Assembly: GCA_938082545.1 (NCBI GenBank)
Contig: CALKCL010000015.1
Span: 20,025 to 84,024 of the forward strand
Direction of reading: 5' to 3'
DNA from: an uncultured Gammaproteobacteria bacterium
GTDB taxonomy: Bacteria > Pseudomonadota > Gammaproteobacteria > Ga0077536
DNA: 64,000 nucleotides
Part shown: positions 1 to 64,000 of the stretch, piece by piece
Numbering within the stretch: the stretch's first letter is position 1
Layout of the letters: each line of letters begins with the position of its first letter
Notes under the pieces: model-generated
The model's input: only the letters and a program-made list of their open reading frames with translations
Databases searched by the model: none
Told to the model about the DNA's origin: nothing
Position numbers and translations under genes: made by a program

Positions 1-827
1 ATAGGATCTTCTGCTCTGACGCTCATGTGATGAATACGAGCTCGAGGCTTTAGGTTGTAGCGCTTTACTGCAGCCTCTGAGGCTATGAGCATTGCAGAAG
101 AACCATCACAAGTTTGGCTGGATACTGCTGCAGTAATACTCTTTAATCCAAAGATAGTATTTAGCTCTGACATTTTTTCAAGACTGGTTTCTCGAGGAGT
201 CTCATCATGATCAAGACCATTGAGTGGCACGATTTCTCGTTTAAAGCGTCCTTCTTTTATCGCGTGTAACGCTCTTCGGTGAGACTCTAACGAGTAGACT
301 TCCATTGCTTCACGCGATAGCCCCCATTTGTCAGCCATCATTTGAGCGCCTTTAAACTGCGTAGGTGGATCTTCTCCATATCTAGCCACCCATCCTGGCG
401 ACGTACTGAATGGATCTGGAAAACCAAACCCACCTGCCGCAACCGCAGAAGAACCAATCGGTATTTTGGTCATAGTTTGAACACCACCAGCAATGACTAC
501 ATCGTTAACTCCAGACATGACCGCTTGTGCAGCAAAATGCACCGACTGTTGGGAGGATCCGCATTGGCGATCAATTGTGACTCCTGGCACAGCTTCGCTA
601 TATCCCGCGGTGAGCCAGCATGTTCTAGCAACATCTCCAGCTAGAGGCCCGATGGCGTCTATAGTTCCAAATATAACATCATCGTATTCGTCGTCAGGAA
701 TCCCATTTCTCTCCACAATCGCTTTTATAACGTGAGCACCCAGATCCGCTGCATGAATATCTTCAAGAGAACCTTTGCGTCTGCCGGTAGGGCTTCTGAC
801 TGCATCAATAATGTAAGCTTCGTTCAC
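1..827 (-). CDS. acetyl-CoA C-acyltransferase (thiolase); N-terminal part only, the gene runs off the window start
   Basis: Absent from the ORF track (GTG start, truncated by the window edge). My translation of the minus strand from GTG at 827-825 reads VNEAYIIDAVRSPTGRRKGSLEDIHAADLG...TIDRQCGSSQQSVHFAAQAVMSG.... The RSPxG N-terminus and the DRQCGSSQQ nucleophile-Cys motif are thiolase hallmarks. AGGAGAGG lies 5 nt upstream of the GTG. Confidence 0.8.
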   Translation of the reverse strand, partial: MNEAYIIDAVRSPTGRRKGSLEDIHAADLGAHVIKAIVERNGIPDDEYDDVIFGTIDAIGPLAGDVARTCWLTAGYSEAVPGVTIDRQCGSSQQSVHFAAQAVMSGVNDVVIAGGVQTMTKIPIGSSAVAAGGFGFPDPFSTSPGWVARYGEDPPTQFKGAQMMADKWGLSREAMEVYSLESHRRALHAIKEGRFKREIVPLNGLDHDETPRETSLEKMSELNTIFGLKSITAAVSSQTCDGSSAMLIASEAAVKRYNLKPRARIHHMSVRAEDP

Positions 828-971
828 TGTAACCTCTCCTTGATTCTGTTAGTCCAGACGTTGTCGATGACGTTCTTCCATGATCAGAATATATCAGACT
901 CTCGGCAATAGAGCTTGCCTAGTTTTTCTTTTCTGTGCCTGTTGAATTCGCATTAAAATAGAAGTCTCTAG

Positions 972-2249
972 TTAGTCAATTATCTTTTCGGCGGTAGAAA
1001 AAAGAATCCAGATGATAGCGCCAAAGATATTGATCGCAGCACACAGAGTGAATGCCGAAGCAAAGGACCCTGTTGTATCCACAAGCCAGCCGGTGATGAT
1101 AACGCCAATGATCCCAGGTATTGTACCGGCAGTATTTGTGATTCCCATTAATACATCAGCATACCGAGGGGCTATGTCGAGGTGGTTAGGTACAAAACCG
1201 GACCACATCAAAGCAGCGAGACCAAGCGCTCCAGACATAAACGCCATAGCTAGATAAGGGTCGCTTACATCCTTTACTGCTAGCAAACAGGCAGCGGATC
1301 CTAGCAGACCGCTGACCTGCATTAATTTTCGTACGCTGGTTAAGCTCATGCCTTTTGCGTGAAGTTTGTCAGCGCCCATTCCCCCTAAGTTGCCTACTAT
1401 CAGCATACTGAGGTAGGGCGCGGCTGAGTAGAGACCTGCATTCATAATACTTAGGTCATGCTGGCTTCTGAAGTAACTTGGAAGCCACGCAAGCAACATA
1501 TATAGGATCCAGTTACTGCAGAAATGATTAATAATCAACGCCCAGACAGCTCTGCTCTTGGCGAATTTCCCCCAAGGAATCGACTGAGCTTGGTCAACAG
1601 GCGGTGTCAAAGGTAGCAGTAGATTTTTCTCCTCCTCAGAACATCTAGGATCGGTAGCCGGATCGTCATGAGCATAGAAATACCAAATTACTACCCACAA
1701 TGCTCCGCCAAGACCGAAGGAGTAAAAAGCAGCTGGCCAACCGTACGTTTCTACTAGCCACCCTGTAACCAGAAGAGCGAATAAGGTACCCAAAGGGATA
1801 CCGCCAACGAGTAATGAAACGGAGCGAGAGCGCTCGTTAGGTGGGACCCATCGGCTATATAAATTATAGGCGGAAGGGAACATAGCAGCTTCTCCCAAGC
1901 CCATTCCGATTCTGGCGGCTATGAGGACGATGATGCTAATCCCCGCAGCGAATGGAGTTAAAAAAGTAAAAAGAGACCACCATAAGACAGCAAAACCGAG
2001 TATAAGCTTGCCTCCAAGTTTATTTGCTAACCATCCACTAGGAATTTGAAAAAGCAGGTAACCAATAAAGAAAGAAGATAAGACATACCCTTTAGTAGTT
2101 TCGCTCCAACCAAATTCTTCTTGCATGGCTATAGCTGCAACCGAAATATTGACCCTGTCTGCGTAACAGATGAAAACCGCAAAAACGCACAAAGCTACGA
2201 TTGTGTATCGGCGAGGCCAATAGAAAAACTTACCGGATAAGCTACTCAT
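972..2249 (-). CDS. MFS transporter, anion:cation symporter (ACS)-like
   Basis: 425-aa ORF, hydrophobic throughout with about 12 predicted TM segments. The N-terminus (ADRVNISVAAIAMQEEFGWS, then GYLLFQIPSGWLANKLGGK) matches the MFS ACS-family pattern. Confidence 0.8.
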   Translation of the reverse strand: MSSLSGKFFYWPRRYTIVALCVFAVFICYADRVNISVAAIAMQEEFGWSETTKGYVLSSFFIGYLLFQIPSGWLANKLGGKLILGFAVLWWSLFTFLTPFAAGISIIVLIAARIGMGLGEAAMFPSAYNLYSRWVPPNERSRSVSLLVGGIPLGTLFALLVTGWLVETYGWPAAFYSFGLGGALWVVIWYFYAHDDPATDPRCSEEEKNLLLPLTPPVDQAQSIPWGKFAKSRAVWALIINHFCSNWILYMLLAWLPSYFRSQHDLSIMNAGLYSAAPYLSMLIVGNLGGMGADKLHAKGMSLTSVRKLMQVSGLLGSAACLLAVKDVSDPYLAMAFMSGALGLAALMWSGFVPNHLDIAPRYADVLMGITNTAGTIPGIIGVIITGWLVDTTGSFASAFTLCAAINIFGAIIWILFSTAEKIID

Positions 2250-2372
2250 GGAAAAGTTCCTTCATTTAGTATTATGAGCCTATATAAGTTATATTTAGTG
2301 TAATTTTATCAAACACAAATTTTTTCGTCTCTTTTAGTTTACGATATGTGGCGAGAAATAATGGAGCATTTA

Positions 2373-2654
2373 ATGCCAATTTATGAATATCAATGTAAAG
2401 CTAACGGTCGGACGGTTGAAGTGGTGCATCGTATGGCAGATCGCTTTTCCAGCTGGCAGGAGTTATGCGAGCATGCGCAAATAGGTCTTGGTGATACGCC
2501 CGGTGATTCAGAAGTCATTCGGATAGTTGGAGGGGGTAACGCTACTATGGCTCCTGTGACGACTTCTAAGTTATTAAAATCGGCCGGTGCAGCATCGACT
2601 AGTTTATCAGGCACTAGAGGCATGGCTGCACCTGCAAGGACCAATAAATTTTAG
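2373..2654 (+). CDS. FmdB-family (CxxC_CxxC_SSSS-like) small protein with a degenerate zinc ribbon
   Basis: The MPIYEYQC start is the signature opening of the FmdB/zinc-ribbon family. I place the start at the internal ATG at 2373 rather than the ORF-track ATG at 2346. Only two Cys remain (QCKANG, ELCEHA) instead of two CxxC knuckles. Confidence 0.5.
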   Translation: MPIYEYQCKANGRTVEVVHRMADRFSSWQELCEHAQIGLGDTPGDSEVIRIVGGGNATMAPVTTSKLLKSAGAASTSLSGTRGMAAPARTNKF

Positions 2655-2660
2655 TATAAG

Positions 2661-3095
2661 TTATTTTTTTGTTCGTCTTGCATCAGTGAGCAAAGAGGCA
2701 TAGCTCACCCCCGGACGGTTGTCTCCAGTCAAAGGAAGATTTGCCTCCCTCCACTCGTCCACGCCTTTTCGTAATATTTTTATATTTAAAAAGCCTGCCG
2801 CCTGGAGTCGCGTCGCAGCTTCCAGTACACGACTATCAGAATTGCCTCCAACGATAAGGACATCATCTTTTTTTAACGCGTGTTGAGCTACCAGTTCGAA
2901 GGCTGGACTCGGGTGTACTTCTTTAGCGGTAGGGTGAAAAAAAACAATCGGTATATTGACAGCCCGTCCTTTCGGACGATTGGTTGCAAATTCTGCGACC
3001 GTTCGCACGTCAACATATGTGCTGGTACCCTCTTGACCTATCTCCGCCGCAACGAGATCTGCGTTGATACTTTGATTCTCTAAATTATCATTCAT
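2661..3095 (-). CDS. rhodanese-like domain protein, probably non-catalytic
   Basis: VDVRTVAEF...NIP...LIVGGNSDSRVLEAATRLQAAGF...G..EW is the rhodanese fold pattern. The active-site loop reads GGNSDSR, with Gly where the catalytic Cys normally sits. I prefer the ATG at 3095 over the TTG at 3110. Confidence 0.65.
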   Translation of the reverse strand: MNDNLENQSINADLVAAEIGQEGTSTYVDVRTVAEFATNRPKGRAVNIPIVFFHPTAKEVHPSPAFELVAQHALKKDDVLIVGGNSDSRVLEAATRLQAAGFLNIKILRKGVDEWREANLPLTGDNRPGVSYASLLTDARRTKK

Positions 3096-3110
3096 CGTAG
3101 ATACTCTCAA

Positions 3111-3350
3111 TTATTTAAACGCGTTGACGAAGGGAGGAATGATTTGGCAGCGTGATCTTTGTGGGAGTGGTGTCGTTTCGCCAAGTTGGAAATTGTTGGA
3201 GGTGTCGCTTGGAGAAGTTGCCATTTGCTCTTTATGCAAGTGAATGATGCGGCCGTTAGGTGCTAAGGCAAATATGCAATCAATTATCTGTATTGCGGGT
3301 AGTGTTCCAAGTTCAGGGTGCTCAAGGTACTTCCTATCTGGATTTGACAT
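3111..3350 (-). CDS. hypothetical protein (79 aa)
   Basis: The ORF abuts the rhodanese-like gene on the same strand. I recognise no motif. Confidence 0.35.
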   Translation of the reverse strand: MSNPDRKYLEHPELGTLPAIQIIDCIFALAPNGRIIHLHKEQMATSPSDTSNNFQLGETTPLPQRSRCQIIPPFVNAFK

Positions 3351-3508
3351 CGATTATTTCTTCCTGGCTGTGGGATTTAAATAGTATTTTGGGCTATTTT
3401 TCGTTGATGTGCACCATATTTTGCTTAAACCGATGTTAAAGGTTTCAGAAGTACGGGTATACTTGAACATTAAATTCGTAGAGAAGCGGTTAAGGGGAGC
3501 TAAATAAA

Positions 3509-4162
3509 ATGTCGTTTGTACCTCAAAAAGAATTGGTCACAGGAGTCGAGCGTCATCCTTTAGATGCTGATGTCCCGAATGTCATAGAGAAGCTGTTCGC
3601 GCTAAAGAACCAATGTACAGAGTGTAATGTTTGTGAGGTCGCCTGTTCATTAGTGCACTCTCCGGACGGCACAGTGAACCCCCAGTATGCTAGGTTAAAA
3701 ATTGACCATGCACCGGACAAAGCGTCTCGTGTGAATCCAGATGGCTTAGGTTTCATTGCGGAAATCTGTCATCATTGTGGAAATCCACCGCCCTGTGCTG
3801 AAGTGTGTCCGACTGAAGCCTTCTATTATGATCCAAAAACAAAAGCTGCGGTCATAGAACAAGATAACTGCATCCAGTGCATGGAATGTGTCCCTGGTTG
3901 CCCTTTTGACGCCGTGTTTATTGCTCCGTCTGGCGAGCTTCTGAAATGTGATCTGTGCGGCGGAGATCCAGTGTGTGTTAAGGCATGCGCAGCGCGGCCG
4001 GAAATGCTCAATCAAGGTAAACAGTACGTGAGACTTCCTGTGTTGTTTTATTCCGAGCAGGCTGAATTCAATAAAGAACATAAGCAGGTCCCGGAAAAGA
4101 CAGATGAGGTAGGGATGATGCAAGCGATGCTAGAGGCAGGGACAATTTCAAGTCCGGCGTAA
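3509..4162 (+). CDS. 4x[4Fe-4S] ferredoxin-type electron-transfer subunit (AorA-like)
   Basis: Four Cys clusters: CTECNVCEVAC, CHHCGNPPPCAEVCP, CIQCMECVPGCP and CDLCGGDPVCVKAC. The gene lies immediately upstream of the AOR gene. Confidence 0.85.
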   Translation: MSFVPQKELVTGVERHPLDADVPNVIEKLFALKNQCTECNVCEVACSLVHSPDGTVNPQYARLKIDHAPDKASRVNPDGLGFIAEICHHCGNPPPCAEVCPTEAFYYDPKTKAAVIEQDNCIQCMECVPGCPFDAVFIAPSGELLKCDLCGGDPVCVKACAARPEMLNQGKQYVRLPVLFYSEQAEFNKEHKQVPEKTDEVGMMQAMLEAGTISSPA

Positions 4163-4192
4163 GTAGTTAGAGTTAATTTGGGGAGAAATATT

Positions 4193-6157
4193 ATGGAAAG
4201 TCGATTATTAAGAGTGGATTTGACCACAGGCGAACTCAAGAGTGAGGTCATCCCTCATAGTATATTTGAGAGATGGATCGGTGGCTCGGGAATTAATAAT
4301 TGGATTATGTGGGAGCATTTCCTAACTCACGACATAAATTGTGATCCGCGTGGCCCAGACAATATCTTCGTTTTTGGTGTTGGCCCGCTGGCTGGAACAG
4401 GAGCAGGTAGCGGGATTAAAGGACGCATTACCTTTAAGAGCCCTTGCTACAATATGTTCGGGGACTCGGCAGGGGGGGGGAAATTCCCATATATGTTGAG
4501 ATTTACAGCGTTCGAGTATATTGCGATTACGGGGAAGTCACCCAAACCGGTATATCTCCGGATCTGTAACAATGAAGTTTCTTTGGAAGACGCGTCTCAT
4601 TTATGGGGTAAAGACACCTTACAAACACATACTATGCTGCGTGAAGAGTTAGGAACCTATCCTTCAAAAGTTCATACGCTATCTATTAGTCAGGCGGGAG
4701 AGAACCAGGTAGGGATAGCAAGCGTTGTGTCTGATGCCTTAAGGATTCATGCAAGATGCGGCGGAGGTGCCGTCATGGGTTCAAAAAATCTTAAAGCAAT
4801 CGCAGTCCAGGGCAATGGTGGCCTTCCTATAGCCATGCCTGATGAAATGCTAGCCTGGTCCGATGATTTCCGGCAGAAAATAGACAGCAATGAAGCTGTT
4901 TATGGCTTCAAGCGTCGTGGAACCCTCGGTGCGGTTGAAATGTACCAACATATCGGAAGTCATTTTTGGCGGAATAATCAAGGGAATATGTTTCGCGGCG
5001 GAGAAATCACGTCCGATAACTGGGTGAATAAGTATCATAAGTATTCCGAAGTTTGTTCGTCAGACTGTTTCATTGCGTGTGACGCAAAATATAAAATTGA
5101 TGGGACTGAGTCAGAGGCTGCCAAGAAATACATTGGAGAGTCATTTAGACGGCCTGAGTATTTGACCACAGGAAGTGCGGCAGGAGCTTTAGATGTAAGA
5201 GACTGGGCTGAGGTTGCTCATTGGGGCAAAATCACCAATGATTATGGGATAGACAATCAAGACTTGTCATGTGCTATTTCGTTTCTCATGGAGCTTAAGC
5301 AGCGGAAACTAATTACAGATCAGGATGTTGTGGAGCTGTTTGGCCGTGAACAGAGTTTAGAATGGGGCAACATGGATGACATTGAAGCATGTCTCCATAG
5401 CATTGTTTTTCAGAAAGACTTGTTTGGTAAACTCTTTGGTGACGGGCCGTATCTCGGTGCGATTCGGTATTCCGAACTGAAAGGTCAGAATTTCATGAAA
5501 TATGCGACTTACGGAAAAGGTGGTGCCAGCTTTACCGAAGAGATGAGACCCTTCCCAACGTGGATGAACAATATGGCCGTCGCCTCACGTGGAGCCGATC
5601 ATTTAAAAGGGATTGGTTTAATCGAAAAATTCCAGCGTAAAGATCTATCTAAGATCTATTTTGACGGGCGTACAGAAGCTGCAGATCTCACTGTTCCTAC
5701 TTTAAAAGGGGCCTCAACCGCGCTCATCGAGAATCAGGTTGCTCTGTTAAATTCCTATGGAGTGTGCCTTTTCCATTGGATGCTCGACCCCGCCGGTTAC
5801 ACTCCTCAGGATTACTATGGAAAAGCTTATGCTGCTGCTACTGGGATTGACCGAACCCCAGATGAATTAATGCTTGATGGCGCTAGGATTTGCAATTTAG
5901 AGAAGGCTTTCAATTCAAGGATAGGTATGCGGCGAGAGCATGATACTGTGTGTGAAAGATGGATGTGGGAACCCACTGAAGAGGGTATGTATCCTGGATC
6001 GGTAGCGGCAGATATGTTCAATCCAGTTTTAGATGAATATTATGAGTGGCGTGGTTGGGATAAAGAGTCAGGTCTGCAAACCAGAAAATCTCTAGAGGCT
6101 TGTGGCCTAGATGACGTAGCTGAAGTACTGGCGCAAGAAGGTTCGCTCGCTAAATAG
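4193..6157 (+). CDS. aldehyde:ferredoxin oxidoreductase family (tungsto/molybdopterin) catalytic subunit
   Basis: The N-terminus LLRVDLTTGE...GGSGINNW... followed by GxGPLAGT and the overall ~655-aa length fit the AOR family. I take the start at ATG 4193, after GGGGAG at 4179-4184; the ORF track begins at TTG 4178. Confidence 0.88.
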   Translation: MESRLLRVDLTTGELKSEVIPHSIFERWIGGSGINNWIMWEHFLTHDINCDPRGPDNIFVFGVGPLAGTGAGSGIKGRITFKSPCYNMFGDSAGGGKFPYMLRFTAFEYIAITGKSPKPVYLRICNNEVSLEDASHLWGKDTLQTHTMLREELGTYPSKVHTLSISQAGENQVGIASVVSDALRIHARCGGGAVMGSKNLKAIAVQGNGGLPIAMPDEMLAWSDDFRQKIDSNEAVYGFKRRGTLGAVEMYQHIGSHFWRNNQGNMFRGGEITSDNWVNKYHKYSEVCSSDCFIACDAKYKIDGTESEAAKKYIGESFRRPEYLTTGSAAGALDVRDWAEVAHWGKITNDYGIDNQDLSCAISFLMELKQRKLITDQDVVELFGREQSLEWGNMDDIEACLHSIVFQKDLFGKLFGDGPYLGAIRYSELKGQNFMKYATYGKGGASFTEEMRPFPTWMNNMAVASRGADHLKGIGLIEKFQRKDLSKIYFDGRTEAADLTVPTLKGASTALIENQVALLNSYGVCLFHWMLDPAGYTPQDYYGKAYAAATGIDRTPDELMLDGARICNLEKAFNSRIGMRREHDTVCERWMWEPTEEGMYPGSVAADMFNPVLDEYYEWRGWDKESGLQTRKSLEACGLDDVAEVLAQEGSLAK

Positions 6158-6173
6158 GGTTGAGGTTTATATC

Positions 6174-6455
6174 GTGATAACAGTGCATGCTAAGTTTCAC
6201 AGCCATTTCAAAGAGCTCGCGGCTACTGGTGAGGATTCATTTGTTATTGAAATTACCACGGTGAGTGAATTCGCAAAATGTATATGCGACAAATATGGGT
6301 CTAGGATGAGAGCAATGCTGATCGACCCGAAAACTAACGAACTTAATGAGCGCGGAACAATGTTTGTTAACGAAAAGGGAATGAGAGTTTCTGCAGAAGA
6401 TATTCTTGAAGACGGCGAAACTATCACTTTTCTTGTCGGGATAGCTGGGGGTTAA
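6174..6455 (+). CDS. MoaD/ThiS-family sulfur-carrier protein
   Basis: 93 aa, ending in a C-terminal Gly-Gly (VGIAGG*), 16 nt downstream of the AOR gene. Confidence 0.7.
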   Translation: MITVHAKFHSHFKELAATGEDSFVIEITTVSEFAKCICDKYGSRMRAMLIDPKTNELNERGTMFVNEKGMRVSAEDILEDGETITFLVGIAGG

Positions 6456-6510
6456 AACTCTTCAGCTACGCTGACGATGCGAGATAGGTTTTCTCTTAAC
6501 CGTTCAGATT

Positions 6511-6855
6511 TTAGTCAACTAGTAACTTCTGATATATCTCCTCGTTAAAACCGACTATTAGATGCTTGCCACTTATTAAAGTAGGGGCTCTTAGGTTACC
6601 AGTTGGGCCAAGCATGCCGTTAATTAGGTCTTCAGGCACCTCCCCGCTAATTACAAAGGAAGCAACTTTTTTGCCCTTCGCTATCGTGATACTTTCAACT
6701 GAAGTGGCCAGACTTATTGCATCTGTTCGACTGAGTTTTCGTGACGCCGGAATAATCTCTTTTGGCACTAAGCTTTTGGCATCCAGAAACTTGGACGCTC
6801 TGACACAGCTTGTTCAGCCTTTACGAAAGTAGTACCAACCGATTTCTGTAGCCAT
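6511..6855 (-). CDS. ArsC/Spx-family thioredoxin-fold protein with in-frame TGA at 6816-6814 (candidate selenocysteine, U-T-S-C motif)
   Basis: The ORF track gives only 6511-6768 (GTG start, 85 aa). Reading upstream in the same frame gives ATG(6855) MATEIGWYYFRKG-TGA-TSCVRASKFLDAKSLVPKEII.... The TGA aligns with the first Cys of the CTSC motif of Spx/ArsC-family proteins. The C-terminus NLRAPTLISGKHLIVGFNEEIYQKLL is the family's conserved end. The total length of 114 aa is typical for the family. Confidence 0.6.
6770..6811 (-). other. SECIS-like stem-loop immediately 3' of the in-frame UGA
   Basis: Numbering the mRNA from the first nt after the UGA: lower stem AAGCU (+3..+7) pairs with AGCUU (+40..+44). 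Upper stem GCGUCCA (+16..+22) pairs with UGGAUGC (+29..+35), 7 bp including one G-U. The 6-nt apical loop is AGUUUC and contains GU. The distance from UGA to loop is about 23 nt. Confidence 0.45.
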
Positions 6856-6999
6856 TCAAGTGCCCTAATTTAATTCGTTTAGCATATTTTACGGATTATT
6901 CTTATAATGTGCACTATCTAAAACAACAATTGTTGGCGCGTGTAGGTTTTGAGCACCAAGTAAGTTGCGCTGCAGCGTCGCACAACAGGGGAAGCCGTA

Positions 7000-8238
7000 A
7001 TGAGAGACGTTCATATAGCAGGTGTCAGTATGACTAAGTTCGGAAAGTTTCTGGATAAAAGCCTAAAAGATCTTACAGGGGACGCGCTACATGAAGTATT
7101 AAAGGATGCAGGTTGTAATGGAAAATCGGTAGAAGCGGCATTTTTTGGCAACTGTGTTCAAGGTCACATGGAAGGGCAGGATATGGTGCGGGGAGAGATT
7201 GCGTTACGTCCGTTCGGAATAGAAGGTATCCCTGTCGTTAATGTGGAAAATGCCTGCGCTACAGCAAGTACTGCCTTTCACATGGCCGTTAATTACGTAA
7301 AGGCGGGTGCTGCGGATGTTGTTTTGGCAATTGGTGTAGAAAAAATGTTTTCTGAAGATAAGGCTCGGATGTTTAGCGCCTTTGATGGCGCGTGGGATGT
7401 TCATGAAGTTGAAAAAAGTAAGAGCCGCTTTGATGAAATGGCAGTAGGAGTAGAAATTCCTGAGGGAACTACCTCCCCTCGACCTTACAGCGTATTCATG
7501 GATATTTATGCAGGCTTTTGCCGAATGCATATGAGAGAGTTTGGGACAACCCAAGAGCAGCTTGCGATGATTGCTTCTAAGAACCATGAGCACTCGGTCC
7601 ACAATATACGCTCACAGTATAACAAGTCATTTTCTGTCGAAGAGGTCCTTGCTGCAGCGCCGATAACTTATCCTTTAACCTTACCTATGTGCTCTCCAGT
7701 AAGCGATGGGGCAGCGGCTGCCATAGTTTGTAGCGATGCTGGGTTAAAACGTTTAGAGCTTCAGGGAAGTCGTGCTACGAAAGTTTTAGCTAGCATATTA
7801 AGAGGTGGCAGTGACCGAGACTTAAGCGATTTTTCAAAGCATGCTAGTCGGCTAGCCGCTCTGACTGCTTACGAGCAAGCTGGTGTTGGCCCTGAAGACG
7901 TCGATGTGGCCGAAGTCCACGATGCGACAGCTATGGGCGAGGTGATGGAAGTCGAGGCTCTCGGTTTATGTGAGCTTGGCGGTGGAGGTCCTATGGCGGA
8001 AAACGGAGACAGCCGCATAGGAGGACGTCTCCCCGTTAACCCTTCGGGCGGACTAGAATCGAAAGGTCACCCTATCGGCGCAACGGGGTTGGGCCAAATA
8101 TATGAACTCGTGACTCAACTTAGAGGCGAATCAGGCCAGCGTCAAGTCGATGGTGCGCGTATTGCAATTGCTCAGAATGGAGGTGGTATTGTTGGGATCG
8201 AGGAAGCTGTCACCGCTATTACCATTTTGGGCGGTTAA
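7000..8238 (+). CDS. thiolase-like protein, SCP-x / lipid-transfer-protein type
   Basis: MRDVHIAGVSMTKFGKF..., NVENACATASTAF (active-site Cys) and NPSGGLESKGHPIGATG match the SCPx-type thiolase pattern. Confidence 0.8.
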   Translation: MRDVHIAGVSMTKFGKFLDKSLKDLTGDALHEVLKDAGCNGKSVEAAFFGNCVQGHMEGQDMVRGEIALRPFGIEGIPVVNVENACATASTAFHMAVNYVKAGAADVVLAIGVEKMFSEDKARMFSAFDGAWDVHEVEKSKSRFDEMAVGVEIPEGTTSPRPYSVFMDIYAGFCRMHMREFGTTQEQLAMIASKNHEHSVHNIRSQYNKSFSVEEVLAAAPITYPLTLPMCSPVSDGAAAAIVCSDAGLKRLELQGSRATKVLASILRGGSDRDLSDFSKHASRLAALTAYEQAGVGPEDVDVAEVHDATAMGEVMEVEALGLCELGGGGPMAENGDSRIGGRLPVNPSGGLESKGHPIGATGLGQIYELVTQLRGESGQRQVDGARIAIAQNGGGIVGIEEAVTAITILGG

Positions 8239-8279
8239 TCCTCGAGCGGTTAGCACTCTGAGCTAAGGAATTTTCAGTT

Positions 8280-10031
8280 ATGGTAGGGGTTACAACAAAA
8301 TATACTATCTTGCTTGATGGAGAAATTTTACCATCGAAAGAGCTCGTTGGCGGAAAAGCCTGGTCGCTTTGTCGGATGAAGAGTATGGGATTGTCTGTGC
8401 CTCCTGCGGCAGTAATTACGACGACTGCTTGTTTTGAGTACCTGAAAACCGGAGTTTTGCCGTCTGACTTACGTGCTGAAATTCGAGATGCGGTGACTGC
8501 ACTAGAGGATCAAACTGGGCGGCAATTTGGGGGAAAGAAACCACTACTACTATCTGTGCGCTCAGGGGCTGCGGTTTCTATGCCGGGGATGATGGATACA
8601 GTTCTCAATTTAGGAATAAACAGCAGTGTCGAAGAAGCCTTGGCGTTAGAAACTCAGGACGTGGAGTTTGCACGAGATACGCATCGACGCTTTTTATCTC
8701 TTTATGCTGACATTGTTTTGAAAAGCTCAACCCTTGTTGCGGTAGATGATAAAATCGAGTCTATTTTAGATCGTATTGCAAATGAGTCAAAAATGGTCCC
8801 TGACTGCCCTTATGAGCAGCTTTTTAGTTCTGTTGAGGCGGTGTTTTCTTCCTGGAATTCACGACGTGCTAAGCGGTATAGAAAGCATAACAAGATTTCA
8901 GATACATTAGGCACCGCAGTTGTCATCCAAGCGATGGTCTTCGGTAATCTGGATGATGATTCGGGAACGGGCGTCTTGTTTAGCAGGAATCCTTTGAATG
9001 GGGTTAAAGAACCTTATGGCGAATACCTTAGTCGCGCGCAAGGCGAGGATGTGGTATCTGGCACCTGCACACCTGAGCCGATTAGCGCGTTGCAAGATAA
9101 AGCCCCAATCCTTTATCAGGAACTAATTAGATCGGCAGAAGCTCTAGAGCGCGAAAATACAGACGTACAAGATATCGAATTCACTATTCAGAATGGTAAA
9201 CTTTTTCTCTTGCAGTCTCGCGCTGCCAAACGCTCTCCCGAGGCTGCGGTGTCTTTTGCAATTGATATGGTTGATGAGGGGTTAATAAACAAAGAGACTG
9301 CTTTATCCAGGGTGTCTTCAGAACAAGTGCGCACCCTTTTAATGCCGAGGTTGGCTCAGCACCCTGATAGCGCCCTCTCTGTGCTGGCGAAAGGTGAGTC
9401 GGCTTGTTACGGTGTTGGAATCGGGTTAGTCGTAGCCTCTTCTGATGAAGCGGAACGGCTTGCGGGTGAAGGTCATAGAGTAGTATTAGCTCGAAGTACG
9501 ACGAGCCCCGAAGATGTTCATGGAATGATCGCGAGTTGTGCGGTGATTACGGAGCAGGGTGGTTCTACTTCTCATGCCGCGGTCGTCGGCAGGGCTTTAG
9601 GTGTGCCATGTATCGTTGGTTGTGGAGAGAATCACTTATCGAGCCTTATAGGTCAAATGGTCACAGTCGATGCCACCGAGGGCATTGTGTATGAAGGGTG
9701 CCTAAATGTCGAAGAACCTAATGAAAAAGATGATTCTAGATTAGTTACGTTGAAGCAATGGGTAGATGAAACCTGCTCTGTTAGAGTGATTTCCTGTGAG
9801 GATAGTGTCGCAAGAGAGGCTTTAAATTTGGATGACGTTATTGGTTGTGATGATCTGTCTATTTCTAAAGAAGCATTGCAAGGTAACGAGTCTGTCAGAG
9901 GAAGTATGATTGACTCTGGTAAAGGGGTCTCCAATGCGATCGAGGCTGGAGTGAAGATTTTGGCGACAAGATACCCTTTAGCGGTTGCTTTGACTGTACA
10001 GGAATACTACAAAGATATTATTAATACTTAA
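8280..10031 (+). CDS. pyruvate,phosphate dikinase-like phosphotransferase lacking the C-terminal PEP/pyruvate TIM barrel
   Basis: PPDK N-terminal ATP-grasp motifs are present: VGGKAWSL, LLLSVRSGAAVSMPGMMDTVLNLGIN, GTAVVIQAMVFGN, AQGEDVVSGTCTP, DIEFTIQNGKLFLLQSR. The phospho-His swivel domain is also present (TSPEDVHGMI...GGSTSHAAVVGRALGVPCIVG). Only about 110 aa follow the His domain, against roughly 350 aa in PPDK. Confidence 0.8.
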   Translation: MVGVTTKYTILLDGEILPSKELVGGKAWSLCRMKSMGLSVPPAAVITTTACFEYLKTGVLPSDLRAEIRDAVTALEDQTGRQFGGKKPLLLSVRSGAAVSMPGMMDTVLNLGINSSVEEALALETQDVEFARDTHRRFLSLYADIVLKSSTLVAVDDKIESILDRIANESKMVPDCPYEQLFSSVEAVFSSWNSRRAKRYRKHNKISDTLGTAVVIQAMVFGNLDDDSGTGVLFSRNPLNGVKEPYGEYLSRAQGEDVVSGTCTPEPISALQDKAPILYQELIRSAEALERENTDVQDIEFTIQNGKLFLLQSRAAKRSPEAAVSFAIDMVDEGLINKETALSRVSSEQVRTLLMPRLAQHPDSALSVLAKGESACYGVGIGLVVASSDEAERLAGEGHRVVLARSTTSPEDVHGMIASCAVITEQGGSTSHAAVVGRALGVPCIVGCGENHLSSLIGQMVTVDATEGIVYEGCLNVEEPNEKDDSRLVTLKQWVDETCSVRVISCEDSVAREALNLDDVIGCDDLSISKEALQGNESVRGSMIDSGKGVSNAIEAGVKILATRYPLAVALTVQEYYKDIINT

Positions 10032-10057
10032 GACATAAAATGTAAGGAAATGATGAT

Positions 10058-10558
10058 ATGGCTAAGCCTCCTAAAGGAGACATTGAAAGTCTAGTTCGAC
10101 AGTTTGATTCATCTGATTGGACTGAGCTGCATATTAAAACGAATGACTTTGAAGTCTATTTGTCTACAAATCCAAATTCTTCGAAGCCGGGCGGGCAGGA
10201 AGATGCAGCTACGCCAGTGAATGCCTCGGTCTCGACTAGCAATGTTGGTTCGAAGGTAGAGTCGGTTGATATAGTGAAGTTAAAGACTGAATCAGCGCGT
10301 AGCGTTGTGCCAGAGGGAATGGTCGGGGTGACCGCCCCAAATTTAGGGACATTTTATAGCGCGCCAAAACCAGGTGCTGCCCCATATGTGAGTGTCGGTG
10401 ATCGGGTTACTGCTGATACAGAAGTGTGTTTGATTGAAGTAATGAAGCTTTTTACTCCAGTAAGATCGGGCATAGATGGCGTGATTAAAGAAATCTGCGT
10501 TGCTGATGCTGAGATGATTGAGTACCAGCAGTTGTTGGTCATCATCGACCCAGCTTAG
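10058..10558 (+). CDS. biotin carboxyl carrier protein (BCCP)
   Basis: The C-terminal biotinyl domain carries the attachment motif CLIEVMKLF. The linker region is rich in Pro, Ala and Ser. Confidence 0.85.
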   Translation: MAKPPKGDIESLVRQFDSSDWTELHIKTNDFEVYLSTNPNSSKPGGQEDAATPVNASVSTSNVGSKVESVDIVKLKTESARSVVPEGMVGVTAPNLGTFYSAPKPGAAPYVSVGDRVTADTEVCLIEVMKLFTPVRSGIDGVIKEICVADAEMIEYQQLLVIIDPA

Positions 10559-10565
10559 GATAATT

Positions 10566-11939
10566 ATGATCAAACGGGTATTGATAGCGAATCGTGGAGA
10601 AATTGCAGTACGGATAATTCGCGCTGCCCATTCTCTCGGGATTGAGGTGGTTCAGGCTGTATCTGATGCTGACAGAGATACCATGGCTGCGGATCTTGCC
10701 GATCGCGTCGTGGTCATAGGTCCTGCCTCAGCTAGAGACAGTTATTTGAACTCAGATCTAGTCATTCACGCCGCAAAAGTAACCGGCTGTGATGCATTAC
10801 ATCCTGGCTATGGTTTTCTTTCTGAGCGAGCGAAGCTTGCTCAAGGATGTGAAGATGAAGGGATTATCTTTGTTGGTCCTAGGGCACAAGTCATTGATGA
10901 TCTTGGAGATAAGTTGCGGGCTAGAGCTATAGCTGAGAAAGCAGGTATTCCGTTGGTTCCAGGCAGTGGTCATGTGCGTACCGTTTCTGAGGCTAGAGTG
11001 GCTGCGGAGGTCTTAGGCTTACCGGTCGTCATGAAAGCATCCGCTGGAGGGGGTGGGCGCGGCATGTTCGTCGCGCGTGAAATAGATGCTATCGATGAAT
11101 TTTTTGATCGGGCTAGCAATGAAGCACTAGAGGCTTTTGGAGATGGGACGTTATATTTAGAAAGATATATCGAAAATGCGCGGCATGTCGAAGTACAGAT
11201 TGCGGGAGATGGAAAAGGTAATGCGATCCATTTCGGAGAGCGAGATTGTTCGGTACAGAGGAGGTATCAAAAGGTAGTAGAAGAGGCCCCCTGTGTCCTG
11301 ATGTCGGATACTTTGCGAAAATCTTTACATGATGCTGCGGTCAAGCTTGTATCTTCTCTTTCTTACCTTAACGTGGGCACAGTTGAATTTTTGTTTGATG
11401 TCGAGCGAGATGCTTTCTATTTTATAGAGGTCAATACTCGTATTCAGGTAGAACATACAGTGACAGAGCAGATTACAGGAATTGACTTGGTCCAGTTGCA
11501 GTTTCGGATAGCAGGACAAGAGCCTCATTCATTGCCATCGCAAAGTGCGATTACTATTAATCGGCACGCAATTGAGTGCCGGTTGAATGCGGAGGACCCG
11601 TTCAATAATTTTATGCCTAGCCCAGGAGTCATTCAACACTGGTGCGCCCCATCTGGGGCTGGTGTCCGGGTGGATAGTCATTGCCGAGATGGCTATTTAG
11701 TTCCCCCGTATTACGACTCTATGATAGGTAAATTAGTAATTACAGCCAATGATAGAGATTCAGCGGTGCAGAGACTCAGTGCCGCGTTAGAAGATTTTAA
11801 GATAGAGGGGTTAGTAACGAACATCCCGCTTCTGCGGGCTATAGTTGATCATAAAGACTTTCGTGACAATAGTTTTAACACTAAGTGGTTAGAGCAAAGC
11901 ATGCTGCCTGAATTCGAGCAAATACAAAAAGAGGAATAG
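10566..11939 (+). CDS. biotin carboxylase subunit
   Basis: MIKRVLIANRGEIAVRIIRA, HPGYGFLSE, KASAGGGGRGM and EVNTRIQVEHTVTE are all present. I take the start at ATG 10566; the ORF-track start at 10518 overlaps the BCCP gene and adds a non-homologous extension. Confidence 0.92.
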   Translation: MIKRVLIANRGEIAVRIIRAAHSLGIEVVQAVSDADRDTMAADLADRVVVIGPASARDSYLNSDLVIHAAKVTGCDALHPGYGFLSERAKLAQGCEDEGIIFVGPRAQVIDDLGDKLRARAIAEKAGIPLVPGSGHVRTVSEARVAAEVLGLPVVMKASAGGGGRGMFVAREIDAIDEFFDRASNEALEAFGDGTLYLERYIENARHVEVQIAGDGKGNAIHFGERDCSVQRRYQKVVEEAPCVLMSDTLRKSLHDAAVKLVSSLSYLNVGTVEFLFDVERDAFYFIEVNTRIQVEHTVTEQITGIDLVQLQFRIAGQEPHSLPSQSAITINRHAIECRLNAEDPFNNFMPSPGVIQHWCAPSGAGVRVDSHCRDGYLVPPYYDSMIGKLVITANDRDSAVQRLSAALEDFKIEGLVTNIPLLRAIVDHKDFRDNSFNTKWLEQSMLPEFEQIQKEE

Positions 11940-11945
11940 TCAAAT

Positions 11946-13403
11946 ATGGCACACATACAATTTCTTGATGAAACAATGAGAGACGGGCAGCAAAGCCTTT
12001 GGGGTATGAGGATGCAGGCTGGAATGGCTCTTCCCGTAGCACCCATGGTTGATAGGACTGGTTATAGCGTGATCGACCTGACTGGGTCATCAATGTTTGA
12101 ATGCTTGATTAAGTATTGCTATGAGAACCCTTGGGAAGGCTTAGACCTTTTAGTTAACTCGATGCCAAGAACGCCTATAAGGGCAGGGATGAGGTCGAAT
12201 GCTTCAGTCACATTCGGGGTGACTCCTGACTCCCTGATGGATGCCTGGATGCGTCAACTCAATGTTCATGGCGTGAGAAGTTATTGGATTTATGATGTGT
12301 TGTTTAATATTGATAAAACTTTGCGTTTGGCTAAAGTTGCTAAAGAGTTCGGTAGCGAGGTTGCAGGTGCGATCATGTTCACGCTGAGCCCTGTCCATAC
12401 GGATGATTATTATGCTGGCAAAGCTGATAAGCTCGCCGCATCAGACGATATAGATACACTTTTACTTTATGACACGGCGGGCGTGCTTGAGAAGGAGCGA
12501 CTATCTACTCTTTTGCCGGCAATCAAAGCTAAATCTCATGGCAAACCAATAGAATTTCATTCTAATAATTTGCTGGGTCAATCAGCAAAGGCTTATCTTG
12601 ATGCCATTGACCTTGGGGCCACTATTTTGCACACGGCAGTTAAGTCAATGGCAAACGGTCCCTCAGTGCCATCTGTCGAGTCAATGGCCAAAAACGTTGA
12701 GCTGCTCGGGCACACTCACAACTTAGATACAGATCTCTTTGCACCAGTGTCAGATCATTTTGAAAAAGTTGGGGAAGCTGCTGGTTTCCTTGTTAACCAA
12801 CACGCTGAATATGATGTGTTGTCTATACAGCACCAAGTCCCTGGTGGGATGGTGGGGACTCTCAAGGCGCAATTGGTTCAAAATGGCATGAGTGACCGGC
12901 TTGATGATGTCTTAAAAGAGACGGCGGCTGTCAGAAAAGAACTTGGTTACCCAGGAATGGCGACCCCTTTTAGTCAGTTAGTAGGTACGCAGGCTGTTCT
13001 GAACATTGTTACTGGGAAAAGATATTCTTCTATCCCTGATGAGGTTATTCAGTATGCAGCTGGTTTTTATGGGGAGACCGCAGGGCCAATAGATCCCAAT
13101 GTTAAAGATATCATTATGTCATCTCCACGGGCTAAACAAGTTGTTGCTAGTCCGCCCCCGCAGCCATCGATCGAAGATTTGCGGGCTGAGTACGGTACCG
13201 ATGATGATGACGAGCTAATCTTGAGAGCGCTAGTTCCGGGTGAAGGACTTGAGAAAATGCGCAAAAGTGGGCCGGTACGAACGACTTACTCTTACTTGTC
13301 TTCTCCGGAACTACAGGAGGTTTCCAGGCTGATGAAGATTGCTCAATCTCCTTTAGTACAAGTGATTAGTGATGACTTTGAAATGACGTTGAAGCGCGGC
13401 TAA
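11946..13403 (+). CDS. carboxyltransferase, 5S / oxaloacetate decarboxylase-alpha / PycB type (HMGL-like TIM barrel), without a fused biotinyl domain
   Basis: The N-terminus FLDETMRDGQQSLWGMRM matches the xTLRDGxQS...RM motif of 5S/OadA/PycB. At 485 aa it is about 100 aa shorter than OadA-like proteins that carry a C-terminal BCCP domain. Confidence 0.8.
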   Translation: MAHIQFLDETMRDGQQSLWGMRMQAGMALPVAPMVDRTGYSVIDLTGSSMFECLIKYCYENPWEGLDLLVNSMPRTPIRAGMRSNASVTFGVTPDSLMDAWMRQLNVHGVRSYWIYDVLFNIDKTLRLAKVAKEFGSEVAGAIMFTLSPVHTDDYYAGKADKLAASDDIDTLLLYDTAGVLEKERLSTLLPAIKAKSHGKPIEFHSNNLLGQSAKAYLDAIDLGATILHTAVKSMANGPSVPSVESMAKNVELLGHTHNLDTDLFAPVSDHFEKVGEAAGFLVNQHAEYDVLSIQHQVPGGMVGTLKAQLVQNGMSDRLDDVLKETAAVRKELGYPGMATPFSQLVGTQAVLNIVTGKRYSSIPDEVIQYAAGFYGETAGPIDPNVKDIIMSSPRAKQVVASPPPQPSIEDLRAEYGTDDDDELILRALVPGEGLEKMRKSGPVRTTYSYLSSPELQEVSRLMKIAQSPLVQVISDDFEMTLKRG

Positions 13404-13409
13404 GAACTG

Positions 13410-14582
13410 ATGCGCAGAGCGGTTATTATTGATGTTGTTAGATCACCCTTTGGTAAAGGACGTGAGGGAGGCTTACTCGCTTCAGTTCACCCCGCAGATC
13501 TTTATGCTCAGGTTCTTTCTGAACTTATTCATCGTACCGACGTTGATCCTCATTTGATTGAGGATGTAATTAGCGGGTGCGTGATCCAGGTTGGGGAACA
13601 GTCTGGTAACATTGGCCGTCAAGCGGCTTTAGCTGCAGGATTACCTGAAACCACCGCCGCCGTAACTTTGGACCGTAAGTGCGGTTCTGCGCAGCAAGCG
13701 ATGGATTTTGCCGCTCAAGGAGTGATAGCCGGAGCTTATGATGCTGTGATAGCGGGTGGCGTTGAAATGATGAGCACCGTTCCTATGAAAGCAAATCGAA
13801 TGGGAAAGGATAATGAGGGTAGTATGTTCCACTCTCGCTATCCTGAGGGAATGATTCGTCAAGGTATTTCCGCTGAACTTATAGCGGCTCGCTGGAATCT
13901 TAGTAGAGAAGACCTCGATAAATTTTCCTTACGGTCTCATAAAAGAGCTGCTTCAGATGTCCGGCGTGTAAACGATATGGTGACTATCGATAGGCCTAGT
14001 AGAGTAGATCTGAAAGACGAGAGTTTACGAGCTAATACCACTATAGATAAATTAGCGAGTTTGGCTCCAGCATTTATTGATGAGTTAGCTTACAAACGGT
14101 TTCCTGAAATTTCTTGGAGCGTCACTGCGGGTAGCTCAAGTCCTGTTAGTGATGGTGCTAGCGCAATGTTGATTATGGAAGAGAAGTTGGCTGCTAGCTT
14201 GAACTTGAAGCCTCGTGCCGCTATTTCTCATTTCGCGGTTGTCGGAGATGATCCGATTATGATGTTAACAGCTGTCATCCCAGCGACACAAAAACTTTTA
14301 AAGCGGGCCGGATTGAACCTCCGTGACATTGATGCTTATGAAGTTAATGAGGCATTCGCCTCTGTACCACTTGCTTGGCAAAAAGAGTTGGATACAGATC
14401 CTGAAAAATTAAATGTTTATGGTGGCGCTATAGCTTTAGGTCATCCAGTCGGAGCCTCGGGTGGTAGATTAATTGCAAATCTCCTTCGGGTGTTGGAAGA
14501 TTCTGGCGGTCGATATGGGTTGGTTACTATGTGTGAAAGCGGGGGTATGGCTAACGCGACTTTGATCGAACGCTTGTCTTGA
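13410..14582 (+). CDS. acetyl-CoA C-acyltransferase (thiolase)
   Basis: VRSPFGKG, LDRKCGSAQQAM, NVYGGAIALGHPVGASGGR and MCESGGMANA are present. Confidence 0.9.
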   Translation: MRRAVIIDVVRSPFGKGREGGLLASVHPADLYAQVLSELIHRTDVDPHLIEDVISGCVIQVGEQSGNIGRQAALAAGLPETTAAVTLDRKCGSAQQAMDFAAQGVIAGAYDAVIAGGVEMMSTVPMKANRMGKDNEGSMFHSRYPEGMIRQGISAELIAARWNLSREDLDKFSLRSHKRAASDVRRVNDMVTIDRPSRVDLKDESLRANTTIDKLASLAPAFIDELAYKRFPEISWSVTAGSSSPVSDGASAMLIMEEKLAASLNLKPRAAISHFAVVGDDPIMMLTAVIPATQKLLKRAGLNLRDIDAYEVNEAFASVPLAWQKELDTDPEKLNVYGGAIALGHPVGASGGRLIANLLRVLEDSGGRYGLVTMCESGGMANATLIERLS

Positions 14583-14631
14583 TTATTTCTGCGTATGCAT
14601 TCACTTAATTCAGTAAATAAGGAAGAACGAT

Positions 14632-15417
14632 ATGCCAGATAGAATGAATAACAAAGTGACCATTATCACAGGAGCAGGTTCGGGGATTGGCAGAGCATGT
14701 ATGGAGCTTTTTTCTTCTGAAGGTTCGACGGTAGTTGGGTGTGGTCGCAGACAGGATGCATTGGAGGAGACTCTTCATAAAGTGACGAGTAATGGAGGAG
14801 AGGGGAGTGTTGTCCCAGCAGATCTTTCAGTTCTAGAAGATGCTGAGCGAGTTATTTCTGAGACAATCGAGAAATATGGCCGGGTGGATTGTTTAGTACA
14901 TGCGGCAAGTGTTGGATGGAGCTGGAGTCATACTAGTGCGGACTCTATGAATGACATCGCTAATACTCCTCCAGAAAAGTGGCATGAAGTGATCGGTATC
15001 AATTTGAATGCCTGTTATTACATGTGTCATGGTGTTCTGCAACATATGCTTCCAGCGGCAAAAGGATCTATCGTTAATGTCGCTAGTATTTCAGGTATAG
15101 TTGGAATGCAGACCGCCCACACTTACTGTTCGGCAAAAGGCGGCGTTATTAATTTGACTCGAGCGATGGCTAACTCGTATGGCAAGAAAGGAGTGAGGAC
15201 AAATTGTGTCTGCCCTGGCTACACGGATACACCAATGATCGCAGATGTAATGAATATATTTGACGATGAAGCTGTGGCCGATTCGATGACTCCAATGGGA
15301 CGTGCTGGAACCCCAGAGGAAATGGCTTATGGATGTCTTTACTTAGCTTCAGATGAAGCGAGCTATTGCAATGGAGTTATCTTGCCTATTGATGGCGGTA
15401 CGGTTGCACGCCAATAA
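14632..15417 (+). CDS. short-chain dehydrogenase/reductase (SDR)
   Basis: TGAGSGIGRA is the cofactor-binding motif, YCSAK is the YxxxK catalytic motif, and the length is 261 aa. Confidence 0.9.
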   Translation: MPDRMNNKVTIITGAGSGIGRACMELFSSEGSTVVGCGRRQDALEETLHKVTSNGGEGSVVPADLSVLEDAERVISETIEKYGRVDCLVHAASVGWSWSHTSADSMNDIANTPPEKWHEVIGINLNACYYMCHGVLQHMLPAAKGSIVNVASISGIVGMQTAHTYCSAKGGVINLTRAMANSYGKKGVRTNCVCPGYTDTPMIADVMNIFDDEAVADSMTPMGRAGTPEEMAYGCLYLASDEASYCNGVILPIDGGTVARQ

Positions 15418-15423
15418 TTATTC

Positions 15424-15456
15424 GTAACTCATGTAACTCATGTAACTCATGTAACT
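15424..15456. repeat. 9-bp tandem repeat (gtaactcat) x3.7
   Basis: Read directly from the sequence: gtaactcat gtaactcat gtaactcat gtaact. It lies in the 38-nt gap between two convergent stop codons. Confidence 0.95.
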
Positions 15457-15986
15457 TAAACTAGTAGATTTAGAATTTCTGATTTAATTATATCCATATC
15501 TTCAAGAGTATTGTTTTCTCTAACTAACAGATGACCTTGAAGGAAACCGTCGTTCCTAAGATATTGCAGCTGCGTGCGTCTACTCTTTATCCATTTCGAT
15601 GATTGTTTACTTCGTCTGAGCTTATTTCTCACGCTCTCTTCTTTTTGATTCGTGGTCAATAGAAAGAATTTTGCGTCGAATTTTTTTGCAATAAATTTCA
15701 GCTTAGATATAAGAGTTACTCCCTCAAAGATAATATGTCGATAGTCTTTAACTTTGAAGTTAATAAAATTCTCAAAAACCCCTGTTTCAACTGTTGAGTA
15801 TCTCCAAGAGTCTGTTCCAGAGAAAGTGGAATCGTTGTATTGCCCTAAAACCAGAATGTCATTGAATGCCGTACACTTAAAATCTGGTCCGAAGCTTATC
15901 CGTTTCGGTTCTCCTAAAGTTCTCATCATAGATTTTAGTAAATCAGATTTGCCAACTGAGGGTAGACCAATAATTGAAATAATCAT
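15456..15986 (-). CDS. hypothetical P-loop NTPase-like protein (kinase-sized, 176 aa)
   Basis: N-terminal Walker-A-like IIGLPSVGKSDL and a possible Walker B, HIIFEG. The gene looks visibly more AT-rich than its flanking genes. I recognise no family. Confidence 0.5.
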   Translation of the reverse strand: MIISIIGLPSVGKSDLLKSMMRTLGEPKRISFGPDFKCTAFNDILVLGQYNDSTFSGTDSWRYSTVETGVFENFINFKVKDYRHIIFEGVTLISKLKFIAKKFDAKFFLLTTNQKEESVRNKLRRSKQSSKWIKSRRTQLQYLRNDGFLQGHLLVRENNTLEDMDIIKSEILNLLV

Positions 15987-16073
15987 GTATCTAGTATACT
16001 TCTCTGAAACCTTACGACATGCCTCATTCTCTTAACTAGCCTAAGAGGCACGACTAGTTGTGTTCAAGCAACT

Positions 16074-16721
16074 TTAGCTTATCAGTTCAAAACTTTCGCC
16101 GGTATAAGAGAATAGACTGCCCTCACCGATGTTGTTCCATAGCCCATGAATGGACAACATTTCTGCGGCAACGGCATCACGTACAAATGGGAAACTCATC
16201 AAATTTTCCATCGATACAATTACACCTTCGTGCTCCAGCGCTCGTAATTGCTCTTCTTTGCTTTGGGAATGGTCAATGCGCTCATAGCCTGGCCGCAGGA
16301 TATCCATCCATCGACCGACAAAACTCGATTTTTTCGCCAGTTCGGGTGCGACACCCGAGCACATGTCATGACAGCCATTTACACCACCGCAATTAGAATG
16401 TCCCAAAACAACGATGTGCGAGACATGCAGGCTAGTGACGGCATATTCAACCGCAGCAGATGTGCCATGATGATCGCTGTCGGGACTAAAAGGTGGGACC
16501 AGATTGGCTACATTGCGGTGGATGAAAAACTCCCCCGCATCTGAGCCCAAAATCGCCGTGACATGAACCCGGCTATCACAACAGGAGATGACCATTACAC
16601 GGGGGTTCTGGCCTTCTTCTGCTAGTCGCTTATACCAAGCCTTGTTTTCCGCGAATTTTGTTGCCTTCCAGCCTAAATAGCGCTGTCTGAGATAGGCAGG
16701 AAGGGGAGAGGCAATAGTCAT
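16074..16721 (-). CDS. can: beta-class carbonic anhydrase
   Basis: ISCCDSRV and LGHSNCGG zinc-ligand motifs, 215 aa. Confidence 0.88.
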   Translation of the reverse strand: MTIASPLPAYLRQRYLGWKATKFAENKAWYKRLAEEGQNPRVMVISCCDSRVHVTAILGSDAGEFFIHRNVANLVPPFSPDSDHHGTSAAVEYAVTSLHVSHIVVLGHSNCGGVNGCHDMCSGVAPELAKKSSFVGRWMDILRPGYERIDHSQSKEEQLRALEHEGVIVSMENLMSFPFVRDAVAAEMLSIHGLWNNIGEGSLFSYTGESFELIS

Positions 16722-16938
16722 TCGTTCCTCGCATTTTGGTTACTGTGCGTATTTTAATCTGGTCTCTTGTGAAAATCCAGATTGAGAGGGGGTATAAACT
16801 GTATTCTTGCCTGTCTAATCCAGGAAACCAGGTTGTAAGGCGACAACGTATACAGTGAACCGTCCCAGCAGGTGCGGTAAGAGTCTACGTATGCAGACCG
16901 AACATTATTTACAATAAACTGCTGGGTTGCGTAATATC

Positions 16939-17316
16939 TTAAGCAGTATTGCTGTTGAAGATGTCCCAGTGAAGTTTCCAAGCCTTGTTTTCTAGTTTCC
17001 AGACAACGACATAGTCGGCTTGGTCTAAAGTAACCCCATCTTTATCTTTCAATGTGGCAACTCCAGTTTCAATCGCAGTTGTTCCTAGCTTTTCCACCTG
17101 TCCTGTTCTGAGTGACAGTGCTGCTACTCCAAGAGCCGCTGTGTTTTCCCAGAACTCCTGTATTGCCTTCTTGCTTTTTATCGACTTGCTGTTTGGAGGC
17201 ATAAACTTAGAATTTTTTGAGTAGCAGCTTGCTACTGATTTCATATCTCCTGCCTTAAATAAAGCAGCCAGATTTTTGTTAGCAGCCTGAATCTGTTGTT
17301 TAATACTTATAGCCAT
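16939..17316 (-). CDS. SnoaL-like / DUF4440 (NTF2-fold) protein
   Basis: 125 aa. The pattern ...FMPPNSKSIKSKKAIQEFW...YVVVWKLENKAWKLHWDIFN resembles YybH/DUF4440-type proteins. Confidence 0.6.
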   Translation of the reverse strand: MAISIKQQIQAANKNLAALFKAGDMKSVASCYSKNSKFMPPNSKSIKSKKAIQEFWENTAALGVAALSLRTGQVEKLGTTAIETGVATLKDKDGVTLDQADYVVVWKLENKAWKLHWDIFNSNTA

Positions 17317-17346
17317 TCTTGTATCCCCGTTTGTATTATTACTGAA

Positions 17347-18078
17347 TCAATTATTTTCTTTTTCAACTATCACTATCAAATCAGACAAGTGGTTAATAGT
17401 AAAGCTGGGTGCAACCCTGGCTTTGCCTGCCTGTAATGGTGGTGGCATTCCGTTGTCACTTATTAGAACAGTTTTTAGGCCAACATTTGTTGCGCCGTTA
17501 ATATCATGCTCTGGAGAATCCCCAACAAATAAGATTGTATCTGCTGCCAAGCCAGACAACCGCATTGCCTCTTCGAAAATCTTTGCGTCGGGCTTACAGG
17601 ATTTTACATCTTCCGAACTGATAGCATGATTAATATATTCGTGCAGACCTTCATTTTTTAAAATAGGTTCGAGCATATCATTGTCAATATTAGAGACAAT
17701 AGATAGGTACAGTCCTTTTCTTTGAAGAGCATGGAGTGTTTCTAAGGCATTTTCTTTTAATGTTAAGCAAGTAGTCACTGCCTCACGGTGAGCACTGATA
17801 TACCAAGTTAAAGTCTCTTTTGTTAGCTCTCCTCCAAGCAGCTTACAAAACAAAATGAAAATATCTTTGAATAAATTTTCATGAAGATAGTAAGTTTTTT
17901 CGGAATAAACTTGTGCAATTTGGATCGTTGCTTTTTGATAAAATTTCTTTATATCTTCAGCCGTCGCCACAATATCAAGCTTTTCTTTTGCTTGATTGAG
18001 AAGAGGAATCGTTACGCGAGGCACATCTTTATATGAGCATAAGGTTCCACCTAAGTCGAAGAAAATACCCTTAATCAT
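17347..18078 (-). CDS. HAD-superfamily hydrolase
   Basis: Motif I FFDLGGTL, motif II SIVSN, and KPD....FVGDSPEHDINGA (motifs III/IV). Confidence 0.8.
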   Translation of the reverse strand: MIKGIFFDLGGTLCSYKDVPRVTIPLLNQAKEKLDIVATAEDIKKFYQKATIQIAQVYSEKTYYLHENLFKDIFILFCKLLGGELTKETLTWYISAHREAVTTCLTLKENALETLHALQRKGLYLSIVSNIDNDMLEPILKNEGLHEYINHAISSEDVKSCKPDAKIFEEAMRLSGLAADTILFVGDSPEHDINGATNVGLKTVLISDNGMPPPLQAGKARVAPSFTINHLSDLIVIVEKENN

Positions 18079-18847
18079 TGATCAATAATTCCAGTTTTTT
18101 ATTCCAGGCGTGATCGGTGAAATCCATTTTAATAGCTGTCACGGATACTTTGTTATTAGAGATCACGTCTAAATCTGTGTTATTGGCCGTATCTTTTTCA
18201 GTGTGTGTGATTCTCACCCAGTAATAAGGTTGATTTCGCGCATCAACTCTAGGCTCTATAGCAAAACTTCCCGGAGGCCGATGCCCTTGGGATGCCACCG
18301 CGACGCCGTCCACAAAGTCCGCGGTGCAGTCTGGAAAATTTACATTCACCAGGGAATCTTCCGGCCACTCTTTCATTCGGATTAATTTCTGGAGGACTTC
18401 AGGTGCATACTTGCGGGCTGCGCTGAAATCTGACACACCTCGAGGCGGTCTTACCTGAGACAAGCTAATTGAGCGTATACCCATTAACGTGCCTTCCATT
18501 GCTGCAGCAATAGTTCCTGAATAGCTAACATCTTCAGCTAAGTTAGCACCACTATTTATGCCAGATAGGATTAGATCTGGATGAGCATCTTCCATGAAGT
18601 TCCATAAAGCCATGAGTACACAGTCAGTTGGCGTCCCATCTACTTCAAAATGTTTCGTGTCGCGTTGCTTGGCGCGGATAGGATTTGTTAAAGAGATGGA
18701 ATGACTGGCGCCACTTCGCTCGCTGCTAGGGGCAACCACCCAGACATCATCTGAAAAAGAGTAGGCAATTTCTTCAAGTAACTTGATACCAGGAGCATCT
18801 ATTCCGTCATCATTCGTGACCAGTATCCGTGGGTTGTCTGTCTTCAC
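18071..18847 (-). CDS. surE: 5'/3'-nucleotidase SurE
   Basis: ILVTNDDGIDAPGI...SGINSGANL..., 258 aa. Confidence 0.9.
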   Translation of the reverse strand: MKTDNPRILVTNDDGIDAPGIKLLEEIAYSFSDDVWVVAPSSERSGASHSISLTNPIRAKQRDTKHFEVDGTPTDCVLMALWNFMEDAHPDLILSGINSGANLAEDVSYSGTIAAAMEGTLMGIRSISLSQVRPPRGVSDFSAARKYAPEVLQKLIRMKEWPEDSLVNVNFPDCTADFVDGVAVASQGHRPPGSFAIEPRVDARNQPYYWVRITHTEKDTANNTDLDVISNNKVSVTAIKMDFTDHAWNKKLELLIND

Positions 18848-19290
18848 TTATCGTCCTTTGGGATCTTATTTCTTTGTTGTATAGAGAATAGCTTTTTTTG
18901 TAGCTGCCGAGCCTTTTTTTTATCGCCACCTAAGAAGCCTGGAGCAGTGCTATGAAACTGTATTAGATCATTAAGGATTTCTAGATTATTAGGAGCTAGG
19001 TTTGCGGCTTGATTAAAGGCCGTGTGAGTTTTTTTCGCAAATCCGATCGCTTTTAACCAACCTGATTCTTGGGCAAGTCGACCGTAACTTTTCCCTAGCA
19101 AATGGAAAGCACGGGCATTGGACGGCTCTATAGTAGATACTTTCTGATAAATTTCTGATGCATTCTTATAGTCTCCCTCTTCATAGTAGGAGTGAGCTTG
19201 CTCCATAAAAGCTATAACGTTGTGATCTGGTTGCGGGTTGGCATTTACTAATAGGCAGTAGCTGCTCAGGAAAATTATTATCAACCACAT
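18844..19290 (-). CDS. secreted TPR-repeat protein
   Basis: I take the start at the internal ATG at 19290. That removes the overlap with azoR and exposes a signal peptide, MWLIIIFLSSYCLLVNA. The body has TPR-like repeats (YYEEGDYKNASEIYQKV..., AFHLLGKSY...). Confidence 0.6.
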   Translation of the reverse strand: MWLIIIFLSSYCLLVNANPQPDHNVIAFMEQAHSYYEEGDYKNASEIYQKVSTIEPSNARAFHLLGKSYGRLAQESGWLKAIGFAKKTHTAFNQAANLAPNNLEILNDLIQFHSTAPGFLGGDKKKARQLQKKLFSIQQRNKIPKDDK

Positions 19291-19337
19291 TGAATATTTA
19301 ATTACACTCACAGGTTTTATTAAGCCTGGACAGCCTG

Positions 19338-19964
19338 TCAAAAAGACTTTGCGGTTTTTTTTGCTACTTCTATACATGAGTTTAGTGTTTTTTCAACTTC
19401 AGTCGGGTCTGACAGAGTAGGTGCTATTATAATTTTGCTAACATCAGTTAGGCCGATAAAGGCAAGCCAGTTTTCGAAAGCAGGCTTTTGAAGATCAAAA
19501 GCTTCTGTTTGACTTCCAGCGCTATATTCCCCTCCTGTTGCATAAATTACCGCAACTTTTCCTGAGACTAGTCCCGAGTAGCCGCTTTCAGGGTTAAATG
19601 CCCAAGCTAAACCAGGCTGAGTGATTAAATCAATGTAGTGCTTCAAGACGTAAGGTAAACCAAAATTCCACATTGGTACAGAAAATACATACTTATCCCC
19701 GGAGTTAAACCTGTTGAATAGGCTTTCAATTTTCTCCCAAGCTTTTTTCTCGTTTTCAGAAGGTTCGCTACCATGCATTATAGAATACTTGGCATCTAAT
19801 ACTTCATCAGAGAAAGGAGGCAACGCTTCTGCCCAAAGGTCAATCTTCTCTATAGTGTCGTTGGGATGTTCTTTGGCATAGCTGTTTAGAAATGCTTCTG
19901 ACACCTTTATTGAGTGTGATCGACTTTTCCGCGGAGAGGATTCGATGTAGATAAGCTTTGCCAT
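19338..19964 (-). CDS. azoR: FMN-dependent NADH-azoreductase family
   Basis: MAKLIYIESSPRKSRSHS... and the PMWNFGLPYVLKHYIDL motif, 208 aa. Confidence 0.8.
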   Translation of the reverse strand: MAKLIYIESSPRKSRSHSIKVSEAFLNSYAKEHPNDTIEKIDLWAEALPPFSDEVLDAKYSIMHGSEPSENEKKAWEKIESLFNRFNSGDKYVFSVPMWNFGLPYVLKHYIDLITQPGLAWAFNPESGYSGLVSGKVAVIYATGGEYSAGSQTEAFDLQKPAFENWLAFIGLTDVSKIIIAPTLSDPTEVEKTLNSCIEVAKKTAKSF

Positions 19965-20077
19965 TGGATGAGCCTCTTGTTGATGCTGTTCTTATTAAGG
20001 TGGGTCGACTGAGTTGTACCTCTTACAGTATATCCTTTTTATTTTAAATTGACTTGTTCATGTGTATTTTCTATTGC

Positions 20078-21238
20078 TTAAATTTGTGAGTAGTTTTCCA
20101 CGTGTCTTACAATACGCTCTAATGCTTTTCCCAGCCTTTCCTGAGACTGTGCAAAGCAAAGCCGGAAGTAATCATCATTGGTTGGTCCAAAAGTATAGCC
20201 TGGCGCCACGCCCACATTTTCTTTCTCAAGTAGACTTTGTGTGAATTCTAAGCTCGACCGTAGACCTTTGATTCGAGGAAATGCATAGAAAGCCCCTTGA
20301 GGTGAGGATAACTCGATGAGTGGATGGTTTCCCAACACTTGCATGACAATTTCTCGACCAGTGTGGTATCTCTTTTTCAGACTGCTGATTGTCTCTTCAC
20401 CTTTTTCTAATGCCGTAATCGCAGCTGATTGAATGAATGAAGGGGCGCTGGTATTGAAACACTCGGAGATTGTAGCCATTTGTTCTTCTAGACTTTCTGG
20501 GGTGACCATCCATCCGATCCTCCAGCCTGTCATCGCATATGTTTTTGAAAAGCTGTTTATGACAATAACGGAGTCAGTGGGTCTGGCGACTTCTAGGAAA
20601 GACGGCGCCACATTAGCGTCATAAATCATTCGATGGTAAACCTCGTCTGCGATTATAGTTATGTTTCGAGCTCTACAAATTTCGAGAAGTTCTTTTTGCT
20701 GATGCTTTTTCATAACCCAGCCTGTCGGATTACTTGGACTATTAATATAAAGTGCTCTTGTGTTCGGGCGTATTATCTTTTTAACAGCCTCTAGATCTAG
20801 CGACCACTTACCATCTTTCTGTTTCAGACGAAGGTAGTCGAACGAGGCTCCTGTCACAGATATGGCGCGATCGATATTTGGCCAATGTGGGGTGATAACT
20901 ATTGCATGCGAATTAGGATCAAGAGTCATTTGACAAGCCATCGTTACGGAGAGCATTGCTGAACCTGGAATCGTGATTCTTGTGTCGTCTATGCTTACAT
21001 TATAAAGATTATGCAAGTACTGAGAGATAGCCTTCCTTAACTCAGGTTTTCCGCGAGTGTGGCCATAATAGGTATCATTTCTGTCGAGCGCATCTTTTGC
21101 AGCTTGACGTATATATTCTGGGGTTCCGAGATCTCCTTCCCCAAACCACAAAGGGATCACTTTAGGATCATTAAGTCGCTTAAAGGCAATTTTTGTGATG
21201 CCATTTTGACGTAGTTCTCTTATGTTTTTACGTAACAT
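20078..21238 (-). CDS. class I/II pyridoxal-phosphate aminotransferase
   Basis: NSPSNPTGW and SFSKTYAMTGWRIGW (PLP-binding Lys), 386 aa. Confidence 0.85.
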   Translation of the reverse strand: MLRKNIRELRQNGITKIAFKRLNDPKVIPLWFGEGDLGTPEYIRQAAKDALDRNDTYYGHTRGKPELRKAISQYLHNLYNVSIDDTRITIPGSAMLSVTMACQMTLDPNSHAIVITPHWPNIDRAISVTGASFDYLRLKQKDGKWSLDLEAVKKIIRPNTRALYINSPSNPTGWVMKKHQQKELLEICRARNITIIADEVYHRMIYDANVAPSFLEVARPTDSVIVINSFSKTYAMTGWRIGWMVTPESLEEQMATISECFNTSAPSFIQSAAITALEKGEETISSLKKRYHTGREIVMQVLGNHPLIELSSPQGAFYAFPRIKGLRSSLEFTQSLLEKENVGVAPGYTFGPTNDDYFRLCFAQSQERLGKALERIVRHVENYSQI

Positions 21239-21330
21239 TATATGGCCTAATTATTTGAAGTAATCTGATTTATCTTAGGCTAACAGGCTGTCATGCTATA
21301 TTGTATGTTTCAAGTACAAAAGGATTATGT

Positions 21331-22188
21331 ATGACTTTTCATATCAATCCGTTGCACGCTTCGTTCGCTGGCGAGGTTATCGGTATAAACCTTTCTAGAG
21401 ACTGTGGGTCAGAGATACTAGGTTATCTTCGTGAGGCACTTGATACTTATGCAGTTCTAGTTTTTCGAGGTCAGCTTTTGAGTGATGACCAGCAACTGCT
21501 CTTTGCACAACAACTCGATGGGGCCTTACACACGAAGACTGGCGTGGCTGCTCTTGGGCCAAATAGGTTTGGTAATGAAGCCATTACGGATGTGTCAAAT
21601 ATAGGTGACAACGGAGCTATTTTGAAATCAAGTGATAGGCGTTCCCAGTATGCGTTAGCGAATCGCCTTTGGCATACCGATGCCTCTTTTGAAAGTCCTA
21701 GGGGCAAATATTCTTTGCTGTCGGCTCGAATTGTACCTGAACAGGGTGGTTCTACCGAATACGCGGATATGCGCTCAGCCTATGACGAGTTAGATCTGGA
21801 CACCAAAGCTATCATTTCCGAGTTGAAAGCCCATCACTCGATTGCTTATTCTCGCGAGCGATTGGGTTTCGAATTTAAAGCTAATGAAAGAGAAATTTTG
21901 TATGGTACGGCTTATCCGATAGCTGATCTGAATCAAAGAACAGGCAGAACAGCTTTGTACCTAGCTGCCCATGCATCTCATGTTGTAGATTGGCCTATCC
22001 CTGATGGGCGCCTACTGATCCAAGATTTAATAGAACATGCCGTGGATCGTAAATTTGTTTACACACATCAATGGAAGGCTCATGACCTAGTGATTTGGGA
22101 TAACCTTACTACCATGCATAGAGGAAGGCCTTATGCCTGTTATACCGATAAACGAGAAATGCGCAGAGTCACCACATTAGACTGCTGA
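21331..22188 (+). CDS. TauD/TfdA-family Fe(II)/2-oxoglutarate dioxygenase
   Basis: WHTDASF (the HxD part of the facial triad), ...HHS..., and DLVIWDNLTTMHR. I prefer the ATG at 21331, which follows AAAGGA. Confidence 0.8.
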   Translation: MTFHINPLHASFAGEVIGINLSRDCGSEILGYLREALDTYAVLVFRGQLLSDDQQLLFAQQLDGALHTKTGVAALGPNRFGNEAITDVSNIGDNGAILKSSDRRSQYALANRLWHTDASFESPRGKYSLLSARIVPEQGGSTEYADMRSAYDELDLDTKAIISELKAHHSIAYSRERLGFEFKANEREILYGTAYPIADLNQRTGRTALYLAAHASHVVDWPIPDGRLLIQDLIEHAVDRKFVYTHQWKAHDLVIWDNLTTMHRGRPYACYTDKREMRRVTTLDC

Positions 22189-22230
22189 ACCGTTAAGTCG
22201 TCAGGTTGTTTCTAATGACCCCTTACCCAT

Positions 22231-23004
22231 TTAGTCTAGGATCGCAACAGCTCTTGTCCAACCAGCAGAAGCGCCACGAATTTTCACTGGGAAACAGCTA
22301 ACCATAAAGCCACTACTTGGAATAGCCTCTAAATTATGCAATTTCTCAAGATGGCAATAACCAATTTCTCGCCCAGCTTTATGTCCTTCCCAAATAATTT
22401 CACTGTCCCCTGTTTCCGCGTACTTTTCCTGAGTATGGACGAAGGGAGCATCCCAGCTCCAGCCGTCCGTTCCTGTTAGTCTTACACCTTTCTCTAAAAG
22501 GTAGAGTGTCGCTTCTTTGCCCATTCCACAGCCACTAGAAACATAGTCATCATGGCCATATCGGAGTCCTGCCCGAGTGTTTACAACCACGATTTCTAGT
22601 GGGCTTAATTCATGATTGATCCTTAATAGCTCTTTTTCGACATCTTTAGCCGTGACAACATATCCATCTGGAAAATGACGAAAATCAAGCTTGATACCTG
22701 GTTGGAAGCACCAATTTAGATCGACTTCATCTATTGAGATAGCCCGTTCACCATGGTTCATTGTAGAGTGAAAGTGATAGGGAGCATCTAGGTGCGTCCC
22801 ATTATGAGTCATCAGTTTTATCCATTCTATTGCCCAGCCTTCTCCTTCTGGCAGATCGTGCTCTTCTGCGCCCGGAAAAAATTTGACTACGTCCTTCGCA
22901 GAGTCTTTATGCGTGATGTAATCAATATGCGGCCCATACCCTGGCGGATCTGATACAACATCGTTTTCTAGATGCATTGATATATCTATTAGTGTTCTAG
23001 CCAT
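22231..23004 (-). CDS. cyclase-family protein (kynurenine formamidase-like metal hydrolase)
   Basis: [13 protein letters not shown] matches the HxGTHxDxPxH motif. The gene overlaps the upstream Mo-hydroxylase gene by 8 nt. Confidence 0.8.
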
Positions 23005-25900
23005 CTACCTTCTCCCATGTGGCTTTTTTGATTATTTCGCGTATTTTTGTTGGCGAGAGGGGACAAGACATCACCTTGACATTGAAAGGACGAAGGGCGT
23101 CTTCCACCGCGGCCATTAAAACAGTACTTGTAGCAATACTCCCATCTTCTCCCGCACCTTTTGCACCTACAGAAGTTGAAGGTGAGTGTGTGGCAAGATG
23201 ATCAATTTCTATTTCGGGGCTGGCCCACACAGTTGGCATACCATACTCTTTTAGAGTAGTTGCATATGGGACGCCATTTTCGGAGTATTCAAGGTTTTCA
23301 TAGATAGTTCCACCAATTTGTTGGACGATACTTCCCTGAATTTGCCCTTTAAGCAGAAGTGGATTCAAAATCACTCCATGGTCCGCGACCATCCAGATCT
23401 TTTTAATGTCTATTTTTCCTGTTTCAATATCGACTTCGACTAGTGCGCCTGCAGCACCGTTAGCATGCGCCGGATAGAATTGCATACGGCCTAGATCGTC
23501 TGCTTTCCAGTTGACCTGCGGATGCCTATATGTCCCAAGCGCCTCAAGTAATGGACTATCAGCATCGGCTAAAATTATTTCGGAACCTGGTTGGACATAC
23601 GCTGCATACGCAAGTTCTTTGAAGGTACATTGGGTTTTATCAACGGAATTAATGATTAGTCCCGAATTGATAATAATTTGCTCGGGAGTACATTTAAGAA
23701 GCACACTTGCACCGATACGGATGCGAGATAAGAGTTTTTCGGCCGCATTTATAATCGCGCCAACTGCGAACATGGCGCCACGACTTGAGAAAGTACCCGA
23801 GCCGAAAGGAGCGGCTTTTGTATCTCCCCAACTCACGGTGACATCCTGAATTGCGCAGCCTATTTGATCTGCACATACTTGAGCATAAGCGGTTTCTATA
23901 CCTTGACCAATATTTTGCATAGCAGTCATTACGTGGACCGATCCGTCCGAAGCTATTTTTACTGTTACTGATTCATAATTTTGGCTAGTGCTCCCAGGAA
24001 AAGTAGCGCCTGCAGGCTCTATATACGGAATAAGTGCCATCCCCAAATAACGACCACTTTCTAACGCTGCTATTTGTTGCTCCCTAAGCTCACTTAGTCC
24101 CATATTAGTTTCCAGTTTATCTAGACATTCTCGCAGGGAGCCATTTTCGATAATGGGGCCAGTGACAAGTTGAAATGGATATGAGGTTAGTAGATTTCGG
24201 CGTCTTATTTCAATCGGGTCTATTTCAAGTCGGTCCGCGGCCTGGTCTAGTATGCGTTCGATCAGCATATTTGCAAGATCTTTGCCATAGCCGCGGTACG
24301 CGTTATACGGCCCTTTGTTGGTCACAACACACTCAACATGCGTTCTATATGTATCGATGATGTATGGACCAGGCGCATAATTTCCCCCGTTCAGAGGCAT
24401 ACCTATTCCTGCTCCACGTTCTGCTCCGTCACACCCCATATCAGCTAATATTTTTGTTTCCATGGCTAAGATTTTACCCGCACGGGTGAAAGCCATCCGT
24501 GAGCTCGTGTGGTAATCGCGGGCACCTGGGCCTGCATGCATCCATTCAGTCCGGCTCTCGACCCAATTTACTGGGCGTTCGCAGAGTATGGATCCAAGAA
24601 TAGCAAAATACTCTGAGTCAACTGATAGCTTAGCCCCAAATCCACCTCCAACATCTCCTGCCAAGACTTCGATACGGCTCTCTGAGAGCCCGAAAACTTG
24701 ACCGATAGCCATACGCATTTGATGTGGAATTTGAGTAGAAGCTCTAACTACTATTGACTCTTCAGCAGGATCATAAGTAGCACGCGCTGATCTAGTTTCC
24801 ATTGGCATAGCGCTATATCTGTGTGATGATATTTTTTCATCGATGATTAGATCTGAGGAGGTAAATTTTTCGTCTATGTTTCCGTGTTCGAATTCAAATG
24901 CTACTTGCACGTTCGTACCCCATTCGGGGTAGAGTAGCCCGTCATCATCAGCATTAAGAGCGCCAGATTTTAGTGGATCAGTGTTCACGGGGAGCGGTTC
25001 ATAACTTACATGGACACTCCGCGCAGCATCTTCTGCAATATAGGGGTCGTCAGCAATAATTAGTACTAATGCCTCGCCATAGAAAATAGTTTTTTCTGTG
25101 GCCAGCGCGTATCGCTTTGGGAGCTTCAAATCGAGAAGTTCCATTGTGGGTGCGAGAGGCTTCCAGTAGCTTTTTGCTTCTTCTCCGCAAATCACTCGAT
25201 TTACCCCAGGCATCGCTTCTGCAATACTTGTATCTATCTGAATAATTTTGGCATGTGCTTGGTTCGATCTAGCAACTGCAGCATATAAATCACCGGTTTC
25301 TTGATAATTGTCTACATATCGTCCCCGTCCTGAAGTCAGTCTTACGTCTTCCCGTCGCTGTAATGGCTGTCCTATCCAATTTTTCGTTTCTTTGAGTTCT
25401 AATTCTGTTTTTCCTAGCGATTTTGCTTGTGAGTTCGCAACTTTAATAGCATGTATGATATTGGTATAGCCCGTACAACGACAGATGTTCCCCGAAATCC
25501 CCGTTTTTATTTCATCGTCACTCAAGTGAGCCCCTTTAGACCTTTTTATCAGAGCTGCAGCACTCATAATCATTCCCGAGGTGCAGTAGCCGCATTGAAG
25601 GGCATGAGACCCCACGAATGCTTCCTGTATATTCTGGATGACTTTATCATTGCGATAATTTTCTACTGTCGTTATTACCTTGCCATGGACGCTCGCTGCT
25701 AAGACGAGACAAGACTTTACGATTTCTCCATCAATTTCAACGGTACATGCACCGCAGGAACCTTCTTCGCAACCAAAGCGTACACTTTTTTTGTTTGCTA
25801 CAGTTCTCAGAAAGTCAGTTAGAAGCATTCTAGATGGGACAGAGTTAACAATCTCTATACCATTAACACTAACTGCAATATCCCGTTCGTCGTTATTCAT
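22997..25900 (-). CDS. xanthine-dehydrogenase-family molybdenum hydroxylase with fused [2Fe-2S] small subunit and molybdopterin large subunit
   Basis: The N-terminus has [12 protein letters not shown] and QCGYCTSGM...CRCTGY (two 2Fe-2S sites). About 800 aa of large subunit follows (GGGFGAK, AYRGYGK). Total 967 aa. Confidence 0.85.
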
Positions 25901-26717
25901 CGAGTTTGCACCTCAACGAATTTAAAACTCTCCTAGCTAGTGATATAGCAAGCTCCAGACGATATTGTTGGGACCCGTATTGGTCGGTGTGAAAATCATT
26001 CAAACGATCAGGGATTTTATTCATTATAGTTGCTGCATGATTCATCTTGTTGTGTTCGTCTGTTTCTATGATGAGAGGAACATTACGTGTGCCGCCGATT
26101 ACCAGGGTGGTTTTTTTTTCTGAAGATACTACGCTGACATTAACAAGTGCCAGATCGTTACGTTGTCGTGAGAACTCTAAATAACGACCTGCAGCGAGTT
26201 CATGATTAGGAATTAAAATATTTTTTACTAATTCGTTTTCCAGAATATTTTTTTGAAAAGACACGAAAAAATCTTTTAACGAGATTTTTCTTTCCTGTAA
26301 CTTGCTATTAATGGTTGTGATGATTGCATTGCTTGCAAGCAATGCAATAGACATGTTCGCACGTGGATCTGACCAGCAAATATTGCCGACTACTGTTGCT
26401 AGGTTTCTAACTTGCACATCTCCAACTTGCTGTGCCGCTTCCCGTAGCCAAGGTGTGTGCTCCTCAATTATCTGGCTGGATAATAAATCAGACAGTGTTG
26501 TTAGAGCACCAATTTCTATAGAGTCTGCTTTTTTTATAATATCGCCGCTGAGCTCTGCGATGTTAGATATAGAGATGAGTTTAGTAACTGTGACTTGTCG
26601 CAGTCTCATAGATGGAATTAAACTTTGTCCACCCGCTATGACAGTTGCTTCCGTAATCAAATCAAGAGCTTGGGCGATATTTTCTGGCTCGTAGTAATCG
26701 AAAGGTCCCGGTCTCAT
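25893..26717 (-). CDS. molybdenum hydroxylase FAD-binding subunit (CoxM-like)
   Basis: MRPGPFDYYEPENIAQA...IAGGQSLIPSMRLR. I take the start at ATG 26717; the ORF track uses GTG 26741. It overlaps the downstream subunit gene by 8 nt. Confidence 0.8.
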   Translation of the reverse strand: MRPGPFDYYEPENIAQALDLITEATVIAGGQSLIPSMRLRQVTVTKLISISNIAELSGDIIKKADSIEIGALTTLSDLLSSQIIEEHTPWLREAAQQVGDVQVRNLATVVGNICWSDPRANMSIALLASNAIITTINSKLQERKISLKDFFVSFQKNILENELVKNILIPNHELAAGRYLEFSRQRNDLALVNVSVVSSEKKTTLVIGGTRNVPLIIETDEHNKMNHAATIMNKIPDRLNDFHTDQYGSQQYRLELAISLARRVLNSLRCKLDE

Positions 26718-26868
26718 ATTGAATGCAGCTCCCTTTGGCACACATATGTTTCTAAATTAATTCTATGCTAAATTCTATAAAGACGCAGCTGGTTTAAAAA
26801 AGTCGCACTACTCTAGTTCATTCTCTACAATCAGTGAAACTAGTGTGTTAGTTTTTTAGGGGAAAAAA

Positions 26869-28062
26869 TTGAGTATTCCAGATTTATCATCGTTCGGCTT
26901 TGCGCAAGATTACCAATCTGTATATGACCTTGCTTACCGCTATTCAAAAGAAGAGCTATACCCTTTGTGTGGGAAAATGGATGATGAGGAGTGGTTTCCA
27001 GAGGATGCCTTTCGTGCGATGGGCGAGCAAGGTCTCCTAGGTGTTACAGTGCCAGTGGAGTTCGGTGGAGCTGGCTTAGATGTATTAGCGCAGTGTTTTA
27101 TCTGTGAGGCAGTAGCGTATTGGAACCATACATTGAGTGCTTCATTGCTGGGCAGCGATAATTTATGTGTCCATAATCTCGTTAAAAATGGGAATAGTGA
27201 TCAAAAACGTACCTATCTGCCAAAGTTTTGTGACGGTTCGGCTATTGGGGCATTAGGGATGACAGAGCCTGGTGCCGGCTCGGATGCTCTTGGAAGCATG
27301 GCAACTACTGCGACCCGTGACGGTGATGACTTTATCCTCAACGGACGGAAATTGTTCATAACCAATGGACCTGTTGCAGACGTTCTTCTTATTTACGCAA
27401 AAACAGATCTTGAGAAAAAACAGCATGGCATTTCTGCCTTTATTGTAGAAAAAAAATTCAATGGCTTTAGCGTCGCCCAGAAGCTCGACAAGATGGGTTG
27501 GAGAGGTAGTCCTACCGGCGAACTCGTCTTTGATGAGTGTCGTGTTCCAGCTAGTAATTTGGTCGGAGGAGAGAACGAAGGCAATATTGTGATGATGAGT
27601 GGTCTCGACGTCGAGAGAGTAATTGGAGCATTCTTTTGTTTAGGTATGGCTCAACGGGCATTGGACTTATCGGTCGAATACGCCACCGTGAGAAAGCAGT
27701 TTGAGAAACCAATAGGCAGTTTCCAGCTAGTGCAGGGCATGCTGGCTGATATGTACACTGAACTGGAAGGCTTAAGAGCATTCACTTATCAACTTGGTCG
27801 GGAGATCAAAGATTTATCTATTAGCGAAGCAGGTCGTGGTGTAATTCATAAACGGTCAGCTGCAGCTTTATTGTGTGCCGGGCGAGCGTGTATGAAAATA
27901 CTTGATTCTGCAGTACAAATCCATGGCGGAATGGGATGCATGCGTGAAACTGAAGTGAATAGACTGTATCGGAGTGGGAAAATAATGGAGATTGGTGCAG
28001 GCACTAATCAAGTTAGGCAAATCATAATAGCTGGTGAATTGCTAAAAGAAAATGCCTCCTAG
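26869..28062 (+). CDS. acyl-CoA dehydrogenase
   Basis: GMTEPGAGSD, the FITNG pattern and a C-terminal QIHGGMG...EIGAGTNQV, 397 aa. TTG start as in the ORF track. Confidence 0.88.
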   Translation: MSIPDLSSFGFAQDYQSVYDLAYRYSKEELYPLCGKMDDEEWFPEDAFRAMGEQGLLGVTVPVEFGGAGLDVLAQCFICEAVAYWNHTLSASLLGSDNLCVHNLVKNGNSDQKRTYLPKFCDGSAIGALGMTEPGAGSDALGSMATTATRDGDDFILNGRKLFITNGPVADVLLIYAKTDLEKKQHGISAFIVEKKFNGFSVAQKLDKMGWRGSPTGELVFDECRVPASNLVGGENEGNIVMMSGLDVERVIGAFFCLGMAQRALDLSVEYATVRKQFEKPIGSFQLVQGMLADMYTELEGLRAFTYQLGREIKDLSISEAGRGVIHKRSAAALLCAGRACMKILDSAVQIHGGMGCMRETEVNRLYRSGKIMEIGAGTNQVRQIIIAGELLKENAS

Positions 28063-28090
28063 TTTACTCCGAGCGATCTAAGACAGCGTA

Positions 28091-28534
28091 TTAAATAATC
28101 CTTTTCCATATAAGGGTGTGCACGGATTTTTCTCCATCCTGCCCGCGCATTGGTGGAGTTTTTAAGATCAAGTTTTTTTGAGTCAGCTCAAAGTATCTGA
28201 GTTGATCATGGCCAGGCCAGCTAGATGCGGATGCCCCCAAGACATGGTGAGTGACAGTGCCTGCTCCGGCATCAATTGTAAAAGTTCCGAAATAGCTTGT
28301 ATATCCTTGAAAAGCAACTCGGTATTCGTCATCACTGACTTCTTGAGGGTTGCGTGAACTGAAAATTTTACGATCTGATGCCATGAGTTGAGCTGCCATG
28401 TTTCCTGCCAGATCATAATTTATTCGTCCAACTACTTTCTCTCCTAGTGGAAACGCGATCTTTTTATCTCCTTTTTGTGAGTAGCTATCCTCTAGTTCCC
28501 ATGTACCTACAAAGCGCACCATCAGGTCGTCCAT
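28091..28534 (-). CDS. lipocalin-like domain protein
   Basis: FVGTWELEDSY...GRINYDLAGNMAAQLM...YTSYFGTFTID fits the bacterial lipocalin-like domain pattern. Confidence 0.6.
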   Translation of the reverse strand: MDDLMVRFVGTWELEDSYSQKGDKKIAFPLGEKVVGRINYDLAGNMAAQLMASDRKIFSSRNPQEVSDDEYRVAFQGYTSYFGTFTIDAGAGTVTHHVLGASASSWPGHDQLRYFELTQKNLILKTPPMRGQDGEKSVHTLIWKRII

Positions 28535-28601
28535 CTTTAGATCCTTTTAGTTAAGTAACGTATCAGTCCTAATTATAGCAACTGTTTTGTCGAAAGTTTG
28601 C

Positions 28602-29681
28602 CTATAGCAGTTTCTGCTGTGGGGAGGAGTCATTTGGGTTTTCAAAGCTACTCAAACCTATGCCGACTAATCTATAATTTCTATTGTGCGGTAATGTATT
28701 GTCTTGTAGCAGAAGCGAGGCGGCAATTAGTAAGGCATCGAGTGAAGGAATTAGTTCCTGAAATGTTCTACTCCTCGTGAGGGCTTGAAAATCGCTGGTT
28801 TTGAATTTTAGGGATACAGTTTTTGCATTTAGATTTTTACTAATCATCAGAGCCCAAAGTTTCTCGCATAGGGGCTCCAGTGATTTGCCAAGAGTGGACA
28901 AAGGTTTGTCTTGTTCAAAGGTTGTCTCCACAGAAATAGACTTTCTCAGACGATTGTTCCTGACGGGGGACTGATCATTTCCTCGAGCCAACTGAAATAG
29001 TCGGGAGCCAAATTTTCCACATATTGCGATGAGCTGACTCTCAGGTAAATACCTTAGATCTCCCACAGTTTCTATCTTTAAGGTTTGTAGCTTTTTCTCA
29101 GTTACTGGGCCAACACCAGGAATTTTTCTAATATTAAGAGGAGTGATGAATGAGATAACATCTTGTGGTTTTACCACACAGATGCCATTCGGCTTATTCC
29201 AATCGGAAGCAATCTTAGCGATGAATTTAGATGGGCCAACTCCGGCAGATGCGGTTAGTTTGATTTCCGAGTATATATCTTTTCTTATATTCTCGGCGAT
29301 TTCAGTTGCAGATTTAGCCCTTCTTAGATCAGTCACGTCTAAATAAGCTTCATCTAAAGAAAGTGGTTCAATCTTCTCAGTGTATCTTCCAAAAATGTTT
29401 TTTATTTGCGATGAAACTAATCGATACTTTTCGAAGTGAGGAGGTATGAAAATGAGGTTTTGACAGAGCTTGGTTGCCTTAACCACAGACATCGCCGACC
29501 GCACTCCAAATTTTCGGGCTTCATAAGAAGCCGCGCAAACAACGGATCGTTCATTAGGCCAAGCTACGATAACAGGTTTATCTATTAGTTCAGGGTTATC
29601 TCTTTGTTCAACGGATGCATAAAAAGCATCCATATCAATATGCAGGATTTTTCTATTATTTGGTTCGTATATCGCACTCAC
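28602..29681 (-). CDS. dinB: DNA polymerase IV
   Basis: ILHIDMDAFYASVEQRDNPEL...SLDEAYLDVT, 359 aa. Confidence 0.92.
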   Translation of the reverse strand: MSAIYEPNNRKILHIDMDAFYASVEQRDNPELIDKPVIVAWPNERSVVCAASYEARKFGVRSAMSVVKATKLCQNLIFIPPHFEKYRLVSSQIKNIFGRYTEKIEPLSLDEAYLDVTDLRRAKSATEIAENIRKDIYSEIKLTASAGVGPSKFIAKIASDWNKPNGICVVKPQDVISFITPLNIRKIPGVGPVTEKKLQTLKIETVGDLRYLPESQLIAICGKFGSRLFQLARGNDQSPVRNNRLRKSISVETTFEQDKPLSTLGKSLEPLCEKLWALMISKNLNAKTVSLKFKTSDFQALTRSRTFQELIPSLDALLIAASLLLQDNTLPHNRNYRLVGIGLSSFENPNDSSPQQKLL

Positions 29682-29699
29682 TTTTTTTAAACTGCTTTA

Positions 29700-31250
29700 T
29701 CATTTATCCCTTAGCTTAAAACGTTGAATTTTTCCTGTTGCAGTTTTCGGTAAGTCTTCGACGAAACTTACCCATCGTGGATACTTGTAAGGTGCTAATT
29801 CACCTTTCACATAGACCTTAAGAGTCTCCTCCATCTCAGGTGTAGGAGAAAAACCCGTCTGTAGAACTACAAATGCCTTCGGCTTTACAAGTCCTGAGTC
29901 ATCCGATTTAGCGACTACTGCGGCCTCCAAAACCGCTTCGTGATTCGTTAAGGTATTCTCAACTTCCGTAGGTGAGACATAGATCCCTCCGACTTTCAAC
30001 ATATCGTCACTGCGACCGCAATAAATATAGTAGCCTTCGCTGTCTATACGATATTTATCTCCAGTACGAGTCCATTCACCTAGGAACGTACCACGTGATT
30101 TCTTTCTGTTGTTCCAGTACATCAGTGCCATTGATGGCCCTTGTACATGTAATTCACCCAGCTCTCCTTCTTCTACGGGTGCGCCGTCTTCATTTAAGAT
30201 TTTGAGCGCATATCCATCAAGAGGCTTTCCCGTTGTGCCGTATTTGTAATCAGATTGACGGTTAGAGAGAAAGATATGGAGCATTTCTGTAGAACCTATA
30301 CCGTCCAAAATATTGATGTTGAATCTCTCATACCACTGCTTACTTAAGTCAGAAGGCAGGGCTTCTCCAGCTGATGTACATATTCGTAGTGCAATTTGAC
30401 CAGGATCTGGGAGGGATTCGTCTGCCAGTAAAGCGGCATATAAAGTAGGCACTCCATAAAAAACCGTCGGTTTCTTCTCGGTGAGTACTCGAATCACTGC
30501 TTGTGGCGTCGGTCTTTCTTCCATCAGGATAGTCGTGGCGCCGGAAAGGATAGGAAAAGTTAAAGCGTTACCTAGCCCGTAAGCAAAGAATAGTTTCGCC
30601 GCGGAAAACACAATGTCGCTGCTAGTGATACTCAGCACAGGTTGCGCATATAAACGAGCGGTATCACGCATACTCGTTTGCACATGGATAGTTCCTTTAG
30701 GCTTTCCTGTCGATCCTGAAGAGTATAACCAAAAGCATGATTGATCTGCGTGCGTATTAGCTGACTTTGGCGCACATTTTGATTTCGTAATAATTTCAGA
30801 TAATTCACCGGTTTTCCCATCAGAGAAAATTATTCTTTCTAGAGAGTCAATACTTTCTAGAAGGGGAAGAAAAGTGTCGCTAAATTCAGAACTGACAATA
30901 GCAATTTTTGCTTTACTGTCTGCAAGCATAAAGGCGTAGTCACTTTGAGTTAATAGAGTATTGGTCAAGACTGGGATTACCCCTGCATAGATAGCGCCCA
31001 GGAAAGTCGTTGGGATCTCGAAGCTATCGGTCATGCAAAGTAAAATTCTTTCCTCCTCTCTTAATCCTAAATTAATGAGAGCAGTGGCAGTTTTTTGAGC
31101 AAGAGTTTTCAACTGTTGGTAAGTATAGCTACCGTGTTTATCTATGTAGGCTGTTTTTGACCCACGACCGGCGACAATGTTTACATTTATTAGATGGTCA
31201 GCAGCATTAAATGAGGCTTCATCATCTACTCTAGGAGTTGACGTGTTCAA
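29700..31250 (-). CDS. benzoate-CoA ligase family (AMP-forming)
   Basis: WLYSSGSTGKPKG (AMP-binding motif), ...GDKY..DSEGYYIYCGRSDDMLKVGG, and a C-terminal KTATGKIQRFKLR. It lies in the box cluster. TTG start, overlapping the ferredoxin stop codon. Confidence 0.85.
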   Translation of the reverse strand: MNTSTPRVDDEASFNAADHLINVNIVAGRGSKTAYIDKHGSYTYQQLKTLAQKTATALINLGLREEERILLCMTDSFEIPTTFLGAIYAGVIPVLTNTLLTQSDYAFMLADSKAKIAIVSSEFSDTFLPLLESIDSLERIIFSDGKTGELSEIITKSKCAPKSANTHADQSCFWLYSSGSTGKPKGTIHVQTSMRDTARLYAQPVLSITSSDIVFSAAKLFFAYGLGNALTFPILSGATTILMEERPTPQAVIRVLTEKKPTVFYGVPTLYAALLADESLPDPGQIALRICTSAGEALPSDLSKQWYERFNINILDGIGSTEMLHIFLSNRQSDYKYGTTGKPLDGYALKILNEDGAPVEEGELGELHVQGPSMALMYWNNRKKSRGTFLGEWTRTGDKYRIDSEGYYIYCGRSDDMLKVGGIYVSPTEVENTLTNHEAVLEAAVVAKSDDSGLVKPKAFVVLQTGFSPTPEMEETLKVYVKGELAPYKYPRWVSFVEDLPKTATGKIQRFKLRDK

Positions 31251-31561
31251 AATTCTGGTGCCAGCGTTAGTCGTAAGCCGTTGAGTTCTTCCGAATACTC
31301 TATTTGACAGGCGAGCCTGGAGTTTTCCTCGTAATGTCCAGAATCTTCGACCATTACCTGCTCATCTTCGGCACGTTCCCCTGTTTTGAATTGCCAATTT
31401 GCATCTAAATACACGTGACAAGTAGAACAGATACAGACTCCTCCGCATATGCCTTCTACCGGAAGACTGGCTTCCCTGAGCACCTCCATGAGGTTGAGGC
31501 CATCACGAGCTTCGATTTCATGCTCTACCCCGTTCCTATCTGTTGCGAAAATTTTCCCCAT
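31247..31561 (-). CDS. [2Fe-2S] ferredoxin (adrenodoxin/putidaredoxin-like, 104 aa)
   Basis: The CGGVCICSTCH...C ligand pattern is present. The gene is wedged between boxB (2-nt gap) and the ligase (overlap). Confidence 0.8.
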   Translation of the reverse strand: MGKIFATDRNGVEHEIEARDGLNLMEVLREASLPVEGICGGVCICSTCHVYLDANWQFKTGERAEDEQVMVEDSGHYEENSRLACQIEYSEELNGLRLTLAPEF

Positions 31562-31563
31562 AC

Positions 31564-32988
31564 TTAAAGTCTCACATATTCATAATCAATTGCTTGACTA
31601 TTTATTCCTATCCGTGGAGCTGCTATCCAGCTAGCAAATTTTCCAGGCTCGGTCACTTGAACCATCAGTGACTTAACATACTCGTGATCTTGCTGTGATG
31701 GCAACCATTCCAGTTTTTTTTCTTCCCATTGATCACTGCTGATGACGCTTCCATCTGGAGCTACACAAGCGCTGGAAAATGTCCCTATTTGACGATGGAA
31801 TGCCCGATGAGGAAGTTTTATCTCAAACTCTACCCCTGTATCTTTGATGAGTTTGTTCCACCGGTTGACCCCACGTTGACAGTCTTCAATATAATCGTCA
31901 CGCAAACGTTCATTAATCGAGGTTAACGCAGACACTTCCTCTTTTGCGATTTTTTGATCGCGAAATGTAGAAACCTCATAAGGTTCATCTTTAAGACGGT
32001 GGTCATCTTTAATACGATTTTCCTGATACCTTCCCTTTAACCCTTGAGTGTAATAGTTAGCCGCATTAGTTGAGATCTCAGCTCCAAATAGATCCTCTGA
32101 AACACTGAAATGGAAGTTTACATACTTCTGGAGAGTAGGCAGGTCAATACCACCATGTCTCCTTACATCATCGGTTTTGTGTTGATTCATAATGTCACAT
32201 GCTTTTTGGATAATTCGAGCCACCCCTGTTTCACCGACATGCATATGATGCGCTTCCTCAGTTAACATGAACTGACATGTCCGTGCGAGAGGGTCGAAAG
32301 CTGATTCTGTAAGAGAGGCCAGCTGGTATTTCCCATCTCGATCTGTGAAGTAAGTAAACATATAGAATGACAGCCAGTCGGGAGTTTGCTCATTAAAAGC
32401 ACCTAATATTCTAGGTTTATCAGGATCTCCAGAGCTTCTTTGTAATAATTCTTCAGCTTCTTCTCTACCATCTCGCCCAAAATGCGCCATCAGTAAGTAG
32501 ACCATCGCCCACAAATGTCTCGCTTCTTCAACATTGACCTGGAACAAGTTTCTCATGTCTACAAGTGATGGAGCGGTAGCCGCTAGAATTCGTTGTTGTT
32601 CAACTGAGGCTGGCTCTGTATCTCCTTGGGTTACGATGAGTCGTCTGAGTGGTGCTCGGTATTCTGCTGGCACGTCCTGCCATACTTTTTCACCTTGATG
32701 TTCACCAAACTTAATACGCTTATCTTGTTCATGCGACTCTGCTAAAAAAATACCCCACCGGTAGTCAGGCATTTTGACTGGGCCAAAATGAGCCCAACCT
32801 TTTTTATCAACGCTCACAGCTGTTCTCAGGTAGACTTCGTTTTCTTGGTAGGAATCTGGACCATTTGTTTGCCACCAGTTCATGAACTTTGGGTGCCAAG
32901 ACTCTAATGCTCTCTGTAGTTTACGGTCTGAGGAAAGGCCAACGTTATTAGGGATGAGTTGGCTGTAGTCTATTTGAGCTTCCATCAA
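31564..32988 (-). CDS. boxB: benzoyl-CoA 2,3-epoxidase, di-iron oxygenase subunit BoxB
   Basis: The N-terminus IPNNVGLSSDRKLQRALESWHPKFMNWW matches my recollection of the BoxB N-terminus. EExxH-type di-iron motifs are present (VEEARHLW, TEEAHHMH). 474 aa. Confidence 0.85.
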   Translation of the reverse strand: MMEAQIDYSQLIPNNVGLSSDRKLQRALESWHPKFMNWWQTNGPDSYQENEVYLRTAVSVDKKGWAHFGPVKMPDYRWGIFLAESHEQDKRIKFGEHQGEKVWQDVPAEYRAPLRRLIVTQGDTEPASVEQQRILAATAPSLVDMRNLFQVNVEEARHLWAMVYLLMAHFGRDGREEAEELLQRSSGDPDKPRILGAFNEQTPDWLSFYMFTYFTDRDGKYQLASLTESAFDPLARTCQFMLTEEAHHMHVGETGVARIIQKACDIMNQHKTDDVRRHGGIDLPTLQKYVNFHFSVSEDLFGAEISTNAANYYTQGLKGRYQENRIKDDHRLKDEPYEVSTFRDQKIAKEEVSALTSINERLRDDYIEDCQRGVNRWNKLIKDTGVEFEIKLPHRAFHRQIGTFSSACVAPDGSVISSDQWEEKKLEWLPSQQDHEYVKSLMVQVTEPGKFASWIAAPRIGINSQAIDYEYVRL

Positions 32989-33006
32989 TAAATCTCCATT
33001 ATTTTT

Positions 33007-34710
33007 TTATACACGACCTTTTTGAAATTTGGGTCTTTCTCCGCTTCCATATAGGCTTAAAGCTCCATCTTCGCCAACGGCATTAGGCCGTTGAAAGATC
33101 CAGTTTTGCCATGCTGAAAGGCGAGAAAATATTTTTGATTCAATCGTTTCGGGACCGACAAACCTAAGATTTGCCTCCATTCCTGAAAGTGCGTCTGGGG
33201 AAAACACTGCTCGTGATTCAATAGCTATCCTGAGTTCATCTTCCCAATCTATGTCGTCAGGCGTAAAAGTGACCAAACCTAATTGTTCTGCTGTCTTCGG
33301 ATCAATACGATTTAGGGTATTTTCTTCCACTGCAGTCAATAATTCCTTCTGCCCGTAAAACCTACTTTCCAATCTCGTCAGTTCGTTCACCATTCGTAAA
33401 GAGCCAAAGTTAAACTCAGTCAAAGTGATGAAGGTCTCCGGTCGGCCATCCTCTTCGAATTGACCTAACAACATATAACTTTGGTCGCATGCGAAAGCCA
33501 GTTCTGCTAGGATTCCGCAAAAACAGCTGCCGGGCTCTATGGCCGCTATAAGACTCCTAGCTGAAACATCAATTCGCTTTAAGGTTCGCTCCAAGTATAG
33601 AACTATCTCCTTTATCACCGGAGCACTCTCATGATCCTTCAATAAGGACTCTGCTTTTAACACATCGGCAGACTCTCCTGATGTTTTGAAAATCCAAGTC
33701 CCAATTTCGTCTTCGTTAAACCGCATATGTAGTATCGCATCTTCTAATTCTCTAGCTATCAGCAAAGGCCAGAAATCCGAACCTTCGCTCATAATTCCAG
33801 CGAGATCATGCGGTAAGTCAGTATGATTGCTGTGGAGTGTAAAAGTGGCGCTGGAAAGTGTTCGATCTATTGTAATGGACAGATGGCTGTACTCGATTGA
33901 GTTTTCTTTAAATGACCGATTAAGCGGTGTAAATTGAATACCCACTGCAGCACTTTCAGGATTTTTACCAGCCGCGATTTCTTTTGCTCGGGACATGACT
34001 TGCTCTGTGAAGGAAGATGCTGGAATTATTCGATCAACTAATCCCCACTCTAGAGCGCGCTTCCCCTTAATGCCTTCTTCGGTTGTGCAGAAAAAATCTG
34101 CACGGTCTTTCCGAACAAGGCGTTTATCTACAAGCCGAGTCAAGCCTCCTGTTCCGGGCAAGACTGCTAGAAGCGGTAATTCAGGAAGGGAGACTGCACT
34201 AGAACCATCATCTGCGAGATATATTTCATCACAAGCCAAGGCAAGTTCATAACCACCTCCGGCACACGATCCTTGTATAGCGCAAAGATATGTTTGACTG
34301 GAATTCTTGGTCGCATTTTCTATAGCATTCCTTGTCTCGTTGGTGAATTTGCAAAAATTAACCTTATGGGCATGATTGGAATATCCCAGCATTTTTATAT
34401 TGGCACCGGCACAAAAAACTCGTTCATTCAAAGAATGGATGATCACACAGCGAATAGATGGGTGCTCGAAGCGGATTCGCTGAATAGCATCATTTAATTC
34501 GATATCGACCCCTAAATCGTAGGAATTAAGCTTTAACTGATACCCATCTCCTAATGTGTCACTCTCAGAGACATTCAATCCAAGCCAAGCTATGTCCTCT
34601 TCTATCTTTATGACCCAATGTTTGTATTGGTTAGGGTGAGTTAGAAAGTTAATACCAAAACTTGCTATATAATGGTTTTTTCTTTTTTTTAGGTCTTGCG
34701 AAGCGGGCAT
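33007..34710 (-). CDS. boxC: 2,3-epoxybenzoyl-CoA dihydrolase BoxC (crotonase superfamily)
   Basis: 567 aa, crotonase-fold N-terminal half (VFCAGANIKML, GGGYELALACD), located upstream of boxB. Confidence 0.8.
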   Translation of the reverse strand: MPASQDLKKRKNHYIASFGINFLTHPNQYKHWVIKIEEDIAWLGLNVSESDTLGDGYQLKLNSYDLGVDIELNDAIQRIRFEHPSIRCVIIHSLNERVFCAGANIKMLGYSNHAHKVNFCKFTNETRNAIENATKNSSQTYLCAIQGSCAGGGYELALACDEIYLADDGSSAVSLPELPLLAVLPGTGGLTRLVDKRLVRKDRADFFCTTEEGIKGKRALEWGLVDRIIPASSFTEQVMSRAKEIAAGKNPESAAVGIQFTPLNRSFKENSIEYSHLSITIDRTLSSATFTLHSNHTDLPHDLAGIMSEGSDFWPLLIARELEDAILHMRFNEDEIGTWIFKTSGESADVLKAESLLKDHESAPVIKEIVLYLERTLKRIDVSARSLIAAIEPGSCFCGILAELAFACDQSYMLLGQFEEDGRPETFITLTEFNFGSLRMVNELTRLESRFYGQKELLTAVEENTLNRIDPKTAEQLGLVTFTPDDIDWEDELRIAIESRAVFSPDALSGMEANLRFVGPETIESKIFSRLSAWQNWIFQRPNAVGEDGALSLYGSGERPKFQKGRV

Positions 34711-35597
34711 TAAATTTTCTCTTTCTTGATATCTATGATATTTAAGTTGATTATTAAATCGAGAGCTTCAGATATGTTCAGTTCTGACGTATCAATAGTA
34801 TGCTCGGCCCGTTGATAGAGGCTGAGCCGATTAGTCAGCATAGCTTCAAGTTCAGCCATCGCGTTCTTATTTTTTGATATAGGCCGATAGTCGCCCTGGG
34901 CAATAACTCGTTCCATATGCTCTTTAGGTTTTGCCTGCACCCATATTGTATGGCACGTTCTTAAGAGAAGATTGAACGTGTCGGGCTCCGTTACTAGACT
35001 GCCACCTATAGCTATGACAGACATCGGATCGCGATTTAAGACATTTGTTAATGCTTCATTTTGAAAACGACGATACGTGGCTTGTCCGCCCAGCGAAAAA
35101 ATTTCACTAACTGGCATTCCGGCGGCTTTAGAAATCTCTGATCCCAGTTCGATAAAACGCACACCTAGTTTTCTTTCTAAACCTCTACCCAGAGTCGATT
35201 TTCCGGCTCCTCTAAGCCCGATTAATGCAATATGATTTTTCTTAGTACGAAGTGCCGGATCTTTAGCTTGCGTTAGTAACTGATGTAGTTCGTCGTCCGA
35301 GACGCTCCTTAGATGTTCTCGGAACTCTAGATATATCGAGCTTTGGCTTTGTTTTTCTTCGACTAGATCGTCAATTTTTAAAGCCAACGCTGTCGTTATG
35401 GCCTTTAAAATTAAAATGGATGGGTTAGCCGTACCAGCTTCTAAAAGGGCTAGGTATCTTTCGGAGACGCCTGAGTTCTCTGCAAGTTTGCGTCTTGACA
35501 TAGATTTTCTAATACGCTCAGTACGCACACGTAGCCCTAGTATCGTTAGATATCCGGAAGTCGGCTCTGTGCTTAGTTGTAGGAGAGGGCTATTCAT
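34710..35597 (-). CDS. boxR: BoxR/BzdR-type regulator (XRE HTH domain fused to a shikimate-kinase-like domain)
   Basis: The N-terminal HTH is SRRKLAENSGVSERYLALLEAG. The C-terminal part has a P-loop, LIGLRGAGKSTLGR, followed by shikimate-kinase-like sequence. Its stop codon shares one nt with the boxC ATG (TAATG). Confidence 0.8.
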   Translation of the reverse strand: MNSPLLQLSTEPTSGYLTILGLRVRTERIRKSMSRRKLAENSGVSERYLALLEAGTANPSILILKAITTALALKIDDLVEEKQSQSSIYLEFREHLRSVSDDELHQLLTQAKDPALRTKKNHIALIGLRGAGKSTLGRGLERKLGVRFIELGSEISKAAGMPVSEIFSLGGQATYRRFQNEALTNVLNRDPMSVIAIGGSLVTEPDTFNLLLRTCHTIWVQAKPKEHMERVIAQGDYRPISKNKNAMAELEAMLTNRLSLYQRAEHTIDTSELNISEALDLIINLNIIDIKKEKI

Positions 35598-35749
35598 ATT
35601 GCAAAATAATACACTATTATAAGAAAATTAAAGTGCAATATATTACATATATTCTGTTGATTTGTGGTTACTAGCTTTTTTAGAACGCGATTTATGGGCC
35701 CCACAATCGTTAATACGTTTAAAATAATGAAAACTTTATCCTTAGGAGC

Positions 35750-36571
35750 TTGCAGTTGGAATCAATAATAGAACAACGGGTTGTGGACCGTCGTAAAGTA
35801 AAGCATGAAAAAAGTAAGCTTCAGCAGCGACTTAGACGACTCACTGGCCAAGCTATCAGTGATTTCGAAATGATAGGTGAAGGTGATCGAGTAATGGTTT
35901 GTCTCTCAGGAGGAAAAGATTCTTATACGTTACTTGATGTGCTGACCCGCCTTCAAGACCGCGCACCTATAAAGTTTGAACTCGTTGCAGTGCATTTAGA
36001 TCAAAAGCAACCGGGGTACCCCACCGACGTCATGTCTGGATACCTCGAACAAATTGGTATTAAAAGCCATATTATTGAGCAAGATACATACTCTACTGTA
36101 AAACGCGTCATACCAGAGGGTAAGACCATGTGCGGTCTTTGTTCGCGACTGCGTCGTGGTATTCTCTATCGTTTTGCTAGGGAAAATGGTTTTACGCGTA
36201 TCGCGCTCGGCCATCACCGCGATGATATCGTCGAAACACTTTTCCTTAATATGTTTTTTGGCTCAAAACTAAAGGCTATGCCTCCAAAGTTGCAAAGTGA
36301 TGATGGCGCGCATATCGTCATCAGACCTTTAGCTTATTGTGCCGAAGAGGATATCGCTCAGTATGCAGAGGTACAGAACTATCCCATTATTCCGTGCAAC
36401 CTTTGCGGTGGGCAGGATCATTTACAAAGAGTAAAGATAAAACAAATGTTGGCTACTTGGGAAAAAGAAACACCAGGTCGGGTAGAAAATGTTTTTAGAA
36501 GTATATGTAACGTTGCGCCTTCACATTTAGCTGATAATCAGGCCTTTGATTTTAAAGCTCTTGGTTCTTGA
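35750..36571 (+). CDS. ttcA: tRNA 2-thiocytidine(32) synthetase TtcA
   Basis: [17 protein letters not shown] (PP-loop), [10 protein letters not shown] and PCNLCG. The start is uncertain: TTG at 35750, or the in-frame TTG at 35756, which is better spaced from AGGAG at 35744-35748. Confidence 0.88.
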
Positions 36572-36634
36572 AATAACAGAGTGTCATAATATTTTCAATT
36601 TTTTTATCAAAGTAGAATTTTGCGAGGTACCTAA

Positions 36635-37510
36635 ATGAAGATAGGTCTTTTTTCAATTTGTCCTGATATAGATGTTGATCCGGCTATAGTTGCTAAGCAT
36701 GCTGAAGATGCCGGTTTTCATTCATATTGGGTCGCAGATCATCCGACTTTCCCCGTTCAGTACGAGACGGCCTACCCGGGTCGGCCAGCTGATGGCATAG
36801 ATCCCGACTATTTGTGGAAGATGCCAGAGCCCCTCATTGCATTAATGCGAGCCGCGACAGCTACTGAATCGATTCAGCTCGGCACTGCTATCTTATTGAT
36901 CGCCGAACGACATCCTCTTCATTTAGCGAAAGAGATTGCCTCTTTGGATGCTTTCAGTAATGGACGATTTCACTTTGGAATTGGGGCAGGTTGGTGTCGA
37001 GAAGAAGCTGAAATACTAGGGGTAGACTTTGATCATCGATGGGGACAAGCGAGAGAGTGTGTCGAAATCATTAAATCATGTTGGACTGATGATACTACCG
37101 AGTACCACGGCAAGTACTACGATTTTCCTGCAGTCAAATGTTATCCCAAGCCATCTAGTCTGCCTCATCCACCTATTTATCTCCCAAGTATTATGGTGGG
37201 AGGGGAGTGGTCAGAGCGAGTTTTTAATCGCATTGTGAAATGGGGTGATGGCTGGCTACCTGTTGCAATGAACGTTCAACAAGTCGTTGATGGAATGAGA
37301 AAAATGCAGGAAATTGCATCTGTGGCAGGAAAATCAGAGAAAAAAATAAATGTAAACGTCTTGGGCGGCTTAGGGCAATGGAGAACGCGTAAGGATATTG
37401 ACGCATTTGTGGCAGCTGGGGTAGACCAGGTTACTATTTGGATGAAGTCAACCGACCTTGACAGCGCACGTCTTGAACTCGACACCTTAGCTGAAGAACT
37501 TATATTTTAA
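36635..37510 (+). CDS. luciferase-like (LLM-class) flavin/F420-dependent oxidoreductase
   Basis: FHSYWVADHP...LGTAILLIAERHPLHLAKEIASLDAFSNGRFHFGIGAGW, 291 aa. Confidence 0.75.
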   Translation: MKIGLFSICPDIDVDPAIVAKHAEDAGFHSYWVADHPTFPVQYETAYPGRPADGIDPDYLWKMPEPLIALMRAATATESIQLGTAILLIAERHPLHLAKEIASLDAFSNGRFHFGIGAGWCREEAEILGVDFDHRWGQARECVEIIKSCWTDDTTEYHGKYYDFPAVKCYPKPSSLPHPPIYLPSIMVGGEWSERVFNRIVKWGDGWLPVAMNVQQVVDGMRKMQEIASVAGKSEKKINVNVLGGLGQWRTRKDIDAFVAAGVDQVTIWMKSTDLDSARLELDTLAEELIF

Positions 37511-37559
37511 TATTATTTCTACTTCATAGGAAGGTTATCCGTGCTTACCAAGGTTTCAA

Positions 37560-38291
37560 ATGGCTTTATCATATCCCGCTGAACTATATGAACTTATTCA
37601 TTCAGGTAATGAAGGGGATTTAGAATTCTATACTCGAGAATGTGCTGACGTGCAGCGTGTACTTGAGGTGGGATGTGGGACAGGTCGTATTGGAAGTGCG
37701 ATTTTGGCGCAAGGTCCAGAGGTATGGGGTCTCGATATCCATACTGAAAGCCTTAATATGGCAGAGAAAAAAGGGCTGATTACGGTTTTTGGAGATATGC
37801 AAGATTTTAGTATTGAACAAAGATTTGACCGAATTATCATACCGAATAACACGCTTTACTGTTTGTCATCTGACCAAGAGGTCATGAGATGTTTACGAAC
37901 AGCCAAGAGGCATTTGGCGCCCAGTGGTAAAATTATTTTCGACGGGTACCTCACGCCAGTGCGTGCTTCGAAGATTGCCAAAATCACAGTCAAAGATAGA
38001 CAAGACTCTTGGATAAAGAGTGTTCGATTCGATGGGAAAGAATGGGATATATTTGAAAAATCCGTTTTGGATACGAGACGAAAAACTGCTAACGTAAGCT
38101 ATCGATGTACATTAAAAGAGACTAGCGTTGAACTTCTTATCGAAGTTAAGCATAGGTATTTAGAGATCTCACAAATACTGACTCTTCTCCAGCACTCGGG
38201 TCTATTTGCCTTATCAATACAAGGCGGCTATCTCAACGAGGCTCTGAGTGAAGATTCAGAGAATTTTTTGATACGAGTCCAAGCAGTATAA
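37560..38291 (+). CDS. class I SAM-dependent methyltransferase
   Basis: VLEVGCGTGRIG is motif I. 243 aa. Confidence 0.75.
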   Translation: MALSYPAELYELIHSGNEGDLEFYTRECADVQRVLEVGCGTGRIGSAILAQGPEVWGLDIHTESLNMAEKKGLITVFGDMQDFSIEQRFDRIIIPNNTLYCLSSDQEVMRCLRTAKRHLAPSGKIIFDGYLTPVRASKIAKITVKDRQDSWIKSVRFDGKEWDIFEKSVLDTRRKTANVSYRCTLKETSVELLIEVKHRYLEISQILTLLQHSGLFALSIQGGYLNEALSEDSENFLIRVQAV

Positions 38292-38308
38292 TAAAAGTAT
38301 ATTTATTT

Positions 38309-40306
38309 TTAGTTTCCAAGCGACATTCTAAGTTGCGCTATGGTTTCTAGTCCGACTTTTTTATCTGAAGTTTGGCTTGAATTTCCACTGGGCCATTGGA
38401 TTTCCTCTTCAGGCAACTCTTCCAAAAATCTACTTGGTTCGCATGGTTCTATTTGACCATAGCGTTTTCGTGTCTTGCTATAACTGAGCGTTAGATTTCT
38501 TTTTGCTCTAGTAATACCCACATAGGCAACTCTTCTTTCTTCTTGTATTTCAATTTCTGTAGTGCTGTTTCTATGAGGCATAATTCCCTCCTCAAAGCCT
38601 GCTATATAGACATTACTATACTCGAGACCTTTAGCCGCATGGAGTGTGGTAATAGAAACACTATCAGTGTTCTTCTCGTTGTCTTGCCTTTCAATAATAT
38701 CAAAAAGCGTCAATGAAGAAACGACACCAGATAGATCAATTGAGGTGTCTTTCTTGACAAGTTGCTGGACCCAGCTGAGTAATTCTTGGACATTTTTATT
38801 TCGTCGCTCGGACTCTTTTTCGTCTTCCGCATTAGTGGCGAGCCATTCTTCGTAACCTACATCATCGAGTAATGTTGACAAAGTAACATCTGGATCACAA
38901 GCCAGTGATTTTTCTCTTAAGCTCCTTATCCAGCTCCCAAAAAAACGGATATTTTTTGCTATATTAGGCGATAGGGTATCAAGAAAATCAGTATTTTCTG
39001 TCGTTTCTAAAATAGACAGATCCAATTTTGTAGCACCTTCTACGAGCGACTTTACGCTCTGTGTTCCAATGCCTCTGCGGGGAACGTTTAATATTCTCAG
39101 TAGCGCATTGTTATCTAGTGGGTTGGCGATTATGCGCATATAGCAAATACAATCTTTTATTTCAGCATAGTCGAAAAATGACTGACCGCCTGAGAGAGTA
39201 TAAGGAATGTTTCTTTCGAGCAACGCTCGTTCGAAAAGCCTACTCTGATGGTTTGAACGGATCAGTATTGCGAATGCGCTGTTAGGTTCTCTCTTGAGTA
39301 ACTGCCGGTGCAATATGTCATTCGCAATCCTTTCTGCTTCGTCGTGCTCAGTCGAGGAAGATATTACGCGGAGTTGATCACCGAACCCATTTTCAGACCA
39401 GAGCTTCTTGGGGTAATCGTGAGGGTTGTTTCCTATTAAGGCATTAGCCGCTTTCAAGATACTGCCGCTGCTCCGGTAATTTTGTTCAAGTTTAATAACT
39501 TCTAATGTAGGATAATCTTTTTGTAACTGATTTAAGTTTTCTGGATCCGCGCCTCGCCAACCATAGATTGATTGATCGTCATCTCCTACTACTGTCATAT
39601 TTTGGCGACCATTTGTGAGAGTTTTTACTAACTTGTACTGTGCAGTATTTGTATCTTGGTATTCATCCACTAAGAGATACTCGATCTCAGATTGCCATTT
39701 TTCTTTAGCGGCATTGTTCTCAGATAATATCTTTACTGGGGCCATAATGAGGTCGTCAAAGTCGACTGCGTTATAGGTTAGTAACGTTTCCCGATAGTTT
39801 GTATATACTGCTAAGCAGAGAGCATCGAAAGGACGTTCTTTATCAACAATTACCTCTTCTGGAAGTAGAAATAGAGATTTCCAAGAAGATATCCTGTGTT
39901 GCACTAAGATTGGTGCGATATCCCCAGTTCGTTTTTCCTTTCTAAGCAGCTCAGTGACTATCCCGACAGTGTCATTTGAGTCTAATATTGAAAATCCTGA
40001 ACGATAATCTGATAGCGTGATTTCTGCTCTTAAAATCGTAAGTCCCAATGTGTGGAAAGTGCAGATTCTGGGTTTTTCTTTACTACCACTGAGTATTTTC
40101 TTGATCCGTTCTCGCATTTCTTTTGCAGCTCGGTTAGTAAACGTAATGGCAGTAATTTTTTTCGGGCGGATATGTTCTTTGGTGATCAAGTACGATATTT
40201 TGTGAGCGATGACACTGGTCTTTCCACTTCCTGCGCCGGCCAAGACCAATAGAGGACTTTTAGTGTGTCGTATAGCTTTTATTTGTTGAGGGTTTAGATT
40301 TTGCAA
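38309..40306 (-). CDS. rep: ATP-dependent DNA helicase Rep (UvrD/Rep SF1 family)
   Basis: LNPQQIKAI...LVLAGAGSGKTSV, LLVDEYQDTN, VGDDDQSIYGWRGA and TLHAAKGLE. 665 aa, TTG start. Confidence 0.88.
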   Translation of the reverse strand: MQNLNPQQIKAIRHTKSPLLVLAGAGSGKTSVIAHKISYLITKEHIRPKKITAITFTNRAAKEMRERIKKILSGSKEKPRICTFHTLGLTILRAEITLSDYRSGFSILDSNDTVGIVTELLRKEKRTGDIAPILVQHRISSWKSLFLLPEEVIVDKERPFDALCLAVYTNYRETLLTYNAVDFDDLIMAPVKILSENNAAKEKWQSEIEYLLVDEYQDTNTAQYKLVKTLTNGRQNMTVVGDDDQSIYGWRGADPENLNQLQKDYPTLEVIKLEQNYRSSGSILKAANALIGNNPHDYPKKLWSENGFGDQLRVISSSTEHDEAERIANDILHRQLLKREPNSAFAILIRSNHQSRLFERALLERNIPYTLSGGQSFFDYAEIKDCICYMRIIANPLDNNALLRILNVPRRGIGTQSVKSLVEGATKLDLSILETTENTDFLDTLSPNIAKNIRFFGSWIRSLREKSLACDPDVTLSTLLDDVGYEEWLATNAEDEKESERRNKNVQELLSWVQQLVKKDTSIDLSGVVSSLTLFDIIERQDNEKNTDSVSITTLHAAKGLEYSNVYIAGFEEGIMPHRNSTTEIEIQEERRVAYVGITRAKRNLTLSYSKTRKRYGQIEPCEPSRFLEELPEEEIQWPSGNSSQTSDKKVGLETIAQLRMSLGN

Positions 40307-40611
40307 AAAAAGACCGTCTATGATTAATTTTATTGAACGATATGTGCCTTATTTTAAGTAAAGCTGTCTAGCGAAGCTATATTGACTTCTGGTTATTTTT
40401 ACTGGCTTAAATGATTTGCATTTATAACTGTTCTCAATTACAGCGGGAGACGGTCTTTGCCTGGAATTGGACGCATTTGTGTGTGTTTTAGATTAAACTT
40501 ACCCGACAAGTAACTTCCAACCTTCTGTTGACATAACCTGTCAAGAGCAGTCTCAATCAGGGACAGATGACTATAAACAAATATATATTGAGAGATTAAA
40601 GACTATTAAAA

Positions 40612-41802
40612 ATGATTGATCAAAAAAAGCCATACATAGATATCAACATAAATGGATCATTTGTTCGGATTCTAGGCACGGCCCATGTGTCTCAAATAAG
40701 TGTCGATCAGGTTCGTACAGAAATAGAGTCTGAGCAATACAGCGACATTGCAGTCGAGTTGTGTGAAAGTCGATATGAAATGATGTCAGATCCTGATGCC
40801 TTCGGCAAACTTAACTTGGTTGAAATTATCCGTAAAGGAAAAGCCCTCATGGTTACTGCTATGTTGGCTATGGGAGCTTTCCAACAAAGGATTGCTGAGC
40901 AATTCGGTGTGGAGCCTGGGGCGGAGATGCGCACTGCAGTCTTGGAAGCTAAAAAGAGGGAACTGGTTGTACATTTGATAGACCGTAATATCGGTGTCAC
41001 TTTGCGCAGAATTTATGGTTCTGTTGCGTGGTGGAAACGGCCGCATTTATTTCTTGGGCTTCTCGGCAGTGTACTGAGTAATGATAAAGTCGAAGAGAGC
41101 GAGATTGAAGATTTGAAAGAACGTGATGTTATAGAGAGCGCCCTAAGTCAGCTTCAAGAGTCAGCAGGAGATCTATTCATTCCTCTTATTGATGAGCGTG
41201 ATGAATTTATGGCTGTAAAAATTTGGAGGATCGCCAATGCCGGCCCGTGCAGAATTTTAGCAGTTGTCGGTGCCGGTCATCTGACGGGTATTGCGAAGTA
41301 TTTAGATAAAATATCAAATGATTGTGAAGCTCGTTTAAACGAACTAGATAAAGTGCCGAAAAAGAAAAACTGGATAGCGGTTATTCCTTGGGCAATAGTG
41401 GCTCTCATTTTATTCGGGTTCTATTTAGGATTTTCTCGCAGCCCAGAGATGGGAATAAGCCTTTTGGTGGAATGGGCTTTAATCAATGGTGGATTCGCAT
41501 CTTTAGGTGTTTTAATTGCCGGTGGACATTTCTTAACAATTTTAGGCGCTTTTTTTGCGGCTCCGATCACGTCATTAAACCCTACTATTGGAGCAGGCAT
41601 GGTGACGGGATTGATCGAGGCTTGGGTTCGCAAGCCGACAGTATCAGATTTTGCCGCGCTTCGAAAAGATACGGTAACTTGGAGAGGGTGGAGGCGGAAT
41701 AAAGTGGCGCGCACTCTTCTTGCTTTTGTGTTCGGCACATTAGGTTCTGCAATCGGAACGTATGTCGCAGGGTTCAGGATTGTGGGGCAGTTGCTTGGGT
41801 AA
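40612..41802 (+). CDS. TraB/GumN-family protein with a C-terminal membrane domain
   Basis: ILGTAHVSQISV...VVGAGHLTGI, followed by about four hydrophobic segments. Confidence 0.75.
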   Translation: MIDQKKPYIDININGSFVRILGTAHVSQISVDQVRTEIESEQYSDIAVELCESRYEMMSDPDAFGKLNLVEIIRKGKALMVTAMLAMGAFQQRIAEQFGVEPGAEMRTAVLEAKKRELVVHLIDRNIGVTLRRIYGSVAWWKRPHLFLGLLGSVLSNDKVEESEIEDLKERDVIESALSQLQESAGDLFIPLIDERDEFMAVKIWRIANAGPCRILAVVGAGHLTGIAKYLDKISNDCEARLNELDKVPKKKNWIAVIPWAIVALILFGFYLGFSRSPEMGISLLVEWALINGGFASLGVLIAGGHFLTILGAFFAAPITSLNPTIGAGMVTGLIEAWVRKPTVSDFAALRKDTVTWRGWRRNKVARTLLAFVFGTLGSAIGTYVAGFRIVGQLLG

Positions 41803-43111
41803 TCATTTTTAAGGTGCTCTGGTATTTTCTGCGCCACATGTAGCCTATTAGACCTATACCTATCATGCTAAAACCACAAACGTATATAGGTTCCTGAAAA
41901 ACATTAGGCGTCAGCATATTTAAATATGTGTCTGCTGCGTGTAACGGAATCAGTTTATTCAGCACGACAAGAAAGAACAAAAAACAAAAGCTGCTTTGCC
42001 TAGCGGAATAATGCATCTGTAGAAGGCTTAGAAATAACACATCGCGAAATGCTAGGAGCGAGATGGCTAGGGCTGCTGCTCCAGTATTAGTGATCTTTTC
42101 GTTTGTAAATATTTGATCTACTCCCGCCATCGTGGAAAAACTCGCTAAGATTATAGCGAGTATTGAACTGCTTAACCAAAGAGGGGCTTCTTGCAGGCCG
42201 CGCTTAAATTTCCGCTCTCTCAAGTACTTTATAGTTCGGATAAATTGACCAATGCCGGAGGGAAAACTAATTGCTGCCAGGTAGGATGCGGCACTGGCAA
42301 TGACAGCAGAGCATGACAGCCACATGCGAAGTGCGTCGAACCCTTTATCACTTGCTGAAAAACCAGTAACTAATAGCCCCAGTGAAAGAACGAATAACCC
42401 ATAAGCCGATGGAGTTGCTTTGATATCTATTTCTAACCTTAAGCTTCTATATGCCCCAAACATAGCCCAAACACCAATAAAAGTAAGCACAGAGAGAGTA
42501 AATAAGTCCTTTTGATAAGGCACGGAGAACCAAACAGGGTTGGCGTAGCTGGTTTTCAACTGATGCCAGGTAGGTATTAGGATATCGGTGATATGGGGTA
42601 ATAAAAATGCGATTAAAGCGATCGAGATAATAATACTATTACGCTGGTTGGAGGTTCTCTCTCGAAAGACCTGAATGACCTCTTTATTCAAAGAGGTTGC
42701 CTGAAAAATCAGTGCCACAAGGCACAATATGACGCTATTTAAAAGACTTTCGGTCAAGTCTCCCGAGTTCCCAATGTATATTAGCAGGCACAAAATTGCC
42801 GCTCCCCAAGACGTTAGACTAGGCCCTATCAGCTTCCCGAGTAGAAGATGCGATGGTTGGATGCTTCCCATCCTTTGGGCATTCCAGGTGTTATCGCCCA
42901 CTTCCTTTCGGAAGGCGGCAGCAATTCCCATCGGCCCTGTAATAACCCCAAAAAACAAAAATCCAAAAATAGCGATATATTTAGTTATGAAGATGCTAAA
43001 AATACTTTCACTTACAAACCAAGTGATGCTCACGAATAGAACAATTACTAATAACGTAATAATTTTTATTTCATAGAGCCAGAGCTGTTTCATCAATTCA
43101 GGATTTTTCAT
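41774..43111 (-). CDS. polytopic membrane protein, probable permease partner of the adjacent ABC ATPase
   Basis: 445 aa and highly hydrophobic. It starts 4 nt after the ABC ATPase stop on the same strand. Confidence 0.6.
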   Translation of the reverse strand: MKNPELMKQLWLYEIKIITLLVIVLFVSITWFVSESIFSIFITKYIAIFGFLFFGVITGPMGIAAAFRKEVGDNTWNAQRMGSIQPSHLLLGKLIGPSLTSWGAAILCLLIYIGNSGDLTESLLNSVILCLVALIFQATSLNKEVIQVFRERTSNQRNSIIISIALIAFLLPHITDILIPTWHQLKTSYANPVWFSVPYQKDLFTLSVLTFIGVWAMFGAYRSLRLEIDIKATPSAYGLFVLSLGLLVTGFSASDKGFDALRMWLSCSAVIASAASYLAAISFPSGIGQFIRTIKYLRERKFKRGLQEAPLWLSSSILAIILASFSTMAGVDQIFTNEKITNTGAAALAISLLAFRDVLFLSLLQMHYSARQSSFCFLFFLVVLNKLIPLHAADTYLNMLTPNVFQEPIYVCGFSMIGIGLIGYMWRRKYQSTLKMITQATAPQS

Positions 43112-43115
43112 ATTT

Positions 43116-44045
43116 CTATTCTTGCACAGAATCGAAGTAGGCTTTTTTCAGTTTGCTTTGTATCGTTTCTAGCCCAGATATGGTTTTGTTTAAAGGAATG
43201 ATTTTCTGAAATAAATCAGCTTTGTCACTTTCATTGCCACTGAATTCGAAGTCTATACTGCCATTTAATTGTGCGACCTCGCCTACTTTTGGATGAGCCT
43301 GAAGGAGTTCCACCACGTTCTGGAACGGTGATGAAATGGATAGTCGTAACGTCTGATTAGAAATATGTTCGGTGCCAATATTTTTTTCTTCTATCGCTAT
43401 TCCATCTTTCAGTATCAGCAATTGGGTTGAGTATGATTCAATCTCGGACAATATATGTGATGATATTAGTATAGTTACACCGTCATTCTTCTTTTCATTT
43501 AAAAATCTTGAAAGTCTATCTCTGGCTTCGGGATCTAAACCGGAGGCGGGTTCATCTAGCAGCGCTATTTTTGGAGCGTGGATAAAAGCCTGCATAATGG
43601 CAACAGTTTGTCTTAATCCTTTTGATAGAGTTTCCGTTTTTTGCTGTAAACGATCATGCATTTTAAAGCTTGAGGAGAGCTTATCTATCGATATTCTAAG
43701 TTCTTCTTCTCTTATTGAATGTATAGAACCAGCGTACCACAGGCTTTGCTCGACGGTGAGGCTGTCGTAAATACCCGCTCGCTCCGGCAGGTATCCTATT
43801 TTATTGTAGGCATGACGAGGGCGCTCCACCACGTCAACTCCCATTATTTTAATTGTACCTGAGAGTGGCTTTAGCAAACCTACTAGGCATTTGAATAGCG
43901 TGCTTTTACCTGCGCCATTTGGTCCGACAACTGCCATGATAGTGGCGCTTGGTATGGTCAGGGTGATCCCATTCAAGGCGTATATTCCATTGTAGGAAGA
44001 CCAGAGGTTATTTACTTCTATAACAGGTGTAATAATTGAAACCAA
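43116..44045 (-). CDS. ABC transporter ATP-binding protein
   Basis: GPNGAGKST (Walker A), LSKGLRQ (signature motif) and ALLDEP (Walker B). Confidence 0.9.
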   Translation of the reverse strand: MVSIITPVIEVNNLWSSYNGIYALNGITLTIPSATIMAVVGPNGAGKSTLFKCLVGLLKPLSGTIKIMGVDVVERPRHAYNKIGYLPERAGIYDSLTVEQSLWYAGSIHSIREEELRISIDKLSSSFKMHDRLQQKTETLSKGLRQTVAIMQAFIHAPKIALLDEPASGLDPEARDRLSRFLNEKKNDGVTILISSHILSEIESYSTQLLILKDGIAIEEKNIGTEHISNQTLRLSISSPFQNVVELLQAHPKVGEVAQLNGSIDFEFSGNESDKADLFQKIIPLNKTISGLETIQSKLKKAYFDSVQE

Positions 44046-44143
44046 CTAAGTGTTTTTACATACAGCATCATATGGGTAGACAGGTTTTGACGCCAGAAAT
44101 TTAACACGGGACTAAAGTTGCTTTTAGCTAGTATGATATCTCG

Positions 44144-44362
44144 ATGAGTAAGTGGTTGAGAATGGCAGTTGAAAAAGACATTGTGATACGTGCTGTAAAA
44201 CTATCTTGTGTGGTAGGTACTTCACTTATTCTTATTAATTATGGCGATGCGATTTTTACTGCTGAGGTGGCATATCCAGCTTGGTGGAAGATTCCTTTGA
44301 CTTATTGTGTTCCGTATTTTGTGTCCACTTACTCTGCGGTTGGCGCTAGGCTAGCTGATTAA
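44144..44362 (+). CDS. NrtS-family small membrane protein (putative nitrate/nitrite transporter)
   Basis: 72 aa with two TM segments. The pattern ...RAVKLSCVVGTSLILINYGDAIF... resembles the NrtS family. Confidence 0.5.
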   Translation: MSKWLRMAVEKDIVIRAVKLSCVVGTSLILINYGDAIFTAEVAYPAWWKIPLTYCVPYFVSTYSAVGARLAD

Positions 44363-44389
44363 AAAAAACCCCGCATTTGCGGGGTTTTT
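44361..44389. terminator. bidirectional rho-independent terminator
   Basis: aaaaaaaaCCCCGCatttGCGGGGttttt: a GC stem flanked by an A-run and a T-run, between the convergent nrtS-like gene and groEL. Confidence 0.9.
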
Positions 44390-44413
44390 CGTATCTAGGA
44401 TATGGAGGATGAT

Positions 44414-46108
<1,695 letters not shown>

Positions 46109-46135
46109 TTACTTATTTAGCTTAGTTTCTAATTT

Positions 46136-46426
46136 CTATGAATCGAAAACGGCCATGATGTCGTCTTCTCTCATTACGACTACATCGTGGTCATCAACTT
46201 TTACTTCAGTGCCTGAGTATTTCCCAAAAAGAACTTTGTCTCCTACTTTAAGGTCCAGTGCACGAACTTCTCCACTGTCTAAAATTTTTCCATTACCTAC
46301 TGCAACAATTTCGCCTTTACTTGGCTTTTCTGTAGCTGAATCAGGTATAACTATGCCGCCGGGTGAGGTTTTCTCTTCTTCCCAGCGTTTTACGATCACG
46401 CGATCATGCAACGGTCGAATTTTCAT
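46136..46426 (-). CDS. groES: co-chaperonin GroES
   Basis: [14 protein letters not shown]...GGIVIPDSA..., 96 aa. Confidence 0.97.
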
Positions 46427-46489
46427 TATTTTAATTCTCCTCCAACAGGATTTGTTTACGAATTAAACGAGCTGATTTGACTATTTTTG

Positions 46490-46516
46490 TTAGCACTCTC
46501 ACTCGAGTAGTGCTAG
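46490..46516 (-). promoter_or_regulatory. CIRCE-like inverted repeat (HrcA operator)
   Basis: The plus strand reads TTAGCACTC-tcactcgag-TAGTGCTAG, against the consensus TTAGCACTC-N9-GAGTGCTAA. One arm matches 9/9 and the other 7/9. It lies 64 nt upstream of the groES ATG. Confidence 0.75.
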
Positions 46517-46517
46517 A

Positions 46518-46545
46518 AATATAGAGAAGTTGTTGAGAATGTCAA
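46518..46545 (-). promoter_or_regulatory. sigma70-type promoter of groESL
   Basis: On the minus strand: TTGACA (46545-46540), 16 nt, TATATT (46523-46518). It directly abuts the CIRCE element. Confidence 0.65.
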
Positions 46546-46645
46546 GAAAATTCTCTATTAATGGTGGGTGGTTAGCTAGAAAACCCCGTTAATATAAGTA
46601 TTAAATCTGTAAATCTGTAAATTTGAAATTAGGAGCGCTACATAA

Positions 46646-47188
46646 ATGGGTAGAGGAAATGTTTTTTTATATACGATTTATGCCGTCTTTCTGTTATTCG
46701 CTGCTACTTTTTTTCAATCAGCGATTGCAGAGGAGCACGCATGCGGATCAATGACTATCAGCGTTGCAGTCGATAGCGAGTCGTTTATGACAGCGCGCGA
46801 TTATCACATTGACGTGAATATTGATGGTTTGACCGTGTCACGACTTAATGCCCCTCTCGTTGGAGATACGCTAGTAAGCTATGCTGCCGATCTTCTGGGA
46901 GATAGCTTTTGCGATGTGGTGGTGGTCAGTGAGGGTGGCATGGGGCAGGAGATATATTTAGACGTCTATGAATGGTCAGAGCATCGATTAAAACCGATTA
47001 AATTATCCACTCTTCCTAATAAATCTTCTTTGAATGAAGTATCTGCTTCTACCGTAAGTGTTATAGACAATAGATTGGTGTTCTTGACCCAGTCTCACCT
47101 TAATCCGCCGGCGGGAACCCAAAGTGCTGACAACTTTGTAGGTAAGTTATTCTATTCTTTTGACAGGAATGAGTGGGGCGAGCTTTAA
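46646..47188 (+). CDS. secreted hypothetical protein
   Basis: N-terminal signal peptide VFLYTIYAVFLLFAATFFQSAIA. I recognise no family. Confidence 0.5.
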   Translation: MGRGNVFLYTIYAVFLLFAATFFQSAIAEEHACGSMTISVAVDSESFMTARDYHIDVNIDGLTVSRLNAPLVGDTLVSYAADLLGDSFCDVVVVSEGGMGQEIYLDVYEWSEHRLKPIKLSTLPNKSSLNEVSASTVSVIDNRLVFLTQSHLNPPAGTQSADNFVGKLFYSFDRNEWGEL

Positions 47189-47219
47189 GAGTTGGCGCGC
47201 AAGAAAGATCGGTATAGCT

Positions 47220-47783
47220 TTACGAAGCTTTTGGCATGAATTTTAACGCTATGCCATTGTTGCACCATCTCTTCCCTGTAGGCATTGGGCCATCGTTGAA
47301 AACGTGCCCTTGGTGTGAACTACATTTTGCGCAATGATATTCGGTTCTAGGCCATAGGAGAGAAAAATCCCGTTTGGTTGACATGTGGTCGGGAATGGTT
47401 TCAGTGAAGCTTGGCCACCCTGTACCGCTGTCGTATTTCATTTTTGATGAGAAGAGAGGAAGGCTGCACAGCTTGCAGATAAATATACCAGCTCGATGCT
47501 CATTGTTTAGGTCGCTACTGAAGGGGGCTTCAGTACCTTCATTTAGTAGTACATCATATTCGAGTGCAGAAAGAACTTGCTTCAGCCGAAACCTATCAGG
47601 AGTCAATTTGGGCTCTACTTTAATGTTTTCGAATGCTGTTGGGAGATACATCTTCCAAGACTCTATGGCTATGTCAGTCTCTCTAACAGACAGATCCTTT
47701 GCCCAAATAGAACAAGGCGCAGAAGATATTCCGGCTATCAAAGCGGAGATACTTGAGATCAAATACTTTCGTCGGTTTAACAT
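47220..47783 (-). CDS. msrB: peptide-methionine (R)-S-oxide reductase MsrB with an N-terminal Tat-type export signal
   Basis: The MsrB core is present: two CxxC zinc pairs (CKLC, CAKC), GTGWPSF, GHVFNDGP and RWCNNG. The N-terminus is MLNRRKYLISSISALIAGISSAPCSIWA. Confidence 0.85.
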   Translation of the reverse strand: MLNRRKYLISSISALIAGISSAPCSIWAKDLSVRETDIAIESWKMYLPTAFENIKVEPKLTPDRFRLKQVLSALEYDVLLNEGTEAPFSSDLNNEHRAGIFICKLCSLPLFSSKMKYDSGTGWPSFTETIPDHMSTKRDFSLLWPRTEYHCAKCSSHQGHVFNDGPMPTGKRWCNNGIALKFMPKAS

Positions 47784-47820
47784 GAGCTTACTAATTTAAA
47801 CATTTGAAAAAATAAGAGGC

Positions 47821-49392
47821 TCAATTGGCCAGATATTTTTCAATATATTCTTTCAAACTTCCCCCTTCTGCATTTTCTAGCTTTTCTTGATCAGAGCGGG
47901 ACACTTCAGCTAGGCGCGAAAAATCCTGTGAAAAATCGCCACGCGCGGGCGAATCTCTGAATTGCACAGCATAATTCTTGGAAATGTTCATCGCATAAGT
48001 TTGGAAGGGCTGTTGAGTCCTTAGTAGTTCATTTAGAATCTTTGCGGCAGGCAAGGATTCGGGGAACTGGATAGCATGTATCTGTTTGTTAAGCGCTATA
48101 CTGTAGTCCCTGTTCACTGAAAGCGCGTCGAGTGCCTCGCAAATGGGTAACATTCTTTGGCATATCTCTAGCGACCAAGACTTTATTGTGCGCCTTCGAG
48201 ACTGTTCTACTAATTTTAAATTAGGTTCATGTCCCCTCAAGGCGACGGTCAGTTCGTTGTATTCTATTTCTCCAAGCTCGCTTTGTGTTAATAGCGGGCT
48301 TTCTTCCAACAGGCAGAAAATCAAAAAAGCTTCCAAGAAGAAGAGTTGTTCGATATCTACTCCTGTAGAGGATAAGCAATTGAGATCTAATGCGCGGATT
48401 TCGACATACTCAACTCCTCGGGACTTTAGGGAAGTTGAAGACCTCTCGCCTGATTGCCCCGTCCGCTTGGGTCGAATGAAGCTGTAATACTCATTCTCTA
48501 TTTGTAATACACTGGTGCTTAGTTGTATCCGAGACCCGTCGTTGTGTAAACCAATGGCTTCATACTCTGGGTAGGGAGTGCGGAGTGCTGTTTCGAGACT
48601 AGCACAATAATCATTAAGTGAATCATAAGACACGACTAATGAGGATTGGTTTTTGTTTTTGTAGCCAATATCGCTCATCCGCAAACTTGTAGCATGGGGT
48701 AAGTAGTATGTGCCGTGCTGGTGCTGTTTGAACCGAGTGGTTCTCCCGGCAAGAAAAGATTTACATACGGCCGGCGATGATCCGAATAAGAAAGGGACCA
48801 TCCACCCTAATCGTTTAAAGTTTCTGATCAAAGAGAAGTAACTCTCGTTAATAAACTCTTGTTCAGGTGCTTTCGATTTTTCCAGCTCTTGATAGATAGG
48901 CCAAAGTTTTTGTGGAAGAGAATAATTAAAGTGGACTCCTGCTATGGCTTGCATTTTTCTACCATATCTCCAATCGAGACCCACCCGATAAATATGTTTC
49001 ATTTTCCCATTATTAGATGTCCCATAGCGTGCGATTGGGATACTCGTGTCGTCTGACACCGCGCAAGGCATGCTGGCGGCCCAAAGTAACTCATCTGACG
49101 ATAGGTGTTGGTATAGGAAGCGGTGTGTTTGCTCTAGGAAATCAATCGTTTTATGCATTTCCGAGAATGCGGGAGTGATGAGTTCAGGTAATGCCTCTGA
49201 ATAGTCTGTTGTGATATAAGGATGCGTAAGAGGTGCGCCCCACTCGTGTGGATGGGGTGTCTGGGCAAGAGAACCATTCGTGTCTATTCTCAAGCTTTCT
49301 TTTTCTAAACCCTTTTTTCCACCTTTGAGTATTTCAACCCCACCTGTGGTTAGCAGTCCGTCTAGACGTTTTTCAAGTAACTTATCAATCAA
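47821..49392 (-). CDS. gshA: glutamate-cysteine ligase (E. coli type)
   Basis: 523 aa, collinear with my recollection of enterobacterial GshA (..GLEKESLRI.., ..YSEALPELITP.., ..YVEIRALD..). Confidence 0.88.
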   Translation of the reverse strand: MIDKLLEKRLDGLLTTGGVEILKGGKKGLEKESLRIDTNGSLAQTPHPHEWGAPLTHPYITTDYSEALPELITPAFSEMHKTIDFLEQTHRFLYQHLSSDELLWAASMPCAVSDDTSIPIARYGTSNNGKMKHIYRVGLDWRYGRKMQAIAGVHFNYSLPQKLWPIYQELEKSKAPEQEFINESYFSLIRNFKRLGWMVPFLFGSSPAVCKSFLAGRTTRFKQHQHGTYYLPHATSLRMSDIGYKNKNQSSLVVSYDSLNDYCASLETALRTPYPEYEAIGLHNDGSRIQLSTSVLQIENEYYSFIRPKRTGQSGERSSTSLKSRGVEYVEIRALDLNCLSSTGVDIEQLFFLEAFLIFCLLEESPLLTQSELGEIEYNELTVALRGHEPNLKLVEQSRRRTIKSWSLEICQRMLPICEALDALSVNRDYSIALNKQIHAIQFPESLPAAKILNELLRTQQPFQTYAMNISKNYAVQFRDSPARGDFSQDFSRLAEVSRSDQEKLENAEGGSLKEYIEKYLAN

Positions 49393-49536
49393 AAAATTAT
49401 CCTCGTTGACACAATGCTATGCTTGGTTTTTATCTGGTACAGAATACTACTATTTTAGTAGTAAACTGAAATAGTAGGTTTTTCTTTCTCTCTATAATAG
49501 TATTCTTGTGTTTTAAGTTGTTCATGGAATTTTTGT

Positions 49537-50412
49537 ATGATCTACGATGTCCCCAAAGTTAGTGCGGGCGGAGACCGATATTTACTAGTCGAGTTTGGGA
49601 ATGAAATGAACTTAGACTTGAACTTTAAAGCGCAAGGATTGGCTAACGCTCTCACTGGGGAAGATCGAATCAATGGTGTGATCGAGACGGCGCCCTGTTT
49701 TGCAACTACACTTGTGCATTATGATCCCGATTTAATCTCCTATTCTGACTTGAAGGTTGAATTGCTAAGACTATTCGAATCTTTGGGTTCTAGTGATGAT
49801 ATAGAAGTCGATAGTCGTCTTTTTTACTTTCCCACACTCTATTTAGATCCATGGACTACTGACTGCATAAATGACTATCGTGACAAAATCAATCCGGAAA
49901 AAGAGCAAGATCCAGAATTTGTCGCTCGAATAAATGGGCTTAGCGATGTTCGTCAATTGGTGCGCGTGCATTCCGGGTCAGAGTATTGGGCTGCGAGTCT
50001 TGGGTTTTGGCCTGGCCTCGCCTTTATGATGCCGCTAGATCCAAGATGTAGGTTGACTGCACCAAAATATAATCCTCCTCGTACTTGGACTCCTCAAGGG
50101 GCTGTATCTATGGGTGGGATGTCCACTGCGATTTATCCTGTACCTAGTCCTGGGGGGTACCAGTTGTTTGGTAGAACTCCAGTGCCTATTTGGGATCCTC
50201 AAAAAACATTTCCCGAGTTTGAAGGAGACCTTTGTATATTTCGTCCGGGAGATCGAATTAAATATGTTCCTTGTTCAAAGGAAGAATATCTAGAGGTCGA
50301 GCGGCAGGTAACGGAAGGAAGTTTTAAATTCAACATAGTCGATTATCAGCGCTTCTCTGTAGGGAATTATAAGCGCTGGGTCGCTTCGCTAGACTTAACG
50401 AGTAGGTTTTGA
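49537..50412 (+). CDS. pxpB: 5-oxoprolinase subunit B / allophanate hydrolase subunit 1 (KipI family)
   Basis: The pattern ...GDRYLLVEFG...IETAPCFATTLVHYDP... fits, and it pairs with the following KipA-family gene. Confidence 0.75.
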   Translation: MIYDVPKVSAGGDRYLLVEFGNEMNLDLNFKAQGLANALTGEDRINGVIETAPCFATTLVHYDPDLISYSDLKVELLRLFESLGSSDDIEVDSRLFYFPTLYLDPWTTDCINDYRDKINPEKEQDPEFVARINGLSDVRQLVRVHSGSEYWAASLGFWPGLAFMMPLDPRCRLTAPKYNPPRTWTPQGAVSMGGMSTAIYPVPSPGGYQLFGRTPVPIWDPQKTFPEFEGDLCIFRPGDRIKYVPCSKEEYLEVERQVTEGSFKFNIVDYQRFSVGNYKRWVASLDLTSRF

Positions 50413-50424
50413 GGTGAGTTACTA

Positions 50425-51402
50425 ATGATTAGTGTTATTGAGGCTGGGCTTGAAACTTCGATCCAAGACTGGCCGGGAAGAGTAGGATTTTATAATAAGG
50501 GTTTTCCTCCATCAGGCCCTCTAGATTCTTGGTCTTTTAGATTGGCCAATATTTTGGTTGGCAATGAAGAAGGGTTCGCGGCCTTGGAATGTCAGTTCAT
50601 GGGGCCTACTTTGAAATTTGACAGGGATATAGTCGTCGCCATAACTGGCGCCGATATGCAGGCGAAGGTAAATGGACAGACGTGCCCTCTTTGGGAAAGC
50701 TTTACAGTATACGCAGGGCAATCAATTGAAATGTCCTATGCAATATCGGGTGCGAGGAGTTACATTGCTTTTTGTGGCGGAATTGCTGCAGAGCCGACTT
50801 TGGGTTCGCGATCTACATTTGCTGCAGCTGGGGTTGGCGGCCTTACCGGAAATGCTTTAAAAATAGGAGATATTTTGCCTGTAGAACCTGGTCATGGGGA
50901 AGCGGGTCGAAAAATTCCGTTAGTTGCGCGTCCTCATATAGAACAGCAACTGACTTGGGAGGTGGAGGCGGTAGCTGGTCCCAACGATGACTGGATAGAT
51001 CAGCAAGGGCATGACCGATTTTTATCTTCAGAGTGGCGAGTTTCTGCAAAAAGTAACCGGATGGGAATGAGGTTAGAGGGTCCAGATTGGACGTTTACAA
51101 ATAAAGCTTACGACAAACTCCCAGAAAACGGATCAGAGCCAGCAAACATCATCGATCATGGCTATCCTATCGGTGCAGTTAATCTAGCCGGCCAGACACC
51201 CATAATTCTATTAAATGACGGTCCTAGTATGGGAGGGTTTATTAATCCCTATACCGTGCCGCAGTGTGCTCTATGGAAACTTGGTCAAGCTAGACCAGGA
51301 GAGACTTTTAGATTTAAATCTATTTCAGTGGAAGAAGCCCAGTTGAGAGCACGACAAATAAATACTCTATGTAAGGACTGTCAGGTGAATTCTGTTAAGT
51401 AA
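50425..51402 (+). CDS. pxpC: 5-oxoprolinase subunit C / allophanate hydrolase subunit 2 (KipA family)
   Basis: GLETSIQDWPGR...SNRMGMRLEG...GAVNLAGQTPIIL pattern, 325 aa. Confidence 0.75.
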   Translation: MISVIEAGLETSIQDWPGRVGFYNKGFPPSGPLDSWSFRLANILVGNEEGFAALECQFMGPTLKFDRDIVVAITGADMQAKVNGQTCPLWESFTVYAGQSIEMSYAISGARSYIAFCGGIAAEPTLGSRSTFAAAGVGGLTGNALKIGDILPVEPGHGEAGRKIPLVARPHIEQQLTWEVEAVAGPNDDWIDQQGHDRFLSSEWRVSAKSNRMGMRLEGPDWTFTNKAYDKLPENGSEPANIIDHGYPIGAVNLAGQTPIILLNDGPSMGGFINPYTVPQCALWKLGQARPGETFRFKSISVEEAQLRARQINTLCKDCQVNSVK

Positions 51403-51414
51403 GCTGATGGAGCT

Positions 51415-52893
51415 CTAACCGTTTAGCTTTAAGTTTTTACGGGCCAGGGAGAGTGCTTTAAATATCGCCTGACCTTTGTTTATAGTTTCTTCCCATTCCA
51501 TCTCTGGAACAGAATCCGCAACTATCCCGCATCCAGCTTGCACATATAGTTGACTGTCTTTAATTACTGCGGTCCGGATAGCAATGGCCGTATCCATTTC
51601 TCCACGCCAAGACAAGTAACCTATCGCCCCTCCGTATATCCCTCGTCTCACGGGCTCTAATTCGTCAATAATTTCTAGGGCTCGGATCTTGGGCGCACCA
51701 GACAAGGTTCCGACTGGTAGCGTAGCTTTAAGAACATCCATAGAGGTCTTTCCCGACTTTAGTGTGCCTTCTACTGTAGATGAAATATGCATAACGTGGG
51801 AGTATCTTTCAATTGCCATTTTTTGTGTAACTTTAACGCTACCCGTTTTTGCAATACGTCCAATGTCGTTTCTGCCAAGGTCAATGAGCATAAGATGCTC
51901 AGCTAATTCCTTTGGATCGGAAAGCAGTTCTTTTTCCAATTCGAGATCTTCTTTTTCGTTGCTTCCTCGAGGTCTAGTACCTGCTAGAGGTCTCGTTGTT
52001 ACAGTATTATTCTCGACGCGAACAAGTATTTCAGGAGAAGATCCCACAATTTGAAAATCCTCAAAGTCGAAATAATAGAGGTAAGGAGAAGGGTTTAGAT
52101 GCCTTAACGCTCGATAGATATCAAGTGGGTTAACATCGATCGGCGTTGACATCCTTTGAGCAAGTACCACTTGCATAACGTCCCCATCGATAATGTATTT
52201 TTTTACTTTTTCGACGGCAACTAAAAACTCCGTCTTATCGAATTCAGATTTTGGTGTGACATCCTTTGAGGAATGCTGGCCGCTTGATTGCGGGTTGGTT
52301 GGAATCCCTTGGTCAAGCAAGATCTCTAGTTCATCGAGTTCTTCTTCAGCCGATTCCGCCGCTTTTTGATTCCCTTTTGCCACATATTTCACTATCAACA
52401 TCTCACCTTTTAAGCTGTCGAATACTATGAAGTTATCGACTTGTAGAAGGTATATATCTGGTAAATTAAGAGGGTCAGGTGGACTGGTGTTCGCCAGCTT
52501 TGGTTCAACATATCTCATTGTGTCGTAACCGAAATAACCGACAAGTCCACCACAAAATCTTGGTAGATCACCTATCGGCGGTGAGAATTGTGAATGGTAT
52601 CCTTCGATAAATGAGAGTGGATCCTCGCAGGTATGGCGCTCAACTTTTTCACCTTTGTGCCAAAGGGTGATATCAAGTCCGTTGACGGTAAGGTGTCTAG
52701 GGCTTGGTAATCCGATAATAGAGTACCTTCCCCATTTTTCTCCACCTTCAACTGACTCTAGAAGAAAAGAATTTTTCCCCAAGGCTAATTTCGTATATAT
52801 GCTTAGGGGCGTATCGAGATCGGAAAGCACTCTTCGAGTTATGGGGACTCGTAGGTAAGTACTTGATTTTCCTTTTGAGTATGAGCTTTTCAC
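51415..52893 (-). CDS. trpE: anthranilate synthase component I
   Basis: LLESVEGGEKWGRYS, SPEILVRV, RPLAGTRPRG and GAPKIRALEII..E...RGIYGGAIGY. Confidence 0.93.
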   Translation of the reverse strand: MKSSYSKGKSSTYLRVPITRRVLSDLDTPLSIYTKLALGKNSFLLESVEGGEKWGRYSIIGLPSPRHLTVNGLDITLWHKGEKVERHTCEDPLSFIEGYHSQFSPPIGDLPRFCGGLVGYFGYDTMRYVEPKLANTSPPDPLNLPDIYLLQVDNFIVFDSLKGEMLIVKYVAKGNQKAAESAEEELDELEILLDQGIPTNPQSSGQHSSKDVTPKSEFDKTEFLVAVEKVKKYIIDGDVMQVVLAQRMSTPIDVNPLDIYRALRHLNPSPYLYYFDFEDFQIVGSSPEILVRVENNTVTTRPLAGTRPRGSNEKEDLELEKELLSDPKELAEHLMLIDLGRNDIGRIAKTGSVKVTQKMAIERYSHVMHISSTVEGTLKSGKTSMDVLKATLPVGTLSGAPKIRALEIIDELEPVRRGIYGGAIGYLSWRGEMDTAIAIRTAVIKDSQLYVQAGCGIVADSVPEMEWEETINKGQAIFKALSLARKNLKLNG

Positions 52894-52896
52894 CAG

Positions 52897-54435
52897 CTAG
52901 GGCACCTTACGTTTGACGCTAAAATCATGGTTGTTTTTTACTGATTTTCTTTTACCATTAAACCAGAGAGAAAGTAGAATTGTAACGCTGAGGTTGGGTC
53001 CTAGCGCAATTATACCTGGGTGAAAACCAAAAACTTTGCCATTAGTAACAAACGATAAATTACCAAAAGCCATAATTAAAGCTAATGTGACACCAACTAT
53101 CAGGCCAGCTATGACCGCTCGGCCGTCGAGCTGTTTCCAATTTATGCCCACAATAAAAGCAGGAACTAACTGCAAGAGCATATCGAGTTTTCGATCAAGG
53201 AGTTGAACCAATGATGATTTATCCTGAAGTGTTATTGCTAAAACAACCAGAAAAACGAGCATGAGGCAAGACAGAGCTTTGCCTAAACGTGTGAGTTCTT
53301 CTTCCGACAGACTTTGAGGAAAGAGTTGAGCGAAAACATCCTTGGTGAGCATGGACGATAGCGAGAGCAAGGCAGAGTCAGCTGTCGACATCATCGCGGC
53401 AAGAATTGCAGAAAGAATGAGGACTACCAGCATGTTGCCGAGTGCAGAGTGTAGCTGCACTTCCCTAAGCACCTGACCAAAAATTTGATCGGATGAAGCG
53501 CCTTCAAGACCAGGAAGATAGGCTAGAGCCATAATGCCCGCGATCAAAGAAATAAGCATTGTGGGTATAGGCATGAAAGCCATTAAAGTCATGCTACGTT
53601 TTAGCGTTTTCAGGGAACTTGCTGCATAGATTCTTTGTATCGCTTGAGGGTAGAGGCATATACCAAAACCAACAGCGAATATGTAGGATAGCCACTGGCG
53701 ACACTGGTCAGTCGATGGGACTAAGACTTTTCGTGAGCCAGTAGTTAAATCGACATACATTAGCATTTGGGTTGCTTTTCCAAGAGAACCAAAGCGGTCG
53801 AACAACATCACTATTAAGACTGCGAAGCCAATCATTAGCACACCGCCTTGCAGTGCATCGGTCCATACAACCGCGCGCATACCCCCCAAGGTACCGTAGG
53901 CGAGCATGATGAGTGCAAGAATAATAACCCCTACATTATAAGAGGTTGCCCCTGATTCAGGATTAAGCCCCTGCATAGCTCGTCCCATAGCCATTAATTG
54001 TGCTAATAAGAAATTAGCAAGCACCGCTACCATTACAAGAGTGACAAGAAGCACCAATAATTTATTTTGATATCGGTTATTTATATAATCTCCGGGTGTT
54101 AAGAACCCATTTTTTTTTGCCAGTAAATGTAGCTTAGGAGCGAATAGAAGATAGACGACAATTACAGCGGTCATGAAGTGTAAGCTCACGATCCATGCGT
54201 ACCCTATCCGATAGGTGGCTCCGGTAAAAGCAAAGAATGTATTTCCACTATATTGAGTGGCGAACAGAGTCATAAATAACATTAGAGTCCCGAATCCGTT
54301 CCCGGCTAAGTAGAAATCCCGCATTGTATTTTCGGTTCTGGCTTTTTTTGCAATCCAACCTATTAGTAGAAGAGAACCTAGGTAACAGCTGACAAAAAGC
54401 CATGCTCCTAAACTTAAAGGGACGAGATTATTCAT
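52897..54435 (-). CDS. sodium:solute symporter (SSS family)
   Basis: About 13 TM segments with an SSS-like pattern. I take the start at ATG 54435 (MNNLVPLSLG...), which overlaps the stop of the DUF3311-like gene in the usual coupled arrangement. Confidence 0.8.
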   Translation of the reverse strand: MNNLVPLSLGAWLFVSCYLGSLLLIGWIAKKARTENTMRDFYLAGNGFGTLMLFMTLFATQYSGNTFFAFTGATYRIGYAWIVSLHFMTAVIVVYLLFAPKLHLLAKKNGFLTPGDYINNRYQNKLLVLLVTLVMVAVLANFLLAQLMAMGRAMQGLNPESGATSYNVGVIILALIMLAYGTLGGMRAVVWTDALQGGVLMIGFAVLIVMLFDRFGSLGKATQMLMYVDLTTGSRKVLVPSTDQCRQWLSYIFAVGFGICLYPQAIQRIYAASSLKTLKRSMTLMAFMPIPTMLISLIAGIMALAYLPGLEGASSDQIFGQVLREVQLHSALGNMLVVLILSAILAAMMSTADSALLSLSSMLTKDVFAQLFPQSLSEEELTRLGKALSCLMLVFLVVLAITLQDKSSLVQLLDRKLDMLLQLVPAFIVGINWKQLDGRAVIAGLIVGVTLALIMAFGNLSFVTNGKVFGFHPGIIALGPNLSVTILLSLWFNGKRKSVKNNHDFSVKRKVP

Positions 54436-54613
54436 CAGGCGCGCCAGCTTTCGAATGCAAGGCAATAGCCGTAACGATAGAAGCTAGGATGGAAACGACA
54501 ATTGAGCTGATGACCCAGCCAGGAAATCCCATCCAGACTAGCGTGCTATCTGCAGGCCAATACCAAGGGATACCCAAGCAAAGTAAAATCAAATATATTA
54601 AAAGAAGGCCCAT
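54428..54613 (-). CDS. DUF3311-like small membrane protein (SSS accessory)
   Basis: 61 aa with two TM segments and a WYWP motif. It is overlap-coupled upstream of an SSS transporter, as is typical for this family. Confidence 0.65.
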   Translation of the reverse strand: MGLLLIYLILLCLGIPWYWPADSTLVWMGFPGWVISSIVVSILASIVTAIALHSKAGAPDE

Positions 54614-54633
54614 TCGTAAATTAAAAACAGGGC

Positions 54634-55818
54634 TTAATGAGCTTTCTTAAGTGTCTTCATCGCTCGTTCAAGGCCGTCTATAGTAAGGGGGAACATGCGA
54701 TCTGAGAGTAACTCTTTTATCATGCCAATCGAGGGGATATGGCCCCAGTACTCCTCTGGTTGAGGATTGATCCATACAGCATAAGGAAATATCGCTAACA
54801 ATCTTGCGATCCATGTAGCGCCGGCTTCTTCATTCCAATGTTCAACGCTGCCCCCGGCATTCATTATTTCGTAAGGGCTCATCGTCGCGTCACCTACAAA
54901 CACTATTTTATGATCAGCTCCGTATGTCCTCATTAATTGTTGTGTTGGTATTTTAGCGTGGAAGCGCATCGTATTGTCTTTCCAAACCGTCTCATATAAA
55001 AAGTTATGAAAGTAGTGATATTCTAAATGCTTAAACTCAGTTTTTGCTGCTGAAAAAAGTTCTTCACAGACCTTCACATAAGGATCCATAGAGCCGCCCA
55101 CATCCAGAAATAGCAACATTTTTGTAGCATTACGTTTTTCGGCTACCATTTTTATATCGAGTAAGCCCGAGTTTCGCGCGGTGGAATTTATAGTATCGTC
55201 GAGATCAAGTTCATCTTGAGCACCTTCTCGCGCAAACTTTCTAAGTCTACGGAGGGCAAGCTTAATATTTCTGGTGCCGAGTTCTACGTTGTCGTCTAGG
55301 TTTCGATACTCTCTCTTATCCCACACTTTAACCGCACGACCATGCCTTCCTTTCTCTTGGCCTATCCTAACCCCTTCGGGGTTATAGCCATCCGCACCAA
55401 ATGGCGATGTGCCCCCAGTGCCAATCATTTTACTTCCACCTTGATGTTTTTTCTTCTGTTCCTCAAGACGCTTTTTAAGCGTCTCCATGAGCTTGTCCCA
55501 GCCGCCTAGAGCTTCAATTTCTGCTTTCTCTTCCTCGGTGAGATGGAGTTTTTTGTGGGCTTGAAGCCACTCTAAAGGGATATCCCCTATAATTTCGTCG
55601 AAGAGCATCTCCTGCCCTTTGAAATGCTCTCCAAAAACCTGATCGAACCGATCAAAAAAACGCTCATCTTTGATTAGACATGTACGCGCCAAATAATAAA
55701 AATTATCGACACTATAGTCCGCAATTTTTGCTTCAAGGCCCCCTAGTAAAGTCATCCACTCAGTAATGGTGACAGGGATCTGAACCTTTCGGAGCTTGTA
55801 AAATAAATCAGTTAGCAC
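54634..55818 (-). CDS. vWA (CoxE-like) domain protein, partner of the MoxR ATPase
   Basis: The C-terminal vWA core reads LLFLDVGGSMD.... I take the start at GTG 55818 (VLTDLFYKLRKV...), which overlaps the ATPase stop by 11 nt. The ORF-track start at 55887 lies inside the ATPase gene. Confidence 0.7.
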   Translation of the reverse strand: MLTDLFYKLRKVQIPVTITEWMTLLGGLEAKIADYSVDNFYYLARTCLIKDERFFDRFDQVFGEHFKGQEMLFDEIIGDIPLEWLQAHKKLHLTEEEKAEIEALGGWDKLMETLKKRLEEQKKKHQGGSKMIGTGGTSPFGADGYNPEGVRIGQEKGRHGRAVKVWDKREYRNLDDNVELGTRNIKLALRRLRKFAREGAQDELDLDDTINSTARNSGLLDIKMVAEKRNATKMLLFLDVGGSMDPYVKVCEELFSAAKTEFKHLEYHYFHNFLYETVWKDNTMRFHAKIPTQQLMRTYGADHKIVFVGDATMSPYEIMNAGGSVEHWNEEAGATWIARLLAIFPYAVWINPQPEEYWGHIPSIGMIKELLSDRMFPLTIDGLERAMKTLKKAH

Positions 55819-56665
55819 GGTTTCTTCTTGACATAAAAACAAGACGTTCAAACAAATGAACGTCTTGTTCGTTCTTAAGAAGAGCACCGTACAGCTTAGG
55901 AATAGCTTTTCCTGTGTCTTTGTCTCTTAGGGTTTCGGGGGGAATGTCATCTGCTACAAGCAGTTTAATCCAGTCTAGTAACTCAGAAGTAGAAGGTCTC
56001 TTTTTAAGCCCGGGTAGATCTCTTAGCTCGAAAAAACAGCTTAACGCTTCCGCTAGCAGACGTTTCTTTACGTCTGGATAGTGAACCGCAACAATCGCCT
56101 CCATCGTAGTAGGCTCAGGGAAAGCGATATAGTGGAAGAAGCATCTTCTTAGGAATGCATCTGGGAGCTCTTTTTCATTATTACTTGTGATAATAATAAT
56201 TGGCCTATTACGCGCTTTAACTGTCTTTTTAGTTTCATATACAAAGAATTCCATCCTATCAAGTTCTTGTAGTAAGTCATTTGGAAACTCGATATCTGCT
56301 TTGTCTATTTCGTCTATCAGCAGAACGACTTGTTCTTCCGCTTCAAATGCTTCCCAAAGTTTCCCTTTTACAATGTAGTTAGAGATATCGTGGACTGCTT
56401 CTTCCCCTAGCTGCGAATCTCTCAGCCGTGCTACAGCATCATACTCATAGAGACCTTGTGCTGCTTTTGTTGTCGATTTAATGTGCCATTGAATTAGCTT
56501 TTTCCCGAGAGATGCGGCAACCTCTTCCGCTAACATGGTTTTTCCCGTTCCAGGTTCCCCCTTGATGATCAGAGGTTTTTCAAGCGTAATAGCAGCGTTC
56601 ACGGCCATCATTAGGTCTTCAGTTACAATATAGTTATCAGTCCCTTCAAAGCGTTTTTTTGTCAT
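55808..56665 (-). CDS. MoxR-like AAA+ ATPase
   Basis: IKGEPGTGKTMLA (Walker A) and VLLIDEIDKA (Walker B), 285 aa. Confidence 0.88.
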   Translation of the reverse strand: MTKKRFEGTDNYIVTEDLMMAVNAAITLEKPLIIKGEPGTGKTMLAEEVAASLGKKLIQWHIKSTTKAAQGLYEYDAVARLRDSQLGEEAVHDISNYIVKGKLWEAFEAEEQVVLLIDEIDKADIEFPNDLLQELDRMEFFVYETKKTVKARNRPIIIITSNNEKELPDAFLRRCFFHYIAFPEPTTMEAIVAVHYPDVKKRLLAEALSCFFELRDLPGLKKRPSTSELLDWIKLLVADDIPPETLRDKDTGKAIPKLYGALLKNEQDVHLFERLVFMSRRNRAN

Positions 56666-56802
56666 GATTTGCTACTTTATATTTTGTATGATTAACAGCG
56701 AGTTATGAATAGTTTAAAGGATGTCGGTACGTTTCCCAAACATTAATGCTTTTGCACTCTTCTGTGTCCCGTCGTCTTGACTATGGAGGTGTTCAGGGTT
56801 AA

Positions 56803-57009
56803 TTAAGCATTTAAGTCGGGAATCAACTTGCTTTTTAAACGCTCAATTTGGTCCTTCAGTCTTAATTTTCTTACTTTCATTCGCTTGATAAGTAGTTGGT
56901 CTCTCTGCTTGGCAGATACGACAGTCTCGATAGCGAGGTCTAGATCTCGATGCTCAGTTTCTAAATTATAAAGAGCATCATGTAATCTGTTGGCCTCACC
57001 CTCATTCAT
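56803..57009 (-). CDS. DUF465 (YdcH-like) small coiled-coil protein
   Basis: 68 aa with the pattern ...LETEHRDLDLAI...LKRMKVRKLRLKDQI. Confidence 0.65.
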   Translation of the reverse strand: MNEGEANRLHDALYNLETEHRDLDLAIETVVSAKQRDQLLIKRMKVRKLRLKDQIERLKSKLIPDLNA

Positions 57010-57033
57010 CTTTATTGTAACTATGTCCCACGC

Positions 57034-57516
57034 CTAGTCGCGAAAATTTTTGAACTGTAAAGGATAAGTTTGCTCACTTTCTTTGACAGCGCTAATTGCA
57101 TCTTGCAGTACATTTCGGCTTTTCCCCGTTACCCTAAGTTGTTCATCTTGCATTTGTGCCTGTACTTTAAGTTTAGATTTCTTGATTATTTTGATCAGGT
57201 CGCGTCCTAAATCTTTATCGATACCCTCTCTTGTTAAAATGTGCTGTCTGGTCTCACTTAGGTTAGAGGTTAACGCTTTTAGCTCTAGGCAGTTCACATC
57301 AATTCCTCTCTTTACTAGCTTAGACTGCAATATTTCTAACATTTGTCGTGTCTGGAACTCAGCTTCTGCAATCAATACGATTTCACTATCATTGTATTCA
57401 ACCTTTACTTTTTTACCCTTAAAATCAAAGCGTGTTGCTAGTTCGCGGTTGGCTTGATCTACTGCATTTTTTAGTTCTTGTTTATCGAATGCAGACACGA
57501 TATCGAAACTTGGCAT
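57034..57516 (-). CDS. yajQ: YajQ-family nucleotide (cyclic-di-GMP) binding protein
   Basis: MPSFDIVS...ELKNAVDQANRE..TRFDFKG. The start is at the third Met of the ORF-track ORF. Confidence 0.88.
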   Translation of the reverse strand: MPSFDIVSAFDKQELKNAVDQANRELATRFDFKGKKVKVEYNDSEIVLIAEAEFQTRQMLEILQSKLVKRGIDVNCLELKALTSNLSETRQHILTREGIDKDLGRDLIKIIKKSKLKVQAQMQDEQLRVTGKSRNVLQDAISAVKESEQTYPLQFKNFRD

Positions 57517-57735
57517 GAACACTGACCTCTTAATTACGCTTATTGCCTATTATCTGTTAACTGTTAGAAACAATCATCTAGTTGGCTTAAGGTATGATAT
57601 TTTTATCGCTCAGATGCTTTAATGTACCGATAAATTGTTTCCCTTTTGAAGGTGTTAACATTGCTCACCTAGACTGTGGTTTCTAGTTTTAGATTATTTT
57701 GTACCCCGATTAACATAAAGTTTAAGGTAAATTAA

Positions 57736-60660
57736 GTGGGATTGAGTAAAAAAAGTTTATTTACATGCATTAATGAGCGTTTAGTAGAGAGCCTTGGTGT
57801 CCGTTTAGGAGAATATGTTCATGAGCCGTCAGGGGCTAGGCACTACCATTTAGATTGTGATGATACTAACAATGCTTTTATGGTCGCTTTTATGACGCTT
57901 CCAATGGATTCGACTGGTGTGGCGCATGTGTTAGAGCACACAGCTCTGTGTGGCAGCTCTAATTACCCAGTGCGGGACCCTTTCTTTATGATGCTGCGCC
58001 GATCTCTTAATACGTATATGAATGCATTTACTGGCAGTGACACTACTGCCTATCCTTTTGCTACTCAGAACAAAAAAGACTTCGATAATTTACTGAAAGT
58101 TTACTTAGACGCCGCTTTTTTTCCAATTCTTCATCCTTTAGATTTTGCTCAAGAAGGCTGCCGTATTGAGTTTGAGAGCGATGATGTGAAAAACCCATTG
58201 ACTTATCAAGGAGTTGTCTACAATGAAATGAAAGGGGCGATGAGCCCCCCTTCTTCAAATTTGTGGCAGCACGTTTACACCACTCTTTTCCCCGACACTC
58301 CATATCGACATAACAGTGGTGGTGAGCCTTCACAGATCCCTAATTTGTCTCATGAAGCATTGAAGGCATTTCATGCCAAGCACTATTGTCCCGCGAACGC
58401 GGTTTTTATGACCTATGGCAGTTTTTCAGCAAGTGAGCACCAAACTCGTTTTCAAGAGTTAGTGCTTGATCGCTGTGGCAAGGGCACAAAAAACACGAAA
58501 AATCTCGAGCAGCCTTGTTTTTCTAGCAGATCAACTCTGGTGACGTCTTACAACGTTGATCGCAAAGATGATCGAATGACTCATTTAGTTTGGGCATGGG
58601 TCGTGGGGGATGCTACAGATCCTGACCAACTTATGGAAGCTCATTTGATTTCGTCAATTCTTCTAGAGCACAGCGGTTCACCTTTACGTCACTTTTTAGA
58701 AACGACGTCCCTGGCAAACTCACCATCAGAGCTTTGTGGGATAGACGACTCGGCCAGGCAACTGGTTTTCTTTTGCGGAGTTGAAGGAAGTGAAGCAGAT
58801 AATGCTGATGAGATAGAAGCAGAGATCTATCGCGTGGTTAACAAGGTGGCGTCTGATGGTATTTCAGCTGCGGAAATAAACGGGATTATCGATCGTTTGG
58901 AGCTGGCACAGAGAGATATCGGAGGGGGATCGTACCCTTTCGGCTTGCAGCTTATGAGTCGAGTCCTGCCTGCAGCGATACATGGGGCTAGTGTCTGGGA
59001 TCTATTGAATCTCGAGCCTACGATTGATAAATTGAGAAAATCGGTCAACCGGCCAGATTACATAGAAAGTTTATGTAAAAAGCTTCTTATTGAAAATCGT
59101 CATGCTTCTAGAATTAGTATGCTCCCAGAAGAAAATAAGTCAGCTAGGGAGTCGAGAGTCGAGAGCAACCAATTGTCATCACTAAGAGAAAAACTCTCTG
59201 CCTTAGAGGAAAATGCCATAATGAAAAGCGCTGGGGCTTTAAAGCAGAGGCAGATTGCGGAAGATGATCCAGATATTTTACCGCAAGTCACCCTTGCAGA
59301 TGTGCCGTCAGAAATTAAGATTGTAAATCCTTCTAGTGCGAGGATCTTTCAGAACTACAAAAATTGTCCTGTCAATGAGTACGCAGTTGCCTCAAATGGT
59401 ATTTTTCGAGCAAAAATTGCTTATCAAATTCCATTTTTGACACCTTTAGAACTTTCCTATTTCCCTCTCTGGTGTGAGTATTTAACTGAATTTGGAAGTT
59501 CTTCTGACGGATATGCTTCCACGCAAGCGCGAAGAGCCATGGTTGGAGACTTTTCGGTATATGGGATGGTTAGACCGGACCCATCGGATAGCAAAATTCA
59601 CCACGCTTGGCTTATTTTGGGCGCTAAAGGCCTTGCCCGTAAGCGATACGAACTCTTAGATACTTTAGTGCGTATCCTACCAAACGCGCGATTTGATGAA
59701 TCATTAAGACTGAAAGATCTTTTAATGCAGTCAAAGGCTGAGGTTGAACAATCGATAACTGACAAAGCTCACCACATGGCGATTTTAGCTGCGGGTGCTT
59801 CACTATCACCAATGGGTACGCTTGCTGAGTTATGGGATGGAGCCACCTCAGTGAAGCTTCTGCAAGCTTTGTCGAAAACTAAAGTAGGAGGCGCTGAGGC
59901 GACCCTAATCTTCCAGACTTTTGAATCTATTCGGGAGAAACTAGTTGGCACTTCTTTTCGCACCGCCTTTATCGGAGAGGGCGCATCGCTTTTAGATGTT
60001 GATTTGGATGCCTCTCTAATACGACCTGAGAAGGCGCTAGAAAACTTGAAGCTAGAAAAGCTAGATCTGTCAATAATGGAGACGAGAGACGAAAATGCTT
60101 GGGTGATCAATTCTCAAGTAAATTTTTGTGCAAAGGTTTTCCAAGCTGGAGATGACAACCAAAAAGATGCGCCGCGACTTTCTGTACTGGCGAGATATAT
60201 ACAAGATGGTTTTCTACATCAGCATATTCGCGAGCAAGGAGGAGCTTACGGTGGTGGTGCAGCTTATGATGCCGATAGCAGGTCGTTCAGGTTCTATTCT
60301 TACCGTGACCCACGATTGACAGAGACGTTTAATGATTTCACGAGATCAGTGGAATGGTTTTTGAACGATCGTAGCGAGAGCCGTCTGGAAGAGTCTATTC
60401 TAGGCACAGTTCGTGCCCTAGACCAACCGTCTTCGCCCTCTGGAGAGGCTGAGCGTGCTTTTTCAGATGAGTTGTTTGGCCGCAGTCATGAGTTCAAAAA
60501 AGATTTTAGGAATAGTGTCCTTGCGGTAACTCACGATAGCTTAAGGGAAGTTTGTGAGAAATATCTTTTAAGCGAGGACGCCGGCTTAGGTGTTTTTTGT
60601 AAATCTGGGAACGAGCAAGTACTGACGTCTCAAGGCATGCGAGTTGGGGAGCTTTTATAG
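57736..60660 (+). CDS. M16-family (pitrilysin / PreP-like, M16C) zinc metallopeptidase
   Basis: GVAHVLEHTALCGS carries the inverted HxxEH zinc motif. 974 aa and four-domain size. GTG start. Confidence 0.85.
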   Translation: MGLSKKSLFTCINERLVESLGVRLGEYVHEPSGARHYHLDCDDTNNAFMVAFMTLPMDSTGVAHVLEHTALCGSSNYPVRDPFFMMLRRSLNTYMNAFTGSDTTAYPFATQNKKDFDNLLKVYLDAAFFPILHPLDFAQEGCRIEFESDDVKNPLTYQGVVYNEMKGAMSPPSSNLWQHVYTTLFPDTPYRHNSGGEPSQIPNLSHEALKAFHAKHYCPANAVFMTYGSFSASEHQTRFQELVLDRCGKGTKNTKNLEQPCFSSRSTLVTSYNVDRKDDRMTHLVWAWVVGDATDPDQLMEAHLISSILLEHSGSPLRHFLETTSLANSPSELCGIDDSARQLVFFCGVEGSEADNADEIEAEIYRVVNKVASDGISAAEINGIIDRLELAQRDIGGGSYPFGLQLMSRVLPAAIHGASVWDLLNLEPTIDKLRKSVNRPDYIESLCKKLLIENRHASRISMLPEENKSARESRVESNQLSSLREKLSALEENAIMKSAGALKQRQIAEDDPDILPQVTLADVPSEIKIVNPSSARIFQNYKNCPVNEYAVASNGIFRAKIAYQIPFLTPLELSYFPLWCEYLTEFGSSSDGYASTQARRAMVGDFSVYGMVRPDPSDSKIHHAWLILGAKGLARKRYELLDTLVRILPNARFDESLRLKDLLMQSKAEVEQSITDKAHHMAILAAGASLSPMGTLAELWDGATSVKLLQALSKTKVGGAEATLIFQTFESIREKLVGTSFRTAFIGEGASLLDVDLDASLIRPEKALENLKLEKLDLSIMETRDENAWVINSQVNFCAKVFQAGDDNQKDAPRLSVLARYIQDGFLHQHIREQGGAYGGGAAYDADSRSFRFYSYRDPRLTETFNDFTRSVEWFLNDRSESRLEESILGTVRALDQPSSPSGEAERAFSDELFGRSHEFKKDFRNSVLAVTHDSLREVCEKYLLSEDAGLGVFCKSGNEQVLTSQGMRVGELL

Positions 60661-60694
60661 TGTATAAGAATTTTTTATAAGTGGGTGCTTACTT

Positions 60695-61705
60695 TTGAAA
60701 AAAACTTTAGATAGTATACTTTTTGTTTCTGAGAAATATTCATTGCTCCCTTTGAAAGTAGAAAGAATTCCCCACGGGCTAGTTAACGACACCTTTAAGC
60801 TCGAGACGGCCTTAGGTGGGAAATATGTCTTACAGAGATTGAATCCTATCTTTAATGAGTCGACTAACGCAGCTGTGCATTCGGTGACTACCTTTTTGAA
60901 CGAAAAGGGGTTTTTGGCTCCCAGTCTAGTATTGACGACTGACAATCAAATTTCGGTCAACTTTGAACAGAGAATTTGGCGACTTTTCACCTACGTGGAA
61001 GGCGTAGTACTCCAAAAAGTCAACAGCCCCGAAATTGCAGCATCAGCGGGAAAAATTCTTGCTAAATTCCACTCTCTGATGCATGATTTAGAGCCGGCGG
61101 CTCTAGCTGATAGTGCGCAAGCCCATGATTTTAAGAAGCATTTTTACCACCTTGGGTCTGTTCGCTTTAGACTTAAAAACCATCGTCTTTTTGCAGACAT
61201 GCAGCCTCTGTATCGGAGGTTAGAGTATCTGGTCGGTGCCTTGGCCCCGCTTGATGTAGGACCTAATTGGATAGTGCATGGAGATCCTAAAATATCTAAC
61301 ATTATGTTTTCTGAGACAGCCCTTGAAGCTATATCCCTATTAGATTTTGATACGGTAGCGCGAGCGCCAGTTTTGCTTGAGCTTGGGGATGCAATGAGAT
61401 CTTGGTGTAACCCTCTTGGCGAGGACGATCCAACCGCGTATTTTGATAGAGACTTTTTCCAGGCAGCTCTAGCTGGTTACCAAGGTTCGATCGGTGACAG
61501 ATACCGTTTGTTTTCGTCCCAGCAAATACTACTTGCCACTACTCAGATATTCCTTGAGCTGGCCTCTCGGTTTTTATCTGACGTGCTGGAGGAACGTTAT
61601 TTTGGTTGGGATGCTTCGAAGTATAGAACTAGAGGTGAGCACAACTTAGTGCGAGCAGAGTCTCAGATTTCTGGTGCTGAGAGCATAATGTCGCTAATAA
61701 GTTAA
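60695..61705 (+). CDS. aminoglycoside-phosphotransferase-fold kinase (APH / choline-kinase family)
   Basis: VHGDPKISNIMF (catalytic loop HGDxxxxN) and LLDFDTV (DFD motif). TTG start. Confidence 0.75.
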   Translation: MKKTLDSILFVSEKYSLLPLKVERIPHGLVNDTFKLETALGGKYVLQRLNPIFNESTNAAVHSVTTFLNEKGFLAPSLVLTTDNQISVNFEQRIWRLFTYVEGVVLQKVNSPEIAASAGKILAKFHSLMHDLEPAALADSAQAHDFKKHFYHLGSVRFRLKNHRLFADMQPLYRRLEYLVGALAPLDVGPNWIVHGDPKISNIMFSETALEAISLLDFDTVARAPVLLELGDAMRSWCNPLGEDDPTAYFDRDFFQAALAGYQGSIGDRYRLFSSQQILLATTQIFLELASRFLSDVLEERYFGWDASKYRTRGEHNLVRAESQISGAESIMSLIS

Positions 61706-61943
61706 AGTTGAGATATTTATCTTGAAGTAAAACTTCGTCGGTCTGAAGCCTTCGCAGCTAAGTTTTTAACGATTTTTTATGCTAGACTTAACACCCTAAC
61801 TCTTCTATTTGTCTTTAATTAGCGCTTTCGGTTCACACAGGCATGGCTTCGTGAGAAACGTCTTGTACGTTTTGCTCCTCGTTTTTTAGAGGTTAAATTG
61901 GGTGTCAGGCTGACGATATTTTGTTTTCTTTTGGAGAAAGATC

Positions 61944-62252
61944 ATGGTTGCTGGAGCGAAAACTAAAGAATCGATTGAAGCTGCTACTGTCGCGGCTGCT
62001 GAACTTTCAGCGAAATTGGCGATATACCACGTCAGTCGGCTAGAAAAAACTAAATTAGACAATGCTGGGCCTGTGGGCTATCGCTATACCATAGAAGGCG
62101 GCTATGCACCTATCACGGGCTTCCGTACTGGTTCGAAGGAAGATGTGGGCGCTCATGCGACTTCCTTGGCTAAAGAGATGAATGAGCGGAGAGGCTTGAA
62201 AGGCACCAAGCATATTGTTATTGGTAAGCCTCGTAAACCTCAGGCCTCGTAA
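61944..62252 (+). CDS. hypothetical protein (102 aa)
   Basis: ORF preceded by GGAGAAAG. I recognise no motif. Confidence 0.4.
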   Translation: MVAGAKTKESIEAATVAAAELSAKLAIYHVSRLEKTKLDNAGPVGYRYTIEGGYAPITGFRTGSKEDVGAHATSLAKEMNERRGLKGTKHIVIGKPRKPQAS

Positions 62253-62342
62253 ACTAGCCTGAATCAAAATGAGGTTTGGCCTCGGCGCTTACAATGTGCA
62301 GGGCATGAGTTTTGGCAGTCAAGTTTCTGGTTAAAAAGTCCT

Positions 62343-62385
62343 TAAAAAATAAGTTAGGCGACAACATCGCTGCTGTGCGTCTAAC
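62343..62385 (-). terminator. rho-independent terminator downstream of tRNA-Leu
   Basis: The minus strand reads GTTAGACGCAC-agcagcgatgtt-GTCGCCTAAC, a stem of about 8 bp with one wobble pair, followed by TTATTTTTT. Confidence 0.7.
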
Positions 62386-62399
62386 ACCACTAAAAATAA

Positions 62400-62486
62400 T
62401 GGTACCGGGAGGGGGAATCGAACCCCCACATCCTTACGGATACCAGATTTTGAATCTGGCGCGTCTACCAGTTCCGCCATCCCGGC
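62400..62486 (-). tRNA. tRNA-Leu (anticodon CAA)
   Basis: Reverse complement: GCCGGGATGGCGGAACTGGTAGACGCGCCAGATTCAAAATCTGGTATCCGTAAGGATGTGGGGGTTCGATTCCCCCTCCCGGTACCA. The anticodon stem is CCAGA/TCTGG with loop TTCAAAA. It has a long variable arm, a GGTTCGATTCC T-loop and an encoded CCA. Confidence 0.93.
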
Positions 62487-62568
62487 AAAGAGGTAGGTGG
62501 CGAAGCAGTATAGTGAAACAACTGCGATAGGTCGACATAGTATTTAACAAATTTGATGGGATGTCGCT

Positions 62569-63600
62569 TTGGAACTAGAAAAATTCAGTTATTCCTTACC
62601 GAAAAAGCTTGTTGCGCAAGCTCCTTTAAAGCATCGGCGGGACGCACGGTTATTAGTGACCGATAATTTGACCGGAGAGTTTCAAGATCGGAGAGTTTTT
62701 GACCTATTGAGTTTGTTCCGTGCAGGAGATTTGTTAGTTTTAAATGACACTAAAGTTATCCTTGCTAGGCTAAGAGGTCGAAAAGATACAGGCGGTCGCG
62801 TGGAGATTCTGGTTGAGCGGATAGTTTCCGATTCTTGTGCTCTGGCCCATGTGAAAGCTAATAAAACTCCTAAAAGTGGATCGGTGCTTATTCTTGATGG
62901 CAAGGGGCGAGTTAAAGTTTTAGGACGTGAAGGTAGTTTGTTCATCTTAGAAACCTCCACGGAGATGACATTTACTGATCTCTTGTTGCACTGTGGTGAG
63001 TTGCCATTACCCCCTTATATAACGCGGAGCCCGACCGCGCTTGATGAAAGTCGTTATCAAACTGTTTTTGCAAAGAATTCAGGAGCAGTCGCAGCGCCTA
63101 CAGCCGGTCTTCATATTGATGAGAAACTACTGCTCGACCTGAAAGAGCTCGGGGTTGGCATTGAATACGTAACTTTGCACGTTGGTGCTGGAACTTTCCA
63201 GCCTATAAAATCATCTCATATTGATGAGCATGTGATGCATTCTGAGCGAGTCGACGTATCAGACTCTGTTTGCTTGGCGATTAGAGAGACCCGCAAACGA
63301 GGAGGAAGAGTTGTTGCTGCTGGAACGACTGTAGTGCGCGCGCTGGAGGCGGCCGCGCTGGGGAAAGATTATATTCAGAAATTTCAAGGCGAGACTAATA
63401 TTTTCATACGAGATGGTTTTGACTTCTGTGCGGTCGACGTCTTACTGACAAATTTTCATTTGCCACGCTCGACATTACTTATATTAGTAAGTGCTTTCGC
63501 TGGTTATGAACATATTTTTAAAGCTTATCATCATGCTATCGAAAATGAATATCGTTTCTTTAGTTATGGAGATGCGATGTGGTTGGAAAGGGACAATTAA
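62569..63600 (+). CDS. queA: S-adenosylmethionine:tRNA ribosyltransferase-isomerase
   Basis: FSYSLPKKLVAQAPL..RDARLLV...GDLLVLNDTKVILARL.GRK.TGGRVEILVERI is collinear with my recollection of E. coli QueA. TTG start. Confidence 0.92.
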   Translation: MELEKFSYSLPKKLVAQAPLKHRRDARLLVTDNLTGEFQDRRVFDLLSLFRAGDLLVLNDTKVILARLRGRKDTGGRVEILVERIVSDSCALAHVKANKTPKSGSVLILDGKGRVKVLGREGSLFILETSTEMTFTDLLLHCGELPLPPYITRSPTALDESRYQTVFAKNSGAVAAPTAGLHIDEKLLLDLKELGVGIEYVTLHVGAGTFQPIKSSHIDEHVMHSERVDVSDSVCLAIRETRKRGGRVVAAGTTVVRALEAAALGKDYIQKFQGETNIFIRDGFDFCAVDVLLTNFHLPRSTLLILVSAFAGYEHIFKAYHHAIENEYRFFSYGDAMWLERDN

Positions 63601-63619
63601 CGAGCAAGTATATGAATAA

Positions 63620-64000
<381 letters not shown>

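Follow-up and report, generated by a model that had tools for sequence, protein, structure and literature searches.

A UGA-containing gene of the NF041106 family in a gammaproteobacterial contig probably encodes a 114-residue selenoprotein

The locus at positions 6511-6855 raises the question whether the short open reading frame recorded there is a gene in its own right, or the distal part of a longer selenoprotein gene in which one UGA codon is read as selenocysteine (Sec). The window, i.e. the whole stretch of DNA that was analysed, comprises 64,000 nucleotides. At this locus the mechanical list of open reading frames (ORFs) contains only 6511..6768, an ORF of 85 amino acids (aa) that starts with GTG. 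On the minus strand, a single frame of 114 codons including the UGA runs from an ATG start codon (6853..6855) to a TAA stop codon (6513-6511), and it contains exactly one internal stop codon, a TGA at 6816-6814. Both the short ORF and the split 114-aa frame had been pointed out in the first-pass annotation of this DNA and were found again here. The frame reads MATEIGWYYFRKG-[UGA]-TSCVRASKFLDAKS...EEIYQKLLVD, with the sequence ...WYYFRKG-U-TSC... around the UGA. Thirteen codons lie upstream of the UGA; in related loci the start codon is located 11 to 14 codons upstream of the TGA. We consider it very likely, with a probability of about 0.9, that region 6855-6511 of the minus strand carries an undamaged gene, that its product is a cytoplasmic selenoprotein of 114 residues from the NF041106 family, and that the UGA is recoded via a SECIS element at positions 6798-6779. 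Likewise, there is a high probability that the locus works as a bacterial Sec-recoding unit. The same architecture of the coding sequence (6511..6855, minus strand; 114 codons with the Sec-UGA counted, then the TAA stop codon) was present in 80 related loci. The cytoplasmic location is proposed because no signal peptide is visible in the deduced protein.

The family to which the protein belongs was determined with profile models, for which U was written as C. The window protein scored 104.3 bits with NCBIfam model NF041106, 'ArsC family (seleno)protein' (ArsC_rel_Se_1; cutoff 85, E 4.8e-30), and its residues 5-108 aligned to profile positions 1-107 of 107. This was the only model whose cutoff was passed. 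Pfam ArsC (PF03960) gave 13.9 bits against a gathering threshold of 24 (E 0.071) and matched the C-terminal 35 residues only. The NCBIfam Spx models gave 14-21 bits (cutoffs 123-159), the Spx/MgsR regulator models TIGR01617, NF002459 and NF009885 gave 19-21 bits (cutoffs 75-152), with arsC_related (TIGR01617) at 19.4 bits against a cutoff of 75, and the true arsenate reductase model TIGR00014 was absent among the matches at E <= 1. The gene is an ordinary member of the known NF041106 family, also called 'arsenate reductase-like protein, UxxC', and its relation to ArsC is at the superfamily and fold level only. The label 'ArsC/Spx-family', under which the locus had been described initially, is thus right at the superfamily level only, since the scores with Pfam ArsC, Spx and arsC_related remained below their cutoffs and NF041106 alone passed.

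A search of a large protein collection yielded 2688 homologues. The closest of these were mostly 85-100 aa long and covered ~78% of the query, as expected from a gene caller that halts at the TGA and resumes at a later start codon. In large protein databases, most entries of the family are such truncations or are mistranslations with 'W' according to genetic code 4. The practical value of the locus therefore lies in annotation quality: plain ORF callers leave an 85-aa fragment that is devoid of the active site. The prediction that any standard ORF caller would mis-annotate the gene holds for such plain callers, as the many database entries of 85-100 aa illustrate, but it overlooks that a curated NCBI '(seleno)protein' model exists.

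The selenoprotein family itself is already known; its listing dates back to 2008, and NCBI has provided a dedicated model for it for years. An 'arsenate reductase' with a UxxS motif was described as a new selenoprotein family in the Sargasso Sea selenoproteome in 2005 (PMC1088965). The GOS selenoproteome of 2008 distinguished two families (PMC2398784): 'ArsC 1' (UxxS, pfam03960), with 77 sequences, and 'Arsenate reductase 2' (UxxC, cd03032), for which 42 Sec sequences from 21 samples and 238 Cys homologues were counted. 'Arsenate reductase-like protein, UxxC' is listed in a 2022 review (PMC9312934) and again in a 2026 review, there explicitly under NF041106 (PMC13188914); the latter treats such selenoprotein families as bioinformatic predictions. 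The suggestion in the first-pass annotation that ArsC-like Sec proteins had been noted in marine selenoproteome surveys was accurate (PMC2398784, PMC9312934, PMC13188914). The window protein resembles the UxxC family of Zhang & Gladyshev (PMC2398784) in having Sec as the first residue of UxxC, a length of ~113 aa, Cys homologues, relatives in marine metagenomes and metagenome-assembled genomes (MAGs), and a bacterial SECIS element directly after the UGA; it does not differ from that family in substance. It shares with the 'ArsC 1' selenoproteins (pfam03960/TIGR00014; Sargasso 2005, GOS 2008) a marine origin, membership of the ArsC superfamily and Sec in place of the catalytic Cys. It differs from them in that these have UxxS and a true ArsC-type model, whereas the window protein has UxxC, has no match to TIGR00014 at E <= 1 and is below the threshold of Pfam ArsC. 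The locus is thus one more member of a catalogued family, and it opens no new question.

What could such a protein do? An AlphaFold2 model was available for the Cys-form homologue P0003, which is 57% identical to the window protein (pLDDT 94.5, pTM 0.87). In this model, a strand (7-10) is followed by the CxxC motif at the N-terminal end of a helix (15-26), and an invariant R-A-P loop lies just ahead of another strand (92-95). As modelled, this layout is that of a thioredoxin-fold active site with a cis-Pro loop. The central region contains a beta-hairpin (55-68) plus two short helices. Residues invariant in the family are A37, S38, K40, L41, G61, M81, L82, G83, T85, G86, N87, R89, A90 and P91. 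The last nine of these fall within the signature motif MLGPTGNLRAP (residues 81-91; codons at 6583..6615, minus strand), which ends in the R-A-P loop, where the thioredoxin fold has its cis-Pro loop beside the active site.

The nearest solved structures by sequence profile were Spx (E 2.7e-8) and then YffB. Only a weak ArsC-related match (2kok, E 0.45) was obtained in the profile search of the PDB, and R773-type ArsC was absent from its matches. The best fold matches were likewise Spx, YffB and ArsC-related proteins, with TM values of 0.5-0.56 and an rmsd of 6-8 A; the poor superposition on solved folds may be due to the central beta-hairpin. Because the profile and fold neighbours are Spx, YffB and ArsC-related proteins and the scores of their models are below cutoff, the window protein represents a diverged lineage within the ArsC/Spx/YffB superfamily; by model scores it is neither an arsenate reductase nor Spx. 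Spx, the RNA-polymerase-binding redox regulator of Bacillus subtilis (PDB 1z3e, 3gfk, 6gho), was the best solved-structure match in both profile and fold. The U-T-S-C motif (U14, C17) aligns residue for residue with C10-T-S-C13 of Spx, the R-A-P of the window protein aligns with R-R-P, and the MLGPTGNLRAP motif aligns with G-L-L-R-R-P. The position of CxxC at the N-terminus of helix 1, as seen in the model of the Cys-form homologue, is also shared. The window protein differs from Spx in having Sec in place of Cys, in being ~18 residues shorter and in coming from MAGs of Proteobacteria and Myxococcota, besides its scores below the Spx cutoffs and the poor superposition.

From motif and fold, the protein is most likely a selenol/thiol oxidoreductase that cycles through a Sec14-Cys17 selenenylsulfide. 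Thus, the 114-residue selenoprotein would adopt a thioredoxin-like fold related to those of Spx, YffB and ArsC, with Sec14 and Cys17 placed at the N-terminal end of helix 1, facing the invariant MLGPTGNLRAP loop. Sec14 would attack the oxidised substrate, and Cys17 would resolve the intermediate via the selenenylsulfide. The codon of the presumed resolving cysteine, a TGT at 6805..6807 (minus strand), has first two bases (T16 and G17 of alignment A2) that are invariant in 82 sequences, and it corresponds to Cys13 of Spx. A different role can be envisaged, in which the family is the proteobacterial selenium-dependent counterpart of Spx, that is, not a catalytic reductase but a redox sensor whose Sec-Cys pair would control the binding of RNA polymerase or of some other partner. 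This role is weakly allowed because Spx is the nearest solved relative, because UxxC aligns with the CxxC switch of Spx and because the gene has no conserved metabolic partner. Failure of the Spx models and the poor superposition weaken it, and we regard it as unlikely, with only a slight chance of being right. The catalytic selenol/thiol oxidoreductase is the function that we prefer.

The assignment of residue 14 (6814..6816, minus strand), with which the U-T-S-C redox motif begins, as Sec is based on a comparison of the U column among homologues. Full-length homologues have either C, in the contexts GCTSC, GCTAC or GCTGC, or W in this column. Homologues P0003, P0006, P0008, P0009, P0021, P0024, P0029 and P0062 have C, and at the DNA level the codon was TGC or TGT in seven of these eight (all but P0006). 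This agrees with the initial proposal that the UGA occupies the position of the first Cys of a Spx-type CxxC. The column aligns with Cys10 of Spx. Two of the nine entries with W were read at the DNA level. In one (P0025/L085) the codon is TGA, translated with genetic code 4; in the other (P0010/L084) it is a genuine TGG, on a contig of 1.6 kb and in a gene with an aberrant C-terminus. A scan of one genome per species provided 598 confirmed loci, of which the best 80 were taken for comparison. Nearly all of these 80 come from marine or environmental MAGs labelled Gammaproteobacteria, Myxococcota, Deltaproteobacteria or Binatia, and they include one isolate, Thioalkalivibrio sp. HK1. The TGA was present at the identical column in 81/81 loci (the best 80 of 598 plus the window), and none of these 81 loci contained a second internal stop codon or any other disruption of the frame. 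The WYYxRKG segment upstream of the TGA was conserved across the same set. The expectation that related loci would conserve the TGA in an intact frame was therefore borne out.

Variability per codon position was 0.39/0.26/0.92 bits upstream of the TGA and 0.75/0.54/1.40 bits downstream of it, which is the same 3-periodic pattern. Since this periodicity is found on both sides of the TGA, the 13 codons ahead of it are translated as well, in the reading frame used downstream. In addition, TGA terminates 8/37 long ORFs in the window, well-defined genes included; it is therefore an ordinary stop codon, and the host uses the standard code. Together, the TGA column, the integrity of the frame, the periodicity upstream and the use of TGA as a terminator exclude that the gene is a pseudogene, that the TGA is a sequencing error, that translation starts downstream or that the code is reassigned.

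The UGA might nevertheless be translated as a residue other than Sec (Trp, Cys or Gly), read either by a suppressor or near-cognate tRNA or according to an alternative genetic code. Several homologues are indeed written with W at the U column, one of them with the genuine TGG mentioned above, and the machinery for Sec was not found within the 64-kb window: searches with ARAGORN and Rfam detected tRNA-Leu only and no tRNA-Sec, and NCBIfam scans of 30 long ORFs did not find selA, selB or selD. Neither was tRNA-Sec found in the flanks of 60 related loci (L001-L060). The capacity of the host to decode Sec is assumed here from the selenoprotein gene itself. Against simple readthrough stand the use of TGA as a regular terminator in the window, the 'W' entry that proved to be TGA under code 4 (one of the two read at the DNA level) and the true full-length homologues, which have Cys, the standard partner of Sec, at the CxxC redox site. 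Furthermore, a conserved and covarying hairpin is located at SECIS spacing, and it would have no role in simple suppression. We consider such readthrough very improbable and retain Sec as the residue encoded by the UGA. A six-frame scan of TAA/TAG-delimited frames split by TGA revealed no second selenoprotein gene in the window. A candidate at 57068-57619 (plus strand) was discarded as the low-complexity antisense of a YajQ-like gene, and a second 'G*TSC', at 13130, is not in the reading frame of the gene that contains it.

The hairpin just mentioned is present in both the minimum free energy (MFE) and the centroid folds of 66 nt around the UGA. Its core (6779..6798, minus strand) consists of a 5' arm GCGUCCA (6798-6792), a loop AGUUUC (6791-6786) and a 3' arm UGGAUGC (6785-6779), all within the codons for A-S-K-F-L-D-A. 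When numbering begins at the U of the UGA, the stem is formed by positions 19-25 and 38-32, which enclose the 6-nt loop. The hairpin lies 15 nt downstream of the UGA and its apical loop 22 nt downstream, close to the spacing of about 23 nt estimated in the first-pass annotation. Folded by itself, the stem-loop has an MFE of -9.1 kcal/mol; for the 60 nt that follow from the UGA the value is -14.3 kcal/mol. The fold energy of the window sequence by itself is unremarkable (z = -1.40; 20/200 shuffles fold as well), and the significance of the hairpin therefore rests on the comparative data. The bSECIS model defines a loop of 3-9 nt with a G in its first two positions, usually followed by G or U, an upper stem of 4-16 bp, a UGA-loop spacing of 16-37 nt and an MFE <= -7.5 kcal/mol (PMC13188914, including the legend to its Fig. 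2). The window hairpin, with its 6-nt loop, 7 bp, 22 nt and -9.1 kcal/mol, is within these limits in all four respects. In the loop A-G-U-U-U-C, the G column is >= 90% conserved and the next U is invariant in 82 sequences. The strict test of the model, which requires an uninterrupted stem at the given MFE, was passed by 58/81 Sec forms, and in these 58 relatives the UGA-loop spacing was 21-23 nt.

The hairpin is similar to the consensus bacterial SECIS element (bSECISearch; archetype E. coli fdhF): both are stem-loops that lie within the coding sequence immediately 3' of the UGA, their apical loop is small and has a G, followed by a U, among its first two positions, and the spacing is within 16-37 nt. 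It has no resemblance in primary sequence to the E. coli SECIS elements, and no Rfam SECIS family matched at E <= 10 in 6700-6900; little weight is given to this because bacterial SECIS elements are heterogeneous (PMC13188914). By analogy with the established bacterial mechanism, the hairpin at 6798-6779 would bind SelB-GTP-Sec-tRNA(Sec) while the ribosome decodes the mRNA, and the UGA at 6816-6814 would then be read as selenocysteine instead of as a stop.

Pairing of the stem was analysed across 78 distinct sequences. Standard pairs occupied 95.6% of the cells, versus 27-35% when the 3' partners were slid by 1-3 columns, and 0/500 column shuffles reached the observed covariation score or percentage paired. 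The RNAalifold consensus recovered the upper stem and nothing else. Of the SECIS-like structure proposed initially, the 7-bp stem with its AGUUUC loop is thus conserved, shows compensatory changes and conforms to the bSECIS model. Its 5-bp lower stem, on the other hand, can form in the window sequence but is absent from the consensus structure of the family, and is specific to the window sequence.

Because the stem lies inside conserved codons, its conservation is partly protein-driven. This leads to the objection that the hairpin is not a SECIS element at all, but a by-product of the conserved peptide A-S-K-F-L-D-A, the common codons of which would happen to be self-complementary. All 14 stem bases are in conserved codons; 2/7 pairs never vary, and two-sided change is seen in only 2/7. 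The weak z-score of the single sequence and the missing match to Rfam SECIS families point in the same direction. Given the location of the stem in these codons, the informative pairs are the two that are made only of third-codon positions. One of them (24-33) is C-G in 77/77 unique sequences, i.e. with zero entropy, whereas most other wobble positions in the stretch have ~0.6-2 bits. The other (21-36) covaries: it is G-C in 43 sequences, G-U in 11, A-U in 9, C-G in 4, U-G in 1 and non-standard in 9, and position 21 is G in all cases in which position 36 is C (43/43). Six of the nine non-standard pairs are A·G, and the adjacent pair is G·A in nine sequences. These A·G and G·A pairs coincide in loci of the AAKFLEA type, such as L004, L005, L009, L022 and L045. 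Tandem A·G/G·A mismatches can generally be tolerated in RNA helices. Pairs that are free to change synonymously are thus either invariant or covarying, and the slid registers show how little pairing is obtained from the same codons in another alignment.

The Cys-form genes provide a further argument against a by-product of the peptide. In those that encode near-identical peptides (RASKFLNA, RASRFLDA), the stem is broken or the G of the loop is missing. Overall, 2-7 of the 7 pairs are left in Cys-form genes, and the mean hairpin energy is -4.8 kcal/mol, versus -9.5 kcal/mol in the Sec forms. In the one Cys-form gene whose stem is perfect, the loop no longer has the G. The bSECIS model is matched by 0/8 Cys-form loci, which represent seven distinct sequences. 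We therefore consider a mere by-product very unlikely, and regard the hairpin as a bacterial SECIS element.

Finally, the view that the locus is a pseudogene or truncated gene, in which the TGA would be a nonsense mutation or a sequencing error and the product, if any, the 85 aa from the GTG at 6768, can draw on the ORF caller giving the 85-aa ORF only, on most database entries of the family being such truncations and on decay occurring in the family (relative L084, with TGG and its aberrant C-terminus), but it is extremely unlikely and is effectively refuted by the comparative data, in which the TGA occupies the identical column in all 81 loci from several phyla with the frame otherwise undisturbed, the 13 upstream codons are conserved as protein with coding-type 3-periodic variation, the 85-aa product would have neither beta-strand 1 nor any of the redox motif, and a relative that is 93-95% identical (L001) has kept the TGA.

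The surroundings of the gene were compared across the same 81 loci. The largest neighbourhood clusters were antisense ORFs of the selenoprotein gene. Among true neighbours a thiolase-like gene ranked best, and it was common to 9/81 loci only. Because no neighbour is kept beyond these 9/81, the neighbourhood does not provide a clue to function. In the window, the thiolase-like gene (7000-8238, plus strand) is divergently oriented with respect to the selenoprotein gene, and the two are separated by an intergenic region at 6856..6999. L001 and L002 might be taken for paralogues within MAG UBA4457 whose 5' ends had undergone gene conversion, but this was rejected, as both flanks match the window; the match favours their being alternative haplotypes of one locus. 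The intergenic region 6856-6999 is 90-100% identical between the two haplotypes, and the gene body of the window allele differs, from just 3' of the SECIS element, from the version of the same locus in related MAGs. On its minus strand, the intergenic region contains weak sigma-70-like sites at 6922->6895 and 6913->6886 (identified as consensus matches; 4 found versus 1.6 expected), which could drive the selenoprotein gene.

Nucleotide comparison of the window with related genomes showed that the locus of the ArsC family selenoprotein gene (positions 6511-6855, minus strand) exists in two haplotypes, the segment at 6455-6780 of the window corresponding to positions ~230-5163 of locus L002 and ~700-5632 of locus L003. 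The alternative haplotype is found in the related MAGs UBA4457 (contig DGOV01000008) and SI072_bin20. Identity between the window and these two MAGs is 87% in the thiolase-side flank and 91-93% in the flank on the side of the aldehyde:ferredoxin oxidoreductase-like gene, and it reaches 93-100% over the first ~75 nt of the selenoprotein gene, which include the SECIS element. From just 3' of the hairpin onward the gene body is divergent (50-60% nucleotide identity), and in the alternative haplotype a 4.7-kb insert comes next, with genes for a LigB-type extradiol dioxygenase, an alpha/beta hydrolase, an HpaB-type hydroxylase and a luciferase-like monooxygenase. The recombination breakpoint between the haplotypes coincides with the 3' end of the SECIS. 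Loci L001 and L002 both belong to UBA4457. A reading as paralogues was rejected, as both flanks match the window. Judged from these alignments, L001 and L002 look like strain variants forming an assembly bubble, because the flanks and the 5' part of the gene are common to both haplotypes.

The region following the UGA also varies among other relatives. Loci L015, L019, L021, L029, L043 and L073 represent a subgroup of the family (…KKASDFMDAHRLVPDD…) that has, within 60 nt downstream of the UGA, an extended first stem of 7-8 bp (GGCRUCC/GGAYGCC) closed by an 8-nt loop, and immediately after this first hairpin a second one with a perfect 7-bp stem (AUCGUCU-CGUGCC-AGACGAU). This second hairpin is absent after the first hairpin of the window.

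Tryptophan at the Sec column was encountered in two settings. Locus L084 (positions 145-501, protein P0010) carries a genuine TGG codon at this position. Its hairpin is still intact, the C-terminus of P0010 is aberrant (…GYNDDGEVNIFGASIF), and the source is one metagenome contig of 1.6 kb; the TGG could be a sequencing error or mark a decaying copy. Eight full-length database entries (P0007, P0011, P0014, P0019, P0025, P0026, P0028 and P0088) also have W at the Sec position. For P0025 (locus L085), the sole entry checked among those eight, the DNA reads TGA, which a gene caller for metagenomes had decoded as W with genetic code 4. Such entries look like systematic mis-translations of selenoproteins on short contigs.

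The genes beside the selenoprotein gene occupy 3509-6157 and 6174-6455 on the plus strand. A 4Fe-4S ferredoxin-like gene adjoins it, as does a conserved 93-aa ORF without family. A nearby 659-aa protein shows distant similarity to tungsten-type aldehyde:ferredoxin oxidoreductase, matching the model in two stretches with 214 bits (cutoff 868). Such genes are unexpected near those of the aerobic benzoyl-CoA (Box) pathway, which lie further along in an aerobic benzoate degradation cluster (29700-34710, minus strand) encoding a benzoate-CoA ligase family protein, BoxB (825 bits) and BoxC (838 bits). Together with the haplotype insert, this cluster suggests that the host is a marine bacterium degrading aromatic compounds.

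A 149-aa rhodanese-like domain protein (2661-3110, minus strand) has a TTG start directly after the stop codon of an upstream 79-aa ORF (3111-3350). A six-frame scan of the window for frames split only by TGA did not return the rhodanese-like ORF as a read-through candidate.

The same-strand gene run at 7000-14582 (plus strand) begins with a thiolase-like protein and a 583-aa PPDK/PEP-utilising-like protein, continues with a biotin carboxyl carrier protein and a biotin carboxylase, and ends with a carboxyltransferase (oxaloacetate decarboxylase alpha-like) and an acetyl-CoA acetyltransferase. This run, which may constitute an ATP- and biotin-dependent carboxylase system, is syntenic in the related loci L017 and L069 at 68-71% nucleotide identity.

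What the first reader, a model, noticed from the sequence alone, without database searches (positions are those of the whole stretch)
7000..15417. Seven-gene operon joining a three-part biotin carboxylase to a barrel-less PPDK-like phosphotransferase, two thiolases and an SDR
The genes are spaced 6-49 nt apart on one strand, in this order: SCPx-type thiolase, PPDK-like enzyme, free-standing BCCP, biotin carboxylase, 5S/PycB-type carboxyltransferase without a fused biotinyl domain, degradative thiolase, SDR.

5S/PycB-type transferases carboxylate 2-oxo acids (pyruvate, 2-oxoglutarate). The flanking thiolases and SDR instead point to acyl-CoA or ketone chemistry. An ATP-to-AMP phospho-His enzyme is not part of any biotin carboxylase system I can name.

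Two hypotheses follow. (a) An enol-phosphate-forming activation step, analogous in logic to phenylphosphate synthase or acetone carboxylase, is coupled to biotin-dependent carboxylation of a ketone or 2-oxo acid made by the SDR. The beta-keto product is then cleaved thiolytically. (b) It is a pyruvate/PEP/oxaloacetate node enzyme in which the carboxyltransferase TIM barrel, which binds pyruvate, substitutes for the missing PPDK barrel.

Both are inferences from domain content only.
Basis: inference. Interest (0 to 1): 0.65.

Follow-up and report, generated by a model that had tools for sequence, protein, structure and literature searches.

The report
Kinase-assisted biotin carboxylase catabolic operon
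A marine bacterium carries a real, widely conserved but uncharacterised operon that joins a truncated pyruvate-phosphate-dikinase to a three-part biotin carboxylase and thiolases; it most likely breaks down a ketone by phosphorylation plus carboxylation, a strategy known only since 2022 and built there from different kinases.

Summary
Seven + strand genes, 6-49 nt apart, encode an SCPx-type thiolase, a barrel-less PPDK, a BCCP, a biotin carboxylase, a PycB-type carboxyltransferase without a biotinyl domain, a degradative thiolase and an SDR.

Among 80 related genomes (alpha-, beta- and gammaproteobacteria) the PPDK-like gene sits beside the carboxylase in 59 of 62 loci long enough to judge. 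It also does so on a Rhodococcus plasmid. It is under purifying selection (dN/dS 0.18). The transferase does not cluster with PycB, OadA or 5S.

The Hpe/Acv pathway (2022) and its MarK variant (2025) combine a kinase, a PycB-type three-subunit carboxylase, a phosphatase, a CoA ligase and a thiolase or hydrolase. Barrel-less PPDK is also known (VadK, 2026).

This cluster joins the two. It is a third, non-homologous kinase solution on a sister carboxyltransferase clade whose metal site is remodelled (carbamyl-Lys to Tyr, HxH to HxN).

Most relatives also carry three unknown genes and a CoA ligase. The window has a reduced form without them. Substrate and phospho-acceptor remain unknown.

Hypothesis (a) is supported in outline. 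Hypothesis (b) is disfavoured.

The parts
6879..6908 (+). Promoter-like site (TTAGCA-18-TATAAT, 10 of 12) about 90 nt upstream of the first gene
   Evidence: consensus scan only. It lies in the 545-nt gap after the AOR/MoaD operon.
7000..8238 (+). ThlS: SCPx/lipid-transfer-type thiolase, 412 aa
   Evidence: Thiolase_N + Thiolase_C_1. Below all NCBIfam cut-offs. Found in the window-type and in some full-type clusters, 76-84% identical in relatives.
8280..10031 (+). PPDKn: barrel-less PPDK (ATP-grasp + swivel phospho-His domain + tail of three beta-alpha units), 583 aa
   Evidence: PPDK_N + PEP-utilizers. NCBIfam PRK05878 scores 682 bits against a cut-off of 456, while the true-PPDK model TIGR01828 scores 505 against 843. 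GGSTSH(432)AAVV and the ATP-grasp motifs are kept. AF2 pLDDT is 89.5 and the Foldseek top hits are PPDKs at E about 1e-54. omega is 0.175. Adjacent to the carboxylase in 59 of 62 loci.
10058..10558 (+). Free-standing biotin carboxyl carrier protein, 166 aa, EVMKL motif
   Evidence: Below the AccB equivalog cut-off (101.7 against 115.2), so it is a dedicated paralogue.
10566..11939 (+). Biotin carboxylase, 457 aa (mechanical ORF starts at TTG 10518; likely start is ATG 10566)
   Evidence: Below the accC equivalog cut-off (573 against 626.5).
11946..13403 (+). PycB-type carboxyltransferase without a biotinyl domain, 485 aa, with a remodelled metal site (Tyr175 in place of carbamyl-Lys; His205-Ser-Asn207 in place of HxH)
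   Evidence: It is 73-100% identical across 80 genomes of three proteobacterial classes, and 482 species genomes hold a relative.
13410..14582 (+). Thl2: degradative (FadA-type) 3-ketoacyl-CoA thiolase, 390 aa
   Evidence: It directly follows the CT in 65 of 72 loci.
14632..15417 (+). SDR oxidoreductase, 261 aa; best NCBIfam match is meso-2,3-butanediol dehydrogenase BudC, below cut-off
   Evidence: An SDR lies near the cluster in 38 of 48 loci.
16074..16721 (-). Beta-class carbonic anhydrase; possible bicarbonate supply (accessory, membership uncertain)
   Evidence: Pro_CA. At the same place in L005-L007. A SulP/STAS transporter occupies this place in L092.
17347..18078 (-). HAD-IA hydrolase; candidate phosphatase (membership uncertain)
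   Evidence: Conserved downstream in window-type relatives only.
18071..18847 (-). SurE 5'/3'-nucleotidase-type phosphatase; candidate phosphatase (membership uncertain)
   Evidence: Passes the SurE equivalog cut-off. A SurE gene lies beside or inside the cluster in several different arrangements: inside the operon in L077, between X249 and X202 in L086, and as a SurE-X249-X520-SDR operon in L090.

Best explanation
The seven genes form one operon for a catabolic route that works like the Hpe/Acv pathway.

Proposed steps:
1. The SDR oxidises a secondary alcohol to a ketone.
2. The barrel-less PPDK takes the beta-phosphate of ATP onto His432 (ATP to AMP). It acts as the phosphoryl-donor module of the system, the role played by HpeHI/AcvAB or MarK elsewhere. 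This produces a phosphorylated small-molecule intermediate.
3. BC carboxylates biotin on the free BCCP. The PycB-type transferase moves the carboxyl group to the carbon next to the keto group, giving a beta-keto acid.
4. A phosphatase removes the phosphate. After CoA activation, the thiolases split the beta-ketoacyl-CoA into acetyl-CoA and a shorter acyl-CoA.

What is shown: the gene content, its strong co-conservation, intact catalytic motifs, and kinship of the transferase with the AcvE branch.

What is inferred: the phosphoryl acceptor, the substrate (unknown; small or isoprenoid ketones, hydroxy-ketones and aryl ketones are all open), and the order of steps.

The window carries a reduced version. 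It lacks the three unknown genes (X249 with a second swivel-His domain, X520, X202) and the CoA ligase found in most relatives. Those functions must be dispensable, supplied from elsewhere, or taken over by the remaining proteins.
For: Co-conservation:
- Gene order PPDKn-BCCP-BC-CT-Thl2(-SDR) recurs in alpha-, beta- and gammaproteobacterial genomes and on a Rhodococcus plasmid.
- Counts: PPDKn 59/62, BC 69/72, BCCP 64/66, Thl2 65/72.

Catabolic completion in relatives:
- AMP-binding CoA ligase in 36 of 49 loci. GntR/FCD regulator, acyl-CoA dehydrogenase and SDR also occur.
- DUF35 + SCPx thiolase and a phosphatase in Rhodococcus.
- SurE inside or beside the cluster in several arrangements.

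Precedent:
- HpeCBA carboxylates only the phosphorylated ketone, and a phosphatase, CoA ligase and thiolase/hydrolase follow (PMC9618137).
- AcvE is PycB-like.
- The kinase is already known to be replaceable by a non-homologous one, MarK (PMC12624787).

Protein-level evidence:
- The window CT is sister to MarK-linked AcvE homologues, apart from PycB/OadA/5S.
- PPDKn keeps the catalytic His and ATP-grasp motifs and is under purifying selection.
- A VadK-type barrel-less PPDK autophosphorylates on the equivalent His (PMC13400623).
- BCCP and BC fall below the AccB/AccC equivalog cut-offs, so they are dedicated copies.
- A carbonic anhydrase or SulP transporter sits next door.
Against: - Everything about function rests on gene context and homology; nothing was assayed.
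- The window has no acceptor or substrate-binding domain for the kinase, no CoA ligase, and no phosphatase inside the operon.
- The nearby SurE is a canonical SurE and may be housekeeping.
- The CT is only 35-36% identical to AcvE-type proteins. It has lost the carbamyl-Lys and one His of the metal site, so its chemistry may differ from HpeB.
- The only studied barrel-less PPDK (VadK) is proposed to be a regulator that binds enzymes, not a small-molecule kinase.
- PPDKn evolves faster than its neighbours (60% against 88% identity for the CT; omega 0.175 against 0.007-0.07).
- Two Panacagrimonas MAG loci (L052, L053) have the CT and BCCP but no PPDKn or BC nearby.
Confidence: 0.5

Rival explanations
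1. Regulatory phosphotransfer, as proposed for VadK. PPDKn autophosphorylates and passes phosphate to, or simply binds, a protein of the pathway (carboxyltransferase, BC or a thiolase) to tune flux. No small-molecule phospho-intermediate exists, and the carboxylase acts on an unphosphorylated ketone or keto acid.
For: - VadK (Rv1127c) has the same architecture. It autophosphorylates on His, interacts with methylcitrate-cycle enzymes, and has no known small-molecule acceptor.
- The window PPDKn passes the NCBIfam PRK05878 cut-off. Its nearest non-family relatives are 471-500 aa barrel-less proteins.
- The window form has no acceptor domain.
- The phosphatase in the Rhodococcus cluster is annotated as a tyrosine-protein phosphatase.
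- Kinase-less PycB-like carboxylase clusters with a CoA transferase and thiolase exist (Cnuibacter).
Against: - PPDKn sits in the middle of the structural genes in a fixed order next to BCCP in 59 of 62 loci, like a subunit.
- Most clusters add a second swivel-His protein and two conserved unknown proteins directly upstream. That looks like a split small-molecule dikinase (HpeH/HpeI logic) rather than a regulator.
- The two characterised sister systems use substrate phosphorylation.
Confidence: 0.2
2. Reader's hypothesis (b). This is a pyruvate/PEP/oxaloacetate node enzyme in which the pyruvate-binding barrel of the carboxyltransferase replaces the missing PPDK barrel.
For: - PPDKn is much closer to true PPDK (about 36% identity, Foldseek E about 1e-54) than to aromatic dikinases (HpeI 18%, E 1.4e-8).
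- The CT keeps Arg12, Asp13, Gln16, Arg83 and Thr340, which line the pyruvate site in pyruvate carboxylase (established structural knowledge of PC; alignment).
Against: - The CT is below the cut-offs for PycB (271 against 734), OadA (267 against 756), 5S (212 against 827) and PC.
- It has lost the carbamyl-Lys and the second His of the metal site. It groups with AcvE-type ketone carboxylases.
- The cluster travels with a CoA ligase, thiolases, an acyl-CoA dehydrogenase, an SDR and a GntR regulator. It occurs on plasmids and next to T4SS genes, which is not typical of central metabolism.
- Only 482 of about 185,000 species genomes carry it.
Confidence: 0.07
3. PPDKn activates the carboxylate of the beta-keto acid product (as an acyl phosphate) so that a thiolase-like enzyme or free CoA forms the thioester. 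It would replace the CoA ligase that the window form lacks.
For: Window-type clusters lack the AMP-binding ligase and have the SCPx-type thiolase instead. Ligase and high-scoring ThlS are largely mutually exclusive (28 loci with ligase and no ThlS, 7 with ThlS only).
Against: - In 36 of 49 loci PPDKn and the CoA ligase coexist, so PPDKn is not a substitute for the ligase in general.
- The papers read here describe this enzyme superfamily as phosphorylating pyruvate, rifampin and phenolic substrates. Carboxylate phosphorylation is not among them, and I know of no case (own knowledge).
Confidence: 0.05

Closest known systems
Hpe / Acv hydroxyphenylethanone pathway (HpeHI-HpeCBA-HpeD-HpeEF of Rhodococcus rhodochrous GD02; AcvAB-AcvCDE-AcvF of Sphingobium sp. 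SYK-6; Xcc of Aromatoleum aromaticum EbN1) and its MarK variant in Novosphingobium aromaticivorans
   Same: - An ATP-dependent kinase gene is clustered with a three-subunit biotin carboxylase. Its transferase is PycB-like and has no fused BCCP.
- Beta-keto acid formation is followed by CoA activation and cleavage.
- Phosphatase genes are associated.
- The kinase module is interchangeable.
- The window CT is the sister clade of MarK-linked AcvE homologues.
   Different: - The kinase is neither the two-component RPH-like dikinase (HpeI 18% identity) nor UPF0261/MarK. It is a PPDK derivative with its own swivel domain.
- The CT is only 35-36% identical and has lost the carbamyl-Lys (all PPDKn-linked CTs) and one His (proteobacterial clade) of the metal site, which AcvE-type proteins keep.
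- Most clusters add three families with no Pfam, PDB-sequence or, for X520, fold match.
- There is no NagD-type HAD in the operon.
- True thiolases replace VceAB/HpeF.
- The substrate is unknown and need not be aromatic.
VadK (Rv1127c) of Mycobacterium tuberculosis, a barrel-less PPDK (NCBIfam PRK05878)
   Same: - ATP-grasp plus swivel-His domains of PPDK with no PEP/pyruvate barrel.
- Conserved catalytic His.
- The window protein scores above the PRK05878 cut-off.
   Different: - VadK is 490 aa. The window protein is 583 aa with a conserved tail of three beta-alpha units.
- VadK lies by methylcitrate-cycle genes and is proposed to be a regulator. Here the gene is embedded between the structural genes of a biotin carboxylase in 59 of 62 loci.
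Two-subunit pyruvate carboxylase (PycA/PycB), oxaloacetate decarboxylase alpha (OadA), transcarboxylase 5S
   Same: - Same TIM-barrel + PYC_OADA fold family. Best PDB sequence matches are 5ks8_C, 2nx9 and 1rqb.
- Arg-Asp...Gln, Arg83 and the catalytic Thr are conserved.
   Different: - 28-31% identity.
- Below all equivalog cut-offs.
- No fused biotinyl domain.
- Lys to Tyr175 and HxH to HxN.
- Different gene context.
Acetone / acetophenone carboxylases (AcxABC, Apc) and phenylphosphate synthase/carboxylase
   Same: They share the logic of spending ATP to activate a poorly acidic ketone or a phenol before carboxylation. Acx-like genes lie divergently next to the cluster in L002, L021 and L025.
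   Different: These enzymes are not homologous and not biotin-dependent. They are hydantoinase-type or UbiD-type. No such genes occur in the window.

Membership tests
Hpe/Acv-type kinase-assisted ketone carboxylation pathway | Three-subunit biotin carboxylase (free BCCP, BC, PycB-like CT without a fused biotinyl domain) encoded together | tested here: met
   Family definition taken.
Hpe/Acv-type kinase-assisted ketone carboxylation pathway | CT orthologous to AcvE/HpeB/XccA | tested here: inconclusive
   35-36% identity to MarK-linked AcvE homologues (L085, L087). It is a sister clade in an NJ tree without bootstrap. The metal ligands differ. Authentic HpeB, AcvE and XccA sequences were not obtainable.
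Hpe/Acv-type kinase-assisted ketone carboxylation pathway | Kinase of the HpeHI/AcvAB two-component dikinase type or the MarK (UPF0261) type | tested here: not met
   No such gene lies in the cluster. The kinase-like gene is PPDK-derived. HpeI (9goj) matches only the ATP-grasp part, at 18% identity.
Hpe/Acv-type kinase-assisted ketone carboxylation pathway | Dedicated NagD-like HAD phosphatase in the operon | tested here: not met
   None in the operon. A HAD-IA hydrolase and SurE lie 1.9-2.7 kb downstream on the other strand. Relatives have SurE or a PTP-type phosphatase in or beside the cluster.
Hpe/Acv-type kinase-assisted ketone carboxylation pathway | CoA ligase plus a thiolase or hydrolase for the beta-keto acid | tested here: inconclusive
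   Two thiolases are present. No CoA ligase or transferase lies in or beside the operon; the window's only AMP-binding ligase, at 29700-31250, sits with the box genes. A ligase is present in 36 of 49 related loci.
Hpe/Acv-type kinase-assisted ketone carboxylation pathway | Carboxylase acts only on the phosphorylated hydroxyphenylethanone | not testable with these tools
   Needs an enzyme assay.
VadK / barrel-less PPDK (NCBIfam NF004531, PRK05878) | PPDK ATP-grasp and swivel-His domains, no PEP/pyruvate barrel, score above the family cut-off | tested here: met
   682 bits against a cut-off of 456. Domains. Model and fold matches. His432 motif.
VadK / barrel-less PPDK (NCBIfam NF004531, PRK05878) | Association with methylcitrate-cycle genes and a regulatory role | tested here: not met
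   No prpC or prpD was found in the window's annotated ORFs of at least 150 aa. The gene is embedded in a carboxylase operon.
VadK / barrel-less PPDK (NCBIfam NF004531, PRK05878) | Mg-ATP-dependent autophosphorylation on the swivel His | not testable with these tools
   Only motif conservation could be shown.
Genuine pyruvate, phosphate dikinase | Three domains including the C-terminal PEP/pyruvate TIM barrel; TIGR01828 cut-off | tested here: not met
   505 bits against 843. The alignment to PPDK ends near residue 541 of 874.
PycB / OadA / 5S carboxyltransferases | Score above the equivalog cut-offs | tested here: not met
   PycB 271/734, OadA 267/756, 5S 212/827, and the PRK09282 domain model 312/402.
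PycB / OadA / 5S carboxyltransferases | Metal site of Asp, carbamylated Lys, His and His | tested here: not met
   Asp13 and His205 are kept. Lys is replaced by Tyr175 and the second His by Asn207. Both changes are invariant in the clade.

The most novel reading that the evidence does not exclude
The phospho-His of the barrel-less PPDK delivers phosphate directly into the remodelled barrel of the carboxyltransferase (Tyr175/Asn207 in place of carbamyl-Lys/His). There it makes the enol phosphate of an otherwise unactivated ketone, which is PPDK's own ancestral chemistry. Carboxybiotin then carboxylates that enol phosphate with release of phosphate.

This would be a biotin-dependent, PEP-carboxylase-like ketone carboxylase, a mechanism not described for any biotin enzyme. 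It would also give barrel-less PPDKs (VadK relatives) their first small-molecule function. It could point to an unrecognised sink for ketones such as acetone or isoprenoid ketones in the sea.
Probability: 0.15. Interest if true: 0.88.

Novelty: new variant of a known kind. Interest (0 to 1): 0.62.

Why it matters
- Function for an orphan enzyme class. Barrel-less PPDKs were recognised only recently (VadK, 2025-26) and their phosphoryl acceptor is unknown. A conserved operon that fixes such a protein between the subunits of a biotin carboxylase gives a concrete, testable partner set.
- Generality of the strategy. It would show that "phosphorylate, carboxylate, dephosphorylate, thiolyse" is a general bacterial way to handle ketones, built at least three times from unrelated kinases. 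It would extend the strategy beyond lignin-derived aromatics.
- Enzyme mechanism. The carboxyltransferase clade has lost the carbamyl-Lys metal ligand, which is conserved in every PycB, OadA, 5S and AcvE-type homologue aligned here (and, to my knowledge, throughout the characterised family). That bears directly on biotin enzyme mechanism.
- Ecology. The cluster is frequent in marine Gammaproteobacteria metagenome bins, with near-identical CT sequences on dozens of contigs. Its substrate may matter for marine turnover of volatile or isoprenoid ketones.
- New protein families. Three conserved families without any detectable relatives (X249 N-terminal part, X520, X202) belong to the full system.

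Tried and rejected
- Ethylbenzene-dehydrogenase-like enzymes. I suspected that the 967-aa and 974-aa ORFs pointed to anaerobic alkane or steroid ketone carboxylation. Rejected: they are an XDH-family Mo hydroxylase and a PreP/M16 peptidase.
- X genes or Acx genes elsewhere in the window. tblastn found none.
- Sequence-profile searches of X520, X202 and X249 against the PDB gave nothing significant. The X520 AF2 model (pLDDT 86) gave no Foldseek match (best E 0.1). Pfam and NCBIfam gave nothing beyond the weak swivel domain in X249.
- PADLOC gave no hit, so this is not a defence system.
- Six literature searches for this gene combination found no description. The library lacks most subscription journals, so absence is not proof.
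- Authentic HpeB, AcvE, XccA and VadK sequences could not be fetched. MarK-linked AcvE homologues on plasmids (L085, L087) served as proxies.
- My greedy ORF caller produced antisense shadow ORFs in high-GC loci. I replaced it with phmmer of reference proteins against all six-frame ORFs.
- dS was saturated for all comparisons except L004, so omega comes from one close pair only.
- The PDB search for the SDR at E<=1e-45 returned nothing and was not pursued.
- Whether genomes with the reduced form carry the X genes elsewhere could not be checked, because only 20-kb loci are held.

Full report

Yes. Seven ORFs lie head to tail on the + strand at 7000-8238, 8280-10031, 10058-10558, 10518-11939, 11946-13403, 13410-14582 and 14632-15417.

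- an SCPx/lipid-transfer-type thiolase (Thiolase_N + Thiolase_C_1);
- a protein with PPDK_N and the PEP-utilizers mobile domain but no PEP/pyruvate barrel;
- a free BCCP;
- a biotin carboxylase;
- a PYC_OADA/HMGL-like carboxyltransferase of 485 aa without a biotinyl domain;
- a thiolase closest to FadA-type degradative enzymes;
- an SDR.

The BCCP carries an EVMKL biotinylation motif. The biotin carboxylase most likely starts at the ATG at 10566. That makes the six gaps 41, 26, 7, 6, 6 and 49 nt, as stated.

A promoter-like site lies at 6879-6908, after a 545-nt gap from the upstream ferredoxin-AOR-MoaD genes. The seven genes therefore look like their own transcription unit.

The rest of the window is ordinary chromosome of a marine gammaproteobacterium. 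It includes groEL, gshA, trpE, queA and a box-pathway cluster. The nearest genome bin is UBA4457 (98% CT identity).

**2. The PPDK-like protein**

It is a true PPDK derivative.
- It scores about 360 bits against solved PPDKs, and the alignment ends near residue 541 of 874.
- It keeps the ATP-grasp motifs and the GGSTSH432AAVV swivel motif. These are invariant in 40 homologues.
- It fails the true-PPDK model (505 against 843 bits) but passes NCBIfam PRK05878, a 534-position "PPDK" model (682 against 456).
- An AlphaFold2 model is confident (pLDDT 89.5). Its best fold matches are PPDKs (E about 1e-54, 36% identity). HpeI, the ATP-grasp half of the aromatic dikinase, matches only distantly (E 1.4e-8, 18%).
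- After the swivel domain comes a conserved tail of three beta-alpha units (486-583). It aligns with the start of the PPDK barrel region, so the protein is "barrel-less" with a stump.
- In a library clustered at 50% identity, only about eight representatives have this 576-599 aa form. The next best hits are 471-500 aa barrel-less proteins, then full-length PPDKs.

**3. The carboxyltransferase**

The best solved relatives by sequence are the beta subunit of a two-subunit pyruvate carboxylase, OadA and 5S, at 28-31% identity. The protein is below the curated cut-off of every NCBIfam model for these enzymes.

Alignment shows Arg12, Asp13, Gln16, Arg83 and Thr340 conserved. Two changes stand out:
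- The carbamylated lysine that ligates the metal in PycB, OadA and 5S is Tyr175.
- The HxH motif is His205-Ser-Asn207.

Both changes are invariant in the clade. In the Rhodococcus homologue the lysine is Glu and HxH is kept. In MarK-linked AcvE homologues and the other PycB-like proteins examined, both features are canonical. Loss of the carbamyl-Lys therefore tracks association with the PPDK-like gene.

A neighbour-joining tree (no support values) places the window clade plus the Rhodococcus protein as sister to the AcvE-type proteins, apart from PycB, OadA and 5S.

**4.

The two protein searches showed that PPDK-like and CT homologues share many contigs. A scan of 185,579 species genomes with a CT alignment found 482 relatives. 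I analysed the best 80 (73-98% identity). They come from gamma-, alpha- and betaproteobacteria and include four cultured strains.

I ran phmmer with the window proteins against all six-frame ORFs of these loci and counted only loci with enough flanking DNA:

| Gene | Present / loci assessable |
|---|---|
| PPDKn | 59 / 62 |
| BC | 69 / 72 |
| BCCP | 64 / 66 |
| Thl2 | 65 / 72 |
| SDR | 38 / 48 |

The same core lies on a Rhodococcus pyridinivorans plasmid (CT 48% identical) and a Novosphingobium resinovorum megaplasmid.

Against the nearest relative, omega for PPDKn is 0.175. That is higher than its neighbours (0.007-0.07) but clearly purifying.

**5. The window holds a reduced form**

Most loci have extra genes directly upstream of PPDKn:
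- X249, about 249 aa, with a C-terminal swivel-His domain and an invariant RSH motif;
- X520, no Pfam, NCBIfam or PDB-sequence match;
- an AMP-binding CoA ligase;
- X202, no match.

Of 49 loci with at least 9 kb upstream, 28 have all four. Seven are window-type, with the SCPx thiolase only. L016 is an intermediate (ThlS-X202-PPDKn). None of the X genes is anywhere in the 64-kb window.

X520 models confidently (pLDDT 86, pTM 0.88) but matches no solved fold.

Other recurrent neighbours are a GntR/FCD regulator, an acyl-CoA dehydrogenase and phosphatases.
- A SurE gene lies inside the operon in L077.
- It lies between X249 and X202 in L086.
- It forms a SurE-X249-X520-SDR operon in L090.
- Rhodococcus has a PTP-type phosphatase plus DUF35 and an SCPx thiolase.

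In the window, a carbonic anhydrase, a DUF4440 protein, a HAD-IA hydrolase and a canonical SurE lie convergently downstream. A 97%-identical relative has a SulP/STAS transporter there instead.

Upstream partners of the reduced form vary: AOR (the window and L007), acetone-carboxylase-like genes (L002, L021, L025) and a linalool-dehydratase-family gene (L091).

**6. What is known**

- In R. rhodochrous GD02, the dikinase HpeHI phosphorylates 4-hydroxyacetophenone and acetovanillone. The biotin enzyme HpeCBA carboxylates only the phosphorylated ketone. HpeD removes the phosphate. A CoA ligase and a hydrolase finish the job (PMC9618137).
- Sphingobium SYK-6 has the homologous acvABCDEF, and AcvE is PycB-like.
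- HpeHI is a two-component relative of rifampin phosphotransferase and makes AMP (PMC12167813).
- In Novosphingobium the kinase is replaced by the unrelated UPF0261 protein MarK (PMC12624787). The plasmid clusters L085 and L087 are of this type.
- Separately, M. tuberculosis Rv1127c (VadK) was shown to be a barrel-less PPDK. It autophosphorylates on His and binds methylcitrate-cycle enzymes. It is proposed to be regulatory (PMC13400623).

I found no paper describing the present combination.

**7. Interpretation**

The best-supported reading is a catabolic pathway that works like Hpe/Acv. A ketone, made by the SDR, is handled by a phosphoryl-donor module (PPDKn, plus X249/X520/X202 in most genomes) and a dedicated biotin carboxylase. 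The beta-keto product is cleaved thiolytically after CoA activation.

Recurring non-homologous phosphatases favour a phosphate that is removed afterwards (a handle on a hydroxyl, as in Hpe) over an enol phosphate consumed during carboxylation. However, PPDK's ancestral enol-phosphorylating chemistry and the remodelled CT metal site keep the enol-phosphate idea alive. I rate that idea at about 0.15.

The main rival is a VadK-like regulatory role (0.2). Hypothesis (b), a pyruvate/PEP/OAA node, is unlikely (0.07) given the CT's divergence and the catabolic, partly mobile context.

The substrate cannot be named. Leads are the BudC-like SDR, the Acx-like and Ldi-like neighbours, an SRPBCC protein in Rhodococcus and the box genes nearby in the window.

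**8. Verdict**

This is a real, strongly conserved, uncharacterised system. It is not categorically new, because kinase-assisted biotin-dependent ketone carboxylation is established. It is a distinct variant for four reasons: a third unrelated kinase type, derived from PPDK and related to VadK; a CT clade with an altered metal site; three unknown protein families in its full form; and an unknown, possibly non-aromatic substrate. The window shows the stripped-down version.

Noticed in passing
L001:7063-9991 (X249, X520, X202); the same genes in about 36-41 of 49 related loci and in L084:866-5258: Three conserved protein families belong to the full form of the cluster but are absent from the window. 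X249 has a weak C-terminal swivel-His domain. X520 and X202 have no Pfam, NCBIfam or PDB-sequence match. X520 has a confident AF2 model with no Foldseek match.
   Followed up: partly
window 3509-6455 (+): An operon of a 4Fe-4S protein (YdhY-like), an AOR-family aldehyde:ferredoxin oxidoreductase (YdhV-like, 659 aa) and a MoaD-like protein. It sits directly upstream of the carboxylase operon in an organism that also has oxygenase genes. The same arrangement occurs in L007.
   Followed up: partly
window 29700-35597 (-): Aerobic benzoyl-CoA (box) pathway genes: an AMP-binding CoA ligase, a BoxB-like protein (weak PaaA_PaaC hit), a 567-aa BoxC-like enoyl-CoA hydratase-family protein and an HTH + shikimate-kinase-domain regulator. 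This could take benzoyl-CoA if the carboxylase pathway handled aryl ketones.
   Followed up: no
window 22231-26741 (-): A putative cyclase, a 967-aa xanthine-dehydrogenase-family molybdenum hydroxylase with a fused 2Fe-2S domain, and its FAD subunit. I first suspected an ethylbenzene-dehydrogenase-like enzyme; it is not one.
   Followed up: yes
L002/L003:3559-8488, and the equivalent genes in L021 and L025: Acetone-carboxylase-like genes (hydantoinase A, hydantoinase B, Acetone_carb_G) lie divergently next to the SCPx thiolase in some reduced-form relatives.
   Followed up: partly
L091:5805-8520: A TetR regulator and a 645-aa linalool dehydratase/isomerase-family (PF18566) gene lie immediately upstream of the SCPx thiolase in another reduced-form relative. 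This is a hint toward terpenoid or isoprenoid substrates.
   Followed up: no
L092:8249-9829; window 15456-16721 (-): In a relative whose PPDKn is 97% identical, a SulP/STAS transporter follows the SDR. The window instead has a 176-aa P-loop-like ORF and a beta-carbonic anhydrase there. Both fit bicarbonate supply.
   Followed up: no
L089:7926-14610 (Cnuibacter physcomitrellae plasmid); L088:8980-12392 (Burkholderia sp. THE68 plasmid): PycB-like CT, BCCP and BC clustered with BioY, 3-oxoacid CoA-transferase A/B and a thiolase, with no kinase (L089). In L088 the same carboxylase genes lie near an acetoacetate decarboxylase, an acetate symporter, a carbonic anhydrase and biotin synthesis genes. 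These may be kinase-independent biotin-dependent ketone or beta-keto-acid enzymes, and they appear uncharacterised.
   Followed up: no
L090:16450-19483; L084 and L086 (plasmids): The cluster lies next to type IV secretion genes (TrbI, CagX, VirB8) in one MAG and on large plasmids in Rhodococcus and Novosphingobium. This suggests horizontal spread. CT identity of 73-98% across three proteobacterial classes fits that.
   Followed up: partly
L052 and L053 (Panacagrimonas MAGs): X202, BCCP and CT are adjacent, but no PPDKn or BC was detected between them. These two loci are among the three of 62 assessable loci that were not scored as having PPDKn.
   Followed up: no
window 49537-51402 (+): A CT_C_D and CT_A_B gene pair (PxpB/PxpC-like 5-oxoprolinase subunits), unrelated to the finding.
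   Followed up: no
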